Shown: positions 1 through 64,000 of the stretch, one piece after another
How the letters are laid out: the number at the start of each line of letters is the position of its first letter
How positions within the stretch are numbered: the stretch's first letter is position 1
NCBI GenBank assembly: GCA_964401355.1
Contig: CAYNYJ010000002.1
Span: forward strand, 6,116-70,115
DNA length: 64,000 nt
Source: an uncultured Ectothiorhodospiraceae bacterium
GTDB taxonomy: Bacteria > Pseudomonadota > Gammaproteobacteria > SZUA-152
Reading direction: 5' to 3'
Translations under genes and position numbers: made by a program
The notes under the pieces: model-generated
The model's input: the letters and a program-made list of their open reading frames with translations, nothing else
The model's database searches: none
Told to the model about the DNA's origin: nothing

Positions 1-156
1 GTGATATAACATCGACAGAGTCGGGCAAGTGTGAGTGTTGAAAAATCAGATGTTGTGAATCAGTCTTTGCAATGTGTATCGGAACTTGTCGTTAGTATTG
101 TTTGTATTATCGATGATCCGCCTGAATCAAAAAGCTGGGTATTATGATGCAAGGGT

Positions 157-192
157 TCAAAGACAAGACCAGCGTCTTGGTTTTTTCGAATC
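157..192 (+). terminator. Rho-independent terminator-like hairpin (caagac-cagc-gtcttg followed by a T-run) at the end of an upstream gene
   Basis: Perfect 6-bp stem, 4-nt loop, then GTTTTTT read directly from sequence. Confidence 0.45.
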
Positions 193-288
193 CATGAACA
201 AATTAGAGTTTCTTTTGGTCTGTTTGTGAGATCATCCACTTTTTCCTGTTTCTATTATCGTTGCACATACGCGACAGCGAGTATTCCC

Positions 289-945
289 ATGAGTGATTAT
301 CAGCCGCCGGCCGACCAGGGCCTGTCGATCCTTTACTGTGATGATGTGTTATTGGTGGTGGATAAGCCTAGTGGCCTGTTATCGGTGCCGGGGCGAGGTG
401 CGGAAAAGCGGGATTGTCTGGTGTCGCGGCTACAGGTGGAATATGCCGATGCGCTGATCGTGCATCGTTTGGATATGGAAACCTCCGGGGTGATGGTGCT
501 GGCACGGAGCAAGGCGGTGCATCGCCAGTTAAGTTTGCTGTTTCAGCAACGTGAGGTGCAGAAACGTTACATTGCGGTAGTGGATGGCCGAATCCCCGAT
601 GCGTCGGGGCTGATCGATTTACCGTTGATTTGCGATTGGCCCAATCGGCCACGGCAAATCGTGGATCATGATCAGGGCAAACCATCCCGGACGCGCTTCA
701 AGGTGTTGTGGCGCAATGTCGAAGAAAGCACCACCCGGGTCGAACTCGAACCCGAAACTGGCCGTTCACACCAATTACGGGTGCATTTGCAGTCCTTGGG
801 TTACCCGATTTTGGGTGATCGGCTCTACGCGAATAAGCGGCAGCAGTCGAAAGCTCCCCGATTATTGCTGCACGCCCTATCTTTGGGCTTTGTGCATCCG
901 TTGACTGCTGAGCCTCTACGTTTCGTCTGTGATGCCCCGTTTTAA
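289..945 (+). CDS. rluA: RluA-family pseudouridine synthase
   Basis: The ORF contains HRLDMETSGVMVLARS (the catalytic Asp motif of RluA/RsuA pseudouridine synthases). At about 219 aa it fits RluA. Start placed at the internal ATG MSDYQ. Confidence 0.8.
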   Translation: MSDYQPPADQGLSILYCDDVLLVVDKPSGLLSVPGRGAEKRDCLVSRLQVEYADALIVHRLDMETSGVMVLARSKAVHRQLSLLFQQREVQKRYIAVVDGRIPDASGLIDLPLICDWPNRPRQIVDHDQGKPSRTRFKVLWRNVEESTTRVELEPETGRSHQLRVHLQSLGYPILGDRLYANKRQQSKAPRLLLHALSLGFVHPLTAEPLRFVCDAPF

Positions 946-1115
946 AAGGCTGCGGCCGGGAGCAGGCCAGGAAATAGTGGGATATAGCAGTAAATCACAG
1001 GCAAAAAAAAGCCCTGCAATATGCTCGGAGGAGGGGTGAGCAAGGAGTAGCAGGGCAAACAACAAACAATACGTTCTACAGAGGGGTTAGTAGAACTTGG
1101 GAAACAGTTTATCTT

Positions 1116-1149
1116 AGTTATAATATTAATGCCAACTAATATTATAACT
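1116..1149. promoter_or_regulatory. 13-bp perfect inverted repeat (AGTTATAATATTA-N8-TAATATTATAACT), candidate operator upstream of the glycerol cluster
   Basis: The palindrome is read directly from the sequence. It sits about 135 bp upstream of the FGGY kinase start, inside an AT-rich promoter-like region. Confidence 0.5.
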
Positions 1150-1285
1150 TTCTTGTGTGGCTTAAGCGGGACAGATAAGCCCTTTTCTATGTCGGACCGA
1201 AATGCAGCGTGGCTTGCCGCGGGGTTCCAGGGCTATACTTCACGTTAGTCCGCATTTTTTGTTGATCCGTGATTGGGGGAATGGA

Positions 1286-2884
1286 ATGGCAGCAGGGCGT
1301 GAAGAGCAAGGTAACCAGCCGGTGAATGTTGCTTCATCGCCTTTATTTCTTGCGATTGACCAGGGCGGTCATGCCAGTCGGGTGTTGGTGTTTGATCGCT
1401 TTGGCGAAAAGATCGTAGAAGCACGTTGGGTGGTGGCGGTACGGCATCCCCGGTCGGACTGGGTGGAACAGGATGCCGATGCACTGCTGCAGTCGGTGCA
1501 GTCTGCATTGGTCGAAGCCCTGGATCAACTGGGGGAACGGCGCCAGTTTCTGGTGGCGGCGGGGCTGGTCACTCAACGTTCCAACATCGTGTGTTGGGAT
1601 CGCAATACCGGGCGCGCGTTGTCGCCTGCCATCAGCTGGCAAGATCGGCGTGCGCAGCAGTGGATGCAAAACTTCGAGCCACAGCGCGCCACCATACGTC
1701 GTATCACCGGGCTAGTACCGTCTGCGCATTACGGCGTAAGCAAAATTCACTGGTGTCTGGAAAATCTGGCGGAGGTCAAAACCGCGCGTGCCCACGGCAG
1801 TCTGGCTATCGGCCCGCTGGCGAGCTTTTTGTTGTTTCGGCTTTTGCAACAACAACCCTTCGTGGTGGATGCAGTGAATGCCTCGCGCACGTTATTGTGG
1901 GACAGGACATCACGCAGCTGGTCTGCCGAATTGCTGACCCTGTTTTCGCTGGACGCCGATTATCTGCCGCGCAGCGTACCGAACCGGTATGAGTTTGGCA
2001 CCCTCAATGTTGCGGGTTGCATGATTCCGTTAACGGTGTGCAGTGGTGATCAGTCGGCGGCGTTGTTTTCCTTGGGAATACCAAAACCGGGGAGCGCTTA
2101 TCTCAACATGGGAACGGGTGCGTTTATGCAATGTTTGCAGGGGCAACAATCATTGCATAAAAAATTGCCCACACGCTTGTTGCAAAGCGTGGTGTGGGAT
2201 GAGGTCGGCACATCCTTGCAGGTATTGGAAGCCACGGTTAATGGTGCCGGGAGTGCCTTGGCCGTTATCGAAAAAGAAACGGGCATCTCTACGGAACAGT
2301 CTCAGCGCCATTGCGTACAGTGGTTGGCGGGCGCAAAAAATATTCCCTTGTACCTTAATGGTGTGGCCGGATTGGGCTCTCCATTCTGGGTGCCCGAGTT
2401 TGATTCTCATTTTGTGGTGAATGAAACGCTGGCGAGCAAAACCATCACGGCAGACCCGGTCGAAAAATGGGTCGCGGTGCTGGAAAGCATTGTGTTCCTG
2501 CTAAAGGTCAATTTGGAGGAGATGCAAAGCGAGTCGGTGGCCGTACAGTATGTTGTCATCAGTGGCGGCCTGTCGCAACTGGATGGTCTGTGTCAACGCC
2601 TGTCCGATGTCAGTGGCTTGCCGGTGATACGTCCGCAACAATGCGAGGCGACGGCCAAAGGCCTGGCATTTTTGTTGTTAAAAACCTTGTTAAAAACCTT
2701 GGCAAAATCTGCATTGCAGAACGTGGCGTCAGAAAAAGATTCGCCAGAAAAAATAGACCGGGAGTGGGACATGGGTGGTGCGGCCGATCATTTCGCGCCG
2801 GAAAAAAATACCGCGTTACGCGCACGTTACCGACAATGGCGTGTGGCGCTTGATGATGCGCTGCGTGAAAAGATACGTTCGTGA
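1286..2884 (+). CDS. FGGY-family carbohydrate kinase (glycerol-kinase-like) with a C-terminal extension
   Basis: N-terminal LAIDQGGHASRVLVFD matches the FGGY phosphate-1 motif (compare GlpK AIDQGTTSSR). The product is about 530 aa. The stop overlaps the GTG start of the next gene (GTGA). Confidence 0.7.
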   Translation: MAAGREEQGNQPVNVASSPLFLAIDQGGHASRVLVFDRFGEKIVEARWVVAVRHPRSDWVEQDADALLQSVQSALVEALDQLGERRQFLVAAGLVTQRSNIVCWDRNTGRALSPAISWQDRRAQQWMQNFEPQRATIRRITGLVPSAHYGVSKIHWCLENLAEVKTARAHGSLAIGPLASFLLFRLLQQQPFVVDAVNASRTLLWDRTSRSWSAELLTLFSLDADYLPRSVPNRYEFGTLNVAGCMIPLTVCSGDQSAALFSLGIPKPGSAYLNMGTGAFMQCLQGQQSLHKKLPTRLLQSVVWDEVGTSLQVLEATVNGAGSALAVIEKETGISTEQSQRHCVQWLAGAKNIPLYLNGVAGLGSPFWVPEFDSHFVVNETLASKTITADPVEKWVAVLESIVFLLKVNLEEMQSESVAVQYVVISGGLSQLDGLCQRLSDVSGLPVIRPQQCEATAKGLAFLLLKTLLKTLAKSALQNVASEKDSPEKIDREWDMGGAADHFAPEKNTALRARYRQWRVALDDALREKIRS

Positions 2885-3660
2885 AAGTGTCGTTGTCACG
2901 CCCATTGCTGATCGCACACCGCGGCTATAGCGCGTGTTATCCCGAAAATACCCTGGTCGGTTTGGAAGCCGCTTTGCGTGCTGGTACGCAGTATGTTGAA
3001 GTCGATGTGCATTTTACCGCGGACAGTGTGCCGGTGGTGTTTCATGATACGACGTTGACCCGAGTGACGGGCAGTGAAGGGCGTATTCAGGAAATACGTT
3101 TTGCGGCACTGAGCCAGTTGCGTGCCAGTGAGCCAGAACGATTCGGTGAACGTTTTTTTCAGGAGCCCGTGCCCAGTTTACAAGCCATGCTGGCGTTATT
3201 GGAACAATGGCCGGGTGTTACCGCCTTCATTGAAATCAAAACGGACAGCCTAAATTATTTTGGAGTGGATCATGTGGTGCAAGGCTTGATGAGGGCTTTG
3301 GCCGATTTTCAGAAGCAGTGCGTTTTGATTTCCTTTGATCATGGGGTGCTGGAAAGCGCGCGCAAGGCAGGCATGCAACGTATCGGCTGGGTGTTACACG
3401 ATTGGAATGCGGCTTCGTGTGCGCTTGCGCAAACCCTGTCACCTGATTTTCTATTTTGTAACGTGGAGAAAATCGGCGCTGAAGACCGCTTGTGGCCGGG
3501 ACCCTGGCAGTGGGCGTTGTATGACATCGTTGAACCCGATCTGGCTTTACGGTGGTTTGCGCGCGGCGCGGAATTGATTGAGACCTGGGACATCGGTGGC
3601 ATGTTGCGAGATCCACGACTTGCGATCGAAAATGTTGATGACTCATTCCCCGGAGAATAG
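2881..3660 (+). CDS. Glycerophosphodiester phosphodiesterase (GDPD family)
   Basis: LIAHRGYSACYPENTLVGLEAALRAGTQYVEVDVHFTADSVPVVFHD is the GDPD catalytic His-Arg / Glu-Asp-His signature. Confidence 0.8.
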   Translation: MKVSLSRPLLIAHRGYSACYPENTLVGLEAALRAGTQYVEVDVHFTADSVPVVFHDTTLTRVTGSEGRIQEIRFAALSQLRASEPERFGERFFQEPVPSLQAMLALLEQWPGVTAFIEIKTDSLNYFGVDHVVQGLMRALADFQKQCVLISFDHGVLESARKAGMQRIGWVLHDWNAASCALAQTLSPDFLFCNVEKIGAEDRLWPGPWQWALYDIVEPDLALRWFARGAELIETWDIGGMLRDPRLAIENVDDSFPGE

Positions 3661-4915
3661 CCACACGGAGAATAAATTTTATGACGTGCTGGTGATCGGC
3701 GCGGGTATTCACGGTGCCGGTGTTGCTCAGGCCGCGGCGGCGGCGGGCTACTCCGTGTTAGTGCTGGAGCAGGGGGCGGTGGCTAGTGGTACCTCCAGTC
3801 GCTCCAGTAAATTGATTCACGGCGGTTTGCGTTATCTTGAACACGGTCAGTTTTCACTGGTACGCGAGTGTTTGCGCGAGCGAGCGTTGCTGCTAAAACT
3901 GGCGCCGGGACTGGTGCAACTACGGCCTTTCTTCATTCCTGTTTATACGGATTCATCCCGCAACCGCTGGCTGATTCGTGCCGGACTCACACTTTATGCA
4001 CTGCTTGGTGGCGTAGGTCGTGATACCCGCTTCCGCAGCCTGCCACAGCGGGAATGGCAGACTCTGGATGGTTTGAAAACGGACGGGTTACGCACGGTAT
4101 TTCAATATTGGGATGCACAAACAGATGATCGCCAATTGACTCGTGCCGTGATGGCTTCCGCGCAAACATTGGGCGCGGAATTACAGCATCATACAGCATT
4201 TTGTTCTGCAGAACGCGTTGCCGACTCGCAGATCGGAGAGTGCTGGAAAATTCATTATCGCCGAAAAAATGTGACGGTGGCAGAAGATACCGGGCATGAA
4301 CATACCTGTACTGCCCGGGTGATGGTCAATGCCGCGGGCCCCTGGGTGAATAAGGTGCTGAAGAATTTTTCAGCAGCGTTTGTGCCTTTGCCTATCAATT
4401 TGGTGCAGGGCACACATTTGGTGTTAGAGGGTGAAGTTTCACGGGGCATTTATTATCTGGAATCCCCGCAGGATCAGCGGCCAGTGTTTGTGATGCCATG
4501 GCAAGTGGATAATAACACGGGCACCGGAAATGCCATTTTACTGGGTACCACAGAAACACGTTTTCAGGGCGATCCGGCCACGGTGCGATCTCAGTCCGAG
4601 GAGCAAAATTATTTGTTGGAAACCTACAGGCATTATTTTTGTGAAGACGTTAAACTGCTCAATACCTTTGCAGGGGTGAGAGTGTTGCCCGGTAGTGCCG
4701 AAGACACATCGTACGCGACACGCGCTCGAGAGACTGTCTTGCATCCCGACCAAGCGGACACACCCCACTTGATTACCGTGTACGGTGGCAAGTTAACCAC
4801 CTATCGATCGACGTCACAAAAAGTATTAGAAATGTTGGCGAATAGTCTGCCAAAATGCAACCCCGTGGCAGATACTCGCAGCCTTCCATTGGTGAATAAA
4901 TCAGAGATTCCCTAG
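3632..4915 (+). CDS. glpD: FAD-dependent glycerol-3-phosphate dehydrogenase (GlpD/GlpA family)
   Basis: YDVLVIGAGIHGAGVAQAAAAAGYSVLVLEQG...SSRSSKLIHGGLRYLE is the DAO-family FAD-binding pattern plus the GlpD signature. Its 5' end overlaps the GDPD 3' end. Confidence 0.75.
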   Translation: MLMTHSPENSHTENKFYDVLVIGAGIHGAGVAQAAAAAGYSVLVLEQGAVASGTSSRSSKLIHGGLRYLEHGQFSLVRECLRERALLLKLAPGLVQLRPFFIPVYTDSSRNRWLIRAGLTLYALLGGVGRDTRFRSLPQREWQTLDGLKTDGLRTVFQYWDAQTDDRQLTRAVMASAQTLGAELQHHTAFCSAERVADSQIGECWKIHYRRKNVTVAEDTGHEHTCTARVMVNAAGPWVNKVLKNFSAAFVPLPINLVQGTHLVLEGEVSRGIYYLESPQDQRPVFVMPWQVDNNTGTGNAILLGTTETRFQGDPATVRSQSEEQNYLLETYRHYFCEDVKLLNTFAGVRVLPGSAEDTSYATRARETVLHPDQADTPHLITVYGGKLTTYRSTSQKVLEMLANSLPKCNPVADTRSLPLVNKSEIP

Positions 4916-5091
4916 AGAAATACTATTGTTTTTATTTCTCGGTCCGAGATAATATTCAAGGCTCTTTAAAATAGGAATTCTATTTATTGAGTGACGAGTT
5001 TCGTTGCATATGGCGAAGCTACGTATTGGCGAAAGAATTTTAGCGGGATTGTTTATGGACGATTCGTGGAAGTTTTAGCACGCGCACGAGG

Positions 5092-6216
5092 TTATACGGG
5101 GGCGGTTGAGTGAGTGTGAAATAAATGCCAAAATTCAGCATTCGGCCAACGTTGTTCCGCCTGGTAATAATGGTGGCGTATTTTCTGATAATACCGATAA
5201 TCTGTTTTTATCGATTGCTCAGCACGGGGAAATCCGCTGTCGTCTCCCTGCAACTGTGCTTGCACAGCATAAGCTGCCATCATGCCGTTGTTTAGCGATT
5301 TCATAATGCCTGCCGATGTTATCGGATCATAGGTTGATGCCGCGTCACCAATGGCTATCCAGTTTTTTCCGCTAATCTTATCGAGTTGAAAACAGGGCAC
5401 ATTAAAAATTTTAAAGGAGTCGGGTTGGTAGTGTATCTGTAATATTTGTTTTGTTATTAGTATGGTTTTTTGCAATTGCTCAAACCAGGTAGAGATATTC
5501 CGCAGTTGCCGCTGTTTGATGATGGGAGCGGTCGAAGTAAAACTTAGTAACAAACGGTTTTCGGGTAAGCGGGCGGCATACCACCAACCTGTCTCACAAG
5601 CTTCTAAGTGAGTAAGTCGGGATACGGTTTGCTGTTTGTCATCGAGTTGAAATAGGGCGCTGATGCAAATTAACGGATGGTCGTGTTGTTTTTGGCTGTG
5701 TTGGCTGCGGGCAAATAATGCGTGTGATCCACTGGCATCAATGACCGTATCTGCCGTTACCTTTAGCAACGTGCCATCCGCGTGTTCCAAACTGATGTGA
5801 TAACCCTGTGCCGTCTGTTCCGCTTGTTTAAAATGGCATTGGGTTATCAAGTTGGCAGTACGTTGTTGAGTTTTATCGGCGAGTAAATGATTAAATTTTT
5901 GTCGATCGAGATGCCAGCCGTGGCCCAGTGGGCTGATGATACTATCGTTATAACCGCGTTTGTTGCTTCCCCAGTACGATACGCTGCCATAACATGGGTC
6001 ATGGTTTTGTTGCAAAAAGTCTTGATACAATTCCAGTTTCTGTAACAAGGGGCGGCAATTGGGTGGCAGGCTTTCACCTATTTGAAATTTTTTGTAATTG
6101 CCAGCCTCAACCACTAATACATCGGTGATGCCCAATTGCGATAATTTTATCGCGCAGCTACAGCCAGCAGGGCCGCCACCAATGATCACGCAAGCGTAGT
6201 GTTTTTCAGTGGTCAA
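5092..6216 (-). CDS. lodB: LodB/GoxB-like FAD-dependent flavoprotein (CTQ cofactor-maturation partner of LodA-type oxidases)
   Basis: CVIIGGGPAGCSCAIKL is a GxGxxG Rossmann motif. The C-terminal WIAIGDAASTYDPITSAGI is typical of halogenase/geranylgeranyl-reductase-like flavoproteins. At 374 aa and placed immediately downstream of the lodA-like gene, it reproduces the known lodAB arrangement. Confidence 0.7.
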   Translation of the reverse strand: MTTEKHYACVIIGGGPAGCSCAIKLSQLGITDVLVVEAGNYKKFQIGESLPPNCRPLLQKLELYQDFLQQNHDPCYGSVSYWGSNKRGYNDSIISPLGHGWHLDRQKFNHLLADKTQQRTANLITQCHFKQAEQTAQGYHISLEHADGTLLKVTADTVIDASGSHALFARSQHSQKQHDHPLICISALFQLDDKQQTVSRLTHLEACETGWWYAARLPENRLLLSFTSTAPIIKQRQLRNISTWFEQLQKTILITKQILQIHYQPDSFKIFNVPCFQLDKISGKNWIAIGDAASTYDPITSAGIMKSLNNGMMAAYAVQAQLQGDDSGFPRAEQSIKTDYRYYQKIRHHYYQAEQRWPNAEFWHLFHTHSTAPV

Positions 6217-6280
6217 AAATGATGCCGTAATTGATGAATGAATCCGGGTGGATATTGTCGCCTGGAAAACCTGCGGATGA

Positions 6281-8380
6281 TCAATTTTTTGGTGGATAGG
6301 TTTTATCAGTTACCTGATTGGGCCAGGCTTCAACCAGATTGCTTTTATCCTTGAGAAAATTACTGGCGACTTCCAAATAGTAATTCGGGTTGTATTCATT
6401 TTTATAGCCCTTAATTGCCGGCCCCTGAATCACGGTGCCGATGTTTTGCCAGTTATCCAATATATCGCGGCGTTGTTGATAGCGGCCGACGTTCATGGCG
6501 GGTAGGTTAAAGTTGTCACCTTGCTGTTGAATGGCTGCGGTGCCTTCGCCGCGTACAGAATAACGTTGTATGGGTAACTCGCCATTGTTCGCTACAAGAT
6601 CGTCAAATGTGTAAACCGCCACCGGGCGCTGAGCGGGCCAGGACCAAAATAAAGAGGTGTTTACATTGCCACTAAATACATTGTCTTCCGTCACGGCACC
6701 GCCGGGGTTGGGTGCTGGAGTATGAGTGGCACAGGAGTTGTAATCGGTGTGCCAGGGGATTGACATAAATTTGCACAGGTCGCCTGGTTCAACCGCATCG
6801 CTGCGTAATGGCGTATAACCTACGCCAAGAAAAGGGTTGGCGGTGGTGGCCTGACTGTAATCCATTGTTGCCTTGTTGATACGAAATGGGCCCACCGCCG
6901 GATTCGTCCAGTCCTGGTTGTACAGGTTGATATCCCGCACAATAAAGGTGAGGTCGATACCGGGACTAAAGCGTCCACCCAGGCAATTAAATAACACGGT
7001 TTTATCCAATGCCTCACCTGGCCCCAAGGGTAGAGATGAGGCTGCTTCACACAGACCGGCGCTCCATTGTTCCATAAAAAAATATTGGCTGTGGCTAAGG
7101 CTTAGAAAACTCTTGGCGGCATCACCCAATGACAGTGGCATTAATTTGCTGCCGACGGGGGCCGGTGAATTATCATTATTATTGGGGTTGCGAAGGAACG
7201 ACAGAATATCAATATTCGGCTTCTGTTCAGTTAACTGATCAAAATTTAAATGGCTCTTGATGGCTTTTTCCGGCAGATTGGTATTCCACATCTGTAAGGA
7301 CGCGGCACGCAAGGCGGGAAAAACATCATCATTAAAATAGGGTTTAAAACTTTTCTGATAAGCCTTGTTTTGATAGATCGCCGGGTTCAGGTTTAATTGT
7401 TCCAGCCAGGTGGTATACACATCATCCCATAGGCTCACGACATTTAAGGTTTGTGGTGCATAAGCCGGATCTGTGGCAACGACCCAGGCACTGTTTTTCA
7501 GTGTTCTGAAACTGCCGTCAGAAAATTTCAAGGTCGCCGTCACCGGCCCATCGGCGGTGTCATCCAACCAGTTATTATTATCCACATCGGCGTCAAGTTT
7601 GGCATTGGGGTCGGCATTCCCTTCGTTATCAAAACCACAGGCCTTACCAAATCCTCCTAATACCAGCAGTCGGCCAGTGTCTTCGATACGGAGGGAGCCC
7701 AGTGTGGTGATAGCTTCGCTGCCATTGGTGTTGCTCGTGGCATCTCCATCACTGCTAGGAAAACTGATGGGATAATCGGCTGCCACTACTTTTTGTTGAT
7801 CGGCGTCCCAATATGTTGCGGCGCTGGTTTTATCGAAATCAACCTGTTGAATGTCGTTGTGTATTGCGCGCGGTCCTGCATCGATGACCAGTTTTTTCAG
7901 CCGCTCTTTATCAGCAGGATCGGCTGAAGGAGGGAAATTGGGATTGCGTATCGGCGGAAAACCACCATTTTTGTATTGCTGGATGCCGGTGTTAGCGGCT
8001 TCATCTATTTCCCAGCAGTTGGCTTTTTTATTGGCCAGATGCACAGTCCAGATGATATCAACGACCTTTTTTCCATCTACCATGGAGTTAATGGTCACCT
8101 CGGTCCCCGCGTTACAAGGGTAGGTTGTTGCGTTGCTATTGTCGTACTGGTAGATACGAAATCGTGCGGCCTGCCGCTTCAGGCGGCCGTCACTATCACG
8201 TAGATCATCACTGGTGATGGTGGTGGTTTCGGTTCCGGGTTTTATCGGTAAACCACCGGTCAGTGTTGTATCGGTTTGTGGCATGCCAGCGCGAGTTTCC
8301 GGTGCCAAGTAATACTCTTTACTGTTACCGACACGGGCCATGCCGATTGCGGGATGGATGCGTAAGCTTGTGGTGCTCAT
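6281..8380 (-). CDS. lodA: LodA/GoxA-family cysteine-tryptophylquinone (CTQ) quinoprotein amino-acid oxidase (L-lysine-epsilon-oxidase / glycine-oxidase family)
   Basis: N-terminal LRIHPAIGMARVGNS, then IIWTVHLANKKANCWE, LRIEDTGRLLVLGGFG, IPWHTDYNSCATHT and FWSWPAQRP. These match my recollection of Marinomonas LodA (HPSIGVARLGN, EWTVHLANKKAAW, CPWQADFFNC, YWWPPQSPW). The product is 699 aa. Confidence 0.75.
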   Translation of the reverse strand: MSTTSLRIHPAIGMARVGNSKEYYLAPETRAGMPQTDTTLTGGLPIKPGTETTTITSDDLRDSDGRLKRQAARFRIYQYDNSNATTYPCNAGTEVTINSMVDGKKVVDIIWTVHLANKKANCWEIDEAANTGIQQYKNGGFPPIRNPNFPPSADPADKERLKKLVIDAGPRAIHNDIQQVDFDKTSAATYWDADQQKVVAADYPISFPSSDGDATSNTNGSEAITTLGSLRIEDTGRLLVLGGFGKACGFDNEGNADPNAKLDADVDNNNWLDDTADGPVTATLKFSDGSFRTLKNSAWVVATDPAYAPQTLNVVSLWDDVYTTWLEQLNLNPAIYQNKAYQKSFKPYFNDDVFPALRAASLQMWNTNLPEKAIKSHLNFDQLTEQKPNIDILSFLRNPNNNDNSPAPVGSKLMPLSLGDAAKSFLSLSHSQYFFMEQWSAGLCEAASSLPLGPGEALDKTVLFNCLGGRFSPGIDLTFIVRDINLYNQDWTNPAVGPFRINKATMDYSQATTANPFLGVGYTPLRSDAVEPGDLCKFMSIPWHTDYNSCATHTPAPNPGGAVTEDNVFSGNVNTSLFWSWPAQRPVAVYTFDDLVANNGELPIQRYSVRGEGTAAIQQQGDNFNLPAMNVGRYQQRRDILDNWQNIGTVIQGPAIKGYKNEYNPNYYLEVASNFLKDKSNLVEAWPNQVTDKTYPPKN

Positions 8381-8434
8381 AATAAGTCCTTTTTTATGGG
8401 CTGCTCCGTTAATTATGCGATGCTTTGTGAAGCG

Positions 8435-9727
8435 TTAACGTTCAACCGATACCACGTTTAAATAATTTTGCAACAGGATATGGCTGGTGCTGATATTTTT
8501 ACCCGGTAGCATATTGATGCCATCGTTGGTTTCAGTTATTGCCATGCTGTTGTGACAGTCAAAACAATTGTTTTCAGAGGCCACTTGCTGGGTAAAGGTT
8601 TCAATCACGGAATTCGACAGTTTGGTTGAACCGGTCAACAAACTTGAATCAGCTTGTGGATTCCAATTCGGTTTTAGCGCATCAATTTTGTTAAACCAAA
8701 TTGCCCCCACCTCCATATAATTGTGCCATACAGAATTCGCCGGTAACTGGCCTTGTACGCTCATATTAAGGCTGTCAATATTGTTCTGGTTGACGCTGGA
8801 ACCACCCCCTAGACGGTATTGACGACAAACATGGGTCACAGGTTTTAGTTGCTGGCTATTTTCATTAATGCTGATGATATTGGCATTGTTGGCATTACAG
8901 TCCGAGGCAGGACTGTTTGCACCGTAGAAGGTGTAATTTCGTTCCGCGACTTCATCACTGATGCCCAGCCCGCTAATCATATTTGGTGCATTATCCACGT
9001 GCTCAAAGGTGGCCCAGATCGCTTCAGGGTGTCCTGCCACCACTTCGGCAATATGAAAACCGACGAGTGCAACTTTGGCCGTAAAGGTTTTCGCGTCATC
9101 GGTAATGCCAACGCTGTTCCCGACTTTGGAAAGAAGTTTTAGCTCAGCGTTGGTGGTGTAATAACGGCTGGTATCTTCGTCTTCTTTTACAATCATCCAC
9201 GCCGCTTTCAACGACATGGCGCCAACTGTGAAATTCATATTGGCTGGAATTGTTTGCATACCCTGTGCTGTGTAGAGTTTTTCGGTGATGACAAAGTTAC
9301 GGTATTGGTCATTGATCATCATGCTGGTGTAGACCGCCCGGCCATTTTTATCGACCAGCAAACCATGAGAACCGGCCTGGTTGACGCCGCCTAAAATGTG
9401 TTTCTTCGGATTCTTGACTGCGGGGTTAATCGCGGCATCTGAGTAAAGACTCTCAAATCGTGCTTTACCATTGTTATCCAGCGTTGTTAGCCACAGAAAT
9501 TTCTGCCATGAAAACTGATGAAATACACAATTTGATGTGCTTTGAAAATTTTCCGCATCGGGTTTTTTAATGTCGTGTGAAAACCAGGTGGCGGGTGCCA
9601 AACAGGGTGTGTCATTACTGTCTTTTTGCTGGCTCAGCGTGACATCGCTACAGGCTATGGTGAAAGAAGCTAGTGCGCTTACCGCTATTAGCGGTACACC
9701 GGTTAGCCGCTGTGTCGGTTGTTTCAT
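8435..9727 (-). CDS. Secreted/lipoprotein-like protein of unknown function with a single C-terminal CXXCH (CFDCH) motif, first gene of the lodAB-containing gene string
   Basis: Signal peptide MKQPTQRLTGVPLIAVSALASFTIAC followed by SD (lipobox-like). CFDCH lies near the C-terminus. The gene is co-directional with, and 55 bp upstream of, lodA. Confidence 0.5.
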   Translation of the reverse strand: MKQPTQRLTGVPLIAVSALASFTIACSDVTLSQQKDSNDTPCLAPATWFSHDIKKPDAENFQSTSNCVFHQFSWQKFLWLTTLDNNGKARFESLYSDAAINPAVKNPKKHILGGVNQAGSHGLLVDKNGRAVYTSMMINDQYRNFVITEKLYTAQGMQTIPANMNFTVGAMSLKAAWMIVKEDEDTSRYYTTNAELKLLSKVGNSVGITDDAKTFTAKVALVGFHIAEVVAGHPEAIWATFEHVDNAPNMISGLGISDEVAERNYTFYGANSPASDCNANNANIISINENSQQLKPVTHVCRQYRLGGGSSVNQNNIDSLNMSVQGQLPANSVWHNYMEVGAIWFNKIDALKPNWNPQADSSLLTGSTKLSNSVIETFTQQVASENNCFDCHNSMAITETNDGINMLPGKNISTSHILLQNYLNVVSVER

Positions 9728-9780
9728 GGTTCCCTCCCGTGTGCGTATTGCTGCAAACGATGATTTTTTTTGCAGAATAG

Positions 9781-9802
9781 CTGCACTTTTCCTTAAGTGC
9801 AG
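9781..9802. promoter_or_regulatory. 8-bp inverted repeat CTGCACTT-N6-AAGTGCAG in the 5' region of the lod gene string
   Basis: Read directly from sequence. It lies upstream of the MKQPTQ start on the minus strand. Confidence 0.3.
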
Positions 9803-10095
9803 CATCTTTTACATCAAGTGATCACAGTGGTCAATGCTGCCTTGGCTTTTTTGTATATTTTTCCAGTAGGTGCGTTATTTTCGAAACTACTGTCATTATA
9901 AATGATAGCGATAGTTTCAAATTGACAGCCGGTTTGGTGGTAGCGAATGTCAATATCTTCGCCAGGTTTCTGGGTTTTTCACGTTGCTGTTGCGGAACCT
10001 TGGAGGTCGGTTTTCGTATTGTGGCATACGTGCTGAAGGGACGTTTTTGAAGCGTTGTTTTTAGGGAGCCTCCGATCTATTCATGAACTCGTATC

Positions 10096-10260
10096 TTGCG
10101 TCTAAAATATCCAGCTTCATCGTTGCGCTTACTTTTATTGAGAATCTTCGCAATAGCTAGCTATTACGTGCGATTCGCGCTTCGCCTAAAAGCGCCTACT
10201 GTTGGCGAATCTGAACATTTTAGATCGCAATTAGTGTCAGTCCTACTGACATTTATGCAA
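10096..10260. repeat. Intergenic palindromic element containing the core GCAATAGCTAGCTATT, shared with the element at 42222-42392
   Basis: The same 16-17-nt palindromic core occurs at 10142-10158 and 42299-42316, each flanked by imperfect inverted repeats. Confidence 0.45.
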
Positions 10261-10298
10261 CGCTCTACTTCGTCCAGAATAAATCAGAGGTTCCTTAG

Positions 10299-11024
10299 TT
10301 ATTGAGATGCCTGCTTTTTAATAGCGATCACGCGGGGGTCATCGTGTTGCAGGCGTACGGTCTTTGAGGCCCCACTATTCCCTGTTAGATAAGGTGCGGC
10401 GGCAGCAGCCATTATCGGGATGACGCTGCGTAGGTCGTTGCTGGCACTGGTGCTGTTCATCAGGGTTTTCCAGAGAATGGTGGGTTGCTCTTTTTCAGTA
10501 CCATGGTGGTCGATTTTATAAGCTTCGAGCGCCGCGGAGCTGGTGTATAAAGTATAACTGCGGCTTTCTATTGCGGTGCCGAGGTACTGGGTTCGCAGGG
10601 GTACATATAAGGTGCCGCGTGTAGTCGTGGTGACGCCAGAAGAATCTGTTTGGGTTTCGGTGAAGGTGATGGTGTTGCCGCCGAAGGTTTCATAAATGGG
10701 ATGGGCGAAGGTATGAATACCTGAACGGCCATCGGAGACGGTATAACGGAAGAAAATCTCAATGTCTGCAAGTTCCCGTGAGGCGACGCGCTGGTATCCC
10801 TTTTGTGCTAGCAACGGGATGAAATAGGCGCTGAATTCACGGAAAAACAGGTCATTTTCCTGGCCTTCGGCGTTGCCATTGAGTAGCACATAACGAGAAG
10901 AAGCGGTGGTGATTTCCGTATCGGCGATGGCGCTGACCTGCACGATCAGGCGCGAGGCACAGCCAAATAAACTGAACATTAATCCGATGAGAGTCAGCGT
11001 GAGCAGTAAAGGTCGGGTGTTCAT
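10299..11024 (-). CDS. Lipoprotein of unknown function
   Basis: MNTRPLLLTLTLIGLMFSLFGCAS is a signal peptide with a LFGC lipobox. There is no recognisable catalytic motif. Confidence 0.5.
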   Translation of the reverse strand: MNTRPLLLTLTLIGLMFSLFGCASRLIVQVSAIADTEITTASSRYVLLNGNAEGQENDLFFREFSAYFIPLLAQKGYQRVASRELADIEIFFRYTVSDGRSGIHTFAHPIYETFGGNTITFTETQTDSSGVTTTTRGTLYVPLRTQYLGTAIESRSYTLYTSSAALEAYKIDHHGTEKEQPTILWKTLMNSTSASNDLRSVIPIMAAAAAPYLTGNSGASKTVRLQHDDPRVIAIKKQASQ

Positions 11025-11214
11025 GGCAATACGCCTTGCGTTCAAATGGATGTCTTTAGTATAAGCTGTGAGCCGCAATAGCCCAATTTCTATGTTGTAT
11101 TCTAAATATTAGAATTTGCTTATATTTGGAATGCTGCTATGCTTTCGATTCCCGTTTTTTGGCTCACGTCGCCAGCGACGGGTGTATCCGTATCCATTGA
11201 CCAGGAACAGCTTT

Positions 11215-12306
11215 ATGTTTGAAAACCATTTGATTTTTATGCGTCGCGATTGGCATCAAGCCATCCCAGGCTTGGCCTTGTTTATGGGGCTGGTGATTTC
11301 GGCCAGTGGTTTTGCTGAAGCATCATTGGCGGTTGCGGACGTTGAAAAACGGCTGTTACCAAAGGTGTATGTGGCCGACGCAGTGATCGAGGCGGTGCAT
11401 CAAGCGACCTTGGCAGCGGAGACCACTGGGCGTATCAAAAATATCTTTTTTGATGTGGATGACGTGGTGGTCAAGGGCGCCATGCTGCTGCGCTTCACTG
11501 ATAAGGAACAGCAGGCAGATCTGGCACGTGCCGAGGCTCGACTGAAAGAAACCGCTGCACGTTTGCAGCAGGCCGAGGCCGAGCATATTCGGATTCAGTC
11601 GGTGTTTGCGAAAAAGCTGGTGGCAAAATCGGCCGTGGATAATACCCGCGCGGACGTCAAGGCTGCGCGTCAGCGCGTCAAGGCGGCCGAGGCAGCGCAT
11701 AAAAAGGCCGCTGAGCAACTGGAATATACCGTGGTGCGGGCACCTTACGCCGGCATCGTGGTGAAACGTCACGTCAATGTCGGCGAACGGGTGCGCCCAG
11801 GCACGCCGCTGATGACGGGCTTTTCGCTGGCAAAGTTACGCGCTACGGCGAGTGTGCCGCAAACGCTGGTGGAAGCGGTGCGTCATTACAGTGAAGTGAG
11901 TATCGCGACGGGGGCAGCGGATATTGTTGTGGTGAGTAGCACGGACATTATCGTGTATCCCTACGCCGATGCCAAAACGCACGATTTTACCGTGCGCACG
12001 GAACTGGCTTCTGTGCCTACTGGCTTTTATCCCGGCATGTTCGTCAAGGCGCGATTTGTGGTTGGACAGATGTCGCGGTTGTTGGTGCCGGTGGCGGCGG
12101 TAGTACATCGCAGTGAAGTGACGGCCGTTTATGTGGTGGACAAACAGGGCCGCGTGGGATTTCGTGCGGTGCGTGTGGGGAGTGTCATTCAAGATTCCGT
12201 GGGTGATTTCATTGAAGTGCTGGCCGGGTTAAGGATGGGGGAGCAGGTAGCACTTGACCCCGTTAAAGCCGGTGTGGTGTTGAAGTCGCAGCGTGCCCCA
12301 AAATAA
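11215..12306 (+). CDS. Efflux RND transporter periplasmic adaptor (membrane fusion protein, HlyD family)
   Basis: N-terminal signal anchor, an Ala/Glu/Gln-rich coiled-coil region (ARAEARLKETAARLQQAEAEH) and C-terminal beta domains. It is immediately followed by the RND permease gene. Confidence 0.75.
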   Translation: MFENHLIFMRRDWHQAIPGLALFMGLVISASGFAEASLAVADVEKRLLPKVYVADAVIEAVHQATLAAETTGRIKNIFFDVDDVVVKGAMLLRFTDKEQQADLARAEARLKETAARLQQAEAEHIRIQSVFAKKLVAKSAVDNTRADVKAARQRVKAAEAAHKKAAEQLEYTVVRAPYAGIVVKRHVNVGERVRPGTPLMTGFSLAKLRATASVPQTLVEAVRHYSEVSIATGAADIVVVSSTDIIVYPYADAKTHDFTVRTELASVPTGFYPGMFVKARFVVGQMSRLLVPVAAVVHRSEVTAVYVVDKQGRVGFRAVRVGSVIQDSVGDFIEVLAGLRMGEQVALDPVKAGVVLKSQRAPK

Positions 12307-12307
12307 T

Positions 12308-15300
12308 ATGAATACAAAAATGGGTATCTCTGGGCGTATTGCCAAAACATTTTTAGAATCCGAAATCACGCCGCTGTTGGCGTTGATTGGTTTGTTGTTG
12401 GGTGTGTTTGCGGTGCTGGTGACGCCACGCGAAGAAGAGCCGCAGATTAATGTGACCTTCGCCAATGTGTTCGTTGCCTTTCCCGGTGCCAGTGCACAAG
12501 AAGTCGAGCAGTTGGTGAGCAGTCCTGCGGAACAAATTTTGTCGGAAATTTCCGGGGTGGAACACGTTTATTCGGTGTCGCGGCCAGGGCAATCGATGCT
12601 GACCGTGCAGTTTGAAGTGGGCGAAGACCGCACCCAGGCCATCGTGCGTCTTTATAACGCCATTTATTCTAACCAGGATTGGTTGCCCAAAAATCTGGGT
12701 GTGGGTCAACCCATAATTAAACCCAAAGGCATTGACGATGTGCCCATCGTGACGTTAACGCTGTGGGATAAAAATGAATCCATCGGTGCCTACGAACTGC
12801 AACAGGTGGCGCAGGCCATTGAAGTAGAGCTGAAGCGGGTACCGGGCACACGCGACATTTATACCATCGGTGGTGCCGACAAAGTCGTCAAGGTGATGCC
12901 GGATGCGGCCCGCCTGGCAGGTTATGGCATCGCGTTGAATGATTTGCGTCGCGCCTTGCAGCAGGCCAATCAATCGCTACAGGCTGGGCAGTTGGTGGTC
13001 GACAACACTGAAATTCCGGTGCAGGCCGGACAGTTCCTGGCTACTGCCGGTGAGGTGGCGGATTTGGTGGTGGGAGTGAATGCGGGTCGGCCGGTGCGAT
13101 TGTCCGATGTGGCCACGGTGCGTTACGGGGCCGACCAGCCGCACAGCTATGTCTGGTTAGGCGTGGGTGGCAGTGAATATCCAGCGGTGACTATTGCCAT
13201 TGCTAAAAAGGCTGGGGTGAATGCGGTGGATGTCGCCGATCAGGTTATCCAGCGTTTTGAACAATTGAAAGGCACGTTCATTCCCGACGGTATTCAGGCC
13301 ATGGTGACGCGTAACTACGGTGCCACGGCCGATGAAAAGGCCAAAAAGCTCATCGGAAAACTGGCTTTTGCCACTGCGTTTGTGGTGCTGTTGGTGTTGT
13401 TTGCGCTAGGCCTGCGTGAGGCCTTTATCGTCGGCACGGCGGTGGTGATTACCCTCGCGGCTACTTTGTTTGCCTCCTGGGCCTGGGGTTTTACCATTAA
13501 CCGGGTGTCGTTGTTTGCACTGATTTTCTCCATCGGCATTTTGGTGGATGATGCGATAGTGGTGGTGGAAAATATTCATCGCCACATGCGACTGGGGAAC
13601 AAAGATTTGCGTGAAGCGATTCCGCTGGCGGTGGATGAGGTGGGCAGCCCCACCATACTCGCCACCTTTGCGGTGATCGCCGCGTTATTGCCGATGGCCT
13701 TTGTGGGCGGACTAATGGGCCCGTACATGGGGCCGATTCCGATTAACGCGAGCATGGGCATGTTGATCTCCTTGGCGGTGGCTTTTGTGGTGACGCCGTG
13801 GATGGCCTACAAATTTTTGCGGCGTGAAGCCGAGGGCGACGTGCATTTTCCGGTCGCAGCCGACGCCGAGGATGGCAAATTGTTTGCCCTGTTTCAGCGT
13901 TACATGGGGCCGATGTTGCGCGGTGCCGAGGGTCGCGGACGTCGCTGGTCATTACTCGGTGCGATTCTGGCCTTGATTGCATTTTCGGTGGCCCTGCCGA
14001 TGGCCAAGATGGTAGTGCTAAAAATGCTGCCCTTCGACAATAAATCGGAATTTCAGGTGGTGGTAGACATGCCGGAAGGCAGTAGCGTCGAGCAGACCGC
14101 GCGCGTGTTGCGGGAGATTGGCGCGTATCTGTTGAGTGTGCCCGAGGTGGAAAATTATCAGGCCTATGCAGGCACTGCGGCGCCGATCAATTTTAACGGT
14201 TTGCTGCGCCAGTATTATTTGCGCAGTGCGGCGAATATGGGAGATGTACAGGTCAACCTGGTGCCCAAAGAGGCGCGCGATCGCAAGAGCCACGACATCG
14301 CCGCAGCGGTGCGCGGGCCGCTGGCTGAAATGGGGAAACGCTTCGGGGCTAGCGTTAAGGTGGTGGAAGTTCCGCCCGGCCCGCCAGTGCAGGCGCCGTT
14401 AGTCGCCGAAATTTACGGCATCGATTATGCCGGTCAGCGCGCCATCGCCAAACAGGTGCGTGCGGTGTTTGACGCCACGCCGGACGTGGTGGGCGTGGAT
14501 GACAGCGTCGAGTCGCAGGCACCGAGATTGTTGATCCAGGTTGATCGCACCAAAGCCGCGCTGTGGGGGGTGTCGCAGCAGACTATTGTGATGGCGATTG
14601 CCACGCTGTTGGGCGGTGAAGATGTCGGTTATCTGCACGGCGCACAGGTGAAATATCCGGTGCCGATTCGCATTGCCTTTCCGGTCGCGGATCAAGCGGT
14701 AATCGAATCAGTATTGGCGCTGAAATTGCGCGCAGACAGGGGTGAAAACAACGGTGCCCTGGTGTCCATGTCTGAGCTGGTGAGCGTGCAGCGCAGCACA
14801 CGTGAACAGGCGATTTATCACAAGGATTTGTTGCCGGTGGTGTATGTGACCGGCGATTTGGCGGGGAAGCTGGACAGTCCCCTGTACGGTATGTTTGATA
14901 TTGCCGCATGGCTTTCCACGCAGATTGAAACGCTGGAGCAGTATTTCTTCAGCCCCCCCGAAACTCCGTATCAATACAGCCTGAAATGGGACGGTGAATG
15001 GCAGATTACCTTTGAAACCTTCCGCGACATGGGCATTGCCTACGGCGTGGGCATCTTGCTGATCTATCTGTTAGTGGTCGCCCAGTTTCGTTCGTATTTG
15101 GTACCGCTGATTATTATGGCGCCGATCCCGCTCACCATCATTGGGGTGATGCCGGGCCATGCCCTGTTGGGCGAACAATATACGGCGACTTCGATGATCG
15201 GCATGATCGCCCTGGCGGGTATCATTGTGCGTAACTCCATATTGCTGGTCGATTTTGTGCAGCAGCAGGTGGCCGAGGGTGTGGCTCTGGAAACGGCGGT

Positions 15301-15538
15301 GCTGCGTGCCGGGTCGGTGCGTGCCAAACCCATCGTATTGACCGGGCTGGCCGCCATGCTCGGGGCGCTATTTATTATTGATGACCCGATTTTTAGCGGT
15401 TTGGCAATTTCGCTGATCTTCGGCATTCTGGTGTCCACGGTGCTGACGTTGGTGGTGATTCCGGTGATGTACTACGCCTTTCATTACAACCGACAGGACA
15501 AACAGTCTACTGCGAAGCAAGCCGAGTTTGTGTCTTAA
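12308..15538 (+). CDS. Efflux RND transporter permease subunit (AcrB/CzcA superfamily)
   Basis: The product is about 1076 aa with 12-TM architecture and large periplasmic loops. N-terminal IAKTFLESEITPLLALIGLLLGVFAVLVTP is a typical RND start. The start codon overlaps the adaptor stop. Confidence 0.85.
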   Translation: MNTKMGISGRIAKTFLESEITPLLALIGLLLGVFAVLVTPREEEPQINVTFANVFVAFPGASAQEVEQLVSSPAEQILSEISGVEHVYSVSRPGQSMLTVQFEVGEDRTQAIVRLYNAIYSNQDWLPKNLGVGQPIIKPKGIDDVPIVTLTLWDKNESIGAYELQQVAQAIEVELKRVPGTRDIYTIGGADKVVKVMPDAARLAGYGIALNDLRRALQQANQSLQAGQLVVDNTEIPVQAGQFLATAGEVADLVVGVNAGRPVRLSDVATVRYGADQPHSYVWLGVGGSEYPAVTIAIAKKAGVNAVDVADQVIQRFEQLKGTFIPDGIQAMVTRNYGATADEKAKKLIGKLAFATAFVVLLVLFALGLREAFIVGTAVVITLAATLFASWAWGFTINRVSLFALIFSIGILVDDAIVVVENIHRHMRLGNKDLREAIPLAVDEVGSPTILATFAVIAALLPMAFVGGLMGPYMGPIPINASMGMLISLAVAFVVTPWMAYKFLRREAEGDVHFPVAADAEDGKLFALFQRYMGPMLRGAEGRGRRWSLLGAILALIAFSVALPMAKMVVLKMLPFDNKSEFQVVVDMPEGSSVEQTARVLREIGAYLLSVPEVENYQAYAGTAAPINFNGLLRQYYLRSAANMGDVQVNLVPKEARDRKSHDIAAAVRGPLAEMGKRFGASVKVVEVPPGPPVQAPLVAEIYGIDYAGQRAIAKQVRAVFDATPDVVGVDDSVESQAPRLLIQVDRTKAALWGVSQQTIVMAIATLLGGEDVGYLHGAQVKYPVPIRIAFPVADQAVIESVLALKLRADRGENNGALVSMSELVSVQRSTREQAIYHKDLLPVVYVTGDLAGKLDSPLYGMFDIAAWLSTQIETLEQYFFSPPETPYQYSLKWDGEWQITFETFRDMGIAYGVGILLIYLLVVAQFRSYLVPLIIMAPIPLTIIGVMPGHALLGEQYTATSMIGMIALAGIIVRNSILLVDFVQQQVAEGVALETAVLRAGSVRAKPIVLTGLAAMLGALFIIDDPIFSGLAISLIFGILVSTVLTLVVIPVMYYAFHYNRQDKQSTAKQAEFVS

Positions 15539-15656
15539 GTTATCCCTCCACAGAGATATCGCGGTCGTTGATAAAAGATGTGAATATTTGTATTACTTCA
15601 ATTGATTGCTACTATCTGTAGCAATCTCACACGCAGTATGGAGTAATAAAACGACT

Positions 15657-16568
15657 ATGGCTGATCGCAGATTACAGGTATTTCACAGCGTCGCGCGCTT
15701 GTTGAGCTTTACCAAAGCCGCCGAATCGCTGCATATGACTCAACCTGCCGTCACCTTTCAAGTGCGTCAGCTGGAAGAGCATTTCAACACCCGCCTATTT
15801 GATCGCACCCACAACAAGATCAGCCTCACTGAGGCGGGGGAATGCGTGTATGCCCGTGCCGAGAAGATCTTCGAGATCTACGATGATTTGGAAAACAGTG
15901 TGCGCGCCCTCACCGGCGAGATCAGTGGGGTATTGATCCTGGGTGCCAGTACCACCATCGCCGAATACATGTTGCCGGCCCTGTTGGGCGATTTCAAAGA
16001 AAAGTACCCCGACGTCAACATTCGCCTCAAGGTGTCCAATACCGAAGGTATCGTCACCATGGTGGAAAATAATGTGATTGATCTGGGCGTGGTGGAGGCT
16101 CCAGTCACCAATAAAAATCTGGCTGTGGAAGCCTGTCGTACCGACCGTTTGGTCGCTATTACTCCGCCCGGCCATGACCTGGCGAAGGCCGGTAAAATTC
16201 CGGTGCGGGCCATCGCCGATTATCCTTTCATCTTGCGTGAAGAGGGTTCCGGTACTCGTGAAGTGATTGTCGATTATCTTAAAGAAGCCGGTGTCGATCC
16301 GGCCTCACTCAATGTGATTATGGAATTGGGTAGCCTGGAGGCGCTGAAGGGAGCGGTCGAGGCTGGCATCGGTATCAGCATTATTTCCCGGGCAACGTTG
16401 ATAAAGGAAATTAAACTGGGTTCTCTGGAAGTTATAGAGCTGGATCCACCCCTGGAGCGGCCGTTTTCTTTTGTCCACCAGAAACACAAATTCCGTCAAC
16501 GTGCCATGGATGAGTTACTGGAATTTGCGCGTAAATATTGTGAGACTCATCAAGGCATTGAAGAATAG
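15657..16568 (+). CDS. LysR-family transcriptional regulator
   Basis: N-terminal helix-turn-helix LQVFHSVARLLSFTKAAESLHMTQPAVTFQVRQLEE, followed by a LysR substrate-binding fold. Confidence 0.85.
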   Translation: MADRRLQVFHSVARLLSFTKAAESLHMTQPAVTFQVRQLEEHFNTRLFDRTHNKISLTEAGECVYARAEKIFEIYDDLENSVRALTGEISGVLILGASTTIAEYMLPALLGDFKEKYPDVNIRLKVSNTEGIVTMVENNVIDLGVVEAPVTNKNLAVEACRTDRLVAITPPGHDLAKAGKIPVRAIADYPFILREEGSGTREVIVDYLKEAGVDPASLNVIMELGSLEALKGAVEAGIGISIISRATLIKEIKLGSLEVIELDPPLERPFSFVHQKHKFRQRAMDELLEFARKYCETHQGIEE

Positions 16569-16642
16569 ACCTGCCACGGTTTTTATGAAAAAATCAGTGA
16601 GTCACTATTGGTGTGTATAATGGCTGCCTGCGATAACCACCA

Positions 16643-17038
16643 ATGAATTCCGCTGAAAAAAAGATTCTTGCAGTATTCAGAAAGCTGCCAACGGCCGAGC
16701 GTGAGACTTTACAGGCTTTTGCCGAATTTTTGACTGCGCGCCCCAATGAGCGAATACCAGAAATTATCCCTGAACCCCAGCTCATTCCTCGCGGGGAAAA
16801 AGAAAGTGTAGTGGCTGGCATCAAGCGACTTACGGCCAGTTACCCCATGTTAGATGATCCGCGGTTATTGAATGAAACCTCCGCCTTGATGACCCAGCAT
16901 GTGATGCAGGGCAAGGACCTCAACGAGGTGATTGACGAGCTGGAATTACTGTTTGCCCGGTTTTATCAGGAATTGCTTGATGAGCAGGTCGAGGTCGCTA
17001 CTGGGCAGGGGAAAGACCTCAATGGACAGGCCTCGTAA
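16643..17038 (+). CDS. Hypothetical protein (131 aa)
   Basis: ORF with no recognisable motifs. Confidence 0.4.
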   Translation: MNSAEKKILAVFRKLPTAERETLQAFAEFLTARPNERIPEIIPEPQLIPRGEKESVVAGIKRLTASYPMLDDPRLLNETSALMTQHVMQGKDLNEVIDELELLFARFYQELLDEQVEVATGQGKDLNGQAS

Positions 17039-17142
17039 AATTTTTGCAGGAGGGCGTGACCGGTTCCGGCAGAAAAAAATTTGATTTAAGGAAGGATTTG
17101 CCCTCTGATGATTGATATCACTTAAATATTCACTCCCCAGGC

Positions 17143-17170
17143 CTTGAATTTCTTATTTTCATCCTTATCA
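17143..17170 (+). promoter_or_regulatory. Sigma32-like heat-shock promoter (CTTGAAT-N14-CCTTATCA) upstream of groES
   Basis: Compared with the RpoH consensus CTTGAAA-N13-15-CCCCATNT. The -10 element is only a partial match. Confidence 0.35.
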
Positions 17171-17197
17171 TTAGCGCTCACCTACCGCGAGTGCTAA
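17171..17197. promoter_or_regulatory. CIRCE element (HrcA operator) TTAGCGCTC-N9-GAGTGCTAA
   Basis: Matches the CIRCE consensus TTAGCACTC-N9-GAGTGCTAA with one mismatch. It lies about 75 bp upstream of groES. Confidence 0.75.
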
Positions 17198-17271
17198 TCG
17201 CGATACTGTTCCCGACGCCAGAATGTGTCGCCTAAATTTAATAAAAACTATTTAATTCAAGGAGATAGTAA

Positions 17272-17562
17272 ATGAATATTCGTCCTTTGCATGATCGTGT
17301 TGTTGTCCGCCGTATGGAGGAGGAGACCACGAGTGCTGGCGGTATCGTAATTCCAGGTTCAGCTGCTGAAAAACCGGCCCAGGGTGAAGTCATTGCCGTG
17401 GGTAAAGGCAAGATTCTTGACAACGGCGATGTGCGTCCGTTGGACCTGAAAGTTGGCGATAAAGTGCTGTTCAGCAAATACGGTGGCACCGAAGTCAAAG
17501 TGAACGATGAAGAATTGCTGGTGATGCGCGAAGACGACATCACGGCAGTCATCGAAGACTAA
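17272..17562 (+). CDS. groES: Co-chaperonin GroES
   Basis: [14 protein letters not shown]...[13 protein letters not shown]...[31 protein letters not shown] is a canonical GroES sequence of 96 aa. Confidence 0.97.
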
Positions 17563-17621
17563 GTCTATTCCTGACCTGTTTTGCTTAAACCATTCAGGTG
17601 CATATTCAACATATTCAATAA

Positions 17622-19289
<1,668 letters not shown>

Positions 19290-19342
19290 GCTGCGCTCCA
19301 TCTGAGCTTGATACTGTTGTTAACGGTGAATCGTTAGCAACC

Positions 19343-19383
19343 ATGAAAACCCCGTTGACGGTTTCGTCGGCGGGGTTTTTTTT
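19343..19383 (+). terminator. Rho-independent terminator of groESL
   Basis: AAAACCCCGTTGACGGTTTCGTCGGCGGGGTTTTTTTT forms a GC-rich stem followed by a T-run. Confidence 0.8.
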
Positions 19384-19494
19384 GTCCAGGGATGCCGCAT
19401 ATCCGCAGGCTGTGGGTGTTACAGAACACATGGCTGTGTAGGGGAAACGTTTGTTTTGCTAAGGCCGCTGGGCGCACTGTGGTAATCTCGCTCG

Positions 19495-21255
19495 ATGTCG
19501 GAACAATCCACTAAACCCAGTTGGACGGAGCTGCGCCAGCAGTACTGGCAGTTTGTGCAGTACGCATCGCCTGACAGGCGCTATTTTATGTTAGATATCG
19601 TCACTATCGTGATTTCTGTATTTACTAATACGGCGATGATCTGGTTGATGGGACAGCCGCTGAGCCTGATTCAGGCGGGAGAATATGAGGCCCTGATCGG
19701 CGTGTTGGGTTTGTTTCTCGGCGTCCTATTGGTTAATCAGGCTGCACAAATGGGCGGTGGCTGGTTAACTAACTGGTTGAATCTGCGCTTCATCGGGCGG
19801 GTACGAAATGCCATTATGTCGCGATTGTTAAGTTTGTCTTTTCCGGTAGCGGAGCAGTTGCCACGGGGCGATTTGCTGGCGCGCTTGAGTAATGATGTGG
19901 ATCGTATCAGTGCCATTCTGGTGGGGGCGCGTTTGATGCTGATCTCTCATTTACTGACCCTCACCTTGTATATCGGCATGTTGTTTTGGATCGATGTGCG
20001 TCTGGCGTTGATTGCGTTGGCGACGGTGCCTTTGTTTGTATTACATCAACGATTTTTTTCCGAGCGCAAGCGTCGTGCCACTGAGGGTTTTTTGAAAGCT
20101 AACGGGAAGTTGTTGGCCTTTGAAGAGCAGGGGCTGGCCAATCTGCGTGGCGTCAGTGCCAATGTTGCTGAGAGCCAAGTCACGGCCATGCACCAGAACG
20201 TGTTTGCCCGGACTTTCCGTTGGGCAGTGCGCGAAGGGGGGCTGGAGGTGGCCTTTGGGGTGAGTTTCACGGTGTTGATTTATGGGGTGGGGGTAATGAT
20301 TGCGCTGCTGGGTGTGGACGGCGTGCGCGATGGTTCGCTACCCGTGGGCTTGCTGGTGAGTTTCCTGCTGTACCTGGGGTATCTCACTGTGCCGGTGCGT
20401 GGCCTGGCGGAAATCACCTTTCAGTACGTCGGTAATGTACCCGCTACGCAGCGTATTCTGGAAATTATGAATGCCCAGCCTGCGGTGATGGACAACAGTG
20501 CGACAGCATTGGTCGTCAAAAAAGGGCGAATTGACATCGAAGCCCTGTCTTTTGCCTATCCCGGCGGAGAGAGCGTGTTGCACCACGCGCAATTGACGAT
20601 TCAGGGCGGCGAAACTGTGGCCTTGGTTGGGCCCAGTGGTTCGGGTAAATCCACCTTGGTCGCCTTGCTGCTGCGCTTTTATGATCCACAGCAGGGACGT
20701 ATTTTGGTGGATGAACAGGATTTACGCGATGTGAGCATTGCCTCGGTGCGTCAAAACATAGCAGTGGTGTGGCAGCAACCTTTTGTGCTCAACGATACGA
20801 TTCGTGCTCATCTGCGGATGGCCAAACCGGATGCCACCGAGCTGCAGATTATTGAAGCTTGTCAACGTAGCCATGCGTGGGAATTTATTGAGACCTTGCC
20901 GGCAGGGCTGGACTCCGTGCTGGGTGCCGGTGGTACGGAACTGTCTGGTGGCCAAAAACAGCGTCTGGCCATTGCTCAGGCTTTTTTGCGTGATGCGCCG
21001 ATCCTGATTCTGGATGAAGCTTCATCAGCGCTAGACAGCCAGTCTGAGCAGGTTATTGTGCAGGCGTTGGACGCATTACGTGCAGATCGCACGACATTAT
21101 TGATTGCGCATCGCCATTCGTCGATTCGCTCAGCGGATCGGGTGGTTTATTTTGAGGCTGACGGCACGCTCACCGTAGGCCGACACGATGAACTCATGGC
21201 GCAGCATCCGCAGTACCGCGAGGCTGTGCAATGGCAAACGACAGAACACGAGTGA
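19495..21255 (+). CDS. ABC transporter ATP-binding/permease fusion (MsbA-like exporter)
   Basis: An N-terminal 6-TM domain is followed by Walker A GPSGSGKST, the ABC signature LSGGQKQRLAIA and Walker B ILILDEA. Confidence 0.85.
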   Translation: MSEQSTKPSWTELRQQYWQFVQYASPDRRYFMLDIVTIVISVFTNTAMIWLMGQPLSLIQAGEYEALIGVLGLFLGVLLVNQAAQMGGGWLTNWLNLRFIGRVRNAIMSRLLSLSFPVAEQLPRGDLLARLSNDVDRISAILVGARLMLISHLLTLTLYIGMLFWIDVRLALIALATVPLFVLHQRFFSERKRRATEGFLKANGKLLAFEEQGLANLRGVSANVAESQVTAMHQNVFARTFRWAVREGGLEVAFGVSFTVLIYGVGVMIALLGVDGVRDGSLPVGLLVSFLLYLGYLTVPVRGLAEITFQYVGNVPATQRILEIMNAQPAVMDNSATALVVKKGRIDIEALSFAYPGGESVLHHAQLTIQGGETVALVGPSGSGKSTLVALLLRFYDPQQGRILVDEQDLRDVSIASVRQNIAVVWQQPFVLNDTIRAHLRMAKPDATELQIIEACQRSHAWEFIETLPAGLDSVLGAGGTELSGGQKQRLAIAQAFLRDAPILILDEASSALDSQSEQVIVQALDALRADRTTLLIAHRHSSIRSADRVVYFEADGTLTVGRHDELMAQHPQYREAVQWQTTEHE

Positions 21256-21664
21256 GCCGTTGCGGGAAACCGCAGTGATTGCCACTATCCATATTAAATG
21301 TTTGAGTTTTGCTGGTTAGCAGACGCTCCCCCCTCTTTACTATTTGCCCCTTCTTGCCCGGTGACGTCTATGGCAAGTGGTGGTTGCGACAGTTATCATT
21401 ATTGTATATAATTTAATCAGATTCAATGAGAAGGGTCGTAAGCAGTGTCGAAAATCTGACGCCTCGAATCGTGCACCCTAAGATCAAAATCGTACAGTTG
21501 ATGACGTATTGAACAACCGTGCAGGCGATGTGACCGCAGAATTTAATTTCTCTCTCAGTGAGGTTGACTGAAAATACTATCAGCAAGGGCGTTGGCCATG
21601 GGCTTATTCAGAGCCGTGGTGAGTGTGACTTTTTAATCCAGGTATTTTTGGTGCTGTGAGCGTC

Positions 21665-21781
21665 ATGCGCCGCTCGGTTATTAGCTCTTATGTCGACGGT
21701 ATCTCTGCGGGCTTTGCTGCGATAAATTTTTCTACCGGTGGCGTTGCCAACGGAGCTTCTGTCCTGGTCTGTGAAACGTAA
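21665..21781 (+). CDS. Candidate small peptide (38 aa: MRRSVISSYVDGISAGFAAINFSTGGVANGASVLVCET), a possible scaffold/precursor peptide for the downstream island
   Basis: ORF hand-translated from sequence. It lies about 180 bp upstream of the pqqD-like gene, has a Gly/Ala/Ser-rich C-terminal half ending in Cys-Glu-Thr, and only a weak ribosome-binding site. Confidence 0.2.
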   Translation: MRRSVISSYVDGISAGFAAINFSTGGVANGASVLVCET

Positions 21782-21882
21782 TGCCGTGTTTTTAAATGTT
21801 TGTATGTGTCGTGTCTGCGGTGCTCAACAGAGAAAAATCATATTGATATCCTCTTTTTTCAGCGAAAAATAGCGGGACAGTG

Positions 21883-21933
21883 ATGTTTAAATTCTTGCTG
21901 TCATATGGATGCCATATAAAAGTACAAAACTAA
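21883..21933 (+). CDS. Candidate micro-ORF (16 aa: MFKFLLSYGCHIKVQN) immediately upstream of the pqqD-like gene
   Basis: Hand-translated. It ends 30 nt before the PqqD-like start. By position it is analogous to pqqA in pqqA-D operons, but it lacks the PqqA E-x3-Y motif. Confidence 0.15.
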   Translation: MFKFLLSYGCHIKVQN

Positions 21934-21962
21934 ACGACTAAATATTTAAGGAGTATTGAACC

Positions 21963-22259
21963 ATGGAAGTCAATGCCAACACGGCTATTAACAATTTGCC
22001 AATGCAAGCGGCATTTTTGGATAATCGTTATTTGCAACATTTAGCCATTAGTGACAACGGTTTTGTCTTTGATCCCACCACAGGCCAAAGTTTTACCATG
22101 AATGAGATTGGCGTTGAATTGCTTCGCTTGTTTCAACAAGAAAGCAATATCGACACCATTGTGAGCTTGCAATATAAAAAATATAAAGTCGATACACAGG
22201 AAATTGAACGAGACATCGTGGAATTTGCCAGTAGTCTCAATCGACATTTTTATCGATGA
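21963..22259 (+). CDS. PqqD-family protein (RiPP recognition element / peptide chaperone)
   Basis: TMNEIGVELLRLFQQESNIDTIVSLQ...ERDIVEFASSL aligns with Klebsiella PqqD (LNETAAAILELVDGRRDVAAIIAEL...DDDVVEFLQ). The product is 98 aa with a strong AAGGAG ribosome-binding site. Confidence 0.7.
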   Translation: MEVNANTAINNLPMQAAFLDNRYLQHLAISDNGFVFDPTTGQSFTMNEIGVELLRLFQQESNIDTIVSLQYKKYKVDTQEIERDIVEFASSLNRHFYR

Positions 22260-23320
22260 GCAGCGTATTAACGATGAACATAACTGTTGCTATAACGGGG
22301 ATGAATTCTCAACCCGACAACCCCGGGCCTGGGTTGGCTGTTGCCCGGTGTTTAAAGGAGTCTGCGGAATTTAACGGTCGAATTATCGGTCTGGGTTACG
22401 ATGCGTTGGATGCAGGAATTTACCATAGCGAATACTGTGACGCAGGTTATTTATTACCTTACCCATCCAGCGAAAGCTTTGAACATGTTGACCGATTGCA
22501 ATCAATTCACGAAAAGGAACACATTGACGTATTGATTCCCTGTCTGGATTCGGAGATGCCCGGGATGATTCGTTTGCTTCCCTTGTTTGAAAAGATGGGG
22601 ATAAAAACCTGCCTGCCAACGTTGGAACAGCTGACAATGCGTAATAAAAATCGCTTGTCGGAATTGCTTGGCGACGGAGAAATGTCCTATCCCGAATCAA
22701 TTGATATCATCAATGTTGAATTTTTTCAAGGCTGTGAAAAGCAGGGTTGGACATATCCGTTTGTCGTAAAGGGCGTATTTTACGACGCAAAAATTGTTCA
22801 TAACATTGCGCAGGGTATTGCCGCATTTAACGCAATTTCTACTCAATGGGGTTTTCCGATAATTGTTCAGAAGCTCGTGCGTGGGCAGGAATACAACGTC
22901 GTCGCATTAGGTAATGGAGAAGGTGGCCTGGCGGGTATGGTTATGATGAAAAAAATGATACTGACCGAAAAAGGAAAGGCCAGTGCTGGAGTCAGTGTTT
23001 ATGATGAAGGCCTGCATCGGGTCTGCCTTGAAGTCATGAAAACACTGCGTTGGAAAGGGCCGATAGAATTCGAAGTGATGCGTGACAAACTTGGTAAGTA
23101 TCACCTTATCGAGATTAATCCCAGATTTCCGGCTTGGGTATATTTAACTGCTGGGGTGGGACAAAACCTCCCCATCAAATTGTTGAAGCTTATAGCCGGT
23201 GAGTCTATATCTGAGCTTCCTTCAACAAAAGCTGGGGTTTTGTTTATTCGGCACGCAATGGATTTAATAGTGACGATTGCCTCATTTGAGGCGGTCGCTA
23301 TTGAAGGTGGAACATCATAG
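22256..23320 (+). CDS. ATP-grasp family ligase
   Basis: YHLIEINPRFPAWVY is the ATP-grasp Mg/ATP motif (compare IEVNPR). PFVVKGVFYDAKIV is a central-domain lysine motif. The start overlaps the pqqD-like stop (ATGA). Confidence 0.7.
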   Translation: MSSVLTMNITVAITGMNSQPDNPGPGLAVARCLKESAEFNGRIIGLGYDALDAGIYHSEYCDAGYLLPYPSSESFEHVDRLQSIHEKEHIDVLIPCLDSEMPGMIRLLPLFEKMGIKTCLPTLEQLTMRNKNRLSELLGDGEMSYPESIDIINVEFFQGCEKQGWTYPFVVKGVFYDAKIVHNIAQGIAAFNAISTQWGFPIIVQKLVRGQEYNVVALGNGEGGLAGMVMMKKMILTEKGKASAGVSVYDEGLHRVCLEVMKTLRWKGPIEFEVMRDKLGKYHLIEINPRFPAWVYLTAGVGQNLPIKLLKLIAGESISELPSTKAGVLFIRHAMDLIVTIASFEAVAIEGGTS

Positions 23321-23417
23321 TCGTCGTTTTCGTTCTATTTGTCAGTTTGATGCCCGAATCCAGCGAGTTTCGTTAGAGAAAGAAGAATTTAATATTTTAT
23401 TTTTATAGGTGTGTTTA

Positions 23418-24902
23418 ATGAAAAATAATATTTCGCAACAAGAAGGGCAAGGCCAGGCAGAAATCACTTGGAGTAAGCCATCAATACTTCCATTGAAAGA
23501 TGGGACTATTAATAAGTTTGGTTCCAGGCCGTATGCAGAGACGCAGAGCGAGGTCGATGGTGTTGTCATCAATGATCTAATTGAAAAATATGGTTCGCCG
23601 CTTTTCGTCATTTCCGAAAAGAAGCAGCGTGATAATGCGCGCCGAATTCAGCGAGCATTCAGTTCGCGTTATCCCCATGTCCAATTCGGTTGGTCCTACA
23701 AAACAAATTACCTGGATGCTGTCTGTAATGTTTTTCATCAGGAAGGATTGTGGGCAGAAGTTGTTTCTGAATTTGAATACCAAAAAGCAAGAAATCTAGG
23801 GGTTCCCGGGCATAAAATAATCTTTAATGGTCCACATAAATCCAGGGGGATTCTGGAACAGGCCATTGAAGAAGGTGCGCTCATTCATATTGATCATCTG
23901 GATGAACTATTTCTTATCGACACGATTTCAGCTGAAAAGAAAAAAATGGTTTCCGTTGCTATTCGTCTCAATTTCGATACGGGTTATACCGAAAATTGGG
24001 GTCGCTTCGGATTCAATATTGAATCGGGCCAAGCCTTTGATGCCGCAGTGCATATTTCGAATAGCCAACACCTTGAACTGGTTGGGCTGCATAGCCATAT
24101 TGGCACGTTCATTACTGATGGTCGTGCCTATGTCAGTCAAATTAAAATAATGTGCAAGTTTATGGATGAAGTGGAATTAAAAACAAATTGTTCCATTGAT
24201 TACATTGATATTGGCGGGGGCTTGGCTTCGATGAATTCTCTGCAAGGAGCTTATTTACCGCCAGAACAATATATTCCCAGTATTGAACAATATGCGACGT
24301 TAATTTGTGATGCCTTGTTAAAGGAGACGCGGTCACGCAATGCAAATAAAGATAAAGGTTTGTTGTTGATACTGGAAACAGGCCGGGCAATGATTGATGA
24401 TGCTGAAGTATTGATAACTTCCGTCGTTGCCAATAAGCAATTGCCGGATGGTCGTCGTGCTTCAATTATGGATGCTGGTTTAAACCTGTTATTTACCAGT
24501 TTTTGGTATGACCATAAGATAGTGCCGACCCGGGAATTGCCGGGAGTGGCAGAAGAAACCGTGCTTTATGGGCCGCTGTGCATGAACATCGATGTGGTGA
24601 GAAAAAGCATTAAATTGCCACCGATGAAAATAGGAGAGCCCATGGTGATCAAACAGGTCGGTGCTTATAACAATACACAATGGATGCAATTTATTGAATA
24701 TCGTCCGAATGTAGTCATGGTTCATGAAGATAAATCTGTGTCGATTGTCAGAGAGGCCGAAAATTTGCAAACAATGATTGCACAGGATCGGTTACCGGCT
24801 CATTTATCTGACCCTTTCGTAGAGGTTTCCAAAGGTAAGGCAGCGCTTGTCGCTGAGGCGACGTTGACGGAAGTTGTTTTGGTTGAGTCCAATTCTACGT
24901 AA
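23418..24902 (+). CDS. PLP-dependent decarboxylase, Orn/DAP/Arg decarboxylase family (fold type III, diaminopimelate-decarboxylase-like)
   Basis: SPLFVISEKKQRDNARRIQRAF...QFGWSYKTNYLDAVCNVFHQEGLWAEVVSEFEYQKA...IIFNGPHKS contains the PLP-lysine region and the conserved Gly-rich PLP-phosphate-binding motif IDIGGGL. Confidence 0.75.
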   Translation: MKNNISQQEGQGQAEITWSKPSILPLKDGTINKFGSRPYAETQSEVDGVVINDLIEKYGSPLFVISEKKQRDNARRIQRAFSSRYPHVQFGWSYKTNYLDAVCNVFHQEGLWAEVVSEFEYQKARNLGVPGHKIIFNGPHKSRGILEQAIEEGALIHIDHLDELFLIDTISAEKKKMVSVAIRLNFDTGYTENWGRFGFNIESGQAFDAAVHISNSQHLELVGLHSHIGTFITDGRAYVSQIKIMCKFMDEVELKTNCSIDYIDIGGGLASMNSLQGAYLPPEQYIPSIEQYATLICDALLKETRSRNANKDKGLLLILETGRAMIDDAEVLITSVVANKQLPDGRRASIMDAGLNLLFTSFWYDHKIVPTRELPGVAEETVLYGPLCMNIDVVRKSIKLPPMKIGEPMVIKQVGAYNNTQWMQFIEYRPNVVMVHEDKSVSIVREAENLQTMIAQDRLPAHLSDPFVEVSKGKAALVAEATLTEVVLVESNST

Positions 24903-27111
24903 ACCAGGGGCTGTTCCATTGCTAAAGACGAACTGGTGTCATTTTAAGGATATTGCCAAAGCTTATTCCGGCATTTTATTTTTGGAGCACCCCTTGGTTG
25001 GGGTATTGTTCATTGCACTGACTTTTTGGTCGCCGTTAACGGGTATGGCTGGACTGTTGTGCGCGCTGACAAGTATGTTGATATGTGTATTTTTAAAGCT
25101 GCCCCATATTGGTAGCAAAGCACATATTCTGAATAGTGTGTTGACGGGCTTATCACTGGGTGCCTTGTTTCAACTCAGTGGCCAGGCTTGGGCGTTTGTT
25201 ATTGTTGGCGGATTACTCACGACATTTTTGTCTATTCTGATGGCTGATATATTGTGGCGTCGAACAGGGCTGCCAGCCGTGTGTCTTCCCTTTATTGTGA
25301 GTGCTGCAATATTATCCCTGGTGGTCCGGGAATATGTACCGAGCACCGACTTTAGCGCGATTGGCTGGTTGACTGATGTCTGGATTCATCCCTGGGTGGA
25401 TTTATTTTTTAGAACCTTGTCCGCAACCCTATTTTCACCAAATCCTGTGATTGGGTTATTGGTGTTCATCGCTATCATTATTCAATCCCGTTACCTGGGG
25501 TTGCTAGCGATTGCTGGTTTTTCGTTGGGACTTTTTTTACTTAATATACTGTCTGGCAGTCATCCGACAGAATTTTATGTGTGGACGTGTTTTAACTTTG
25601 TTCTTACCGCATTGGCCGTGGGTGGAATTTATACTGTGCCTGATCGGAGCAGTTTTATTTATGCCATGTTTGGCGTATCGGTATCGGTATTCTTTGTTAT
25701 CGTGATACAAGATTTGATGCTGGTATATCATTTACCGGTCATGGCATTACCTTTTGTGGCCGCAACTTTATTGTGCATTGCTGTGCTTCAAAGACGTAGC
25801 AGTATGGAATCGCCGTGGTTGTGTGCCACTCCGGGGCTGCCGGAAAATGATTATGAGCAAAGACGCTTGGCGCGTACGCGATGTGGCGAACCTAACAGCA
25901 TCCCCTTGCTGTTACCTTTTTACGGCACCTGGAATGTGTATCAGGGTTTTGATGGCCGCCACACTCATAAGACGCCCTGGAATCATGCCGTTGATTTTTA
26001 CATTACTGAAAAAGGCTTAAGTTATTGTGCTCAAGGCTTTCGACTTGAGGATTACTATTGTTTTGGATTACCGATTATATCGCCGGTCTATGGTGAAGTG
26101 ATAGCAACCGCGGATTCGGTGTCTGACAATATTCCAGGCGCAGTTAACGTGGATGATAATTGGGGTAATTTTATCCTTATTTATTTGAGCACCGGGCATT
26201 GCATTATGTTGGCGCATCTCAAGCATTTAAGTATTAAAGTTAATGTGGGTGATCAGGTGACACCAAAAACGGAGTTGGCCGCTTGTGGTAATTCGGGGCG
26301 CTCACCGCAACCCCATTTACATATTCATTTGCAGAAAGATGCAGAGATTGGAAGTCCGACACAGTTATTCCACTTTTGCAGTGTTCTGGAAAATGTGGGG
26401 ATACAAAATACACACTATAAGCTGATCAGCAGACCCGTGGATAACGTCAATATTCAGGCCGCAGCTCATGCTCGGGGGTTGTCCAATATTCACCAACACC
26501 TCCCCGTGGGTCGCTATTTCACTTACAAGCTAATAGATCCGGAGACCAACGCCAGCAGCGTACGTCGCCTATTGGTGGAGGTGACGTTAATGGGCCAGTT
26601 CCGTTTGGTAAGTGACTCTGGTGCCAGTTCCGCTTTTGAGGAAGTCAATGGTGTACTTGCCTTTTATGACAGGCAAGGTCCAGCAGATCAATTATTGGAT
26701 ATGTTGTTACTGTCCTATGGTTTGACGCCATTAACAGAACTTGCGCAACAATGGCAGGATTCACCGTCGGTAAAATTGTTGCCGTTGCAGAGTGGGGAAA
26801 AAATATTGCTGGCATTCCGTTTCATTTTGGGTGTTGGGCTTGAGAGCCAATATCAGCGTCAGTGGGATTCTGCAAAGAATATGTGGGTACAACGCAGTAC
26901 TCATACATTGCGAATTGGCCCGCGTACTTTGGTGGCCGAAGCCGTTATAGAATTGGACCGGGCATTTGTCAGTAATGATATGACGTTGTCATTTAACGGT
27001 TGCACCTGGCGTGCACAATTATTGAATAATGGTTTAATAAAAGATCATGGTATACCGGGCTGGCGTAAACAGCATGTTGATGACGCTAGCTCAAACTTGT
27101 CGACGGTTTAG
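24874..27111 (+). CDS. Fusion protein: N-terminal urea-transporter (UT)-like polytopic membrane domain + C-terminal M23 (LytM/lysostaphin-type) metallopeptidase-like domain
   Basis: N-terminal YSGILFLEHPLVGVLFIALTFWSPLTGMAGLLCALTSML follows the UT-family pattern, and there are about 10 predicted TM helices. C-terminal WNHAVDF ... GNSGRSPQPHLHIHL matches the M23 HxxxD / HxH zinc-ligand motifs. Confidence 0.6.
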   Translation: MFWLSPILRKPGAVPLLKTNWCHFKDIAKAYSGILFLEHPLVGVLFIALTFWSPLTGMAGLLCALTSMLICVFLKLPHIGSKAHILNSVLTGLSLGALFQLSGQAWAFVIVGGLLTTFLSILMADILWRRTGLPAVCLPFIVSAAILSLVVREYVPSTDFSAIGWLTDVWIHPWVDLFFRTLSATLFSPNPVIGLLVFIAIIIQSRYLGLLAIAGFSLGLFLLNILSGSHPTEFYVWTCFNFVLTALAVGGIYTVPDRSSFIYAMFGVSVSVFFVIVIQDLMLVYHLPVMALPFVAATLLCIAVLQRRSSMESPWLCATPGLPENDYEQRRLARTRCGEPNSIPLLLPFYGTWNVYQGFDGRHTHKTPWNHAVDFYITEKGLSYCAQGFRLEDYYCFGLPIISPVYGEVIATADSVSDNIPGAVNVDDNWGNFILIYLSTGHCIMLAHLKHLSIKVNVGDQVTPKTELAACGNSGRSPQPHLHIHLQKDAEIGSPTQLFHFCSVLENVGIQNTHYKLISRPVDNVNIQAAAHARGLSNIHQHLPVGRYFTYKLIDPETNASSVRRLLVEVTLMGQFRLVSDSGASSAFEEVNGVLAFYDRQGPADQLLDMLLLSYGLTPLTELAQQWQDSPSVKLLPLQSGEKILLAFRFILGVGLESQYQRQWDSAKNMWVQRSTHTLRIGPRTLVAEAVIELDRAFVSNDMTLSFNGCTWRAQLLNNGLIKDHGIPGWRKQHVDDASSNLSTV

Positions 27112-27144
27112 CGATTGAACGGTTTATTTTTCTGAACAATAAAA

Positions 27145-28524
27145 ATGGAATTGGAGTTCATGTTTTACCCATCGATGACTATAAAAATGTACTGGTCCAT
27201 TTCTTCAGTCGGGTTTACGATAGCGTTATTGTTGCTCACAGTTAATCCAGCTCTGGCAATGGACATAGAAGAGATTTATGAACTGGCGCTGGAAACCGAC
27301 CATGTGATTCGGAAGGCAACAGCGATTCGTGCCGGTTCGCAAGAAGCTGTTCAGCAAAGCAGAGCCAGATTCTGGCCGAAAATGTCCGCCAGTACCCTTT
27401 ATACGCAAAACTCACAAGATCGCACTGTGCATGATTTTACCAATACCGTGCTTCTAAATAGTAAGCCTGAGTTTGCCAGTAGCGGCTACAGCATAAACAT
27501 TACCCAGCCCCTGTTTGATTACGATGCGATTGTTAATAATCAACAAGCGTGGGCGACACATGAATTGGCAGATGTTCAATACAATGAAACGGGTCATTTC
27601 CTGGTGCTGCGGGTTATTACCGCTTACATGGGGGTATTGTCTGCCAAACAAGGAATTCACTATCGCGAACTGGAAGTACAGGCGCTAAAAAAACAACTTG
27701 AGCGAATGGAGTACCGCTTGAATTTGGGTATTAGCGCAAAAATTGATGTCAGTGAGGCACAGGCTGGGTATGACCAGGCGTTGGCGAATCGCACCAGTGC
27801 CAGCATCCGTCTGTCTATTACCAATGAAGCCTTACGTCAAATTACGGGTCAGTTGCACGATAATCTTGATCCGCTCCAAGTTGCAGCATCTTTCAATATG
27901 CCAAATCCCAGTAATCTGACTTTTTGGATTAAAATGGCACATGAAAATAATTATCAACTTCAAATTGCACAATCCCAGCTTAAGCTGGCACAGATCGGGA
28001 TTAAAAAACAGGGTGCCTCACGTTTTCCTTATCTTTCACTGATAGCCACGTATAATTATTACAATAATCTGGCATTAGACTACGCTGGCGTTGAATTGGA
28101 AACGGGTTCCATTACGGCACGTTTGGATTGGGATTTCTATCAAGGCGGGTTGGTCAGTTCCCGCATTCGTCAAGCGAAATATTATAAAGATCAGGTTGAT
28201 ATTTCTCTGCAACAGCAGAAAAGTCTGGTGGAGCGACAAGTCCGTGATGCGTATTACATCCTGGTGGGTGGAGTGAATCGTATCGGTGAGTTGGAACAAT
28301 CCATAAAATCGCAAAAAGTGCTGTTGGAAGCAAACAAGGCTGGCTATGAAACGGGAGCCAGAACCAGTTTTGATGTTTTGAATGCGCGGACAAATCTATA
28401 CACTTTACGGAGAAAGCTGGCGCAAGCTCGACATGACCATGTATTACATCATGCTATTTTGAAATACCGCGCAGGCATGCTTGTGGTTGAGGACTTGGCA
28501 TACATCAACCAAAGCTTGGAATAG
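27145..28524 (+). CDS. TolC-family outer-membrane efflux channel
   Basis: N-terminal signal peptide, two repeated alpha-helical coiled-coil/beta-barrel halves of TolC/OMF topology, and a C-terminal YRAGMLVVEDL characteristic of outer-membrane factors. Confidence 0.7.
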   Translation: MELEFMFYPSMTIKMYWSISSVGFTIALLLLTVNPALAMDIEEIYELALETDHVIRKATAIRAGSQEAVQQSRARFWPKMSASTLYTQNSQDRTVHDFTNTVLLNSKPEFASSGYSINITQPLFDYDAIVNNQQAWATHELADVQYNETGHFLVLRVITAYMGVLSAKQGIHYRELEVQALKKQLERMEYRLNLGISAKIDVSEAQAGYDQALANRTSASIRLSITNEALRQITGQLHDNLDPLQVAASFNMPNPSNLTFWIKMAHENNYQLQIAQSQLKLAQIGIKKQGASRFPYLSLIATYNYYNNLALDYAGVELETGSITARLDWDFYQGGLVSSRIRQAKYYKDQVDISLQQQKSLVERQVRDAYYILVGGVNRIGELEQSIKSQKVLLEANKAGYETGARTSFDVLNARTNLYTLRRKLAQARHDHVLHHAILKYRAGMLVVEDLAYINQSLE

Positions 28525-28671
28525 GGTGCTTCAAATTTAGCCAATATTTCCCTGTGGTCTTGTTCGTGTTGGCGCGGCACGGCGAATTCATGACTCAGTT
28601 TCGGTCTGTTCGAAGACAGCAGGGGCTAATAACAGAAGGGTAGTCAATTCTCGGGTACTACATGACAGCGA

Positions 28672-28860
28672 TTAGATTTGTTCAGAAGCCTGCACCAGCC
28701 TGTTTTTTATTGTATTAAAAAGCTGTACGAACACTTTGTCTAGGTGTTCCTTGTTCATATTTTTCGGCTTGGTGTGCCCCCGTTGACGTAAGGCCATTGT
28801 GTTTTTGAGCTTGGAAATGTGACTGGAGTGCAGAGCCCGTTCACCGGAAGAAAAATACAC
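28672..28860 (-). CDS. Small basic hypothetical protein (62 aa)
   Basis: ORF only; Lys/His-rich. Confidence 0.25.
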   Translation of the reverse strand: MYFSSGERALHSSHISKLKNTMALRQRGHTKPKNMNKEHLDKVFVQLFNTIKNRLVQASEQI

Positions 28861-29341
28861 AGAAATATTTCTTGAGGCATGACGGGCTAGCGAGTTGCGC
28901 GAGTCTTTTTTCAGGATTTTATTATCTATATCCGGGGCTATTCAAGGAATTAAGTCGCTGCAAATACGCTAATTTTGGTGTCTTCGTGGGGAAACTGATT
29001 TATTGCCTGCTTGCTGAAAATAGCGCGGGAAACGGCTGCCGTGGATTCGTGCGGTATACCAAAATGAGGGGCTGCGCGGAGTATAATTGGGTTAACGTTG
29101 AGTTTAAAATCGGTTGTTCAAAAACAGGCATTCCAAAAAAAACAAGAAAGGAACCCTATAAAACTGCTGATAGAGTTCCTTTCCATCTTTTTTACGTGGG
29201 GTTTTAAGCCACATAGGTGTAAAGCTACATGCGAAAAGCAGAATGTAGGTTACACAGGCGTTGCTTTCGCAACAACATCCGTTACCAGATGCAGACTACA
29301 CGAGTGTGTAGCAGTATAGTTTGTTTAGCTTGAGAGTCGGC

Positions 29342-29491
29342 TTACATGCCGCCGCCCATGCCTCCAGCGCCCATACCGGCACCCATGCCGCCGCCCATGC
29401 CGCCGCCCATGCCGCCCATACCCATTCCGCCCATGCCGCCTCTGCCACCCATGCCGCCTCGACCACCACCCATTCCACCCATTCCACCCAT
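29342..29491 (-). CDS. Gly/Met-repeat peptide (49 aa: [49 protein letters not shown]; 59 aa if the upstream ATG at 29521 is used)
   Basis: Hand-translated on the minus strand; it is missing from the ORF track because it is under 60 aa. A strong GGAGG Shine-Dalgarno sits 8 nt upstream of the internal ATG. The peptide is composed almost exclusively of (G)GM repeats. Confidence 0.5.
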   Translation of the reverse strand: MGGMGGMGGGRGGMGGRGGMGGMGMGGMGGGMGGGMGAGMGAGGMGGGM

Positions 29492-30103
29492 GATAGAACC
29501 TCCAAAGTAGTTGTATTGCATTTACATGGTTGGCCAACGTCATGTACAGGATGCCCAGTATTTTGATGCTGACTAAAATACCGTGGTATCAACAGTACGT
29601 GCAGTTAGCACGAAATCAAGCAGAAACAACTCTGGTTGATCCCATTGTCTGCCACAACTGCGGCGGACAACGTCGAAAAAAGTAACAGAGTGATCATTTA
29701 TTGTCAATTTAAAGGATGGAGGTCAGCAGTGAAAATAAGGGTTGTAACTTATTGATTTTTAAAGATGATAAGAATTTTTCTTTGTAGATATCGCTGATGA
29801 TACTGAGTTAAATAGCAATATTACGCATAAGAAATAGTCTGTATAGGTAATTTATTACCGCAAACATGTTTTTTGGTAATTAATAACAATATATTGTAAG
29901 CGTTAATGTTCGCATGTCTGGCGAGTATTTCAGAAAAAGTGATTTATGCATCAACCGGGTGCATTGTGATGTGATTGATGCGGACATTTTTGCAAGCCCG
30001 TGTTATGTGCTTGTTTTATGACATAATCGTTTCGCCGATGTGTTTGTTAACGGACGCTTAACGGTGGCATTGAGCCAAAAAAATAAAAAAAGGATTTTGT
30101 CAT

Positions 30104-33100
30104 ATGTTTATGCTTGCGGCCGCATTTTTACTCTTGTCAGGTATTGCCAGTCTGACTTATCAGGTGGTTTGGGTCAGGTTGCTAGGACTGAGTATGGGGT
30201 CGACCAGCGCTTCGATCAGTACCGTGTTAGCGGCGTTCTTTTTGGGCTTGGCTCTGGGGAGTTACCTGGCTGAGCGTATAACCCGAAATCGTATCAATGA
30301 TCTCAGAGCGTATATTGTGCTGGAACTGATCATTGGTCTGTCGGGTCTGGCCTTGCTTCCCATTTTGTTGAATCTCGATGCAATCATGGCGGCTACCCCG
30401 GCGTTGGGTGCAACCATTCCCATGAAATTTGCGGTGACCACCGTGTTGTTGCTGATTCCCACGGTGTGCATGGGGGCCACTTTCCCTGTTATGGCATCGT
30501 TGCTCATTCGTCGTAAAGATGAAGTGGGTGTCCGTGTCAGCCAACTTTATAGTTTAAACACGGCAGGTGCGGTACTGGGGGCGGCTCTGGCGGGTTTCTT
30601 TTTTGTGCCGAACTGGGGTTTGGATGGCGCGGTTTATATTGCCTTTTCGTTTAATTTATTGATTGTAGTACTGGCTATTTATCTCAACCAAAAAATTTCC
30701 TTGCCGCCAATCGAAGTGTCGACGGTTGAAGCCAAATCGGCTGGTGCTGCTGTCTCAAACTCAATAACGGAAGAAGCCCCTTTGCGTGGACGGGCGCTGA
30801 TAGTGTTGTTTGCCACTGGCCTTGTTGCCATCGCAACGGAAGTCGGCTGGACCAAGTACCTGTCGATTTTTACGGGAACCACTATTTATGGTTTTGCCGC
30901 GATACTGACGATATTTCTCACGGGTATCGCTGCAGGTTCATGGGCGATTAAATCATATATTGAGCGTATGCAACGGCCAGAATTGTGGATGGCCTTCGGG
31001 CTGGTATTGTTGGGTAGCTCGTTATTGTTGACGCGCGCGGGTTTGACCTGGGTCCCCGCCATTTATCAAGCAATGAACCATTTCCCGGTAGAGCCATGGT
31101 TGAAGCACGGGGTGAAATACACTTTTGTGTTTGTGTTGCTGTTTCCTCCGACGTTTTTGTTTGGTGCATTGTTTCCAATAAATCTGAGGCTTTACTGCGG
31201 CAATTTGCAGGGTATACGGGCACGTATTGGCAAGGCTTATGCGGTGAATACGGTCGCCAGTATTTTTGGTTCGATTATGGCGGGTTTTTGGTTGATCCCA
31301 TATTACGGCACCGATGTGTTGCTAACGGTTATGGCGCTGGTGTTATTGGTATTGCCGTTGTTGTTTGTGCCGGTGCTAACGACACCTGTGGCGAAGCTGT
31401 CGATTACCGCATTCGCAGTTCTGGCGCTGTTGAGCAGTGGGTTGTTACCGCATCTGAGTTACAAGGATATGATCACTTCGGTGCAATATGACGGTGAGTC
31501 TTATGCTGGCCAAGAACCCAAATTTTTGTTTTTGAAGGAGGGTAAGGCGGGCGTCATTAGTATGATCACTTATAACGACCGGCACGTGAGGCTGCAAAAC
31601 AATGGTCTGAATGAATCTTTCATTGATCTTGAAGATGAAAATAATGTGTTACTGGTTGAAAGCTTGTTGGGTCTGCTGCCGTACATGCTGCATGACGATC
31701 CCAAGTCGGCTTTTGTGGTGGGTTTTGGGGGTGGCATTACCACCAAAGCATTGACCTTTACAAAATTGGAATCCATTCGTGTGGTCGAGCTGGAACCGGC
31801 GGTGATCGACGCTGGGCGAGCGATCATCGGTGGCCGAGAAATTCTTGCGTTGCAAGACCCGCGAGTGACGCTCACGCTGAATGATGCGCGTAATACCTTG
31901 TTAACCGAAAGCACAAAATACGACATTATTGCCTCGCAGCCTTCACACCCTTGGCTGGCGCGTGCGTCGAATATCTTTACCAAAAACTTTTTTGAGCTGG
32001 TTAAGTCACGGCTCAATGACGGCGGTATTTACGGTCAGTGGGTGAATTTGTTTCATATGGATGCTACTACTCTGAAATCACTGTTACGCGCTTTCTACGA
32101 AGTGTTTCCGCATGGCATGACCTTCGCCAATCTTGAGAGTGGAGATTTCATGATGTATGGCTCTGTTTCGCCGATAATTTTTGATTTTGCAAAAATTGAA
32201 CAACGTTTGAATGAACCCAAAATAAAGACGGCACTGAATTATCACGGTATTTATTATGCCCGGGATTTAATGTGGTACTTTGCGCTCTCGCGTGATCAGG
32301 CGTTGGCGGCATCGATGGATGTGCCGGCTAACACCGATACCAATATTCTTTCTGAAGTACGGTTGTCGGCTATTGATAATAAACCGTCGCCCGAAGAAAG
32401 CCCTTATAAATTCTTAATCGATAATTACACCTTTAATGTGCGCCCTTACTTTGCTACGGATGAGGCTGCGGATCGTATTTACCAGTTGGGTACCTATTTT
32501 CTGGTTGAGAAGAATGAGCAGGACATTGCGCAGTATTCGGCGGATCAATTAAAAGAAATTGATCCGGTCAAGGCGCGTGGCATTGAATATGAAAAACATT
32601 GGCATAATTTTGAATATGATGAAACGGATGCATTGTATATACAGCATGAACAGTGGCCGGATCGCACTCACATGCAACAGGCTTTGGCATTGGTGGATCG
32701 GAATCGTTATGACGAGGCCACGGCCGTGCTACCCCGTGTGGAAGTGGAAGGAATGCGTCGTATTCTGGCAGCACGGCTGTTATTTGATCAGCAGCGTTTT
32801 GATGAGCTTGTGGCCGTGGATACACAATATGATGCCGAAAAACTCTGGCGTTTGTCGGCCTTGGCGAGAAAGGATTTGATCACTGCGGGCAGTGAACTGC
32901 ATGCGTTGGTGCAGCGAGTTTCACCCGGGCTTCCGCAGCTGCGGGTTTTGGCGGGATACTACGGGGTGATTAATGACGATAAACAACTGGACCGGGTGGC
33001 GCGTTTGATTGTTCAGCAGCAAAACAAAGAAATTGAGCGTATTCAGCAGTTATTGACTGATGCAATAGAGGCTGAGCAAGTGCAGTATTCACAAAATTTG

Positions 33101-33268
33101 CTCAAGCGTATTGAGATGCTTAACCCGGAAGAGAACTACAAACTGAAAGAATTGCGAGGCAAAGTCGCGAAGCTTGTTGTTTCTCCGATCCAGGAAAATG
33201 ATACCGGCGATCAAGAGGTCACGATAAATAACGGTGAAAAGCACACGCTCTCACTATACTCAAGTTAG
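30104..33268 (+). CDS. Fused polytopic membrane domain + spermidine-synthase-like (SpeE-fold aminopropyltransferase/methyltransferase-like) domain + C-terminal helical repeat region
   Basis: The N-terminal half (about 460 aa) has many TM helices. VVGFGGGITTKAL...IRVVELEPAVIDAGR...YDIIASQPSHPWLARASNIFTKNFFELVKSRLNDGGIYGQWVNL is a spermidine-synthase-like Rossmann core. The product is 1054 aa. Confidence 0.65.
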   Translation: MFMLAAAFLLLSGIASLTYQVVWVRLLGLSMGSTSASISTVLAAFFLGLALGSYLAERITRNRINDLRAYIVLELIIGLSGLALLPILLNLDAIMAATPALGATIPMKFAVTTVLLLIPTVCMGATFPVMASLLIRRKDEVGVRVSQLYSLNTAGAVLGAALAGFFFVPNWGLDGAVYIAFSFNLLIVVLAIYLNQKISLPPIEVSTVEAKSAGAAVSNSITEEAPLRGRALIVLFATGLVAIATEVGWTKYLSIFTGTTIYGFAAILTIFLTGIAAGSWAIKSYIERMQRPELWMAFGLVLLGSSLLLTRAGLTWVPAIYQAMNHFPVEPWLKHGVKYTFVFVLLFPPTFLFGALFPINLRLYCGNLQGIRARIGKAYAVNTVASIFGSIMAGFWLIPYYGTDVLLTVMALVLLVLPLLFVPVLTTPVAKLSITAFAVLALLSSGLLPHLSYKDMITSVQYDGESYAGQEPKFLFLKEGKAGVISMITYNDRHVRLQNNGLNESFIDLEDENNVLLVESLLGLLPYMLHDDPKSAFVVGFGGGITTKALTFTKLESIRVVELEPAVIDAGRAIIGGREILALQDPRVTLTLNDARNTLLTESTKYDIIASQPSHPWLARASNIFTKNFFELVKSRLNDGGIYGQWVNLFHMDATTLKSLLRAFYEVFPHGMTFANLESGDFMMYGSVSPIIFDFAKIEQRLNEPKIKTALNYHGIYYARDLMWYFALSRDQALAASMDVPANTDTNILSEVRLSAIDNKPSPEESPYKFLIDNYTFNVRPYFATDEAADRIYQLGTYFLVEKNEQDIAQYSADQLKEIDPVKARGIEYEKHWHNFEYDETDALYIQHEQWPDRTHMQQALALVDRNRYDEATAVLPRVEVEGMRRILAARLLFDQQRFDELVAVDTQYDAEKLWRLSALARKDLITAGSELHALVQRVSPGLPQLRVLAGYYGVINDDKQLDRVARLIVQQQNKEIERIQQLLTDAIEAEQVQYSQNLLKRIEMLNPEENYKLKELRGKVAKLVVSPIQENDTGDQEVTINNGEKHTLSLYSS

Positions 33269-33330
33269 GTATTTTTCTGTGTTAATGTCGCGTCGTTTAC
33301 TGATTCGCTTGCGAGCCTAAGGAGGTGGGC

Positions 33331-33768
33331 ATGAGTGATTATCAACATATCCTGTGTGCAGTTGATTTGAGTGAGGAAAATATTGTGGTGGCATCCCGTG
33401 CTGTCGAGCTGGCCAATATTTATCAGGCGCAACTCAGCGTGTTGCATGTGGTGGAATATATTCCTATCGATCTCGCCAATGAGTTGGTGTTACCGCAACA
33501 GCAAGAAATTGAGCAGCAACTTTTGACTCAGGCGAAGCAACATCTTACGGTTTTAACCGAGCGGATTGATGCACCGTCAGTGAAAGAAGTGGTCGTGCAG
33601 GGTTCGACAAAATCAGAAATTATTGAGTATGCGCAAGACCACCACATCGATCTGATTATTCTTGGGCGACATGGTCGTCATGGGCTTTCGCGTTTGTTGG
33701 GTTCTGTGGCAAATTCGGTCTTACATCATGCCCCGTGTGATGTGCTGGCCGTGCGTGTTGGGGCTTAA
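33331..33768 (+). CDS. uspA: Universal stress protein (UspA family)
   Basis: HILCAVDLSEE...LSVLHVVE...DLIILGRHGRHGLSRLLGSVANSVLHHAPCDVLAV is the classic UspA ATP-binding-fold signature. A GGAGG ribosome-binding site precedes the ATG. Confidence 0.85.
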   Translation: MSDYQHILCAVDLSEENIVVASRAVELANIYQAQLSVLHVVEYIPIDLANELVLPQQQEIEQQLLTQAKQHLTVLTERIDAPSVKEVVVQGSTKSEIIEYAQDHHIDLIILGRHGRHGLSRLLGSVANSVLHHAPCDVLAVRVGA

Positions 33769-34580
33769 GGCGTGATTTGTCACGCGAATGGCCCTAGAAA
33801 TACGCTTGATTGTTTCGAAAAAATGCGGTCTATTCGTAGTTTGATGGGGGGGTGGCTACGGTTTTTAGCGTGCTAGAACGGGGGCGTTATGCTGAGTTCG
33901 CATCCCTCTCATATGGGCTATTACACCAATGCAAGGCGGTGATTCTTATGGGAAATTATTCTTGGGTTTTTTTCTTAAAATTGCGTTGACATATCCGACA
34001 GGATTGGTCTAGCATCGACCGCCATAGAGAATATTGATAATATAAGCTTATTAGCTGAATAATAATATTCTGATATACGAGGACGTTTGCTCAGCAATAG
34101 TTAGGCTGGATGCAGATAAGAGAGGATCGTTCATAAAAATATAAGCTTTGATGCAGGGCGAGTCTTTTAGCCTTGGATGTCAATGGCAAATTAGTAAAAG
34201 TTCGTATTAAAATTAAAAAGATACAAGAATAAAATTAGCGTTCAAAACGATAGCGCGAAATTGATGACGCCAGTGGTTTAATGCTGTTGGAGAAGTGTTT
34301 CCACGGGCTGGTTGTCAGAATATAAATAATAGGCGGGCATGACTCGCCAGGAATTGAGGGAGAACAAGCAGCTACTTCAGCGGGCTTGATCTAGCAGAAG
34401 TCAGAAAATTTCCTGTTTGCGGTGAATTAGTCGCAGTGCACACTCGCTGTGTTGTTCAGCGGGCTTGGTATTTTCTGTGTTATTTGGGTGCGACTTGGAT
34501 TTAAGTTGAGCCCGTGACCAACATTCAACAAACCAATTCAACAAACCAGTAGTGGTTAACAACATGTATCGAGGAAGGAA

Positions 34581-35201
34581 ATGGGAGTGAAGAACCGTTT
34601 AATCAATCCGAAAGCACGACGTCGAGGCTTGCTGGGTGTCGCTGGGGCTGGGCTTATGTGTCTGGCAATGTTGCTGATGTCGTCAGTGGCGATGGCAGTT
34701 AAATATGATGTGGTGCCGCCGGTCGGAACGCATCAGGGGGAGGATGTGCCTCAGCCCATCGAGTTTCCTCATAATGTTCACGTTAAAGATAATGACATTA
34801 ACTGCATGTACTGCCATACCTATGCGCGACGCAGCGCAGTGGCCGGTATTCCTCCGACCAGTAAATGCATGGGCTGCCACAAGGTGATTGCGACAGACAA
34901 GCCGCGCATCCAGAAGCTCACCAAATACTGGCAGGACAAAATATCACCCGCTTGGAAGAAAGTGCACGACCTGCCGGACTTTGTGCATTTTACCCACGAG
35001 AAACATTTGAAGACCTTGGTGTTTGATCGGGAGTTTCCGGTTGAAGATGTGAAGGAAGTTTGTGCCTTTTGTCACGGTGATGTGGAAAATATGACGGTAG
35101 CGCACAAAGTGAAACCGTTGAATATGGGCTTTTGCGTTAATTGCCATATTGCGAACAAAGAACTGGGTGCCCCGGGCGACTGCTGGAAGTGCCACAAGTA
35201 A
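34581..35201 (+). CDS. actA: Alternative Complex III subunit ActA (pentaheme cytochrome c)
   Basis: Five CXXCH motifs (CMYCH, CMGCH, CAFCH, CVNCH, CWKCH) in 206 aa with an N-terminal signal anchor. It is the first gene of the act operon. Confidence 0.8.
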   Translation: MGVKNRLINPKARRRGLLGVAGAGLMCLAMLLMSSVAMAVKYDVVPPVGTHQGEDVPQPIEFPHNVHVKDNDINCMYCHTYARRSAVAGIPPTSKCMGCHKVIATDKPRIQKLTKYWQDKISPAWKKVHDLPDFVHFTHEKHLKTLVFDREFPVEDVKEVCAFCHGDVENMTVAHKVKPLNMGFCVNCHIANKELGAPGDCWKCHK

Positions 35202-35264
35202 TCGTCGCGCAAATACAAAGGTGTTAACGATGAGCAAGCGAATTAATAGAGTGGAATTACGACT

Positions 35265-37481
35265 ATGAGCGGAAAGATAAACCGTAGAAGTTTCCTGAAG
35301 GTGATGGGCTGGAGTGGTGCGGGCGCGGCATTAAGCGGTTGCGATTTGCCCTCCACGGTCACGTTGGAAGAGGGTAAGGAGGACGTCGTTTCTTACCTGA
35401 TGCCTGAGGAGTATGTGATCCCAGGTGTTGGTGTGTGGTATGCCTCGACCTGTACACAATGTGAGGCGCGCTGTGGTATTCATGGTCGTGTCCGCGAAGG
35501 TCGTGTACTGAAACTGGAAGGCAATCCTGATGCGGCGGTCAATAACGGCAAGCTCTGCATGATGGGCCAGGCCGGCATTCAGGGTCACTACAACCCGGAT
35601 CGTATTACCACGCCCATGTTGCGCAACGGGGGCAGTTTGGCTCCTGTGAGCTGGGACAGGGCGATGGCGGTTTTGGAAGAAAAGCTGGGTACCCTAAGTG
35701 GCGACCGTTTTGCGTGGTTCACTGGTTCTATGAGTGGTCATCAATCGGTGCTGATCTCCAATCATCTGGAGGCTATGGGTTCCACAAAACATTTTGTGCA
35801 TGAAGTGCTGAACAGCGCGGTGTCGCAAGCGGTGAATCGCGATATGCTCGGTGAGGCAACACCGCGGTTGCGTTTAGACAAGGCCAAGATGATCCTTTCT
35901 TTTGGCTCGGACTTTATGGGTGCCAGTCAATCAACGGTGCAATACGCAGGTCAGTATGCGAAGTTCCGGACCAATAAAGAGCGTGGCGTATTCGTTCAGA
36001 TCGAATCCAAGATGTCGCTCACCGGCGGTAACGCAGATTTATGGCTGGCTATCAAACCGGGCACTGAAGGGGTGTTGGCACTGGGTATCGCCAATTTGCT
36101 GTTGAATCAGCTGAAGCTCAGCGATGCGGGTATCCCTGAGGATGTGCGCACCATGATCGACGGATATGGCATTAGCAAAGTTGCCGAGATCACTAGCGTG
36201 GCAGGTGACCGCATTCAGCGTGTGGCAAAATTGTTGATGCAGCGTTCTCCCAGTTTGGTGCTGGCCGGGCCCTCGGTGGAAGGCCATGCTCATGGTTACG
36301 CTGCTACCGCAGCGGTGATGCTGCTGAATCATATCTTGGGTAATGTGGGTAAAACTATCGAGTCTGCGGGCGATTTCCCCTTCCCTCAGTTGATGGCAAA
36401 GCAAGGTGGCACAGCAGATCTGGTGGCATTTGCCGCTGATGCGAAAGCGCAAAAGTTGGATGCGGTCATTTTCTACGGTAGCAACCCGGTTTATTCCGCG
36501 CCGCAAAGTTTGGGCTTGACGGAAGCACTGTCCAATATTGGCTTCAAGGTTGCAATTTCACAATTTCCGGATGAGACCACAATGGCGGCCGATTTGGTGC
36601 TGCCGGTTGATTCCTACCTCGAAGACTGGGGGACACAGGTACCGGTTCATCAGGCAGAGTCCGCAGCGATTCATGTGCAGCAACCATTGATGGAGAGGCT
36701 CCATGAGCAGACCAAGGGCTTAGGTGACATTCTGTTGTCACTGCTCAAACAGCGCAAAAAAGATGACTACGCACAGTTTGAAGATTATTACGCGTACTTG
36801 CGCAACGCCTTTGCCGCGATGCCGGCGGGTGTGAAAAAGAATGCGCAAAACAACAACGAGTTCTGGAATGCCGCGCTGCAGACAGGCGTGATAGAAATCC
36901 AGTCAGGCGCCAAGAGTCTGCAATCAACAGTGGTTTCATTTGCCGCACCGGTGACAGGAAGTGATTCCGGTGGTTTGACGCTGGTACCATCGGCGCGTTT
37001 GGGCTTGTTTGATGGGCGTCATGCAAACTTGCCATGGTTGCAGGAAGCACCGGATCAAATCAGTAAGGTGGTGTGGGATTCCTGGGCTGAAATGCACCCG
37101 GCTACTGCCGCCAAAATGGGCATCAGTAATTTAGAACTGATCCGTGTTGATTCAGAGCACGGCAGTGTTGAATTGCGTGTTGTGCTGCTCAAGGGTGTAC
37201 ATCGTGATGCCATTGCTATCCCGCTGGGCCAGGGGCATGAGGTCTACGGTCGGTATGCAAAGGGCTTGGGTGTGAATCCGTTGAAAATTTTAAATGCGAC
37301 CGTTGACAGTAAAACGGGCGAATTAGCCATGTACAGCACACAAGTCACGGTAAAACGTATTGGCGAAGCAGATTCATTATCGATTGTGCGTATGGGAACC
37401 GGTAGCGGTGACAGTCAAGCAGGGCGCAAGTTGGTGGCGACCGTGTCAGTTGAGCAGGTTCAACGTACGGAGGGAACATAG
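35265..37481 (+). CDS. actB: Alternative Complex III subunit ActB1 (molybdopterin-oxidoreductase-like domain, Tat-exported)
   Basis: Twin-arginine signal RRSFLKVMGWSGAGAALSGC and a complex-iron-sulfur-molybdoenzyme fold including CTQCEARCG. The product is 738 aa. Confidence 0.8.
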   Translation: MSGKINRRSFLKVMGWSGAGAALSGCDLPSTVTLEEGKEDVVSYLMPEEYVIPGVGVWYASTCTQCEARCGIHGRVREGRVLKLEGNPDAAVNNGKLCMMGQAGIQGHYNPDRITTPMLRNGGSLAPVSWDRAMAVLEEKLGTLSGDRFAWFTGSMSGHQSVLISNHLEAMGSTKHFVHEVLNSAVSQAVNRDMLGEATPRLRLDKAKMILSFGSDFMGASQSTVQYAGQYAKFRTNKERGVFVQIESKMSLTGGNADLWLAIKPGTEGVLALGIANLLLNQLKLSDAGIPEDVRTMIDGYGISKVAEITSVAGDRIQRVAKLLMQRSPSLVLAGPSVEGHAHGYAATAAVMLLNHILGNVGKTIESAGDFPFPQLMAKQGGTADLVAFAADAKAQKLDAVIFYGSNPVYSAPQSLGLTEALSNIGFKVAISQFPDETTMAADLVLPVDSYLEDWGTQVPVHQAESAAIHVQQPLMERLHEQTKGLGDILLSLLKQRKKDDYAQFEDYYAYLRNAFAAMPAGVKKNAQNNNEFWNAALQTGVIEIQSGAKSLQSTVVSFAAPVTGSDSGGLTLVPSARLGLFDGRHANLPWLQEAPDQISKVVWDSWAEMHPATAAKMGISNLELIRVDSEHGSVELRVVLLKGVHRDAIAIPLGQGHEVYGRYAKGLGVNPLKILNATVDSKTGELAMYSTQVTVKRIGEADSLSIVRMGTGSGDSQAGRKLVATVSVEQVQRTEGT

Positions 37482-37483
37482 TT

Positions 37484-38326
37484 ATGTCGTTAGACAATAT
37501 TCTCAATCATTGGTCAGACTACCGTAAGGCTGCTGAAGACGGGGGCCATCACGATTACGAACATCGCTGGGCGATGGCAATTAATCTTGATCTGTGTATT
37601 GGTTGCAACGCCTGTTCGACCGCGTGTTACGCCGAGAACAACCTGGCAGTCGTGGGTAAAGAGCGCTTCGAAAAAGGCCAGGCTATGCACTGGATGCGCA
37701 TCGAACGTTACTGGGATCAGCCCGATAAAGATTACCCGGAGCAGGGTGCTAGTTTCTTGCCGATGATGTGTCAGCAGTGTGGTTCCGCAACCTGTGAGCC
37801 GGTCTGTCCGGTTGCTGCGACCTATCACACCCCGGATGGTTTGAATGCGCAGGTGTACAACCGTTGTATCGGTTCACGTTACTGTTCGAACAACTGCCCA
37901 TTCCGGGTGCGTTACTTTAATTTCTACTCCTATTATGAATCTGCCTGGCCAGAGCCAATGCAGCAACAGCTCAATCCGGATATATCGGTGCGTGACAAAG
38001 GCGTGATGGAGAAGTGCACGTTCTGCGTTCAACGTATACGTACGGTCAAAGATAAAGCCTTTATGGAAGATCGTGTGGTTCAGGATGGTGAAATGATAAC
38101 GGCTTGTGCGCAGGCCTGTCCGACTTCCGCCATTGTCTTTGGTGACACCCTGGATGAGAACAGTATGGTTAACAAACTCTGGATAAAGCATCAGGTGGAA
38201 CGCGGTGCTTACCAGAAGACCCGATATGCGAAGAAGGATGCGGAATTACGGGGTTATCGAATTTTCGAAGAACTTAACGTTGACCCGTCAGTGATGTATC
38301 TCGAGCGGGTGCGTGAAGATGTATAA
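37484..38326 (+). CDS. actB: Alternative Complex III subunit ActB2 (4Fe-4S ferredoxin-type, PsrB/NrfC-like)
   Basis: Multiple Cys clusters: CIGCNACSTAC, CQQCGSATCEPVCP, CIGSRYCSNNCP, CTFC...CAQACP. Confidence 0.8.
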   Translation: MSLDNILNHWSDYRKAAEDGGHHDYEHRWAMAINLDLCIGCNACSTACYAENNLAVVGKERFEKGQAMHWMRIERYWDQPDKDYPEQGASFLPMMCQQCGSATCEPVCPVAATYHTPDGLNAQVYNRCIGSRYCSNNCPFRVRYFNFYSYYESAWPEPMQQQLNPDISVRDKGVMEKCTFCVQRIRTVKDKAFMEDRVVQDGEMITACAQACPTSAIVFGDTLDENSMVNKLWIKHQVERGAYQKTRYAKKDAELRGYRIFEELNVDPSVMYLERVREDV

Positions 38327-38395
38327 GGCTTTTTATCTCTCGATTTCACGTTCGGTTACAACCAGAGCCGTCAAAAAGATTAAGGTGATATAACA

Positions 38396-39811
38396 ATGAC
38401 GATGGTGACAGAAAAAGATATTAACGAGCAGATTGCTTGGGCTCAGATAAACAGGGATGTGCTGAAAAGCATGGAGAATCCACGCCCGGCTTTTTGGGTG
38501 ACTTTAGCCGTGTGTGTTGCAATGGTGGCTTGTGCGGTTTTGGCGGAATACATTCAGTACACCGAGGGTATGGGAACGGCCAATCTGAATAATCCCCATA
38601 TGTGGGACATGTACATTTCTGCTTTTGTGTTCTGGATTGGCATGAGTCACTCCGGGACATTATTGTCAGCAATTCTGCATCTCATTCATGCTGATTGGCG
38701 TAAGCCGATTTATCGGTTTGCCGAAGCGATGACGACGTTTTCGTTGATGACAGCCGGACTGTTCCCGATGATCCATCTGGGCCGTGTCTGGAATCTGTAC
38801 TGGGTGCTTCCGTATGTTAGTGACCGTGGTATTTGGCCGAACTTCCGTTCGCCACTGGTGTGGGACGCTTTCGCCATCAGTACCTACCTTACGGCATCCA
38901 TGTTGTTTCTGTTTGTCGGTATGATCCCGGATTTGGCGATCTGTCGTGATAACGCCACCGGTTGGCGCAAAAAGCTTTACGGCATGTTGTCGCTGGGCTG
39001 GGTCGGCAGTGACCGTCAGTGGCGTCACTTCCGCAAAACCTACTTGCTCATGGCTTGCTTTTTGATTCCTTTGGCGGTATCCGTGCATTCCATCGTGTCC
39101 TCCGATTTTGCCATGGCCATTATGCCAGGCTGGCACGTGACATCTTTCCCTCCTTACTTTGTGGCGGGTGCTTTGTACTCCGGTTGTGCAGCCATCATTA
39201 CCTTGTTTATTCTGTTGCGTTACTTCTTTCGTTTCGAAGCATACATGACGCTGCCGATTATGGAAAAGACTGCCAAGCTGACTTTTGCTATCGCCATGGT
39301 CTGGACTTACCTTAACGCGGTGGAGTTTGCATCTGTCTGGTACGGGCACAACATATATGACAAGGAGCTGCTGATTGCCAAGGCCACGGGAGCATATGCA
39401 CCTATCTTCTGGAGCATGTTGTTTTTAGGTTCTGTGATGCCCTTTGCCCTGGCGTTCCGTAAGCTACGACGTCATATGCCGACCATGTTTGTGGTCTCAT
39501 TGTTTCTTAATCTGGGCATGTTCCTGGAACGCTGGATGATCGTGGCGCCGACTCTGTCAATGTCGCAGCAGCCACATCAGTGGGACATCATGTATGGCAG
39601 TATCGTTGAATGGGCCATCGTATTTGGTAGCTTTGGCTGGTTTGGTATGTTGTTCCTGATTTTTGTGAAGGTATTCCCATCTGTCTCAATGTACGAAGTG
39701 AAAGAGATGGTGTTCCATCGAAAACGGAGCGCAGGTGAAGAAGATGTGTCACGCATGACGGATCACGCACAACTTGCAACCGAAGCTGCTGGTGGGGAGG
39801 ATGTGAAATGA
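38396..39811 (+). CDS. actC: Alternative Complex III subunit ActC (NrfD/PsrC-like quinol-interacting membrane subunit)
   Basis: Polytopic membrane protein of 471 aa positioned after the Fe-S subunit. Its topology is NrfD-like. Confidence 0.8.
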   Translation: MTMVTEKDINEQIAWAQINRDVLKSMENPRPAFWVTLAVCVAMVACAVLAEYIQYTEGMGTANLNNPHMWDMYISAFVFWIGMSHSGTLLSAILHLIHADWRKPIYRFAEAMTTFSLMTAGLFPMIHLGRVWNLYWVLPYVSDRGIWPNFRSPLVWDAFAISTYLTASMLFLFVGMIPDLAICRDNATGWRKKLYGMLSLGWVGSDRQWRHFRKTYLLMACFLIPLAVSVHSIVSSDFAMAIMPGWHVTSFPPYFVAGALYSGCAAIITLFILLRYFFRFEAYMTLPIMEKTAKLTFAIAMVWTYLNAVEFASVWYGHNIYDKELLIAKATGAYAPIFWSMLFLGSVMPFALAFRKLRRHMPTMFVVSLFLNLGMFLERWMIVAPTLSMSQQPHQWDIMYGSIVEWAIVFGSFGWFGMLFLIFVKVFPSVSMYEVKEMVFHRKRSAGEEDVSRMTDHAQLATEAAGGEDVK

Positions 39812-40335
39812 GCAAGCGACGTATGTTGGCCTTATTCAGCGATTTCGACGAAGCGCATGCCGCGATCGCTGATATACGCCGTAATGAAATTCCGGGAGTC
39901 ACGGTTGATGATGTGACCATGATATCGCCCATCGAACATCCTGAAGTGGAAGATGTGTTGGGTGAGCGTCCCGTGCATATTCAGAAGTTCACCTTGTTTG
40001 GCGCATCATTCGGGCTGATTTTTGGCTTCTTCTTTCTGTCCGCTGCGCAGGCGGCATTTATGGTGCAGCCGCAGGGCGGCAAGGCGGTTATTTCGTTGCC
40101 GTCGAATTTCGTTTTAATGTATGAAATGTTGATTTTCTTTGCGGTGTGGTCAACGGTTATTTCGTTTATTTTCTTATCGGGTCTGTTGCGGAAACGCAGT
40201 TCTCTTTATTCCGAGAAAGTCAGTTTGGATCAAATTGCCATTATTGTAGAATTTGATGAAAAAAATACTGAACCGATGAAGACTTTGTTTCAAAAGCATA
40301 AGACCTTGGAAATACGTGAAGAGGTAGTTAAATGA
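39808..40335 (+). CDS. actD: Alternative Complex III subunit ActD
   Basis: 175 aa with a C-terminal membrane anchor. The gene is translationally coupled to actC and actE. Confidence 0.65.
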   Translation: MSKRRMLALFSDFDEAHAAIADIRRNEIPGVTVDDVTMISPIEHPEVEDVLGERPVHIQKFTLFGASFGLIFGFFFLSAAQAAFMVQPQGGKAVISLPSNFVLMYEMLIFFAVWSTVISFIFLSGLLRKRSSLYSEKVSLDQIAIIVEFDEKNTEPMKTLFQKHKTLEIREEVVK

Positions 40336-40907
40336 AGCATTTATTGAACGGTTCGACAAAATGCTTGCCGGGTCGCGTTATGAAAAGCTTGGGTATTATG
40401 GTGTTCGCTTTGGCACTGCCAACGACGGTGCTGGCATGGCCGTGGTCACAGGACATGATGAATCAGCCGAGCATCAAACCGCAGGAAGGCATGATGACGC
40501 CTTTCCCATCGCGTTCGGTGCCGGTTATGGGAATTCCAACCAAAGTGGCCAATCGAGACGAAGCCAAAGACCTGGTGAATCCGGTGGCCTTAACGGATGC
40601 CTCTTTGAGAGAGGGTCGGAATTTATACATCATTTATTGTGCCGCTTGTCACGGACGGTCAGGCAAAGCTGACTCTCCGGTGAGCGGCAAGATTGGTGCC
40701 ATTGACCTTACCGATGATTATGTGCAAAAAAATCTCACCGAGGGCTGGATTTGGGGCACGATTACTTTTGGTAGTTATGTAATGCCGGCCTACGGTATAC
40801 CCAATGAACAAGGTGGCTCCAATGACTTGTCGGTTGAAGAGCGCTGGCATGTAGTGAATTACCTCAGAAATGGTCTGTTAAAAGAAACCACGGTTGCTGC
40901 AAAATAA
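40332..40907 (+). CDS. actE: Alternative Complex III subunit ActE (monoheme cytochrome c)
   Basis: Signal peptide, a single CAACH motif and a conserved Met ligand region, 191 aa. Confidence 0.75.
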   Translation: MKHLLNGSTKCLPGRVMKSLGIMVFALALPTTVLAWPWSQDMMNQPSIKPQEGMMTPFPSRSVPVMGIPTKVANRDEAKDLVNPVALTDASLREGRNLYIIYCAACHGRSGKADSPVSGKIGAIDLTDDYVQKNLTEGWIWGTITFGSYVMPAYGIPNEQGGSNDLSVEERWHVVNYLRNGLLKETTVAAK

Positions 40908-40945
40908 CTGACATGACAAGAAAAGATAAAAGGGGTAACGGGTAA

Positions 40946-41980
40946 ATGGAGAACTTTGGTAGCTGGTCAGTATTGACCACTAATTTCCTGGTTGTGTTGT
41001 ATATGGCACTGGCGGGCGTAACGTTTGCGGCTATCCTGCATTTGGTTAATGGTAAATGGCGCTTTCAGGTGCGTTATTTTGCAGTGTCAATGGCAGGTTT
41101 GTTCCCGTTGGCTGGGGTTCTACTGTTGATTCTGCTGTACGGTGGTGAGAATACCTTTCAATGGTTGGCGCACGCACATGATGAAGGTACCCACCTGAAC
41201 GGCTGGCATAACTATAGTTTTCTGGTTATTCGACAGATCGTGGGTTTCCTGGTTGTTGCCGGTTTTTTTGGCCTATTTATCAAATATCAGCATATGACCG
41301 CGATCAGTGATGATCCGAAGGTGCACAGGACCTTTCGCAATATTGCACTGGTAATTCCCGGTGTGTATGTGCTGTATGGCACCATGATAGCCTGGGATTT
41401 TGAAATGACCATGATGCCTGGCTGGCACAGTGCGGTATACGGTGTATACCAGTTTGTGAGTATGTTCCAGTGCTTCCTGGCTCTCTTTGCGGTGGTGCTA
41501 ATTATGTTGTATCGCTCCGGAAAACTGACACAGCCTTACAAACCGTTTGTGTTTAATTATCTGGCGCAGATGATGTTGGCTTTTACTATTCTGTGGACTT
41601 ACTTCTATTTCACCCAGTACCTCATTATGTGGTATGGGCGTTTGACAGAAGAAATGGATCGTTTCGACAACATGATGCACAACGATCTTGCTCCAATCTG
41701 GTGGACCTTTTTGGCGCTGAAATTTATTGTGCCGTTGGTGACCTTCGCGGTGTGGACGCCGAATCGTCATAGCCCTAATGTGATCATGGCTGTCGCTGCC
41801 TGTATCATGGTGGGCACTTGGCTGGAGCGGTATACGTGGATATCTGGTTCTGTTTCACCCGAGTTTTACCATATTCCGATGACGTCGATATTCGATATTG
41901 TGGTGACCTTGGTGGTCGCAGCACTTGCCTGGCTCTCGGTTCGCACAGTAATGACCAAGTACGGGTTAGTTCGTAGCTAA
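40946..41980 (+). CDS. actF: Alternative Complex III subunit ActF (NrfD-like membrane subunit)
   Basis: Polytopic membrane protein of 344 aa. It is a paralog-type partner of ActC and the last gene of the operon. Confidence 0.75.
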   Translation: MENFGSWSVLTTNFLVVLYMALAGVTFAAILHLVNGKWRFQVRYFAVSMAGLFPLAGVLLLILLYGGENTFQWLAHAHDEGTHLNGWHNYSFLVIRQIVGFLVVAGFFGLFIKYQHMTAISDDPKVHRTFRNIALVIPGVYVLYGTMIAWDFEMTMMPGWHSAVYGVYQFVSMFQCFLALFAVVLIMLYRSGKLTQPYKPFVFNYLAQMMLAFTILWTYFYFTQYLIMWYGRLTEEMDRFDNMMHNDLAPIWWTFLALKFIVPLVTFAVWTPNRHSPNVIMAVAACIMVGTWLERYTWISGSVSPEFYHIPMTSIFDIVVTLVVAALAWLSVRTVMTKYGLVRS

Positions 41981-42004
41981 ATAGAGTCGCTTATGTGTAG
42001 TGTG

Positions 42005-42037
42005 AAAAGAGGACTCTTCGGAGTCCTCTTTTTTTGT
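42005..42037 (+). terminator. Rho-independent terminator of the act operon
   Basis: AAGAGGACTC-TTCG-GAGTCCTCTT followed by TTTTTTT. Confidence 0.85.
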
Positions 42038-42221
42038 GTCATAGAAACCACAAGGAATTGAGCGGATATGAATTAATTTTGGGGGCATATGCATTAGTTT
42101 ATAATAATATTAAAATAAACAATGTTATTGGTGGAGAATTCTCTGCTATTCTCGTTAGCCATCTGATGCCCTTTTCGATGAAATCCGTCGGCGTCCATCG
42201 ATCAGGCTGAATTCCCGAATG

Positions 42222-42392
42222 TTTTTAAGGGCACCTCTAATAATTCTGGATGTGTCAGCTTGGGATTCAAAATTCGTCGATTCAAGGCGTGAAACGCAGG
42301 CAATAGCTAGCTATTGGCAAGTTTCACAACGCAGAAGCGGCGGATTTTGGGTTCAAGATGCGCATTCACGAATTATTAGAGGTGCCCTTAAG
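42222..42392. repeat. MITE/REP-like palindromic element: 20-bp terminal inverted repeats (GGGCACCTCTAATAATTC ... GAATTATTAGAGGTGCCC) enclosing nested palindromes, including GCAATAGCTAGCTATTG
   Basis: Read directly from sequence. The core palindrome is shared with the element at about 10142. The element sits in the act-pet intergenic region. Confidence 0.55.
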
Positions 42393-43015
42393 TGATAGTT
42401 AGAAATGAGGGTTTGTGCGTGAGTTCGAATGAAATTGATTATGGTCGGCGACGAATGTTGCTGGCAGCAACAGCGGCAGTGGGTGGCATCGGCGCTATAT
42501 ATGTGGCGACGCCGTTTGTACTGTCGATGGATCCCAGCGCGAAGGCCAAGGCCGCAGGTGCGCCTATTGATATTGATATCAGTAAGTTACAGCCTGGGCA
42601 GTTAATGACAGTGGAATGGCGCGGTAAACCCGTTTGGGTTTTGCGTCGGAATGAGGCCATGTTGAAGGGTATGGCGTCAATATCGAGTCAGTTACGTGAT
42701 GCTGGGTCGGATGAGCTGTCGCAACAGCCGCATTACGCTAAAAACAAGCACCGATCGATCAATCCAGAATATATGGTCATGGTCGGAATTTGTACTCACT
42801 TGGGCTGTTCACCGACCTATCGCCCCGAGTTTGCTCCACCCGATCTGGGACCTGAGTGGAAGGGTGGGTTCTTTTGCCCTTGTCATGGTTCTCGTTACGA
42901 TCTTGCCGGGCGAGTTTTTGCGGGGATGCCCGCGCCATCGAATCTGGTCGTCCCTCCTTATCATTATGTATCAACGACCCGCTTGTTGGTGGGCATTGAT
43001 CCTGAGGCCATCTGA
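42392..43015 (+). CDS. petA: Ubiquinol-cytochrome c reductase Rieske iron-sulfur subunit
   Basis: Tat-like [14 protein letters not shown]. Rieske boxes CTHLGC and CPCHGS. The true start may be the GTG at 42419. Confidence 0.9.
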
Positions 43016-44247
43016 TGTTTGATAAATTGACACATCGTGTCGAGGCCCTACGTGACTGGGCGGACGAACGCTTCCCGGTGACGGCCTTTTGGCGTGACCA
43101 CATGGTTAAGTATTACGCGCCTAAAAACCTGGATTTTTGGTATTATTTTGGGTCTCTGGCATTGTTGATGCTGGTGATGCAATTGATCACCGGTATCTTT
43201 CTGACCATGAACTACAAGCCCACGGCGGATACCGCTTTTGCCTCGGTGGAATACATCATGCGTGATGTGAACTGGGGTTGGCTGATTCGCTACATGCATT
43301 CTACCGGTGCATCATTCTTTTTTATCGTGATTTATCTGCACATGTTCCGTGCTTTATTGTACGGATCATATCGTGCGCCACGTGAACTTCTGTGGTTGTT
43401 CGGGATGTTGATTTTTACGGTATTAATGGCCGAGGCTTTCATGGGTTACCTGTTACCTTGGGGACAAATGTCCTTTTGGGGCGCGCAGGTTATCATTTCT
43501 CTGTTTGGTGCTATTCCTTACATTGGAGATGAGTTGGCATTGTGGATACGCGGTGACTTCGTAGTGGCCGATGCCACTCTCAATCGCTTTTTTGCTTTTC
43601 ATGTCATTGCCTTTCCGTTGTTGCTGATTGGCTTGGTGATGTTCCACATGATCTCCTTACATTCGGTGGGATCAAATAATCCCGATGGTATAGAAATCAA
43701 GAAGCACAAAGATGAAAATGGCGTGCCATTAGATGGTATTCCGTTTCACCCTTATTACACGCTCAAGGACATGATCGGCGTCGTCGTATTCTTAATCATC
43801 TTTTCTGCGGTGTTGTTTTATGCGCCTGAATTGGGTGGCTGGTTCCTGGAGAAAGACAATTTTGTACCGGCAAACCCGTTAAAAACACCGGAGCATATTG
43901 CCCCTCTTTGGTATTTCACGCCTTTCTACGCCATCTTGCGCGCAGTGCCGGATAAGTTCCTGGGCGTGGTTGCCATGGGCGCATCTATTGTTATGCTGTT
44001 TTTGCTGCCGTGGCTGGATCGCAGTCCCGTTAAGTCGATTCGGCAGAGGGGAGCGGTGTTTAAATTTGCCTTGACGACCTTTGTCATCAGTTTCATCGCT
44101 CTGGCTTATTTGGGCACCGTTGCGGCAACACCGACTGCGACACTGTTTTCACGTATTTTCAGTGTTCTTTATTTCGCCTTCTTTTTATTGATGCCGATTT
44201 ATTCCAGATATGATAAAACCAAGCCGGTTCCGGAGCGGGTGACATGA
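43015..44247 (+). CDS. petB: Cytochrome b of the bc1 complex
   Basis: WNFGSLA-type N-terminal region ([21 protein letters not shown]). Conserved heme-ligand histidines sit in predicted helices ([21 protein letters not shown]). The product is 410 aa. Confidence 0.9.
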
Positions 44248-44993
44248 ATATGAAATGTCACTATCCGCTGCTGTTATTGATGTTGATGCCAATGTCCTGG
44301 ACTTTGGCAGCGGGTAAAGGTGTTGTTTTGGATGAAGCCAATATCCAGTTGGAAGATCGGCAGTCCATCAAACGTGGGGCAAATTTGTTTGTCGATTATT
44401 GCCTTAATTGCCACTCCGCTTCGCTGATGCGTTACAGTCGCATCGGGCAGGATCTGGGTATGAGTGATGATGAAGTCAGAAGTCAGCTCATCACCACGGG
44501 TGCCAAGGTGGGCGGTGTCATGGACGTGGCGATTGATGAAGGCGATGCCAAACGTTGGTTTGGCACTGTCCCGCCTGATTTATCGGTGATATCGCGCGCC
44601 CGTGGTGTGGACTGGTTGTACACGTATTTGCGTTCTTTTTATCGCGATGAATCCCGCCCTTGGGGAGTGAATAATACCGTGTTTAAAGATGTCGGTATGC
44701 CGCATGTGTTGTGGGAATTACAGGGGCTGCAAGCACCGCTGATTGAATCTTTTGTTGACGAAAATGGCACGACACAAACACATATCACCGGCTTTACGAT
44801 TGTTGAAACGGGCCAGCTGAATGCACAAGAGTACAATGAAGTGGTGCGGGATCTGGTGACTTTTCTGGCTTACTTGGGGGAGCCCAGCAAGTTGCAAAGA
44901 CTGGCGCTAGGAAAGTGGGTTTTGCTGTTTCTTTTTGTCTTGCTGATTTTGGTGGTGTTATTGAAAAAAGAATACTGGAAAGATATCCACTAG
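44244..44993 (+). CDS. petC: Cytochrome c1
   Basis: Signal peptide, CLNCHS heme-binding motif and a C-terminal membrane anchor, 249 aa. Confidence 0.85.
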
Positions 44994-45123
44994 TTTGTGT
45001 ACACCGAAAACGAGTGGTGGGGGCGGGTAATCTCAAATGACAAAAATCCACTGAAAGCGCTAAATAGAGCGGGTAGTACTGTTTTTAAAAAATATCAAAT
45101 CTATTATCATCAATAACTTGTGA

Positions 45124-45151
45124 CGAATTCTGAGTTTTTTCTCAGAATTCG
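45124..45151. promoter_or_regulatory. Perfect 11-bp inverted repeat CGAATTCTGAG-TTTTTTC-TCAGAATTCG between petC and sspA
   Basis: Read directly from sequence. It could be a terminator hairpin or an operator. Confidence 0.35.
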
Positions 45152-45212
45152 GTTACAATCCCTTCCTCGGTTATTCCCTCTTTATAAAATATGAGTTGTT
45201 GGAGAAAGTAAA

Positions 45213-45836
45213 ATGGCAGTCGTGGCCAATAGAAAATCCGTAATGAATCTTTTTACCGGTGCAACCGATATTCACAGTCATCGTGTACGCATCGTTTTGG
45301 CCGAAAAGGGCATTAATTTTGAATTTATTATTGTCGATCTTGCCCATCCTCCCGAGGATTTGATGGAACTCAATCCTTACGGTTCGGTGCCCACTCTGGT
45401 GGACCGTGATCTGGTGCTCTACAATGCGCAAGTGATTATGGAATACTTAGATGAGCGTTTTCCACATCCGCCATTGATGCCGGTTGATCCCGTTTCCCGG
45501 GCGCAAAGTCGCATGACCCTGCATCGCATTCAGCGTGATTGGGATACTCTGGTTGAGAGCTTTCAGAAGGGTCGCGACAAGGAAAAGGCCGCGAAAGAAT
45601 TGTCTGACAGCATCACAGTTATTGCCCCTATCTTCGAACAAAAAAACTATTTCATGAGCGATGAGTTCTCGCTGCTGGACTGCGCGATTGCCCCTATTTT
45701 ATGGCGCCTGCCGGTGTATGGCATCAGCTTGCCTGCCAGCGCCAAAGCCGTTGAAGTCTACACTGAACGTCTGTTTGCGATGGAGTCGTTTCAGTCCAGT
45801 CTCACCGAGAAAGAGCGGGAAATGCGCGAAGACTAA
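45213..45836 (+). CDS. sspA: Stringent starvation protein A (GST-fold RNAP-associated protein)
   Basis: Thioredoxin-like GST N-domain (TLFTGATDIHSHRVRIVLAEKGINFE) followed by a C-terminal GST helical domain, 207 aa. It is followed by sspB, the conserved pairing. Confidence 0.85.
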   Translation: MAVVANRKSVMNLFTGATDIHSHRVRIVLAEKGINFEFIIVDLAHPPEDLMELNPYGSVPTLVDRDLVLYNAQVIMEYLDERFPHPPLMPVDPVSRAQSRMTLHRIQRDWDTLVESFQKGRDKEKAAKELSDSITVIAPIFEQKNYFMSDEFSLLDCAIAPILWRLPVYGISLPASAKAVEVYTERLFAMESFQSSLTEKEREMRED

Positions 45837-45849
45837 CGTGTTGAATAAG

Positions 45850-46260
45850 ATGAATGAAATGACCTCCAGTCGGCCCTATTTGATGCGTGCTGTTTACGAG
45901 TGGATTGTTGATAACAATATGACGCCGTACTTGTTGGTGAATGCCCAGTTGGCTGATGTGAATGTCCCACGGGAACATGTCAGTAACGGCAAAATTATTC
46001 TCAATATCGCGCCAGAGGCGGTGCAGCATCTGGATATGATGGGCGATGAGGTGGATTTTCATGCCCGCTTCGGCGGCAAGCCCATGCATGTGCGGGTGCC
46101 TATTGTGGCAGCCATGGCGATTTACGCGCGTGAAAACGGTCGTGGCATGGTGTTCAATGATGATGAAGACCTGACGCCGGAGCCTGATGACGGCAAGCCC
46201 AGTAACGGCGGTTCGAAGAATAGCAAGTCCAGTGGGCCGCAACTGCGGGTCGTAAAATAA
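45850..46260 (+). CDS. sspB: ClpXP adaptor protein SspB
   Basis: SSRPYLMRAVYEWIVDNNMTPYLLVN matches the E. coli SspB N-terminus (RRPYLLRAFYEWLLDNQLTPHLVVD). The acidic C-terminal tail ends in LRVVK (an XB-like ClpX-binding motif). Confidence 0.85.
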   Translation: MNEMTSSRPYLMRAVYEWIVDNNMTPYLLVNAQLADVNVPREHVSNGKIILNIAPEAVQHLDMMGDEVDFHARFGGKPMHVRVPIVAAMAIYARENGRGMVFNDDEDLTPEPDDGKPSNGGSKNSKSSGPQLRVVK

Positions 46261-46589
46261 TAGCCACAGCCGGTGCTGGAAGATGCGCCGGGTATGTGGG
46301 AGAACTCAGTCCCGGTTTTTGAGGTCACCACAGGCCTTTAGGCCAAGTTCCGCAAAGCCCATCATAAGAATAGCGGCGATGATCATCAGTCCCGACTATC
46401 ATCCTGGATTCCGGCAGTGGTTCCACCCTCCACTTTACGTGCAAGCAGCCGATAAGCGCTGCGTAATACAGCGCCACCGATCAGTGCATGGAAGGTTTAA
46501 ATCGTCATACTTTAGTGATAAAGACAATGCTCGACTAGTGCTACTATTCATATTATTGAAAATGATGATCACAATGGGCAGTGTAAAGA

Positions 46590-47048
46590 GTGGAGATAAA
46601 TGTGCGAACACGTTCAGTTAAATTTCTGTCGGCAAGGCAGGCCGGTTTCACTCTGATTGAAGTCATGGTGGTGGTGGTTATTCTCGGTATTTTGGCGGCC
46701 ATCGTGGTGCCTCGTGTCATGGATCGGCCGGATGCCGCGCGGATCATCAAGGCACGCGCAGATATTCGCGCCATGGAAAGTGCCTTGAATCTCTACAAAC
46801 TCGACAACTTTGTGTATCCCAATACCGATCAGGGCCTGGTCGCGCTGGTCAGCAAACCCGCTGGCACACCCGAACCCCGTAACTGGAAACAGTACATGGA
46901 TCGCCTGCCCAAAGATCCCTGGGGGAATGATTACCAATATCTCGCGCCGGGTGTGCAGGGCAACATTGATATCTTTTCGCTGGGTGCCGATGGACAACTT
47001 GGCGGTGATGAGAGCAGTGCCGATGTGGGTAACTGGGATCTGCAATAG
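46590..47048 (+). CDS. gspG: Type II secretion major pseudopilin GspG
   Basis: Prepilin-peptidase site G-FTLIEVMVVVVILGILAAIVVP. The rest of the sequence is GspG-like (RAMESALNLYKLDN...GNDYQYL...DIFSLGADGQ). The exact start is uncertain. Confidence 0.85.
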   Translation: MEINVRTRSVKFLSARQAGFTLIEVMVVVVILGILAAIVVPRVMDRPDAARIIKARADIRAMESALNLYKLDNFVYPNTDQGLVALVSKPAGTPEPRNWKQYMDRLPKDPWGNDYQYLAPGVQGNIDIFSLGADGQLGGDESSADVGNWDLQ

Positions 47049-47084
47049 TTTTCCGCAAGCGGTAAACGCAATTCGCGTCGTCGA

Positions 47085-47687
47085 ATGAGGCGGGTCATGG
47101 CCCCATTTTTTTCACGGCTAACGTCATTGCCACCAGCACTGCCGCAAGTGCTCCTTTCAACGTCTACCACTAAAAAGTGCTACGTCGGCATCCGCAGAGA
47201 GTCAGGCTTCACCCTGCTCGAATTGCTGGCGGTGATGGTGGTTATTGGCATCATCATCAGTTTTGCCACGCTGTCCATCGGTCGGAATACCAGTCAAGTC
47301 GTGCAGGAAGAGGTTGAGCGCCTGCACGGTCTGATACGGCTGGCCGGTGAAGAGGCCGTGTTGCAGGGGCGTGAACTGGCATTGGAGTTTGATCGGGATC
47401 GCTATCAGTTTTTGGAATTGGGCAGTGACGGATGGCAGCCACTGGCGGGAGATCAAATGCTGCGCGAACGCCCTCTGCCCGAAACGGTTGAGCTGGAACT
47501 GGTGCTGGAAGGGGCCGAAACCGACTTTGGGGACAAGAAAAACTTGCCGCGTATTTTTATTTTGTCCAGCGGAGAACTCACGCCCTTCAAGATGACATTG
47601 AGTATTGATGACGACGAAGAATATTCATTGCAAGGATTGTTCAACGGCAAGCTGATCCTGACTCGGGCGGAAAACGATGAAAGCTAA
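47085..47687 (+). CDS. gspH: Type II secretion minor pseudopilin GspH
   Basis: G-FTLLELLAVMVVIGIIISFATLSIG prepilin-type N-terminus. The start codon is uncertain; it is probably an internal GTG, which would give a leader of about 20 aa. Confidence 0.7.
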   Translation: MRRVMAPFFSRLTSLPPALPQVLLSTSTTKKCYVGIRRESGFTLLELLAVMVVIGIIISFATLSIGRNTSQVVQEEVERLHGLIRLAGEEAVLQGRELALEFDRDRYQFLELGSDGWQPLAGDQMLRERPLPETVELELVLEGAETDFGDKKNLPRIFILSSGELTPFKMTLSIDDDEEYSLQGLFNGKLILTRAENDES

Positions 47688-47698
47688 ATCGACTTATT

Positions 47699-47774
47699 TT
47701 CCGTCATTCCGGCGACGACCGGAATCCAGGAGCCCTCTAACGTCACTGGATTCCGGCATTCGCCGGAATGACGG
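47699..47774. repeat. REP-like nested palindromic element (CCGTCATTCCGGCG ... CGCCGGAATGACGG with an inner ACCGGAATCCAGG / CTGGATTCCGG) in the gspH-gspI junction
   Basis: 14-bp perfect outer inverted repeat plus an inner inverted repeat, read directly from sequence. Confidence 0.55.
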
Positions 47775-47796
47775 CAAAAGAACCAATCAGCATTTT

Positions 47797-48177
47797 TTGA
47801 ATGGTAAAAAAAATAAAAACTGCAAAGGCTTCACCCTGCTGGAAGTCCTCGTGGCCCTGGCGGTGATTGCCTTTGCGTTGGCCGCTGCCGCCAGCGCCGT
47901 TTCCGGTAACGCCCGTACCGCCTCCGGTCTTCAACAGCGCACTTACGCCCATTGGGTGGCGATGAATAAAATGACCGAGCTGCATGTTGCCAAGAAATGG
48001 CCTTCCATCACAACCACCAAAGGCAGCTCGTTGATGGCGCGCCATGAATGGTATTGGTCGATGAAGGTTAGCAAGACGCCGAATTTGTTAATTCGCCGCG
48101 TGGACGTGAGAGTGCGCTCGGAACAGAATGACGAATCACCACTGGTGACTCTAACTGGATTTATAGGTAGGCCATGA
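47797..48177 (+). CDS. gspI: Type II secretion minor pseudopilin GspI
   Basis: A TTG start gives the classic leader MNGKKNKNCKG-FTLLEVLVALAVIAF. The track ORF starting at 47677 would read through the REP element. Confidence 0.75.
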   Translation: MNGKKNKNCKGFTLLEVLVALAVIAFALAAAASAVSGNARTASGLQQRTYAHWVAMNKMTELHVAKKWPSITTTKGSSLMARHEWYWSMKVSKTPNLLIRRVDVRVRSEQNDESPLVTLTGFIGRP

Positions 48178-48806
48178 TGATGCGTCGCTGCTTTAATAAA
48201 CAAAACAGGAAGCAAGGCGGTTTTACCCTGCTGGAATTATTAATAGCGTTGGGAATTTTTGCCTTGCTGGCGGCAATGGGTTACAGCGGTCTTAGCAACG
48301 TGATGACGGCTCGCCAGATAACCAGCCAGCACGCCGAACGTTTAGCGCAATTGCAGATGGCCTTTTTATGGTTAGGTCGGGACATTGAGCAGGCTATTGA
48401 TCGTCCGATTCGTGATGAGTACGGTGATACCCGCCACGCCATGTTGGGAGTGGAGACCGGGCGCTATCAACTGGAACTGACCCGTAATGGCTGGCGCAAC
48501 CCGGCGGGGCGTGCGCGCAGCAGTCTGCAACGCGTGGCCTACGGATTGCGTGATGGCGAGTTGATTCGTGTTTACTGGAACGTGTTGGATCGCGCCCAGG
48601 ACAGCCAGCCATTGGAGAGCGTGCTGCTGGTGGGAATTGAAAAGCTGGAACTGCGTTTTCTCAATGATAAAAACCAGTGGCAGGCCTCTTGGCCAAGCAG
48701 GCAATTGGGTGGCCGGGCGAGTACCACGCCGCCCAGAGCGGTGGAGGTGACGCTGGAGACCGTGGCTGAGGGGCGTATCACCCGTTTGTTTCGGGTGCCC
48801 GGTTAA
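48174..48806 (+). CDS. gspJ: Type II secretion minor pseudopilin GspJ
   Basis: QGG-FTLLELLIALGIFALLAA prepilin-type N-terminus, 210 aa. Confidence 0.8.
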   Translation: MMMRRCFNKQNRKQGGFTLLELLIALGIFALLAAMGYSGLSNVMTARQITSQHAERLAQLQMAFLWLGRDIEQAIDRPIRDEYGDTRHAMLGVETGRYQLELTRNGWRNPAGRARSSLQRVAYGLRDGELIRVYWNVLDRAQDSQPLESVLLVGIEKLELRFLNDKNQWQASWPSRQLGGRASTTPPRAVEVTLETVAEGRITRLFRVPG

Positions 48807-49894
48807 TGATGTCTTTTTCTAAAAACACGCTGAAGGCTCCTTATAACAACACGCTGAAGGCTTCTTGTAACAACGCGCTGAAGGCTCCGTGCGGAAAACA
48901 ACAGGGCGTGGCGCTGATCACGGCGTTGCTGATCGCGGCGCTGGTGACGGTGGTGGCGGTGGCCATGGCCTCACGTCAGCAGTTGGATATTCGACGCACC
49001 GGCAACATGCTGGAAGCGGATCAGGCCTACCTTTACGCCCTCGCCGCAGAAACCTGGGCGATGCAGATGTTAAAAGAGGACCAACAAAAAACTTCGATTG
49101 ATGCTCTGGACGAAGATTGGGCAATCAAGCTGCCGCCGATTCCCGTCGAAGGCGGCATGATTAGCGGCAGTATCGAAGATTTGCAGGGCCGCTTTAATCT
49201 TAATAATCTCGTTAATGCAAATACGGGCAACAATACGGGCAACAATACGGGCAACAATGCTGGCAACAACGCAGGCAATAACGATGCTCCGGATCAGGTG
49301 CAGGTTAAAATTTTTCAGTCGTTGTTGGTGCAGGTCAGCCGGGCGAAAGAGGAGATGCAGCTTTCGCCCTTCGTGGCCAACCGGGTGGCTGACTGGATCG
49401 ACTCCAACCTCAACTCTTTGGCCGATGGTGCCGAAGATCTGGTGTATCTCGGTCTAGATAAGCTGCCGTATCGGACGGCGAATCGATTTATGGCCAGCCC
49501 CAGCGAGTTGGCAGCGGTGGCAAGCCTGTCACTGAGGGATGTGGCTGCCTTGTTGCCGTTAGTGGCCGCGTTGCCCGAAAGGACACCGGTCAATGTGAAT
49601 ACCGCGCGGGAGGAGGTGTTGCTGAGTTTGCATGAGGATATCAGCCTGTTGATTGCCAAGGAGCTGGTGGCATATCGTGTCGACAGCGCATTTGAGAATG
49701 TGACGGATTTTGTGAAAAAAATGAAGGATGATTACGACATTGCTCTGAACCCAACATTAGTCAGTGTCAGCAGTGAATACTTTCTGGTTTCCAGCGACGC
49801 GGCTATTGGCCGCACCACGCTACGCCTGTACAGTCTGTTAGCAAGAAAAAGCACGGGCATCCGTGTCGTGAGCCGAGGAATCGGGACGTATTAA
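48806..49894 (+). CDS. gspK: Type II secretion minor pseudopilin GspK (with two internal tandem-repeat tracts)
   Basis: QQGVALITALLIAALVTVVAVAMAS is a GspK-type N-terminal helix, and the product is 362 aa. The gene is start-stop coupled to gspJ (TAATG). Confidence 0.8.
   Translation: MMSFSKNTLKAPYNNTLKASCNNALKAPCGKQQGVALITALLIAALVTVVAVAMASRQQLDIRRTGNMLEADQAYLYALAAETWAMQMLKEDQQKTSIDALDEDWAIKLPPIPVEGGMISGSIEDLQGRFNLNNLVNANTGNNTGNNTGNNAGNNAGNNDAPDQVQVKIFQSLLVQVSRAKEEMQLSPFVANRVADWIDSNLNSLADGAEDLVYLGLDKLPYRTANRFMASPSELAAVASLSLRDVAALLPLVAALPERTPVNVNTAREEVLLSLHEDISLLIAKELVAYRVDSAFENVTDFVKKMKDDYDIALNPTLVSVSSEYFLVSSDAAIGRTTLRLYSLLARKSTGIRVVSRGIGTY
48827..48902 (+). repeat. 3 x 24-nt tandem repeat (ACGCTGAAGGCTCCTTATAACAAC) encoding NTLKAPYN / NTLKASCN / NALKAPCG at the 5' end of gspK
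   Basis: Read directly from sequence. Confidence 0.8.
49220..49279 (+). repeat. 5 x 12-nt tandem repeat (AATACGGGCAAC and variants) encoding (NTGN)3(NAGN)2 inside gspK
   Basis: Read directly from sequence. Confidence 0.85.
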
Positions 49895-49937
49895 TGGACG
49901 TCTTTACATACACAGGCGTTTCTAAACAAACATAAAT

Positions 49938-51272
49938 ATGCGCAAACAACTTTTCATTCAACTGCCTGTGGCGACGGTCGAATCGCTGGGCACCGACAGC
50001 GAAGCCGCCATGGACCTGCCGGCCAGTTGGGTGCTGCGCGACGTAGATCGTCCTGCGGGCGCTCTGTTTCACGGCAGGCTTAAGGACGCCGTTACCCAGG
50101 CTGTGGGAGCGCGGGTTAGCGTGCTGGTGCCAGGAGCGGATGTATTACTGGCACAGGTTGAACTGCCGACGATGAAGGCGCAGCGGCTGGCCAAGGCCGT
50201 GCCTTTTGCCCTGGAAGAACAGTTGACCGAGGACGTTGATGAGCTGCACGTGGCCATCGGCCAGCGTGATGCGCGGGGCCGGATAGCCAACGCGGTGGTG
50301 TCTCGCCGTCGGCTGGAAGCGTGGCTGGCGCAGCTCAAGGCCGCTGGCTTGCAAGCGGACGTGATGACTCCTGAAATATTTGGCGTGCATTGGGACGCGG
50401 ATGATACGTCCGGGCAGGCGAGCTGGTCGATGATGATCGACGATCAAAACGGTCTGTTGCGCACCGGGGCCCAAACCGGCCTGGCCTTTGATATGCGCAA
50501 TCTGATGCCAGTGTTGAAGGCCTGTATCGATGAAGCGGGTGACACGCCTCCGGCGTCCTTGCAATTGATTTTTTGTACGGATGCCAGCAGCGATGCGGGT
50601 AACGGCAGACGCTTTAGCGATTCCGATCAACACCGTGCCCTGGTGGAACTGTGTGCCGAACAGAACATCGATTTATCGTTACGCAGTGAGAGCGAAACAC
50701 GTAGCGTGATGCTGGCGCAGGGTTTTAATGAACAACACGCCATTAATCTGTTGCAGGGCGATTACAGTCGTAAACAGCAATTGGAAAAGTTGCTGCGCCC
50801 GTGGCGACCCGCGCTAATCCTGGCCGGACTGTGGTTGCTGTTACAGGTGGGCATGTTCACCCTGGAATACAGTCGTTTGTCGAGCCAGGACAGTGAGCTG
50901 AAAAAACAGATCGAAACCGTGTATAGCGAGGCCTTTCCGCAGTCGCGTAATATCGTGAATCCCAAGGTGCAGATGCAACGGGGTTTGGAAAAATTGCGCG
51001 GTGGCGGTGCTGAAAACGATGGCCTGTTATCGTTGTTGGCGCGCACTGGTGCGGTGCTCAAAGACACTCCGGGCGCACGTCTGCGCACCCTGCGATTTAA
51101 AAATAACAAACTGGATCTGGATGTGGAAATGCCGGACTTGCAGAGTCTGGACAAACTCAAACAGCGTTTGAGTGACGAGGCCAAGCTCAAGGTTGAGATC
51201 GTTTCGGCCTCTTCCCGCGAAGGTAAAGTTGAAAGTCGTTTGTCGTTGCAGGCTGCGGGAGGTGGACAATGA
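49938..51272 (+). CDS. gspL: Type II secretion protein GspL
   Basis: 444 aa with a cytoplasmic actin-like domain, a single TM helix (LILAGLWLLLQVGMF) and a periplasmic domain. Its position follows gspK. Confidence 0.75.
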   Translation: MRKQLFIQLPVATVESLGTDSEAAMDLPASWVLRDVDRPAGALFHGRLKDAVTQAVGARVSVLVPGADVLLAQVELPTMKAQRLAKAVPFALEEQLTEDVDELHVAIGQRDARGRIANAVVSRRRLEAWLAQLKAAGLQADVMTPEIFGVHWDADDTSGQASWSMMIDDQNGLLRTGAQTGLAFDMRNLMPVLKACIDEAGDTPPASLQLIFCTDASSDAGNGRRFSDSDQHRALVELCAEQNIDLSLRSESETRSVMLAQGFNEQHAINLLQGDYSRKQQLEKLLRPWRPALILAGLWLLLQVGMFTLEYSRLSSQDSELKKQIETVYSEAFPQSRNIVNPKVQMQRGLEKLRGGGAENDGLLSLLARTGAVLKDTPGARLRTLRFKNNKLDLDVEMPDLQSLDKLKQRLSDEAKLKVEIVSASSREGKVESRLSLQAAGGGQ

Positions 51273-51757
51273 AGACCTGGTTTAACGGTCTCGAAGCTAA
51301 CGAGCGTCGCATGTTGATGGTTGCTGCCCCGTTATTGCTGGCAATGTTATTTTATGTGGGTGCCTGGGAACCGTTGAACGATACCGTGGACTCCCTGCGG
51401 GTGAGCACCGCCGAGCAACAATCTTTGCTGGCCTGGATGCACAGTGCGGCACGGGAGGTTAAACAACTGCGTGCTCGCAGTACTCAACGCGCCAAGCCGG
51501 CCAGTGGCGGGTCATTGCTGAGTCTGGTGGATCGTACGGCTAAGTCTGGCCGCCTGGGCCCGGCGCTGAAACGGGTGCAGCCCGATGGCGATGATAAAGT
51601 CCGGGTGTGGCTGGAGTCCGCGAGTTTTGATGATATGGTGCGTTGGCTGATTGTGCTGCAAAATCGTCATGGGGTGCGCGTGGTCAGCAGTGTGTTCCAG
51701 GCGCTGGAAGAGACCGGGCGTGTGGATGCGCGTCTGGTGTTTGAGACGGACAGTTGA
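51269..51757 (+). CDS. gspM: Type II secretion protein GspM
   Basis: 162 aa with an N-terminal TM helix (MLMVAAPLLLAMLFYVGAW). The gene is translationally coupled to gspL. Confidence 0.7.
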   Translation: MKTWFNGLEANERRMLMVAAPLLLAMLFYVGAWEPLNDTVDSLRVSTAEQQSLLAWMHSAAREVKQLRARSTQRAKPASGGSLLSLVDRTAKSGRLGPALKRVQPDGDDKVRVWLESASFDDMVRWLIVLQNRHGVRVVSSVFQALEETGRVDARLVFETDS

Positions 51758-51873
51758 GGCTGGTGATTGAGCCCCGGTTTTGGTAAACGTTATTTTTCCA
51801 GCCAAGCTGCGCCTAGCCCTACCAGCACAGAATCTAAAACCGATTTTTTAATACTGACGACGATATTCCTGTT

Positions 51874-52680
51874 ATGAAATTTATTCCCCGTTTCCGTCAT
51901 CTGCCGCTACTGGTGTTTGGCCTGTTGGTCTATCTAGTGGCGCTGGTGATCACCTTTCCCGCCGATCGTGCCTATGCCCACTGGCAGGCCAGCGAGCAGG
52001 CGTCACCGGCATTTCGCCTGTCGAACATTAGTGGCAGTGTGTGGTCGGGCAAGGCCGGTGTGGCGATGGTCCAGAGCCAGCCGTTGGAACATGTGGAATG
52101 GAATCTGCGGCCCTGGACGTTATTGTTCGGCCAAGTGGGGCTGAGTTGGCGCTTTCAACTGCCTGCTGGAAATGAAAAAAAGGTGCAAGGCTACGGGCAG
52201 GGCACGACGGCTTTGGGGCTGGATGGCAGCGTGGCCTTTTCCAACCTGGAGGCACGTCTGCCGGCTGCCATGATTGCCGACATTGCCAAGGCCGGTGCCT
52301 TGCGTCCCATCGGTTCAGTGAGTCTGAACTTGCACGATGTGGTGTGGGATGGGCAAAGCCTGGTGACGGTGACGGGGCGGGTCGTTTGGCACGGCGCCGG
52401 GATTAGCCTGCTCAAACCGATAGCCCTGGGCGATCAATCGCTGACCTTTGAGACCGCCGATGGGATCGTAAAGGGTGTGCTCAGTGACGGTGGCGGGCCC
52501 TTGTCGCTGGATGGCCTGTTGACGCTGACGCCCAAGGGACAGTACGCATTCAATGGCAGCCTTGCCGCGCGTAATGCCCCGGATCTCGAACGTGCGTTGC
52601 ATTCATTGGGGCGTGCCGGGGTGGATGGCCGGATTACACTCAAGCGCTCGGGCAGTTTGGCGGGTTTGGGGCTGATTTAG
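51874..52680 (+). CDS. gspN: Type II secretion protein GspN
   Basis: 268 aa with an N-terminal TM anchor. It is the last gene of the gspG-N block. Confidence 0.6.
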   Translation: MKFIPRFRHLPLLVFGLLVYLVALVITFPADRAYAHWQASEQASPAFRLSNISGSVWSGKAGVAMVQSQPLEHVEWNLRPWTLLFGQVGLSWRFQLPAGNEKKVQGYGQGTTALGLDGSVAFSNLEARLPAAMIADIAKAGALRPIGSVSLNLHDVVWDGQSLVTVTGRVVWHGAGISLLKPIALGDQSLTFETADGIVKGVLSDGGGPLSLDGLLTLTPKGQYAFNGSLAARNAPDLERALHSLGRAGVDGRITLKRSGSLAGLGLI

Positions 52681-53236
52681 TGTGGCGTTAGTAGCCTGTC
52701 GGGCGAGGGCTACAAGGTGTATCTCGACAACAGCCTTCGTGCGTCACCTACCATCAAGGCTTGGGTAGAGTGCGCGATGGACAATGTCTATCCTGCACCC
52801 AGGAAGCTGAAACTATAATTAAGAGGCGCAATATTTGTTTCTGTGGGTTTAATCGTTCAGGGTAAATTCCCCGTCGCCCGCCCTAAGCGCCTACTTGTTG
52901 GTGGCGTTGCGAAAAGCGTAGGTCAGGTTGCACCAACTATTAACCCGGCTTCAAAATAGATCATCCTGATCCATTGTTGAGTCGCCCGCAAAACACCGGC
53001 GCAAATATGTGAATTTGCTTGTGTTTTGCGGGCTCGCGTTGGCTATCGCCAACGGCGGTGCGTCCCTGCACCGCACTATTAATCCAGCCTATAAAGCGGT
53101 CGGATTAATACCTGACAGCAAGTTGTCACGTAGCCTTCGGCAACGTGACCTACAGAAGTCTAATACCCCCGTAGCAGTAGCTTGCTGCGGGGTAGTCTAT
53201 TGCTACGGTATACTTCGTCCCTTGGGGTGGGGATGG

Positions 53237-53854
53237 TTAATGCAGCGGTTCCATTTCGATAAACTCGCCGGTATCCTGCACCACGCCATCGGCCTGCGCA
53301 TCCATGTAGCTTACATAGGCCTGCGGGTCATCGGCGTCAACAGGCACACCCGTGTCCTGGTGCGCAGCATTGCCATCCACATACATTTGCGGATTATCAA
53401 CATCGATAAATTCGCCCGTGTCTTGAATATCGCCCTGAGTGACGGCGCTGTTTGCTTGGGCATTCAGATAAACGACATAAGCCTGCGGGTCATCGGCGTC
53501 GATAAATTCTCCCGTATCTTGCACCAAGCCATCGTCAGCGGCATAGACCCCAGCATCGGGCCATGCCTCGTCCATCGGCAAGAGCGCGGGGAGTTCCGAC
53601 TGTGGGCTGGCAGTCACCGAATCCGACGGTGGCCCGCCGAAGGCGTTCCCGGATTCGACCGGCGCTACGGCAGGCGGAAAAATACTGGCCACCGTTTCCT
53701 CACCGGCTGCCTGAGGTAGCACAACATGCGGCGCATCGCCATGTCTTTGGTCATCAGCTTGGTCATTAGTGATGAAATACCACGACCCGGCCCCCGACAC
53801 CCAGCCGACCAACAGCGCAACAATAATTGGCCGTATTTTATTCATGGGCTGCAT
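53237..53854 (-). CDS. Membrane-anchored acidic repeat protein (QDTGEFIDADDPQAYV repeats)
   Basis: N-terminal TM helix IIVALLVGWVSGAGSWYF, then four copies of a (Q)DTG(E/V)(F/P)(I/V)D(A/V)D(D/N)PQ(A/M)YV motif. The start overlaps the upstream gene's stop by 1 nt. Confidence 0.55.
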   Translation of the reverse strand: MQPMNKIRPIIVALLVGWVSGAGSWYFITNDQADDQRHGDAPHVVLPQAAGEETVASIFPPAVAPVESGNAFGGPPSDSVTASPQSELPALLPMDEAWPDAGVYAADDGLVQDTGEFIDADDPQAYVVYLNAQANSAVTQGDIQDTGEFIDVDNPQMYVDGNAAHQDTGVPVDADDPQAYVSYMDAQADGVVQDTGEFIEMEPLH

Positions 53855-55959
53855 TAATTCACCCTGTCACTGGAAAGCAGACGAATCACCGCCGCTTCGT
53901 TGACCGTCGGGTTCCTGCCCGCGCTCACCTCGTTGCCATCCGTCACGCCATCGGCATCGCTGTCCGCCTTTTTGGGATCACTGCCCCATTGAGATTCCTG
54001 GAGATTGCTCAATCCATCGCCATCGGCATCCAGCGCCGCATCGGCCGGATTGTTGGGGTTAAACCCATAGCGCGCCTCAAAACCATCCGACAGGCCGTCG
54101 CCATCCGTGTCCGCCCTGTCCGGGCGCGTGCCGCGACGGTATTCGTCGATATTGCTCAGGCCGTCGCCATCGGCGTCCGCATCGGCATCGTCCACGTTGA
54201 CATCCAGGCCATAGGCATTTTCAAAACTGTCCGGCAGACCATCGTTGTCCGTGTCACCCATGCCGTCGCCCATCAACACCACCGCAAACACCGCCGCCTC
54301 GCTCACGCTTGGGTTCCGTCCCTGCTGATACTCCGCCAGATTGCTTACGCCATCGCTGTCTTTATCCAGACCTGCATCGGCGGGATCGAGGTGGTCCAGG
54401 CCATGCACTATTTCAAAACCATCGGGCATGCCGTCGCCGTCGCTGTCCGCAGAAGACGAGCGTGGATCGGTGCCGTTTTGGTATTCCCGCAAATTGCTCA
54501 GGCCATCGCCATCGGCATCCAGATTGGCGTCACCAGCGGACATGGGATTAAACCCCTGCTGCAACTCCCACACACTGGGCATGCCGTCGCCATCTGTATC
54601 TACGCCGGTTTCGCTCAGCGCCAGCACCCGAATCTGCCCCGGCACAATCACGCTGCTTTTTGTTGCATCGGTCGCCGCATCGGTAATGAAAATACTAAGA
54701 GGAAAGGCCCCGGCCACCGAGGGTGTGCCCGCCAGCCGCCCCGTTGCCTCATTGAGTGTTATGCCCGGCGGCAACTGCCCGCCTGCCAGCCCCCAGACGT
54801 ATGGCGTCTGGCCACCGCTCGCCACGGGCGTAAAACCAAAGCTGCGGTTGAGCAGCGTCTCCCTGACGAAAGACAGGCCCCGGAGGCTATCGGGGCCATC
54901 CTGGTTTAGCGTCCAGCCATCGGCCACAGCGGCATCGGTGCCCAACAAAGGCTCGACGGCATCGGGAATCCCGTCGCCGTCCCCGTCCGCCAGTGTTGTT
55001 GGCGGCAGGGCGCGCAGGGCCAGCGCGGTTTGCAGGGCATCCCCGCCCCAACTGCCGTTGCTGGAATTCTGGCTGGCGGCCAGAAAATCACGCGCCAAAT
55101 TCATCGCCGTCGCGGCGTTAATCGCCTCAGCAATGCCCACCTCCGTGGCCGCATCCAGCGCAATCAGCGCCAGCGCCGTTTGTTGGGCGCTCCCTGTAAC
55201 TACGTCGTCTGTATCAAGAAAAGCGTTATCGACCTGTTGTCGACTCAGCAACCAGTTGACGCCCCGGCTGATGTTGGAACTGACGTCCCAACCGATAGCG
55301 GAATAGTGGCTAAGCATCACCAGCGCATGACTGGTAGGAAGAATATGGCCCGAAAAAGAAGAACTCCTGGCGGAGAATGTCCAGCCAGCGTCACCGGCAT
55401 ATTGTAACCCGCTGATAATGCTGAGGGAAATACCCGCATCTGGATAGTCGACGCCGGAAACACGCAACGCCTCCATCGCCAGCGCCGTATCCAGCGCCCC
55501 CACCTGGTAACCGTCGAAGCTGCCCCAGCCTTTTTGCGTATTGCGCAACGCCACCAGGGCCGAGGGCAGACCGGCGGCCCGGGTATCCATGCCTGCGGCC
55601 TCCAGGGCGATAATCTTGCGCGCCAGGGCATCGACGCTGTTGGTGTGGGCATTGGCCAGCCAGGAAACCCCTCTCGAATACACCGCCCCGTGGCCAACGC
55701 CAACGTGGCGCAGGGCCGCCAGGGCCTCAGCGGTGGCCGCGACCGTTGCGCCGCCTTCGCCCGCTGTTGTTCCACGCACTGTTCCCCGCACTGTTCCCCA
55801 ACTACCGTCCTGGTGCTGCTCTGCCAACAGCCAGGCAAGGCCTCGCTCCCGGGCCGTATCAACCGTGGCGGTCACCGCCAAACCGACAGTGGCCCCCAGG
55901 CAAAGCACCGTGGCTATTAACACCGACCCGAAAACCCGGCGACCAGTTTCTTTTCTCAT
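53854..55959 (-). CDS. Secreted protein with prenyltransferase/terpene-cyclase-like alpha-alpha toroid repeats and C-terminal thrombospondin type-3-like Ca-binding repeats
   Basis: Signal peptide MRKETGRRVFGSVLIATVLCLGATVGLA. Multiple DxDxDGxxDxxE repeats (DTDGDGMPSVWE, DADGDGLSNLREY, DSDGDGMPDGFE, DKDSDGVSNLAEY, DTDNDGLPDSFE, DADGDGLSNIDEY, DTDGDGLSDGFE, DADGDGLSNLQES, DSDADGVTDGNE). Confidence 0.6.
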   Translation of the reverse strand: MRKETGRRVFGSVLIATVLCLGATVGLAVTATVDTARERGLAWLLAEQHQDGSWGTVRGTVRGTTAGEGGATVAATAEALAALRHVGVGHGAVYSRGVSWLANAHTNSVDALARKIIALEAAGMDTRAAGLPSALVALRNTQKGWGSFDGYQVGALDTALAMEALRVSGVDYPDAGISLSIISGLQYAGDAGWTFSARSSSFSGHILPTSHALVMLSHYSAIGWDVSSNISRGVNWLLSRQQVDNAFLDTDDVVTGSAQQTALALIALDAATEVGIAEAINAATAMNLARDFLAASQNSSNGSWGGDALQTALALRALPPTTLADGDGDGIPDAVEPLLGTDAAVADGWTLNQDGPDSLRGLSFVRETLLNRSFGFTPVASGGQTPYVWGLAGGQLPPGITLNEATGRLAGTPSVAGAFPLSIFITDAATDATKSSVIVPGQIRVLALSETGVDTDGDGMPSVWELQQGFNPMSAGDANLDADGDGLSNLREYQNGTDPRSSSADSDGDGMPDGFEIVHGLDHLDPADAGLDKDSDGVSNLAEYQQGRNPSVSEAAVFAVVLMGDGMGDTDNDGLPDSFENAYGLDVNVDDADADADGDGLSNIDEYRRGTRPDRADTDGDGLSDGFEARYGFNPNNPADAALDADGDGLSNLQESQWGSDPKKADSDADGVTDGNEVSAGRNPTVNEAAVIRLLSSDRVN

Positions 55960-56008
55960 ATCGCGTCCCTTCAGGAAACAGGCCCGACCACTACTTCAGG
56001 CCTAATCG

Positions 56009-56386
56009 CTACTTGTAGATATCTATCCGTCGCGCATAGCAATAACCATTGTGTTTTTTGGTGTTATCCACGTAGAGGGTGACTCGATAACCCAGCGCCA
56101 GCGCCAGTTGCGCCGACTCGAACTTGCGTTGGCCGGCATCCTTGTTGTTGTAAGTGCCATCGCAACTGAAGGTCAGCCAACGGCTGGGGCAGTTGGCGAT
56201 ATAGTCGCTTAGCGGTTTGTCGATCAGGATCATGCAGTCACCAAGAGACCCCGCATCACTGAGCGTTTGAGTCACTTTGACCCCGCTAAACCACACCACT
56301 TCAGCACTCGCCACCCCGGAACCCAGCACCGCCAGACCTGCCACCGCACCCAGAAACACCTGCTTCCACCGGTTCCACTTCAACAT
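56009..56386 (-). CDS. Small secreted cysteine-containing protein (about 125 aa), possibly a lectin/toxin-B-subunit-like protein
   Basis: Signal peptide MLKWNRWKQVFLGAVAGLAVLGSGVASA. Four Cys in the mature part. AAGGAGG ribosome-binding site 6 nt upstream of the ATG. It is the first gene of a three-gene minus-strand operon. Confidence 0.5.
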   Translation of the reverse strand: MLKWNRWKQVFLGAVAGLAVLGSGVASAEVVWFSGVKVTQTLSDAGSLGDCMILIDKPLSDYIANCPSRWLTFSCDGTYNNKDAGQRKFESAQLALALGYRVTLYVDNTKKHNGYCYARRIDIYK

Positions 56387-56883
56387 CGCTAACCTCCTTA
56401 TCTGTCTGTCATGGCCTGCTATCGGCCAAAAAATTCTATTGGTTTGATTGCTCACTGTATTTCACAAACTGTATTTCACAATAAGAACCCAATATCGGCA
56501 AGCCAAACCAAGTTCCTCGTTTGGTAGGTTGGTGGTGAGCCTGCGAACCCCAACACGACCGGTTCCGTTGGGGTTCGCAGGCTCACCACCAACCTACCCG
56601 CAAACACCATTTTATTCACTATGCCAGCATTGGTCTAGCGCCCTTTTTAAAGCAAGGCTTGTGACGCTCTTCACATGGCGCCCAGGCGGCACAACCCACA
56701 CGATGTCCATGAAAATACGGTAATCCCCCACCCAGGAGAAGTGTAAATATTACCATAAATTAATTGTGGCTTATGTGATATGTTTCGGCCAATGCCCGAT
56801 GCCGTGGCTGTTCCTGTTCCTTAAAGCAGGCAACGCACCAGGGCTGAGCAGTAGGGGCTAAACACAGGAGTAACAGGGACGAA

Positions 56884-59800
56884 ATGATCATGCGGACAAA
56901 GGCAAAGCGTGGGTTTCAGGTCACTCCGGTAACGACGGCAATTGTTGCCGTTGTGGCCATCACCCTGGTGGTTATCGCGACCGGGCCGGTATGGCGTGCG
57001 GACGATACCGCGCCCGCTCATGAATCACCTGTCGCCACGGCCCCCGGTGCAAATTCTGGCGGAAAGAATGCCCGAACCCCGGCGACTGCTGAAACAAAGG
57101 CGGCCATGCTCGACGCGGATACGCTGCGCCAACGGGTCGCCGGGGCCTGGCTGGCCACCGGTAAACCAGACAGAGCCAGTGAGCTAAGCTCCACGCTCGA
57201 CCATCATCTGGCGGATACTCGGCAACTGTTGACGCGACTGGTGTTGCAACGGGAAAGCGCCAGCGGACAATCGTCCCGGCACATCCTGCAACAGATCGCC
57301 TCCAAACAGGCCGAGTTCCTGACCCTGCGCGAGGAGGCCGAACGCTGGCTGGCCGACCACGACATGCAGGGTTCCGACCGGGCTTTGCAAATCACGCAGC
57401 GTTTCGAGCAGGTGAAAAGCGTACTCGCAGCCGTCATCAACACCACAGGCAACACTCCTCGCGACGCTCCTCACGACGCTCCTCACGACACCCAGACCCA
57501 AGCCATTGCGGCGGCGCAACAAACCCTGCAACGGCTGCATCCACCCCGCATCGGCATGCGCGGCGAACCCCAGCCAACGGTGACCCAGGGCGAACCCACC
57601 CAACTGACCCCGGACGATTTTCCCAATGCGCCTCCGCCCGCCTATGCCGCGCCTTCCGCGCCATCGGCAGCGATAAAGCAATCCACCACAGCCCCTATAG
57701 CGGGAACCCGCGTTGATTCCTTTGCTAACAGGTTTGGAGAGGAACTGTTCGGGGTCTTGAGCCGGTCGGTCGGCATCTCCACCGCCCACGCCGATGTGCT
57801 ACCTGCCACTCCGGCAGAGGCCGCCAGTTGCGGTTATGTCACCGCCGATGTCGCTTCGGCCCTGCCGGAGGTCGATGTCACCAATCTCGAAATCCAGGCC
57901 CTGGCCGAGCAACTGCAACACTCACCCCTGAAAATCTACGCCTGGATCAAGAACAACATCGAATTCCAGCCCTATTTCGGTTCCCTGAAAGGCGCTCTTG
58001 CTACCTTGAAAAGCGGTTCCGGCAATGCTACGGATCAGGCCTCACTGTTAATCGCGCTGATGCGCGTGTCCGGGTATCCAGCGCGGTATGTGTTGGGGGA
58101 AATTCGGTTGCCCGAGGATGATCGCTTGCTTAACTGGATTGGCACCACGGCGGGCAAAGGAGCGGCCGCCAGATTGTTCGCGAATCAAATCCCGACAACG
58201 TACTACACAAATACCGGTGGGGTAGCGTTCACCCATGTCTGGACAGAAGTCTGCGTGCCTTACGACAATTACCGGGGCAGCGGCAATGATAACAGCGGTT
58301 TTCACTGGATTCCGTTGGATCCCAGTTTCAAGGAGATGGCTTACACCGACGGCACCACAGTGGCCGGTATCCCCGGTTTTGAATTCGATTATGCCGATTA
58401 CCTCAGCACCCGCACCACGGTGATGCCCCACGAGGCCCTGCGGGACCAGATGGAAGCGGCGCTGGGCAAATCGCTGAAGCACGGCGGCGGTTACCGGGGC
58501 GCGATAGTGCAACGGGATATCGACATCCTGCCCAGCACGTTGCCTTACATAGTCAATAATTTTAAGGCCTGGGCTGGCAGCACGGCATCCGATACGGCGG
58601 CGCTGCCCGCGGCCCACCGGATTCAGGCGGAGTTTGTGCTCAAAAATGCCTCCAACGGGCCATTGGCGTCTGTGCTTACTCTCGATATGCCCACACTCGC
58701 CACCCGGCGTCTTACCCTGTCTTTCGAGGGCGTGACATCCACCGACCAAAGCTGGATTGATAACACTTGGGATGGCGAAACAACGCCCTGTGGCAACAGT
58801 AACGTACAAGCGCTCTTCAAGTTGGAAGGAATCGATGTCACCCCGGCAGGCACCCGCGATGCGGTCGATTTTTGCACCAGGAATAATCGGCTCGGCATCA
58901 CCATCCGCCGTAATAGCGTGGTCTACAACAGAGTCAACTACCAAAACATCGGCGGTCACAACTATCATGCCCTGCAAGCTTATGCCTTTCATGCCTCCGA
59001 CCGTCTGCTGGAGGAGCGTGCCGCCAAGTTGTTGACTACCGTCGGTACCACGCCAAACCCCAACGCCTTGCAGGACGAAACATTGGGGGAATACCTGCAT
59101 ATTGTGGGTCTGAAATACATGGGCTACATCACTAATGCCTTCAAAACCGTCGGGGAACTTCATGAGGCAACCGGCGACAGCGGTCACCACATCGGTTTGA
59201 CCTCCACTGCCATGAAGGTGAGCTACTTGTTTGATCTACCCTTTGCGGTCTCCCGAGGGGGGTTATTGGTGGATGTGCCGGGCGGACAATCCCGTAGCAC
59301 CAGTATCAACGACGGCACACCGAACTTCGCCACCTTCTTGCTCAGTGGTTATGCCGCTTCCGCCTACGAATCCTACATTTGGCAGGAACACGCTTACCTG
59401 GATGCCGTGAGTACCGTGCGGGGTATTCAATACGCCAATGATCAGAGTGTTCCGGTGGTCACCCTGGTCAGCGCAGCGGATGTAGACAATAAATTAAACC
59501 AGTCCTGTTCCACAACGCCTCGAAGTCTTATTTATTCTGAATCACTCAAAGCTCCCCTCAAACAACTGTTTAGCAGTGGCTATTTCAGGGTCACGTTGCC
59601 TGGTTGTCTGATTCATTATGATGACTGGCTCGGAGCTGTATGGGTTGCGGAATACAATGTAGACAATGTATTTAAAGCAAGTTACAAAATCTCCGGCAAT
59701 TATGTCCTCGCTGACGGCGGTTACACCCTCTCCACCCCCGTCCCTTTGTTCTATGAAGGCGCACGTGACACCGGTTATCAGAATTACATGCTGCCATCGA

Positions 59801-62800
59801 TATCCAACGAACTTTTCCGCGCTCCCACCGGCAATACGACATTTAGCATCGTCAGCGCAGGCAATGGTTCCGGCACCGGCCTAACGCCTAGCACCAGCTT
59901 CGGCGGTGACCCCGTTAATTTGGTTTCCGGTAACATGTACACGCAGGAGCGGGACATCGACCTCAAGGGCCGCGGTGGCCTGAACATCGTCTTCGAGCGT
60001 TTTTACAATTCCCACGTTCGCAAAGACGGCCCGCTGGGCTACGGTTGGACCCACAGCTTCAACCATTACCTGAAATTCTTCGACGATAATAATGACGGTA
60101 ATGGCGACGGCAACATCAACCGCGTCATCTGGGTGGACGGCACCGCCAGCACTAACAGCTTTTCCGTGGCGGGTACGGCCAGTGGCGTGCCGCTCGACAC
60201 CACACTGACCAACCCCAAGGGCATTTACGTGACCGCCCGGCGTGAGGCCAACGGCGAATATCGTATTCGCGAAAAAGGTGGGTTGACGCTGTATTTTGAA
60301 AATATGCCCGGCAGGGCAGGGGACACCGCCCGCCTGCTACGTCTCGTCGACCGCAACGGCAACACCCTGCGTATGAACTATGGCAATAACAACAGCGGCA
60401 CCAATCTCACCTCGGTACAGGACGACATCAATCGTCGTCTGACGTTTTATTACGATAACGGCGATCAGCACATCACCCGCGTTACCGACTGGAGCGGCCG
60501 CACCTTTCGTTACGCCTATGCCAATAACAACCTGGTGGGTTTTGATTCGCCGCTGGCGGTGGAGGGCCAGATCGGCTCGACGGTTTACCATTATTACACC
60601 GCCGCCGATGGCACCAATCTCGACCACGCCATGGCGTCCTTCACCCGCCCGACGGGTTATTCGATGAGCTTCGAGTATTACACCAACGGCAAAACCTTCC
60701 GCCACACCGACAGCCTGGGCCAGAGTTTTACCTTTCGGTACAACACCTTCCGCCGCGAGACCACCACGGTGGATGAGCGCGGCATTAGCCAGACTTATTT
60801 GTTCAACGAGTGGGGCCAGCAGCTTCAGCATGTGCGTGGCGACGATTCGCGGGCGCGGTACGAATACACCGACGACGCTCATCCACTGAAAGAAACCCGG
60901 CGCATTCATGCCCTGGGCTATGTGACGCAAAACCGCTATGACGCAACGGGCAATCTGACCCAATCCACCTTGCCCGATGGCAGTACGCAGGCATATTTGG
61001 GCTATAACGCCTTCGGTTTGCCCACCCAAATCACCGACGCTAACGGTAACGTGACGCTGCATCGTTTTGACGCCAACGGCAATCGCACCGATACCATTAC
61101 GCTGAAAAAGGGCCGCACGGTGGCGACCCCGGCCACCACTCCGGCCTCCGGTGATGTCCTCGCCTGGACCATCAATACTTACGATAGCAGTGGCAATCTG
61201 AAAACCACCCAACAAGTGCGTGATTTTACGACCGTGGCCGGGCCGACGATTGAATACAGCTACGACGGCTCTCAGCTAAACCCGACCACTATTAAGCGCT
61301 GCGGCCTGCAACACGACGTTTCTTCATTGCCTGATGGCGCCCTCACCAACCGCTGCGTGAGCGTGGCGCAGAGCTTCGACACCCTGGGCAGACCCACAAA
61401 AATCGCCACCAATAATTTCTACACCCGGCTACGAAACTACGACGCCAATGGCCGCGTTACACGCGCTACCGACGCTACAAACCGCTGGCGTGACTATAGC
61501 TACAATGCCAATGGCCAGCCCGCGGGCCAAAGCCTGGCCGGGGTCGATGCGGATGGCAATGTCGCTCTGCTCGATCACGGCAGTACCGCGTTTGATGACC
61601 TGGGTCGCCCCGTCAGCCGTTTTGACAGCGCCGGTTTCGGCACTCACACGGCATACGACGAAACCGGTAACGTCACCGCCATCACCAATCCCGATGGTTA
61701 CACCGTGCGCTTTGAATACGATGGCATGAACCGACCCACCCGCGCCTTTGATGAGCACGGCCACGCGGTCAGCACCGATTACGACATCGGTGGCCGACCT
61801 ATCAAAGTCACCGATCCCAACGACAACAGCACGGTGTATGATTATTACGAGGCCGCAGAAAATGGCCGCCTCAAACGCCTCATCCAGGCCGATGGCCAGT
61901 GGCGGGAGTATTTTTACGACCGCAACGGTAACGTGATCAAAACCCGCGACAACGCCAACCGCGAAACCCGCACCGATTTCGATGCCTTGAACCGGCCCAT
62001 CCGCAGCGTCGGCCCGGTGCATAACAGCCACAATCTGAACAATATCCGCCAGGTGACCGTCACCGATTACAGCGAACTCGGCACTGTGAAAAACATCAGG
62101 GCAGGGTACACCGCCAACACCAGCGGCAGTTCTGGTGGCACCCCAGGCAACGATGTGCTCAGCACCCAGGCCACTTTTGCCTACGACGACTTCGGTCGCC
62201 GCATCCGCCAGCTTGATGCCAACGGCAAGGCCACCCAAACCCTCTACGACGATTACGGCAACCCCGTGCGCAAAACCTCCCCCAACGGCCACATCGTCGA
62301 ATGGGCCTACGACCATGCCCGCAACGGCTTATTGACCAAACAGACCGCCAAAACCTCCGCCACCGACGCCAGCCCCCACGTCACCACCACCGCCTACAAT
62401 GCCCTCGGTCAGGTGAGCAAAGTCACCAGCCCCGAGGTCATTTACACGTATCGTTATGGCCCGGACAACCGCCTCAAAACCGTCACCGACAGCCGCGGCA
62501 ACAAGACCCTAAAATACACCCGCAGCCCCGGCGGCCAACTCACCGCCATCGCCGACAGCGATGCCAGTGGCAACCCCAACGGCCACCGCAGCGATTTTCT
62601 CTACGACGCCGCCCGACGTCTCACCGCCATTACCACGACCCCTAAATCCGGCAACAGCGAGCAGATCAACTTCCTGCTTGACGCCGGTGGCCGCCTGCAA
62701 GAAACCAACCTCCCCAACGGCGTCAGCGCCCGGTATCAATATGACGCCGGCAACAAACTCACCCAACTGGTTAACCGCACCCGCCAGGGCGTCATCAGCC

Positions 62801-64000
62801 GACATAACTACGATTATGATGGCGTCGGTCGCAGAACCACCCACACCGAAACCATCGCCAACAAGACCACCCATTATGGTTATGCCTACGACAACCTTGA
62901 TCGTCTCACAAAAGTCCTCAACGGCAGCACAAGCATCGAAACCAGCACCTACGATCAATACAACAACCGTCGCAGCCGCGCCTTCGCCACCACCAGCGGC
63001 AACATCACCCACTACTACCAGCATGACGCCGCCCAGCAGCTCAACCAAATCCTCACTGGCTCCGACACCGGCAGCGAAGCCGCCCGCTTCCAATACGACA
63101 ACAACGGCAACCTGACCTATAAAAACGAAAACGGCGTAACACGCAGCTACACCTACAACGCCCTCGAACGGCTGAAAAAAGTCGAAAGCAGCGACATCAA
63201 CACCGAAAGTTACCGTTACGACCCGCAGGGGCGACGCATCGAAAAAACCGTTGCAGGCACAACAAATACCACCACCCGCTACCACTACAGCGGCCAAAGC
63301 CTCTGGGCCGAGTACCAAAGCTGGGGAGAAGCGCTGGCCCACTACACCTACAGCGGCCTCGACCGGCCCATCGCCCGAACCACCCCCACCGCCGCCGACA
63401 CCCGCTACTACCACCACGACGGCCTAGGCTCCCCCATCGCCGTCAGCGACACCAACGGCAACATCACCGCCGCCACTCGTTTCGACGCCTGGGGCAACAA
63501 AATAGCTGCCCTCGGTGGCACCACGCCCCACTTCGGTTACACTGGCCAAGTCCCCGACGCCAATGGGCTGATACATTATCGGGCAAGGTATTACGATCCG
63601 AGCATAGGGCGCTTCACCCAGCGTGATCCGGCGGGGTTTTCCGATGGGATTAATTTGTATGCGTACGTGGGTAATTCGCCGACGAACTTTACTGATCCGT
63701 TGGGGTTGGGGAGGTTGGCGGTGGGGGCTACGGGCGGGTTGGGGTCTTCGTTTCCGGGGGATAGGGGTGGTAGTTCAGCGATAGATAATTCAAATAATTA
63801 TCTAGTTGGTCGGCCTCTAAGTTTTTCAGATAGTGCTGGTCATTTGTTTGTTGTAACAGGCGCAAACCATATAGGTGACCCTAATGCATTAATCTATTCT
63901 TTTGGTGATTCTGGTGGTGATACTTTGTCCATTGTGACGAATGAAACATCAGGTTTCTCTGAGGGGGCGCATCAAAGCGACATTAACTATTGGCAATCAC
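56884..64000 (+). CDS. Giant Rhs/YD-repeat polymorphic toxin, 3'-partial (more than 2372 aa). Domain order: N-terminal TM anchor, Pro-rich linker, transglutaminase-like domain with the catalytic Cys replaced, beta-rich region, dozens of YD/RHS repeats, RHS core (DPLGL) and the start of a low-GC C-terminal toxin module
   Basis: Hand-translated continuous frame-1 ORF with no stop up to the window end; it is absent from the ORF track because it has no stop. Transglutaminase-like motifs: GSGNATDQASLLIALMRVSGYPARYV and HVWTEVCVPY...GFHWIPLDPS. Repeated YxYDxxGR(L/V) motifs run throughout. RHS core YYDPSIGRFTQRDPAGFSDGINLYAYVGNSPTNFTDPLGLG is at about 63590-63715. Confidence 0.85.
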   Translation, partial: MIMRTKAKRGFQVTPVTTAIVAVVAITLVVIATGPVWRADDTAPAHESPVATAPGANSGGKNARTPATAETKAAMLDADTLRQRVAGAWLATGKPDRASELSSTLDHHLADTRQLLTRLVLQRESASGQSSRHILQQIASKQAEFLTLREEAERWLADHDMQGSDRALQITQRFEQVKSVLAAVINTTGNTPRDAPHDAPHDTQTQAIAAAQQTLQRLHPPRIGMRGEPQPTVTQGEPTQLTPDDFPNAPPPAYAAPSAPSAAIKQSTTAPIAGTRVDSFANRFGEELFGVLSRSVGISTAHADVLPATPAEAASCGYVTADVASALPEVDVTNLEIQALAEQLQHSPLKIYAWIKNNIEFQPYFGSLKGALATLKSGSGNATDQASLLIALMRVSGYPARYVLGEIRLPEDDRLLNWIGTTAGKGAAARLFANQIPTTYYTNTGGVAFTHVWTEVCVPYDNYRGSGNDNSGFHWIPLDPSFKEMAYTDGTTVAGIPGFEFDYADYLSTRTTVMPHEALRDQMEAALGKSLKHGGGYRGAIVQRDIDILPSTLPYIVNNFKAWAGSTASDTAALPAAHRIQAEFVLKNASNGPLASVLTLDMPTLATRRLTLSFEGVTSTDQSWIDNTWDGETTPCGNSNVQALFKLEGIDVTPAGTRDAVDFCTRNNRLGITIRRNSVVYNRVNYQNIGGHNYHALQAYAFHASDRLLEERAAKLLTTVGTTPNPNALQDETLGEYLHIVGLKYMGYITNAFKTVGELHEATGDSGHHIGLTSTAMKVSYLFDLPFAVSRGGLLVDVPGGQSRSTSINDGTPNFATFLLSGYAASAYESYIWQEHAYLDAVSTVRGIQYANDQSVPVVTLVSAADVDNKLNQSCSTTPRSLIYSESLKAPLKQLFSSGYFRVTLPGCLIHYDDWLGAVWVAEYNVDNVFKASYKISGNYVLADGGYTLSTPVPLFYEGARDTGYQNYMLPSISNELFRAPTGNTTFSIVSAGNGSGTGLTPSTSFGGDPVNLVSGNMYTQERDIDLKGRGGLNIVFERFYNSHVRKDGPLGYGWTHSFNHYLKFFDDNNDGNGDGNINRVIWVDGTASTNSFSVAGTASGVPLDTTLTNPKGIYVTARREANGEYRIREKGGLTLYFENMPGRAGDTARLLRLVDRNGNTLRMNYGNNNSGTNLTSVQDDINRRLTFYYDNGDQHITRVTDWSGRTFRYAYANNNLVGFDSPLAVEGQIGSTVYHYYTAADGTNLDHAMASFTRPTGYSMSFEYYTNGKTFRHTDSLGQSFTFRYNTFRRETTTVDERGISQTYLFNEWGQQLQHVRGDDSRARYEYTDDAHPLKETRRIHALGYVTQNRYDATGNLTQSTLPDGSTQAYLGYNAFGLPTQITDANGNVTLHRFDANGNRTDTITLKKGRTVATPATTPASGDVLAWTINTYDSSGNLKTTQQVRDFTTVAGPTIEYSYDGSQLNPTTIKRCGLQHDVSSLPDGALTNRCVSVAQSFDTLGRPTKIATNNFYTRLRNYDANGRVTRATDATNRWRDYSYNANGQPAGQSLAGVDADGNVALLDHGSTAFDDLGRPVSRFDSAGFGTHTAYDETGNVTAITNPDGYTVRFEYDGMNRPTRAFDEHGHAVSTDYDIGGRPIKVTDPNDNSTVYDYYEAAENGRLKRLIQADGQWREYFYDRNGNVIKTRDNANRETRTDFDALNRPIRSVGPVHNSHNLNNIRQVTVTDYSELGTVKNIRAGYTANTSGSSGGTPGNDVLSTQATFAYDDFGRRIRQLDANGKATQTLYDDYGNPVRKTSPNGHIVEWAYDHARNGLLTKQTAKTSATDASPHVTTTAYNALGQVSKVTSPEVIYTYRYGPDNRLKTVTDSRGNKTLKYTRSPGGQLTAIADSDASGNPNGHRSDFLYDAARRLTAITTTPKSGNSEQINFLLDAGGRLQETNLPNGVSARYQYDAGNKLTQLVNRTRQGVISRHNYDYDGVGRRTTHTETIANKTTHYGYAYDNLDRLTKVLNGSTSIETSTYDQYNNRRSRAFATTSGNITHYYQHDAAQQLNQILTGSDTGSEAARFQYDNNGNLTYKNENGVTRSYTYNALERLKKVESSDINTESYRYDPQGRRIEKTVAGTTNTTTRYHYSGQSLWAEYQSWGEALAHYTYSGLDRPIARTTPTAADTRYYHHDGLGSPIAVSDTNGNITAATRFDAWGNKIAALGGTTPHFGYTGQVPDANGLIHYRARYYDPSIGRFTQRDPAGFSDGINLYAYVGNSPTNFTDPLGLGRLAVGATGGLGSSFPGDRGGSSAIDNSNNYLVGRPLSFSDSAGHLFVVTGANHIGDPNALIYSFGDSGGDTLSIVTNETSGFSEGAHQSDINYWQS

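Follow-up and report, generated by a model that had tools for sequence, protein, structure and literature searches.

A predicted gene for a glycine-methionine repeat peptide, conserved near groEL in uncultured Gammaproteobacteria and unannotated

A small gene whose product consists almost wholly of glycine and methionine (the GM gene, with its open reading frame the GM ORF) lies on the minus strand of a 64,000-nucleotide stretch of DNA from an uncultured Ectothiorhodospiraceae bacterium, hereafter the window, and the comparison of related loci indicates that it is real, conserved and never annotated. By the same comparison the GM genes form a conserved unannotated family in uncultured Gammaproteobacteria related to Ectothiorhodospiraceae/Chromatiales MAGs. 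We regard the GM ORF with good confidence as a genuine translated small-protein gene. The reading of a minus-strand Gly/Met peptide gene in the original prediction was confirmed exactly, and the same type of ORF along with a ribosome-binding site (RBS) recurs in about 25 related loci, all from uncultured Gammaproteobacteria. The ORF and its Shine-Dalgarno (SD) sequence are placed as follows.

29342 to 29491, minus strand: GM ORF, 49 codons plus TAA (family conservation and codon evidence)
29499 to 29503, minus strand: Shine-Dalgarno GGAGG, 7 nt 5′ of the ATG (read from the sequence)

The ORF runs from the ATG at 29491-29489 to the stop codon TAA at 29344-29342, and its 49 residues comprise 32 Gly (65%), 13 Met (27%), 2 Arg and 2 Ala, with Gly or Met at 45 of the 49 positions. 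Two figures given earlier are corrected by this count, namely the composition of 63% Gly and 29% Met and the distance of 8 nt between GGAGG (29503-29499) and the ATG, which is 7 nt. The in-frame ATG at 29521, proposed as a possible earlier start, does exist; the 10-codon extension which it would add is out of frame, without an ATG or interrupted by a stop in the relatives, and since this extension is not conserved the 49-aa form is taken as the product. The N-terminus of the peptide (MGGMGGMGGGR) has neither a hydrophobic segment nor a signal peptide, and a leader region distinct from the core is absent, the Gly/Met repeat beginning at residue 2. The AlphaFold model has a pLDDT of 59 and is devoid of regular secondary structure; a disordered peptide would be compatible with such a low-confidence model.

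The family was collected by three routes. The GM ORFs in L002 (two copies) and L003 were reached via the neighbour gene, about 20 further loci came from a DNA-pattern scan of metagenomes, and the orthologues of the ABC exporter described below led, without pattern bias, to GM-type ORFs in L044, L045 and L047. An SD-like AGGAG, GGAGG or GGGGA is placed shortly 5′ of the ATG in all the loci except the decayed copy of L040. Only the composition is conserved among the members (26-64 residues), that is Met-punctuated Gly runs, MG at the N-terminus and, usually, MGGGM at the C-terminus; the spacing of Met varies, and the members in L045 and L047 are nearly pure poly-Gly. Inserts of the type (IDMGA)n, (AP)n and (GQ)n are all in frame with the C-terminal MGGGM and stop. 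The GM repeat is hypervariable between near-identical contigs. In L043, a near-identical JGI contig (Ga0348266_1000859), a 17-nt gap, which would be either phase variation or an assembly error, frameshifts the ORF, and in L040 the ORF, RBS and hairpins have decayed together; these two cases suggest that the gene may be dispensable or unstable.

The GM region is a degenerate tandem repeat with units of 9, 12, 15 and 18 nt and is open in each of the six frames, which means that openness by itself does not demonstrate coding. The Gly codons of the family are GGC (353), GGT (264), GGA (49) and GGG (2 of 668), and the share of GGG among the Gly codons of this genome is 0% in groEL and 8-29% in the other sampled genes. 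The Arg residues of the family are encoded by five kinds of codon (CGA, AGA, CGC, AGG, CGT). Over 61 codons the ORFs of L010 and L019, whose UTRs are nearly identical by inspection, have nine third-position differences and one at the first or second position, a third-position bias being partly inherent in any (GGN)n repeat. The avoidance of GGG as in groEL, the five Arg codons and the mostly third-position differences together make it very likely that the peptide is translated, and the codon usage points to a product which is probably made at a high level.

The flanking signals describe the GM locus as an independent minus-strand transcription unit with a predicted length of about 540 nt, whose elements are given below.

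29734 to 29757, minus strand: A/T-rich element 5′ of the promoter, retained in the alignment of the upstream regions of 15 loci
29679 to 29707, minus strand: sigma-70-type promoter, with -35 TTGACA at 29707-29702, a 17-nt spacer and a TG-extended -10 TGTTACTTT at 29687-29679
29492 to 29671, minus strand: predicted 5′ UTR, about 180 nt long (from folding 15 orthologues)
29194 to 29312, minus strand: structured 3′ UTR with five hairpins (folding and covariation)
29135 to 29187, minus strand: intrinsic terminator, made of the stem GGAAAGGAAC...GUUCCUUUC with an A-rich stretch before it and a U-tract after it

Transcription is predicted to start near 29672. Of the 15 aligned loci, 14 match TTGACA and 13 keep the TGnTAnnTT element, and this clade of 15 loci has in common the TTGACA and extended -10 promoter, the structured 5′ UTR and the covarying multi-hairpin 3′ UTR with its terminator. 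A simple promoter and terminator scan missed both signals, which were revealed by comparative alignment; the promoter escaped because its -10 hexamer fits at only three of six positions, and the terminator because its loop is longer than 8 nt. The A/T-rich element is a putative protein-binding site, with a match to the IHF consensus WATCAANNNNTTR (29757-29745) and the palindrome AATAAG-N8-CTTATT (29753-29734). A sigma-32 promoter, a sigma-54 promoter and a CIRCE operator were rejected on spacing and sequence. As the promoter looks constitutive and not sigma-32-like, heat-shock regulation is not indicated.

The 5′ UTR folds into the hairpins H1 (29671-29644) and H2 (29643-29612, loop GUUGUUU) and a third, small one (29611-29599); H1 and H2 are kept with differing stem sequences in the folds of the 15 orthologous 5′ UTRs. 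An RNA thermometer was considered, and the folds had no consistent masking of the RBS. The 3′ UTR contains P1 (29312-29295), P2 (29292-29275), P3 (29274-29259, with a GNRA-type loop), P4 (29255-29217) and P5 (29214-29194), with a minimum free energy of -65.3 kcal/mol (z = -5.6). In the alignment of 13 sequences 95% of the cells are paired, and compensatory changes affect 11 pairs, where shuffles give 5.2 +/- 1.4 and slid controls 1-3. The terminator stem sequence is kept even in the L002 paralogue. No Rfam family matched the UTRs of the window and seven related loci at the gathering score, and permissive searches (E-value up to 10) gave chance-level matches to the terminator only. These conserved structured UTRs are a candidate for a new RNA motif. 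The GM ORF was also considered as an amino-acid attenuator leader; the ORF is followed by a strong terminator, the genes beyond it run convergently in the window, L003, L009 and L019, and this reading was rejected because co-directional downstream genes are absent.

The GM gene belongs to a recurrent backbone of the order groES, groEL, ABC exporter and GM gene, and in the window an operon has been inserted before the GM gene.

17640 to 19289, plus strand: groEL, whose Gly-Met tail is normal; a member of the conserved backbone
19495 to 21255, plus strand: MsbA-like fused permease/ATPase ABC exporter of 586 aa (Pfam ABC_membrane and ABC_tran)
21963 to 28524, plus strand: inserted operon of PqqD-like, ATP-grasp, PLP decarboxylase, urea-transporter plus M23 peptidase and TolC-like genes (Pfam)

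In the window groEL is found 10 kb upstream of the GM gene, and in the relatives without the insertion the two are two genes apart. The ABC exporter is a conserved syntenic partner, an orthologue (48-85% identity) being located less than 3 kb from the GM gene in 12 loci, and in L030 the GM gene is immediately upstream of the ABC gene on the same strand; a functional link between the two is putative. The original prediction had neither this linkage nor the conserved promoter and the structured UTRs. The NCBIfam equivalogs gave no match to the exporter at cut-off. In the protein collection the exporter is recorded with a later start, and exact look-up of the window form gave no match. The GM gene has an insertion hotspot on its 3′ side, with restriction-modification genes in L040 and DegP-Hsp20 in L002 and L044 (adjoining the GM gene in L002 and between the ABC and GM genes in L044); an Hsp20 gene is also adjacent in L029, and a Usp gene is near the GM gene in the window.

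Taken as a whole, we tentatively favour, at somewhat less than an even chance, a free Gly/Met chain which is produced from its own transcription unit and is related to stress. The peptide would be a free flexible chain displaying methionine thioethers, a stand-alone analogue of the GroEL (GGM)n tail of three- to four-fold greater length, and it would act through its composition and not through a fold. Non-native proteins could be contacted softly, through hydrophobic or thioether interactions; under stress the chain could be a "methionine sponge" that takes up oxidants or soft metals, either sacrificially or as a ligand, and the MsbA-like ABC exporter may carry it out of the cytoplasm. The stress or methionine-sponge mechanism, taken by itself, is conceivable and rather unlikely. 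The recurrent backbone with groES and groEL, the DegP and Hsp20 genes and the Usp gene speak for a stress and chaperone context; the link of the gene with chaperones rests on synteny, which simple inheritance within one clade could explain.

The resemblance to the GroEL tail had been noticed before and stands, both being essentially of Gly and Met, with groEL present in the same neighbourhood. The tails of GroEL consist of Gly and Met only, are flexible with some polyproline II, and matter for function (PMC12571646, PMC11978752). Like the GM peptide, the (GGM)n tail of GroEL/Hsp60 ends in Met, is flexible or polyproline-II-prone and is encoded in the same genome and neighbourhood. The tail comprises the appended 13-19 residues of a 548-aa chaperonin subunit and is present seven-fold inside the cage, whereas the GM peptide is a free chain of 26-64 residues, without a Cpn60 domain and encoded on the opposite strand with its own promoter, RBS and terminator. 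A C-terminal extension of Cpn60 (PF00118) was rejected, as the ORF has its own SD and ATG, only short unrelated ORFs are found upstream and the Cpn60 gene is on the other strand; an origin from the 3′ end of groEL was rejected too, the sole similarity (TAAGC after the stop) being too weak.

For the methionine-sponge mechanism the nearest known case is MrpX of Azospira suillum, a Met-rich small periplasmic protein which is a hypochlorite sink (PMC4436054). Both are small, with a function which lies (for the GM peptide, would lie) in the Met content rather than the fold (20% Met in MrpX, 27% in the GM peptide). MrpX has a signal peptide, 44% charged residues, a yedYZ (MsrP-type) operon and SigF/NrsF induction (PMC4436054). 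The GM peptide, unlike MrpX, is almost uncharged, lacks a signal peptide and an Msr neighbour, and has a sigma-70 promoter that looks constitutive. No msrA/B/P gene adjoins any GM gene seen, and yedYZ/msrPQ and msrA/B domains are absent among the annotated neighbours in the window and eight context loci. To our knowledge abductin, the elastomer of the bivalve hinge ligament, is the sole other class of natural polypeptide dominated by Gly and Met. Abductin is cited in PMC12571646. It is alike in the Gly/Met-rich composition only, being a eukaryotic extracellular structural protein which is much longer and has Phe-containing repeats.

The alternative that survives best, though it is unlikely, is export and processing, in which the GM peptide would be the cargo of the ABC exporter and, where the operon is present, the substrate of that operon, yielding a RiPP- or microcin-like secreted peptide or fragments. 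The proximity of the exporter in 12 loci, including the same-strand arrangement of L030, favours it, and so do the conserved C-terminus (G)GMGGGM and the absence of any other precursor ORF upstream of PqqD, where no conserved one was found. Type I secretion typically relies on C-terminal signals, and M23 peptidases include glycyl-glycine endopeptidases. The operon adjoins the GM gene in three of the eight copies examined (window, L031, L040), far above chance for one or two copies per genome, and in L031 the operon and GM genes are all on one strand. Against this, the operon is a 7.9-kb insertion (limits about 21256-29137) which occurs in three orientations relative to the GM gene, next to an insertion hotspot; five of the eight copies (L041, L042, L048, L049, L050) have no GM gene within 10 kb, and most of the GM loci are without the operon, which is by this count a recurrent, non-obligatory neighbour. 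The linkage with the exporter may be inherited synteny because the genes are convergent and not co-transcribed. The peptide, moreover, has no conserved leader or double-glycine leader and none of the Ser, Thr, Lys, Asp or Glu used by known ATP-grasp RiPP chemistry, and the ABC protein has no C39 peptidase domain in Pfam and no adjacent membrane-fusion protein. Of the suggestion in the original prediction that the peptide is a precursor for the adjacent genes, the adjacency to PqqD/ATP-grasp stands in three loci, and the insertion, the GM loci without the operon and the missing leader weigh against the rest.

The Gly-rich class II microcins and the MccJ25 exporter McjD with TolC are similar to this locus in having a small Gly-rich peptide beside an ABC exporter, with a TolC-like gene nearby. 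The GM locus differs in the absence of a double-glycine leader, C39 domain, membrane-fusion protein, immunity gene and lasso-peptide enzymes, and its peptide gene is convergent with the exporter gene. A narrower form, in which the GM peptide is the dedicated substrate of the accompanying genes (ABC export in general, with PqqD-like binding, Gly-Gly cleavage by the membrane-embedded urea-transporter-M23 fusion and ATP-grasp/decarboxylase tailoring where the operon is present), has only a slim chance. If it were true, a new class of ribosomal, leaderless, low-complexity secreted product would be at hand, for example an extracellular Met-rich redox or metal buffer or small Gly/Met-derived metabolites. 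The literature search gave nothing relevant on a PqqD/ATP-grasp/M23/urea-transporter operon.

An action at the RNA level is improbable. The transcript would be a structured regulatory RNA, working as a 3′-UTR Hfq-type small RNA, by titration of an RNA-binding protein or through G-quadruplexes, with the ORF incidental or the RNA dual-function. Within one clade the 5′ and 3′ UTRs are indeed more conserved than the GM ORF, the covarying 3′ UTR hairpins come with the A-rich stretch and the U-tailed terminator, the ORF RNA has a canonical G4 motif, and ORF, RBS and hairpins decayed jointly in L040. The Gammaproteobacterial 3′-UTR-derived small RNAs have the same conserved structured 3′ UTR, A-rich stretch and intrinsic terminator with U-tail, a likeness which is drawn from sequence and carries no Rfam match. 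The Gly/Met ORF and its RBS are, however, retained where the UTRs are unrelated or minimal (L005, L016, L030, L031, L034, L047), which argues that the thing conserved across the family is the peptide and not the RNA. The five Arg codons, the GGG avoidance like that of the highly expressed groEL and the inserts that stay in frame speak for the peptide as well.

A buffer for Cu(I)/Ag(I), with the GM peptide as a methionine-only soft-metal ligand, has a small probability. MxM, MxxM and MxxxM spacings occur throughout the peptide (read from the sequence), and some members of the family have Asp-rich (IDMGx)n inserts. Met-only Cu(I) sites are known in CusF and PcoC/CopC. They are also described in CTR1 (PMC8867124). 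The metal-binding proposal was right about the MxM/MxxM spacing; the peptide has no signal peptide, though Met-only copper sites are typically extracytoplasmic, and no cop/cus/pco or copper-sensing or -resistance gene is adjacent in any of the GM loci examined. The Met spacing is not conserved, down to the nearly pure poly-Gly members of L045 and L047.

A free Gly/Met chain, if made, would have one of the most extreme compositions among bacterial proteins, with 92% of its residues drawn from just two amino acids. As a counterpart of the Gly-Met tail of GroEL, a tail of debated role, it would be the first to stand free, and it would offer a natural system for studying a bare (G)nM chain in the cell, with regard to chaperone-like contacts, oxidant or metal buffering and export. 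The family also represents a blind spot, as it was missed entirely by gene finders and profile searches. phmmer with the GM peptide (word index, and a full scan of 1.84 billion representatives) returned nothing, and Pfam and NCBIfam gave no meaningful match for four family members at E-values up to 10; the composition correction of HMMER makes these searches insensitive to low-complexity GM sequences, and such an empty result is no proof of absence. None of ten family members turned up by exact look-up among 15 billion proteins, and the literature search found no free-standing Gly/Met peptide. A scan of viral contigs gave Gly/Met tails on large phage proteins only.

It is very unlikely that the ORF is no gene at all but a slippage-prone repeat, a remnant of the 3′ end of groEL or a sequence antisense to a plus-strand His/Ala- or Pro-rich ORF, for although all six frames are open, the repeat is hypervariable and gene finders skip the ORF or call other frames, many loci keep the promoter, RBS, start, stop and terminator at the same place and in the same direction, no Cpn60 homology lies upstream of it, and the plus-strand frames have no conserved start or RBS, encode Ile by the rare ATA and lie downstream of a terminator. 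The two plus-strand ORFs over the repeat are a His/Ala/Thr-rich one (29321-29566) and a Pro/Met/Ile-rich one (29346-29510), and both must be mirror images which are inevitable from any (GGN)n-ATG repeat. The earlier doubt about expression of the His/Ala-rich ORF is upheld and this ORF is not the product, its start and RBS not being conserved and the promoter and terminator being oriented for the minus strand. Codon usage in the plus frame is poor, with ATA for three of the six Ile codons against 0 of 33 in groEL. The terminator ahead of these frames is of the hairpin-plus-T-run type, and given this plus-strand T-run the GM terminator could be active in both directions.

A small gene for a Gly/Met peptide (the GM gene), overlooked by annotation, lies on the minus strand of the window. 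It is in all likelihood a real and conserved gene, and it is very probably translated. Its reading frame and ribosome-binding site are as follows.

29491-29342, minus strand: GM ORF, ATG at 29491 to TAA at 29344-29342, 49 codons, read from the sequence
29503-29499, minus strand: GGAGG ribosome-binding site, 7 nt 5′ of the ATG

The product has 32 Gly, 13 Met, 2 Arg and 2 Ala residues. The original prediction described the ORF correctly overall, its percentages and its Shine-Dalgarno to ATG spacing (8 nt instead of 7) being off slightly. It had also allowed a 10-codon extension from ATG 29521; this is not conserved in frame in the alignment with relatives, and the start is therefore placed at ATG 29491. 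The DNA of the ORF is a degenerate tandem repeat with units of 9, 12, 15 and 18 nt which is open in all six frames, so the ORF alone is no evidence for a gene.

Relatives were fetched via the 1054-aa MFS/spermidine-synthase-like neighbour; the hits (77–79% identity) were MAG contigs with the labels Chromatiales and Ectothiorhodospiraceae. The related loci L002 and L003 have Gly/Met ORFs of 52 and 55 aa at the same position and strand, likewise ending MGGGM-TAA, and L002 has a second GM paralogue (MGQGQGMGQ...GGMGGGM). When metagenomes were scanned for DNA that encodes GGMGGGM-stop, 35 loci came up; about 20 are stand-alone Gly+Met ORFs of 27–64 codons, each with an AGGAG/GGAGG-type site closely 5′ of the ATG, and the others are thermosome tails or tails of unrelated proteins. 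The second route started from orthologues of the ABC exporter (window 19495-21255) and hence had no bias to the GGMGGGM-stop pattern; a GM-type ORF was found at the expected intergenic spot in all three informative loci (L044, L045 and L047). The L044 product is MGGGGMGGGGGMGGGGRGGGMGGGGM, L045 encodes a Gly-rich peptide of 64 aa and shares the promoter and the 3′ hairpins, and L047 has two GM-type genes, one with a (TPxP)n linker. Family variants carry in-frame inserts of (IDMGA)n, (AP)n or (GQ)n, the constants being the composition, MG at the N-terminus and usually MGGGM at the C-terminus. Judging by these sequences, the family tolerates large changes provided that the Gly-rich, Met-punctuated ends stay. 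The tandem paralogues (L002 4449-4547; L047 7873-8028 and 8303-8494; all minus strand) come in (GQ)-rich, near-pure poly-Gly and (TPxP)n-linker flavours.

The Gly codons of 21 family members are GGC (353), GGT (264), GGA (49) and GGG (2). The GGG share is 0% in the window ORF, 0% in the highly expressed groEL of this genome (with GGA at 2%) and 8–29% in its sampled ordinary genes. Arginine, the recurrent third residue of the family, is encoded by five codons (CGA, AGA, CGC, AGG and CGT), which suggests that the amino acid, and not the RNA sequence, is what selection acts on. Close family pairs differ nearly always at third positions; L010 and L019 have nine such differences and one elsewhere over 61 codons, and on inspection their UTRs look almost identical. 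As this pattern is partly intrinsic to any (GGN)n repeat, it is taken as supportive and not as decisive. The His/Ala/Thr-rich and Pro/Met/Ile-rich frames of the plus strand simply mirror the repeat arithmetically. Neither a start nor a ribosome-binding site is conserved in them, the Ile codon ATA is used in 3 of 6 cases versus 0 of 33 in groEL, and they sit 3′ of a plus-strand hairpin and T-run. A canonical G-quadruplex motif, GGGCGGAATGGGTATGGGCGGCATGGG, is present in the ORF both at the RNA level and on the coding strand of the DNA (29406-29432, minus strand); longer G-runs are limited because GGG codons are almost wholly avoided.

The JGI contig Ga0348266_1000859 (L043) is 99.77% identical to the window across 22 kb, and 8 of 11 mismatches and a frameshifting 17-nt gap fall within the GM ORF (window 29345-29435, L043 14325-14403). 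These differences are either real hypervariability, phase variation or an assembly artefact. In L038 the neighbouring protein is 96% identical and the repeat pattern is clearly different. Both cases indicate that the repeat is fast-evolving or mis-assembled and that its composition is nonetheless kept.

Exact look-up of ten family members among 15 billion proteins found none, Pfam, NCBIfam and phmmer searches with GM peptides gave no match, and full-text literature searches returned no paper on free-standing Gly/Met peptides. Gly-rich microcins, which are exported through ABC/TolC systems, are among the nearest known things, but the GM peptide has neither a leader nor a C39 exporter; abductin resembles it by composition only. 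The Gly-Met tail of GroEL, which is flexible, in part polyproline II and needed for function (PMC12571646, PMC11978752), is also near, but the GM peptide has no Cpn60 body. MrpX, a periplasmic Met-rich sink for hypochlorite recycled by YedY (PMC4436054), is another, from which the GM peptide differs in lacking a signal peptide and an Msr partner. It belongs to none of these families but may work like them. GGMGGGM ends also occur in a large phage protein (831 aa) and in archaeal-type thermosomes (L052 3350-3373 and L053 1843-1866 from IMG/VR; L020, L032), so Gly/Met tails are not restricted to GroEL. The single-sequence AlphaFold model has low confidence and no regular secondary structure, which fits disorder or polyproline II without being diagnostic. 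We tentatively favour a composition-driven, Met-displaying peptide of stress or chaperone type as a possible function, because of the likeness to the GroEL tail, the codon usage of high-expression type and the chaperone/stress neighbourhood.

The backbone order is groES-groEL-ABC exporter-GM gene (convergent)-MFS/spermidine synthase-Usp-cytochrome c7, with the following insertion in the window.

About 21256-29137: 7.9-kb block between the ABC gene and the GM terminator, with PqqD-like, ATP-grasp, PLP decarboxylase, urea-transporter+M23 and TolC-like genes
21963-28524, plus strand: conserved PqqD-like operon (the island), also in L031, L040-L042 and L048-L050

The first-ranked alternative, which is unlikely, is that the peptide is exported or processed by the ABC exporter linked to it and, in certain genomes, also by the island. 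In 12 loci the GM gene has an ABC orthologue (48–85% identity) no more than 3 kb away, and in one of them (L030) GM is directly upstream of it on the same strand. The exporter is a permease/ATPase fusion of generic MsbA-like type, with neither a C39 domain nor an NCBIfam equivalog. The island encodes a PqqD-like protein, an ATPgrasp_Ter-like ligase, an Orn/DAP/Arg-type PLP decarboxylase, a fusion of urea-transporter membrane domain and M23 peptidase, and lastly a TolC-like protein or an outer-membrane-like protein of about 330 aa with a TPR protein. The operon is widespread (more than 440 urea-transporter+M23 homologues), and the full-text search found no paper on it. A GM gene adjoins it in three cases (the window, L031 and L040), the GM copy of L040 having decayed to MGMGQDFDMGSSDMGSGMGSGGM with loss of the ribosome-binding site, and no GM gene was found within 10 kb of it in L041, L042, L048, L049 and L050. 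Co-occurrence is above chance yet not obligatory, and upstream of PqqD no conserved alternative precursor ORF was found. The island's place is taken by a DegP-Hsp20 pair in L002 (1976-4164) and L044 (7935-9936), and in L040 (6903 onward) type I restriction-modification and defence genes come after the island; this differing cargo marks an insertion hotspot on the 3′ side of the GM gene. The TolC-like gene of the window has a 24-nt in-frame indel (27372-27395) relative to the JGI contig.

The elements of the transcription unit are listed here, the promoter having been defined by alignment of 15 upstream regions.

29757-29734, minus strand: conserved A/T-rich, IHF-consensus-like element with the palindrome AATAAG-N8-CTTATT (15-locus alignment)
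29707-29702, minus strand: TTGACA (-35), matched in 14 of the 15 loci, then a 17-nt spacer
29687-29679, minus strand: TG-extended -10, TGTTACTTT (15-locus alignment)
29135-29312, minus strand: multi-hairpin 3′ UTR, with orthologues in L002, L003, L008-L010, L019, L023, L025, L027, L029, L038, L039, L044 and L045

Some 30 nt separate the palindromic element from the -35 hexamer downstream of it. A 5′ UTR of roughly 180 nt is predicted; it opens with two hairpins, whose stem sequences vary between lineages. The 3′ UTR of about 200 nt after the stop folds at -65.3 kcal/mol (z = -5.6); across 13 orthologues, pairing covers 95% of cells. Compensatory changes were found at 11 pairs, against 5.2 ± 1.4 in column shuffles and 1–3 in slid controls, with the strongest support for hairpins P2 and P3 and the terminator. 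With no Rfam family matching the window or seven related loci, the 3′ UTR is a candidate new RNA motif or 3′-UTR-derived small RNA. This promoter and UTR architecture is limited to one clade, and GM genes in L005, L016, L030, L031, L034 and L047 have unrelated or minimal UTRs, which argues that the common functional product is the peptide and not the RNA; within this clade, stability or a further function may come from the RNA. A function at the RNA level, or a dual one, is the second-ranked alternative and is rather improbable. A specific Cu/Ag buffer is ranked last and is the least probable of these alternatives.

Elsewhere in the window, a LodA-like L-lysine epsilon-oxidase gene adjoins a tryptophan-halogenase-like flavoprotein gene (5092-8380, minus strand), a pairing typical for quinone-cofactor amino-acid oxidases. 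At 53000-64000 the G+C content rises to 0.55–0.62, the GC skew changes sign and the coding strand switches to minus; the stretch is possibly a distinct genomic segment or a region of strand switching.

Follow-up and report, generated by a model that had tools for sequence, protein, structure and literature searches.

A predicted catalytically dead transglutaminase domain in the N-terminal module of an Rhs-type polymorphic toxin

What is the use, to a toxin, of a transglutaminase domain that has lost the residue with which such domains do their chemistry? The question is raised by a gene at the end of the window, by which we mean the whole stretch of 64,000 nucleotides that was analysed. This Rhs-type polymorphic toxin gene occupies 56884..64000 of the plus strand: its reading frame (frame 1) is open from position 56848 to the end of the window, the start codon ATG at 56884 is preceded by AGGAG, and at least 2372 amino acids are visible, the 3' end lying beyond the window. 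The Pfam matches along the protein are Transglut_core, DUF6531, ten RHS_repeat and RHS, to which NCBIfam adds YD_repeat and Rhs_assc_core. This order agrees with a preliminary description of the locus, which had put the transglutaminase-like domain in the N-terminal part of the toxin, ahead of DUF6531 and the RHS shell.

The protein begins with a basic stretch, MIMRTKAKRGFQ, and a hydrophobic segment, V13-G34 (56920..56985, plus strand), both read from the sequence; the Kyte-Doolittle maximum of the segment, over a window of 19 residues, is 2.51, and we interpret it as a Sec signal peptide or signal anchor. A similar segment is present in most relatives, some 250 amino acids before the transglutaminase domain, and the distance between the two is roughly constant, with a median of about 250. 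The corresponding spacer of the window protein, some 275 amino acids long (56986..57810, plus strand), contains linkers rich in Pro and Ala and a stretch that is probably helical, and may be read as a stalk; the family profile, run against the PDB, gave weak, compositionally biased matches with the EnvC coiled coil (8tzk_E) and with subunit b of ATP synthase.

Further along the same strand, the protein has the RHS/YD repeats, the DUF6531 at their N-terminal edge and the Rhs core with DPxGL that characterise Rhs/YD-repeat polymorphic toxins. The DUF6531 (59905..60108, residues 1008-1075; Pfam PF20148, E=1.8e-18) is, we assume, the plug of the shell. The shell itself spans 60109..63483, with ten stretches of RHS_repeat (Pfam, E=1.1e-59) and a match to YD_repeat_2x (NCBIfam, E=6e-38). 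It is followed by the Rhs-associated core at 63484..63708 (TIGR03696, E=7.2e-23, residues 2201-2275), in which the Pfam RHS profile PF03527 falls slightly under its own cut-off (26.1 against 27.9 bits, E=7.7e-06). The core ends in the motif DPLGL (63694-63708), which presumably marks the usual self-cleavage boundary ahead of the toxin. The variable C-terminal toxin domain starts there (63709..64000), and its approximately 97 visible amino acids, up to the end of the window, have no match in Pfam or NCBIfam. An Rhs effector delivered by a type VI secretion system (T6SS) was considered and rejected: the protein has no PAAR, VgrG, DUF4150 or other T6SS domain, at its N-terminus or elsewhere, and no T6SS gene was found among the window reading frames that were scanned.

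The domain in question lies at 57811..58347 of the plus strand. Pfam Transglut_core (PF01841) matches toxin residues 346-480, or nucleotides 57919-58323, with E=3.7e-16 and 59.8 bits for a cut-off of 23, and the match covers positions 16-108 of the 108 of the profile, which is far beyond chance. The peptides that carry the old active site, all in frame 1, start at 58015 (GSGNATDQ), 58234 (HVWTEV) and 58309 (IPLDPS). When the protein is compared by phmmer with the PDB, the Ala of G-N-A-T-D (58027-58029) is aligned with the Cys of G-V-C-R-D in 3isr_A, a transglutaminase-like putative cysteine protease. The preliminary description had proposed just this, a homologue of the transglutaminase core in which Ala replaces Cys, and the PF01841 alignment that it had suggested as a check bears it out. 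Its assignment of the retained His (58234-58236) and Asp (58318-58320) stands as well, because the Pfam profile reaches its last position at residues 479-480 and because the topology of a predicted structure is in accord.

This structure, an AlphaFold2 (AF2) model of the whole N-terminal module of 711 amino acids, has a pLDDT of 89 and a pTM of 0.89; in the transglutaminase region the pLDDT exceeds 94 nearly throughout, except for one loop at about 67. In the numbering of the model, Ala94 opens a helix (94-107), His163 is inside a strand (159-171) and Asp191 comes after a strand (185-190), which in the model is the layout of the transglutaminase/papain type. Searching structures with the model, Foldseek recovers 3isr, PeiP, TG3 and FXIII, with probability 1.0 for 3isr and PeiP; the E-values of these transglutaminase matches are only about 1e-3, because the query is 711 residues long. 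The same search against viral structures yields a single match of the size of the transglutaminase core, and nothing for the remainder of the module. Pairwise BLAST of the domain with an approximate fragment of the human TG2 core is not significant (E=0.22), W-x-x-L-D-P alone being aligned, and was given no weight. Of the catalytic triad Cys-His-Asp, the domain thus has the His and the Asp, and Ala at the position of the Cys. By its sequence, it is a homologue of the transglutaminase superfamily that is predicted not to be an active thiol enzyme: with Ala at the nucleophile position, it could not act as one.

Is the loss of the cysteine an accident of this gene? Three independent sets of relatives, of 118, 87 and 133 sequences (about 340), contain no Cys at the nucleophile position, nor does any alignment of the window protein, and such a Cys was the observation by which the first reading could have been overturned. 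The position is held by D, A, P or S: Asp in about half of the relatives, Ala in about 40%, Pro or Gly in others. The rest of the site is kept, the His in 92-97% and the Asp in 95-99% of relatives. The 711-residue module has 28 nearly invariant residues, 27 of them inside the transglutaminase domain, and the near-invariant motifs are those of the old active site: the helix G-N-x-x-D-Q-A-S-L, then R-x-x-x-x-P-A-R-Y-V, H-V-W-x-E and W-x-P-L-D-P-S-F-K. Judging from these alignments, the domain is the best-conserved part of the toxin protein and a pseudoenzyme across the family; the window gene has not lost its Cys recently. The early suggestion of a pseudo-enzyme or binding module fits both the family-wide absence of the Cys and the strong conservation of everything around it. 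A few relatives, about five sequences, have a Cys two residues before the nucleophile position, in Q-C-N-x-F-D.

Across the relatives, the dead domain forms the centre of an N-terminal module that stays constant, while the toxic C-termini joined to it differ. The module runs from a Sec signal or transmembrane (TM) anchor through a spacer of about 250 amino acids and the dead transglutaminase domain to a region of about 480 amino acids. In the window protein the last region (58348..59817, plus strand) has about 490 amino acids and is modelled as beta-sandwich-like sheets and long helical hairpins, with a pLDDT of 89.6 and a pTM of 0.89 when predicted alone; in the AF2 model it packs against the transglutaminase domain. 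It is conserved throughout the family, and a Foldseek search of the PDB with its 486 residues returns no solved structural relative, the top match having E=0.43. The cargos are of two kinds: NlpC/P60, M23, M15, deaminase and Ntox16 domains are joined directly to the module, while HNH-type and colicin DNases, EndoU and others come behind an RHS cage, the arrangement of the window toxin. The C-termini found among relatives include AHH, WHH, LHH, Colicin-DNase, EndoU, NucA/B, Tox-URI2, Tox-REase-7, Ntox44, Ntox16, deaminase, NlpC/P60 and M23, and many proteins with the module have no RHS at all. Small genes lie 3' of the toxin gene in the relatives' loci. The family counts 4,645 sequence-cluster representatives at E<=1e-30, and species-representative genomes contain 461 loci with the arrangement. 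The cultivable Methylomonas methanica, Thiobacillus thioparus DSM 505 and Acetivibrio cellulolyticus are among the carriers. The preliminary description had called it unusual for Rhs proteins, which does not hold in view of this number and of a published account (Zhang et al. 2012, Biol Direct 7:18).

A further clue lies in the neighbourhood. The gene at 53854..55959, on the minus strand, encodes a secreted protein of 701 amino acids, whose N-terminal part is an alpha/alpha-toroid (54940-55959); behind it, Pfam identifies He_PIG Ig and TSP3 calcium-binding repeats. The toroid belongs to the superfamily of squalene-hopene cyclases and of the A2M thioester domain (TED): its family profile matches 2sqc in the PDB with E=5.6e-34, and A2M with 5e-8. 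The cyclase motif DxDDTA is aligned with S-x-P/L-D-T, so the general acid is gone; the active DxDD motif is absent from the partner, and so is the thioester motif CGEQ, which was also looked for. Of 87 loci, 76 have a gene of this family adjacent to that of the toxin, and they come from Proteobacteria, Nitrospirota, Rokubacteria, Firmicutes and Bacteroidota. The gene usually lies immediately upstream, on the strand of the toxin gene, and 40-130 nucleotides separate the two. The partner proteins have a signal peptide and variable surface-anchoring domains, TSP3 in the window and SLH, dockerin or Ig-like repeats elsewhere. The partner is the only conserved neighbour shared across loci, and no pore-like or ATPase component is conserved nearby. 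The new point, then, is that the gene of the dead-transglutaminase toxin is almost always next to the gene of a second dead-enzyme protein.

Two other minus-strand genes flank the partner in the window, both without Pfam match. Upstream of it, 56009..56455 encodes a small secreted Cys-containing protein (about 125 amino acids from an internal Met); its positional counterpart in locus L001 is 77% identical, a conservation that is seen in the close clade only. Directly downstream, 53237..53854 encodes a protein of 205 amino acids with QDTGEFIDxDDPQAY repeats, 50% identical to the syntenic L001 gene and with a cluster present in 5 loci. The window also has a type II secretion (T2SS) gspG-N cluster 4 kb upstream of the toxin gene. 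As a link to export it was rejected as coincidental: it is missing at the locus of the closest relative, and in the other 86 loci no T2SS cluster was found, except for a single GspG-like match in L065.

What, then, do the module and its partner do? The reading that we favour, with a probability of about 60%, is that they serve the non-catalytic docking, or surface anchoring, of the toxin. Sec would export the toxin, whose N-terminal module would then act as a docking unit devoid of catalysis, the old substrate cleft of the transglutaminase binding a peptide or protein ligand. Module and secreted toroid, the latter with its surface-anchoring domains, would together hold the toxin cargo on the cell surface of the producer, and the cargo so held would be presented for delivery to neighbouring cells. 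The same anchoring role was proposed by Zhang et al. 2012 (Biol Direct 7:18). Some points count against docking: the toxin, exported by Sec and more than 2,400 amino acids long, must still pass the outer membrane of a Gram-negative cell; the T2SS genes close to it are not conserved as neighbours; and, with His and Asp retained and an Asp so frequent at the Cys position, some members of the family may perform non-thiol chemistry.

The conserved cleft could also face the other way, toward the prey, in line with the preliminary description, which had thought of receptor or cell-wall recognition. The dead domain would then bind a receptor of the target cell or a stem peptide of its peptidoglycan, and the toroid would be a second subunit for targeting or translocation, as in binary toxins. 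PeiP, one of the relatives recovered by Foldseek, is a pseudomurein endoisopeptidase, with peptides of the cell wall as its substrate, and many cargos of the family are peptidoglycan hydrolases, both of which speak for such a role, as does the conservation of the cleft residues themselves. However, domains of polymorphic toxins that recognise targets are usually variable, while no part of this protein is better conserved than the dead domain, in phyla whose envelopes differ greatly; moreover, the TM anchor at the N-terminus of the toxin, like the partner's SLH, TSP3 or dockerin domains, points to attachment on the producer. We consider target recognition rather unlikely. Less probable again is that module and partner go beyond anchoring and form a dedicated secretion route, a device for export or translocation across the outer membrane or the cell wall. 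The tight, operon-like conservation of the gene pair would be well explained, the protein lacks a leader of T6SS, T5SS or Tc type, the 480-residue region has no known fold, and the same module carries cargos, such as DNases and deaminases, that need the cytoplasm of the target. Yet the partner alone is shared between loci, with neither pore nor ATPase conserved beside it, and Gram-positive bacteria, with no outer membrane to cross, have the system too.

There remain two readings that dispense with binding. The domain could still be an enzyme through another nucleophile, be it the Asp at the Cys position, a Ser that is conserved five positions further into the helix, or the Cys that a few members have two positions earlier; its task would be to process the toxin or to modify cell walls. 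The His and Asp kept in over 90% of relatives and the Q-C-N-x-F-D of a few of them invite this idea, and Zhang et al. 2012 list 'Transglutaminase' among the processing proteases for Ntox10 and Ntox13 toxins. But the nucleophile position is Ala in the window protein and in about 40% of relatives, and Pro or Gly in others, so that no functional group is conserved there; the upstream Cys exists in just about five sequences, and the conclusion of the same authors is that the domain lacks peptidase activity. We give continued catalysis very little credence. Finally, the loss of the Cys might suggest a functionless relic, a mere spacer, but such a relic would hardly be conserved more strongly than any other part of the protein in several phyla and thousands of clusters, and this explanation can practically be set aside. 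A wider conjecture concerns the gene pair as a whole: the dead transglutaminase module and the dead cyclase/TED-like toroid, the latter binding the transglutaminase cleft or the 480-residue domain, would form a so far unrecognised Sec-dependent system of two pseudoenzymes that displays or delivers polymorphic toxins, whole Rhs cages included, in Gram-negative and Gram-positive bacteria; the route would be separate from those of T5SS/CDI, T6SS, T7SS and Tc toxins. This is a tentative proposal, possible but on balance doubtful.

Among known systems, the active transglutaminase-like cysteine peptidases, 3isr of Cytophaga hutchinsonii and the pseudomurein endoisopeptidases PeiP/PeiW (8z4f), have the same core fold, and the alignment of 3isr with the window domain spans the nucleophile helix and the IPARY motif; they keep the triad Cys-His-Asp, whereas the window domain has Ala, and the identity is only 12-23%. 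Erythrocyte protein 4.2 (EPB42) and yeast Cyk3 have lost the nucleophile, kept the fold, and work through protein binding; complexes of protein 4.2 (8cs9_X, 7tvz_E) are among the weak Foldseek matches of the window model. These proteins are eukaryotic and intracellular, carry no toxin cargo and lost their activity independently, so the analogy is one of principle only. With the PAAR-Rhs effectors of T6SS, TcB-TcC of Tc toxins and the teneurins, the window protein shares the DUF6531, the RHS repeats, the DPxGL core and the C-terminal toxin, but where those Rhs/YD-shell proteins have a PAAR, VgrG, TcdB/SpvB or beta-propeller leader, it has a Sec-type N-terminus and the dead-transglutaminase module. 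The partner resembles class II terpene cyclases (SHC) and the thioester domain of A2M and complement in its alpha/alpha-toroid with QW-like repeats; unlike them, it is a single secreted toroid with S-x-P/L-D for DxDD and no CGEQ, fused to Ig, TSP3, SLH or dockerin domains.

The closest precedent is computational. [quoted passage not shown] Compared by description, the window toxin likely belongs to their set. The differences are that the 2012 account places the domain 'immediately' after the signal peptide, while in the window protein the signal or TM segment is at residues 13-34 and the domain some 300 amino acids later; that the domain is here fused to a further conserved region of 480 amino acids; that RHS is missing from many relatives, a case outside the published account; and that the toroid partner gene is not mentioned there. 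The window toxin is a new example of a widespread architecture, predicted in 2012, and leaves the field unchanged. Its family is nonetheless large, with thousands of clusters in hundreds of species, and consists of Rhs and other polymorphic toxins outside the well-studied delivery systems; the near-obligatory toroid neighbour offers a testable handle on how Sec-dependent toxins are held or delivered, and the 480-residue domain, with no match to a known fold, offers another.

The peptides GSGNATDQ (58015), HVWTEV (58234) and IPLDPS (58309) all lie in forward frame 1, within a single long ORF that is open from 56848 to the end of the window. The likely start of this Rhs-type toxin gene is the ATG at 56884 (+), with AGGAG just upstream, and at least 2372 residues are visible. 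The protein begins with a basic stretch and a 22-residue hydrophobic segment, a predicted Sec signal or signal anchor. Pfam then detects Transglut_core (PF01841; residues 346-480, E=3.7e-16, 59.8 bits where the cut-off is 23), DUF6531 (residues 1008-1075), ten matches to RHS_repeat and, near residue 2190, one to the RHS core; NCBIfam adds YD repeats and a Rhs-associated core at residues 2201-2275, with DPLGL at its end. Between this core and the window's end lie about 97 residues of the C-terminal toxin, which were assigned to no domain type. Neither the Pfam scan nor a reading of the sequence found a PAAR, VgrG or Tc-type leader in the toxin, and the scanned ORFs of the window include no T6SS genes.

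The transglutaminase (TGase) domain has lost its nucleophile. In alignments with PDB entry 3isr_A, a transglutaminase-like putative cysteine protease, the Ala of G-N-A-T-D stands opposite the Cys of G-V-C-R-D, whether the single sequence or the family profile is used, and the Pfam profile is covered up to its final position, at the L-D-P motif. The AlphaFold2 model of the product of 57748-59880 (711 residues; 121-sequence alignment; pLDDT 89.2, pTM 0.89) has Ala94 opening helix 94-107, His163 in strand 159-171 and Asp191 right behind strand 185-190: in the model, this is the layout of TGases and papain. The notable Foldseek matches in the PDB were limited to 3isr, PeiP (a pseudomurein endoisopeptidase), TG3, FXIII and TG2; a BLAST comparison with an approximate fragment of TG2 was not significant.

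The triad positions were counted in three sets of relatives. Among 118 proteins from a search of 5.8 billion, the position of the Cys holds D (53), A (39), P (13), S (8), E (2), V (1) or a gap (3), with His kept in 108/119 and Asp in 112/119; at 87 genomic loci it holds A (42), D (21), P (13) or S (10), with His in 84/87 and Asp in 86/87; and in 133 further representatives at 50% identity, D (68), A (56), P (3), S (3), E (2), N (1) or G (1), with His in 124/134 and Asp in 129/134. No member of the three sets has a Cys at this position, nor do the replacements share a conserved chemical function. The loss of the Cys is thus a family trait, not the accident of a single gene. The preliminary description had proposed an Ala for Cys replacement in a probable pseudoenzyme or binding module: the replacement is borne out, and the reading is reasonable and agrees with the literature. 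In a few relatives (L003:7947-11030, L082:5763-8906, P0063, P0072 and P0080) the usual Gly two positions before the former nucleophile site is a Cys, giving the motif Q-C-N-x-F-D; this Cys may be a nucleophile that has moved, or noise.

The family profile covers the relatives from about residue 15 to about 840-920, so the TGase domain is part of a four-part conserved unit and not a free-standing insert: hydrophobic N-terminus, spacer, dead TGase domain and a region of about 480 residues. The spacer, of near-constant length (median about 250 residues), has weak, compositionally biased profile matches to the EnvC coiled coil and to ATP synthase subunit b, from which we read it as a probable helical stalk. 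The 480-residue region is modelled confidently alone (pLDDT 89.6, pTM 0.89) and packs with the TGase domain in the model of the whole 711 residues; it has no structural relative in the PDB (best Foldseek E=0.43).

What follows this unit varies. Short forms, of about 1000-1250 residues, end in NlpC/P60, M23, M15, a BURPS668_1122-type deaminase, Ntox16, DUF6310 or Big_1; long forms, of about 2400-2590 residues, continue with DUF6531 and the RHS shell, then a variable toxin domain (AHH, WHH and LHH nucleases, Colicin-DNase, EndoU, NucA/NucB, Tox-URI2, Tox-REase-7, Ntox44 or PT-HINT). A constant module with variable C-termini is the textbook polymorphic-toxin pattern, and the Rhs form of the window is one variant. 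Gene calls in a Geobacteraceae MAG (L002) divide the toxin between two genes, 4556-7774 and 7930-11724: a TGase module with DUF6531 at its end (1072 residues) and a separate RHS/YD-shell protein (1264 residues). This could be a real split or an assembly frameshift.

Genetic linkage ties the module to a secreted toroid protein of 701 residues, whose gene neighbours that of the toxin in the window (53854-55959, -). The protein has Pfam matches to SQHop_cyclase_C, TED_complement, He_PIG and TSP3 repeats, and is named "putative Ig domain-containing protein" in databases. A like partner gene also neighbours relatives of the toxin in two MAGs (Gammaproteobacteria and Geobacteraceae), on a JGI metagenome contig and in Acetivibrio cellulolyticus. 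When the ORFs of the 87 loci are clustered all against all, it is the sole widely shared family besides the toxin (78 loci); a profile HMM finds it at 76/87, and at 10 of the 11 loci lacking it the contig is too short or ends on the relevant side. At 57 loci the partner gene immediately precedes the toxin on the same strand, typically by 40-130 nt as counted to the toxin's hydrophobic N-terminal segment; at 11 it follows the toxin on that strand, and at 5, those of the window's clade, the two are divergent. The profile of its N-terminal 314 residues matches squalene-hopene cyclase (E=5.6e-34) and alpha-2-macroglobulin and complement thioester domains (1e-8 to 1e-4). QW-like repeats are present, the cyclase motif DxDDTA is opposite S-x-P/L-D-T, so that the cyclase general acid is missing, and there is no CGEQ thioester motif. 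The C-terminal parts, which are cell-surface attachment or scaffold domains, vary by lineage: He_PIG and TSP3 in the window, SLH in Acetivibrio, elsewhere CarboxypepD_reg repeats or dockerin.

Two genes without Pfam match flank the partner on the minus strand: 56009-56455, for a secreted Cys-containing protein of about 125 residues (77% identity at the locus of the closest relative), and 53237-53854, for a 205-residue protein with QDTGEFIDxDDPQAY repeats (50% identity there). Further families of small ORFs (about 194, 232 and 304 residues; 14, 10 and 10 loci) occupy the interval between partner and toxin genes at L013-L015, L030, L037 and loci related to these, and may be clade-specific accessory components.

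A T2SS gspG-N cluster (GspG, H, K, L, M and N by Pfam; 46590-52680, +) stops about 4 kb before the toxin gene, and Zhang et al. 2012 assigned such toxins to Sec/T2SS. As an export link it was rejected: it is not adjacent to the toxin in the closest relative, nor present at the other loci, a single GspG-like match in L065 excepted. Otherwise the scanned part of the window holds chromosomal housekeeping genes (alternative complex III, bc1 complex, GroEL, an RND efflux pump). At 34581-44993 (+) the alternative complex III genes (multihaem cytochrome c, molybdopterin subunit, FeS, NrfD, ActD, cytochrome c) are directly followed by a Rieske, cytochrome b and cytochrome c1 operon, so that both quinol:cytochrome c oxidoreductase systems adjoin each other. 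Other observations are a LodA-like L-lysine epsilon-oxidase (6281-8380, -; LodA_N and LodA_C), an odd fusion of a urea-transporter (UT) membrane domain and Peptidase_M23 (24874-27111, +; 745 residues), and a 1054-residue ORF (30104-33268, +) whose sole Pfam match is a mid-protein spermine/spermidine-synthase domain, the large remainder being unmatched.

What might a TGase homologue without a nucleophile do at the core of a Sec-type toxin module? It is very probably non-catalytic: residual catalysis without a thiol is unlikely, given Ala, Pro and Gly at the key position. Nor is it likely to be a functionless relic, a reading contradicted by its conservation: of the 28 residues that hardly vary in the 711-residue alignment, 27 fall in this domain, including D96, S99, R106, P111, R113, Y114, V115, H163, W165, W187, D191, S193, F194 and K195. 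A dead active site within the best-conserved part of the protein points to a pseudoenzyme kept for binding.

We favour, with a probability of about 0.6, a docking unit that presents its cargo at the cell surface via the partner. After Sec export, the stalk, TGase domain and 480-residue region would dock through the former substrate cleft, whose ligand, a protein or peptide, may plausibly be the partner toroid or a peptide of the cell wall; the anchoring domains of the partner would hold the complex on the producer's surface, and the Rhs cage or bare toxin would be presented to neighbouring cells. The preliminary description suggested instead that the domain recognises the target cell or its wall, which kinship with PeiP and the peptidoglycan-hydrolase cargos of the family favour, but which extreme conservation across phyla disfavours. 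Less probably, module and partner together may form a dedicated device for export or translocation.

Our literature searches found no experimental study of inactive-TGase toxins, and Zhang et al. 2012 do not mention the partner gene. The near-obligatory partner, the 480-residue domain without fold match and the presence of the module on many non-RHS toxins raise the value of the case, and jointly sketch a testable and perhaps distinct Sec-dependent system of display or delivery. The arrangement itself, once described as unusual for Rhs proteins, is not: a profile search of 1.84 billion cluster representatives yields 4,645 at E<=1e-30, and a scan with a single genome for each species yields 461 loci, the window's own genome not among them. 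Carriers include Methylomonas, Methylocaldum, Thiobacillus, Sulfuricella, Geobacter, Rokubacteria, Nitrospirota, Acetivibrio, Bacillus-like Firmicutes, Marinifilum and Pedobacter. A Gammaproteobacteria MAG holds the closest relative, at 72% identity. A similar layout appears in Zhang et al. 2012, where "Inactive transglutaminase" is placed in the Sec/T2SS export class. The toxin of the window is a new example of the kind predicted computationally in 2012.

Follow-up and report, generated by a model that had tools for sequence, protein, structure and literature searches.

A predicted Sec-dependent Rhs polymorphic toxin with a probably swapped-in, AT-rich C-terminal cassette

The Rhs gene and its surroundings

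The stretch of DNA analysed here (the window; 64,000 nucleotides of contig CAYNYJ010000002.1 from an uncultured Ectothiorhodospiraceae bacterium) ends inside a very large gene for an Rhs polymorphic toxin, of which it holds the 5' 2372 codons (56884..64000, + strand). An earlier note, made from the sequence alone, had described an open reading frame of more than 2372 codons free of stops, and positions 56884-64000 of the plus strand do translate into 2372 stop-free codons. The ATG at 56884 is also the start chosen in an independent JGI gene call (gene end 5698 of metagenome contig L012, equivalent to window position 56884). The stop codon lies beyond the window. Since 49 homologues continue for 80-100 residues past the window-equivalent point, the full-length protein is predicted to have about 2455-2465 aa. 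Its identity as an Rhs toxin, also proposed in the note, is confirmed by matches to RHS_repeat, DUF6531, Transglut_core and Rhs_assc_core in Pfam and NCBIfam.

The protein begins with a putative Sec signal or signal anchor (56884..56997, +), which reads in translation as MIMRTKAKRGFQ, 25 hydrophobic residues and RADD, and which was judged by eye from its positively charged n-region followed by the 25-residue hydrophobic stretch. An N-terminus of the same kind is found in all 15 relatives inspected, some of which have clear AxA sites. The low-complexity N-terminal linker that follows contains the PRDAPHDAPHD repeat noticed previously at about 57455-57490, and Tandem Repeats Finder (TRF) delimits it as a 12-nt tandem repeat of 2.9 copies (57455..57489, +). 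Further on lies a transglutaminase-like, papain-fold domain (57919..58323, +; Pfam PF01841, 3.7e-16) devoid of the catalytic Cys: Ala382 occupies the Cys position, His451 and Asp479 are retained, and across 114 family members this column holds Ala, Asp, Ser or Pro and never Cys.

A DUF6531 domain (59905..60108, +; aa 1008-1075; Pfam PF20148, 1.8e-18) precedes the YD-repeat shell (60109..63708, +), in which the motifs YDPSIGRF, DPAGF and DPLGL are recognizable. The repeats match PF05593 (RHS_repeat) in seven stretches (1.1e-59) and TIGR01643 (YD_repeat_2x; 6e-38), and the shell ends with the RHS-associated core (TIGR03696, Rhs_assc_core, 7.2e-23; aa 2201-2275), whose terminal PxxxxDPxGL is present as SPTNFTDPLGL (aa 2265-2275). 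The DPLGL motif itself, correctly located by the note at about 63700, covers aa 2271-2275 (63694..63708, +). It is the predicted C-terminal autoproteolysis site of the shell, a role ascribed to motifs of this type in two studies of Rhs shells (PMC8636562, PMC8765631). Alignment with the nine closest relatives shows that a family-conserved linker, GRLAVGATGGLGSSFPGDRGG, comes directly after it (63709..63771, +).

Upstream of the Rhs gene, three genes for secreted proteins of 125, 701 and 205 aa are transcribed divergently from it (53237..56386, - strand). The 701-aa protein combines an alpha/alpha-toroid region, resembling TED and terpenoid-cyclase domains, with He_PIG and TSP3 repeats; the thioester CGEQ motif is absent from this TED-like protein. 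A He_PIG partner also adjoins the Rhs gene in loci L002, L003, L080 and L081, with toroid matches (SQHop_cyclase/TED) in L002 and L080 and TSP3 matches in L002 and L003, and in P0087 and P0094 the partner is fused to the Rhs protein. From this recurrence in sequence, the toroid/He_PIG protein is a conserved predicted partner of this Sec-type Rhs family. A 32-bp inverted repeat upstream occurs once in the window and is thus not a repeated element.

Composition switches and the boundary of the toxin cassette

GC content is not uniform through the 3' end, and the abrupt drop reported earlier near 63780 is real. In 200-nt windows GC falls from 0.55-0.69 to 0.48, and it is 0.415 over the last 300 nt. 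At third codon positions, GC (GC3) is 0.70 over codons 1-2294 vs 0.24 over codons 2295-2372, and it never drops below 0.40 in any upstream 78-codon window. The maximum-likelihood change point of GC3 is nt 63766, with a log-likelihood ratio (LLR) of 33.0, compared with a maximum of 8.4 and a mean of 2.65 in 300 permutations. GC at codon positions 1 and 2 is nearly constant across this break (0.52 to 0.48), and the shift is therefore one of codon usage and not of amino-acid content.

A second switch in codon usage, missed by the earlier note, occurs upstream at nt ~63562, where third-position C falls from 0.50 to 0.13 and third-position G rises from 0.21 to 0.51. This C3 change point (LLR 43) lies 44 codons ahead of DPLGL, at the ARYYDPxxGRF region, and the segment between the two switches, made up of the core end and the post-DPLGL linker (63562..63765, +), has a codon usage of its own (third positions G 0.51, T 0.31 and C 0.13). 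C3 falls equally early in the relatives L002 and L003. Moreover, the orphan cassettes P0204 and P0206, which carry the same toxin family, are open reading frames that begin inside the core at the equivalent ARYYDP site, with MQARYYDP. That the codon switch coincides with the start of orphan cassettes is in keeping with a recombination event in the conserved end of the core, and the 63562-63765 segment is probably the 5' homology arm of an incoming cassette.

The note had placed the switch after DPxGL. The break does exist there, but the boundary of the cassette does not coincide with DPxGL itself, as a conserved linker of ~20 residues (GRxAVxxGxxxxSS[FY]xG) intervenes; it is kept across the family, and divergence sets in from aa ~2296-2300. 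Homology to the closest relatives ends at ~63770-63780, the alignments to P0001 (73% identity) and P0002 (67%) collapsing past aa ~2285-2300, and this end coincides with both the GC3 change point at 63766 and the start of the toxin domain. Relatives share the high-GC core and low-GC tip (in L003, 59.3% GC in the gene body vs 38.9% downstream). They number at least about 120, each of ~2400 aa and built alike in the N-terminal part, and their tips include HNH, AHH, WHH, LHH, Tox-REase-7, RNase, NucA/B, Tox-SHH and other domains; proteins 52-73% identical through core and linker carry unrelated tips.

A composition break that is at once the end of homology and the start of a tip found on unrelated carriers supports the suggestion of a horizontally swapped C-terminal toxin. 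In enterobacterial Rhs elements, a G+C-rich core with an A+T-rich core extension or tip behind it is the published signature of C-terminal displacement (Jackson et al., 2009, PMC2935791). At its AT-rich 3' end the gene thus carries a toxin cassette acquired by such a swap, the ordinary pattern for Rhs polymorphic toxins; as a case of tip displacement it is clean but unremarkable. The resemblance to enterobacterial elements covers the GC-high core, the GC-low tip and a boundary beside the hyperconserved core end; a core piece borne by the cassette as recombination arm is likewise shared with enterobacterial Rhs and orphan cassettes (Koskiniemi et al., 2014, PMC3967940). Unlike in the enterobacterial elements, divergence here starts ~20-25 residues past DPxGL, behind the conserved linker, and the delivery module is of the Sec/transglutaminase-like kind, not that of T6SS-linked clades. 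Methods that detect toxin cassettes from composition can use the locus as a positive control, and it shows that the break can fall ~25 codons past DPxGL and that an earlier step in codon usage marks the recombination arm.

The toxin tip and the genes that follow its homologues

According to the note, the toxin domain and its immunity gene lay beyond the window. This holds for the presumed immunity gene and for the second part of the domain, ~86 residues long, whereas the first half (aa 2301-2372) is inside: the AT-rich segment 63784..63999 (+; GC3 0.24) encodes 72 of the ~160 residues of an unnamed toxin domain, those at its N-terminal end, with the motifs RPL, H-L/N-F, GDP, YSFG and D..W. Against the A1 profile of this family, the tip scores 91 bits in hmmsearch (E 3.9e-30), covering positions 4-77 of the 163 in the profile, and keeps 15 of the 17 conserved columns, departing from it with an Ala where all 30 profile members have Thr and a Ser where 29 of the 30 have Gly. 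The invariant positions of the family are R, H, G-D, S, D, W, Y and N-S-N-S. The N-S-N-S helix, in the presumably catalytic half of the domain, falls outside the window. Homologues of the tip surfaced in a full HMMER scan only, a word-indexed protein search with the tip giving none, and in a metagenome family scan the best match was only 59% identical to the window. The family is also carried by Rhs/YD-shell proteins of other N-terminal architectures, among them a TcB/TcC-like fusion with SpvB, TcdB_mid and RHS domains (P0171) and an FG-GAP/pectate-lyase YD protein (P0168).

No named toxin family, Tox- and Ntox models included, matched the window tip or its 30 and 64 homologues above threshold in the Pfam and NCBIfam HMMs. 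A sequence profile search of the PDB, and Foldseek searches against the PDB (two models) and BFVD, gave no significant match. A weak acyl-CoA-binding-protein match (E 0.036) and the RCC1 matches were put down to chance. For two independent high-confidence models of the family, the top Foldseek match was TseH, an NlpC/P60 papain-like T6SS effector of V. cholerae (PDB 6v98), with non-significant scores (E 1.7 and 0.52; TM 0.23-0.30). One of the 30 family members matches DUF3750, a serine-type papain-like family (PMC10318531), at E 0.0023, short of the cut-off. In the secondary structure of the models, the invariant H63 lies in strand 58-70 and the invariant N159-S160-N161 starts helix 160-172. 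As modelled, a His on a strand and N-S-N-S at the start of a helix would recall a permuted papain-like site with Ser replacing Cys. The tip family has no Cys, unlike the papain-like TseH, and it is no more than a candidate member of the NlpC-P60 or papain-like superfamily.

Directly after the tip, most of the ~65 loci scored have a gene for a small membrane protein. From 67 toxin loci we clustered 66 downstream open reading frames. The largest family, of ~130-150 aa and with a single N-terminal transmembrane helix, takes in 38 of them (one member has a lipoprotein-type signal instead), another with five transmembrane helices takes in seven, and the remainder are mostly small polytopic proteins. 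The gap between the toxin stop and the downstream frame is typically -4 to +25 nt. For the seven toxins nearest to the window tip (L011, L020, L019, L004, L017, L016 and L025), the next gene is of the single-helix type in every case. The downstream membrane protein is presumed, from gene position alone, to be the immunity protein. Because the next gene mostly encodes a small membrane protein, the toxin may be expected to act in the periplasm or at the inner membrane; by this analogy the tip is most likely an enzyme working in one of these places. The continuation of the window would then contain ~86 more toxin codons and, at most ~20 nt on, a gene of ~130-150 codons for an immunity protein that has a single transmembrane helix at its N-terminus.

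The one fresh point of the locus is thus a tip of an unnamed family that, again by analogy, appears to attack the cell envelope. We flag here a nameless toxin domain of ~160 residues, with no solved relative and with presumptive immunity proteins that are membrane-bound; new antibacterial activities and new envelope targets come from domains of this sort.

Export class, rival explanations and proposed mechanism

In their survey of polymorphic toxins, Zhang et al. (2012, Biol Direct 7:18, PMC3482391) file proteins with a signal peptide or transmembrane segment, an inactive transglutaminase, RHS repeats and a polymorphic toxin under Sec/T2SS export, as described in the sections of that survey on which we rely. 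The window protein has both features of the class, namely the N-terminal signal or transmembrane segment and the triad-deficient transglutaminase upstream of the RHS repeats, and it shares with the class the order of signal, transglutaminase, repeats and variable toxin. As far as its sequence indicates, it is a member of this Sec-dependent class and not a T6SS effector. Differences from the account in those sections are that a low-complexity linker of ~300 residues (aa 38-345) separates anchor and transglutaminase, which there follows 'immediately after'; that the window tip, having no Pfam match, is not among the toxin families named; and that the conserved toroid/He_PIG partner gene does not figure in them. 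Genes gspG-N for a T2SS lie 4 kb upstream, a linkage that was dropped as evidence because the relatives have no T2SS operon alongside.

Since T6SSs carry most of the proteobacterial Rhs toxins that have been characterised, at least in the literature sampled here, the protein might instead ride on VgrG by means of a PAAR or prePAAR domain, and some relatives are indeed named 'type IV secretion protein Rhs' in their source records, an uninformative legacy label. Pfam and NCBIfam reveal no PAAR, prePAAR or VgrG domain in the protein, which has a classical Sec signal like 15 of 15 relatives, and T6SS, PAAR and VgrG genes are absent from the flanking frames, from ten other large frames of the window and from the JGI gene calls at 43.8-62.6 kb. 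Nor is there a VgrG, an EagR-type chaperone or a T6SS cluster next to four relatives, and the passages of Zhang et al. cited above assign this architecture to Sec-dependent export (PMC3482391); delivery by a T6SS is accordingly very improbable. We are equally disinclined to regard the AT-rich end as an assembly chimera or as the remnant of a decayed pseudogene at the end of a contig. The last 1.4 kb (62592-64000) do rest on one assembly: look-ups with neighbouring genes of the window returned only JGI contigs that end at 62591 or 58204, an exact 50-mer scan of JGI metagenomes for the continuation gave no match, and the sole match of a protein-pattern scan of GTDB genomes, a LysM-repeat protein in Rhodococcus, was spurious. 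Contig L012, nearly identical to the window, breaks off at 62591 following clusters of SNPs and has a 10-nt deletion (58045-58054) that frameshifts the gene. A frameshift had been named in the earlier note as grounds for calling the gene a pseudogene, and such an allele does exist, but the frame is intact in the window, and L013, from a different sample, is 100% identical to it across the deleted site. Against a chimera or a relic also speak a frame that stays open through both composition switches, the family-specific linker that follows DPLGL as in relatives, the in-frame fit of the AT-rich part to the toxin profile (E 4e-30, 15 of 17 conserved columns) and the equal composition profile at the same place in L002 and L003.

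Two further rivals concern the target. The occurrence of the tip family on one TcB/TcC-like fusion (P0171, with SpvB and TcdB_mid) might suggest a Tc-like or teneurin-like YD-shell toxin directed at eukaryotes and not at bacteria. We give this hardly any credence: Pfam finds no TcA/TcB domains in the window protein, the tightly linked small gene that nearly always follows the tip is a mark of anti-kin toxin-immunity pairs, and sister proteins bear classic antibacterial nuclease tips together with known immunity families (an Imm-SUFU gene follows P0002). Somewhat less improbable, yet still unlikely, is a tip that acts in the cytoplasm as a nuclease, NADase or ADP-ribosyltransferase, the downstream membrane proteins having nothing to do with immunity. 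Most polymorphic-toxin tips target nucleic acids, according to those sections of the 2012 survey (PMC3482391), and the immunity role is assigned by gene position alone. However, most of the 66 downstream frames have predicted transmembrane segments, 38 of them in the single-helix family; Pfam, NCBIfam, Foldseek and a sequence search of the PDB reveal no nuclease, deaminase or ADP-ribosyltransferase family in the tip; and the sole recurring structural neighbour, though not significant, is TseH, an effector that acts in the periplasm.

We therefore hold it to be probable that, taken as a whole, the gene encodes a Sec-exported Rhs polymorphic toxin whose tip was swapped by C-terminal displacement and is an unnamed, envelope-acting toxin. 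The architecture would comprise a signal anchor, a Cys-less transglutaminase-like domain, DUF6531, the YD shell, the RHS core and a variable C-terminal toxin. To judge from composition and relatives, the last ~440 nt of the window would be a cassette that replaced an earlier tip through homologous recombination in the conserved core end, bringing its own copy of the final ~45 codons of the core and of the linker behind DPLGL (63562-63765, rich in G- and T-ending codons), and then the AT-rich toxin from ~63770. By comparison with the family, the YD shell would enclose the toxin, aspartyl-protease motifs around DPLGL would cut it free, and the released fragment of ~180-190 residues would pass to a neighbouring bacterium. 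Export would probably use Sec, with some role for the conserved neighbouring secreted toroid/He_PIG protein, and would not involve a T6SS. A conserved secreted partner of Sec-type Rhs toxins is a further point to which the locus draws attention.

A bolder reading with two linked parts, an undescribed toxin-immunity family and a T6SS-independent route of Rhs delivery, is possible, and we put it forward only tentatively. Its first part is that the tip and its single-helix partner may found such a family, in which the toxin may be a hydrolase that acts on the envelope through a Ser/His site and whose fold has no significant PDB neighbour. Its second part is that the Sec-exported, transglutaminase-like Rhs protein and the always adjacent, sometimes fused toroid/He_PIG partner may constitute a Gram-negative delivery route.

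With the T6SS effectors RhsA of P. protegens (PMC8765631) and Rhs1 of P. laumondii (PMC8636562), the window protein shares the YD shell, the RHS core and a DPxGL-type motif, and encapsulation of the toxin as in their solved shells is presumed by analogy. Unlike RhsA and Rhs1, it comes with no PAAR or prePAAR, VgrG or chaperone genes, and it is much larger, exceeding 2372 aa, with an extra N-terminal region of ~1000 residues.

The Rhs protein and its class

The 3' end of the Rhs gene is a textbook case of tip displacement in a Sec-type Rhs toxin with an inactive transglutaminase, a class known since 2012. The gene occupies window positions 56884-64000 (+) and its translation yields 2372 codons without a stop, bearing out the claim of an earlier note on this DNA that the frame is open to the window end; the same start codon was chosen in a separate JGI gene call on a contig of 99.7% identity. 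The protein begins with positive charges followed by 25 hydrophobic residues, and N-termini are alike in 15 of 15 relatives inspected, some of which have clear signal-peptidase sites. Pfam and NCBIfam models identify Transglut_core (aa 346-480, window 57919-58323), DUF6531 (aa 1008-1075), many RHS/YD repeats and, downstream of these, the RHS-associated core (aa 2201-2275), all on the plus strand. Two features that the earlier note had seen in the sequence were also recovered: the DPxGL motif, which is DPLGL at aa 2271-2275 (nt 63694-63708, +), and the PRDAPHDAPHD repeat, found by TRF as 2.9 copies of a 12-nt period at 57455-57489 (+).

A search covering 5.8 billion proteins returned homologues that share the Transglut_core-DUF6531-RHS architecture and measure ~2350-2600 aa; the best two are 73% and 67% identical, and Methylomonas, Thiobacillus, Geobacter and Permianibacter are among the named sources. 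Because these homologues end in a large variety of known toxin domains (HNH, AHH, WHH, LHH, Tox-REase-7, Tox-SHH, RNase and NucA/NucB among them), the family is one of polymorphic toxins. The catalytic Cys of the transglutaminase-like domain is replaced by Ala in the window protein and by A, D, S or P, never Cys, among 114 relatives, with His and Asp conserved, and the domain is a pseudo-enzyme across the family. Zhang et al. (2012; PMC3482391) already note the pseudo-enzyme. They describe a class composed of a signal peptide or TM segment, an inactive transglutaminase, RHS and a polymorphic toxin, exactly the architecture seen here, place it under Sec-dependent export and propose that the dead transglutaminase serves anchoring. 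No PAAR or VgrG domain was detected in the Rhs protein with Pfam, and a scan of the Rhs-flanking ORFs, ten further large ORFs of the window, the JGI gene calls spanning 43.8-62.6 kb and the neighbourhoods of four relatives showed no T6SS gene.

Composition switches and the cassette boundary

The GC drop near the 3' end, claimed in the earlier note, is genuine and far above chance. GC3 drops from 0.70 in codons 1-2294 to 0.24 in the final 78, and the change point lies at nt 63766 (log-likelihood ratio 33.0, against a permutation maximum of 8.4, n=300). Every 78-codon window upstream of the tip has a GC3 of at least 0.40, and GC at codon positions 1 and 2 is almost unchanged across the drop. The whole window has 51% GC and the Rhs body 55-62%, so that a core richer in GC than the genome is followed by an AT-rich tip, the pattern of classical Rhs elements (PMC2935791). 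An additional step, absent from the earlier note, occurs at nt ~63562, at '...GLIHYRARYYDPSIGRF', where third positions pass from C-rich (C 0.50) to G 0.51, T 0.31 and C 0.13; early loss of third-position C ahead of their own tips is also found in the related loci L002 and L003.

In the alignment with the nine closest relatives, homology persists through DPLGL and ~20 further linker residues (window GRLAVGATGGLGSSFPG; relatives GRQAVTVGNGGTSTYAG, SRVNAAVMSVPQSSFPG and similar) and then disappears. Between 63736 and 63796 the codon-aligned nucleotide identity to L002 and L003, 0.6-0.8 until then, falls to about 0.4 and below, coinciding with the GC3 change point. This coincidence supports the swapped C-terminal toxin module that had been proposed, with corrections: the exact boundary lies at ~63770, behind the conserved linker, and a codon step at ~63562 precedes it. 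Orphan ORFs of the same toxin family from Shewanella and Colwellia (proteins P0204 and P0206) start with 'MQARYYDP.IGRF'. The published displacement model (PMC2935791) offers the simplest reading: a cassette bearing a short stretch of conserved core would have arrived and recombined within that stretch, so that the gene now expressed would combine resident core with a core end and linker brought in by the cassette and with the toxin.

The toxin tip and its membrane-bound partners

The 99 residues after DPLGL matched nothing in Pfam or in a word-indexed protein search, and a full HMMER scan of 1.84 billion representatives retrieved 64 proteins at E up to 1e-3 (best 1e-19). Nearly all homologues continue for 80-100 residues past the homologous segment, so the tip domain measures ~160 residues. 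The profile search of the C-terminal sequence that the earlier note had suggested found no Pfam family but matched the profile of this unnamed domain at E 4e-30; the window tip covers positions 4-77 of 163, so that the first half of the toxin domain, which had been placed beyond the window, lies inside it and only the remainder outside. The window tip keeps 15 of 17 conserved columns, the two substitutions being T to A and G to S; invariant in the family are R, H (HNF), A, G-D, S, G, V, T, D, W, Y and N-S (N-S-N-S-A-A). The domain also ends other Rhs/YD-shell proteins of differing N-terminal architecture, such as a TcB/TcC-like fusion and an FG-GAP/pectate-lyase-like YD protein, and short orphan ORFs carry it too.

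No Pfam or NCBIfam model matched any of the 30 + 64 tip-family members; one member reached E 0.0023, below the cut-off, with DUF3750, a papain-like family in which Ser replaces Cys (PMC10318531). AlphaFold2 predictions for two different members are both confident: P0204 averages a pLDDT of 86, and its means per 10-residue block are 94-99 across residues 51-190; P0134 averages 90.6, with a pTM of 0.87. A profile search of PDB sequences gave nothing relevant, and Foldseek gave no significant neighbour in PDB or BFVD. The top PDB match was both times TseH, a papain-like T6SS effector, at non-significant values (E 1.7 and 0.52, TM 0.23-0.30). A papain-like fold of the tip may serve as a lead, not as a result.

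Among 67 tip-family loci gathered, 66 have an ORF starting about -40 to +250 nt from the toxin stop. One family of ~130-150 residues accounts for 38 of these 66; its members have one N-terminal TM helix (replaced in a single case by a lipoprotein-type signal), a 'YI[DN]E..T.G..YGF.IG' motif and a C-terminal '..ELP'; seven belong to a 5-TM family of ~160 residues, and the remainder are mostly small polytopic proteins, two being a 341-residue polytopic protein. Pfam matched none of the downstream ORFs. Because the putative immunity protein is membrane-bound with a periplasmic domain, the evidence points to tip action in the periplasm or at the inner membrane. All seven tips closest to that of the window are paired with the single-TM type, which is therefore predicted for the gene following the window.

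What goes beyond the routine is a pair of leads: this unnamed, apparently envelope-acting toxin family with membrane-bound partners, and what looks like a conserved accessory protein.

Orphan tip cassettes in Shewanella xiamenensis (L004, 6001-7026) and Pseudoalteromonas sp. L7 (L011, 3046-4190) start within the Rhs core ('MQARYYDP'), and each is followed at a gap of 0 nt by a 141-aa single-TM protein; the Shewanella pair is surrounded by an integrase, IS21 and several toxin-antitoxin genes. Downstream of the Rhs gene of the closest JGI relative, a stretch of 38.9% GC (L003 17603-22029) looks like an immunity/orphan array: it contains genes for Imm-SUFU and DUF6258 along with a series of small ORFs.

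Neighbouring genes and independent copies

Three divergent genes for secreted proteins of 125, 701 and 205 aa lie upstream of the Rhs gene (window 53237-56386, -). The 701-aa protein has a signal peptide, an alpha/alpha-toroid region matching the SQHop_cyclase and TED models, He_PIG and TSP3 repeats. A secreted He_PIG-containing protein adjoins the Rhs gene in every family locus inspected: the window, L002 (2235-5554), L003 (6255-9666), Geobacter anodireducens L080 (5398-6972) and Permianibacter L081 (3486-7001). The proteins of the window and L002 have both toroid matches and TSP3 repeats; that of L080 has toroid matches and that of L003 has TSP3 repeats. The partner is divergent from Rhs in L002 and L003, co-directional and abutting in L080 and L081 (the latter with a He_PIG match only), and in P0087 and P0094 it forms one polypeptide with the Rhs protein. 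This constant adjacency, together with the fusions, is good comparative evidence that the He_PIG protein is a functional partner of the Rhs protein.

The type II secretion operon found 4 kb upstream of the Rhs module (gspG, H, I, J, a 362-aa gene, L, M, N; window ~46600-52680, +) was rejected as evidence on export, since it is not conserved beside the Rhs genes of relatives. In the divergent intergenic region upstream of the Rhs gene, two 32-bp arms form a perfect inverted repeat around a 12-nt loop (56523-56598); it is unique within the window, and two SNPs in the JGI contig L012 break its symmetry. A LodA-like L-lysine epsilon-oxidase (LodA_N and LodA_C; 6281-8380, -) belongs to a family of H2O2-generating antimicrobial enzymes.

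Independent coverage of the Rhs gene extends to 62591, the last 1.4 kb being known from the window assembly alone. L013 (JGI 3300029216) is 100% identical to window 53738-58204, and L012 (JGI 3300033050, Ga0348266_1000859) is 99.7% identical over 43834-62591. The earlier note had named a frameshift as the mark of a pseudogene: the frame is intact in the window and in L013, which matches at the site, and is shifted in L012, where 10 nt (CTGTTAATCG) are missing at 58045-58054 within the transglutaminase-like 'ASLLIAL' motif and gene calling gives two pieces, of 388 aa and of at least 1510 aa. The intact allele has thus been seen twice and the frameshifted form, which may be a real null allele or an error of assembly, once. 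Within the YD repeats, the SNPs that separate the window from L012 are tightly clustered (61638-61689, 61872-61953 and 62538-62584, the last just before L012 ends at 62591), which suggests strain microdiversity or recombination among Rhs repeats.
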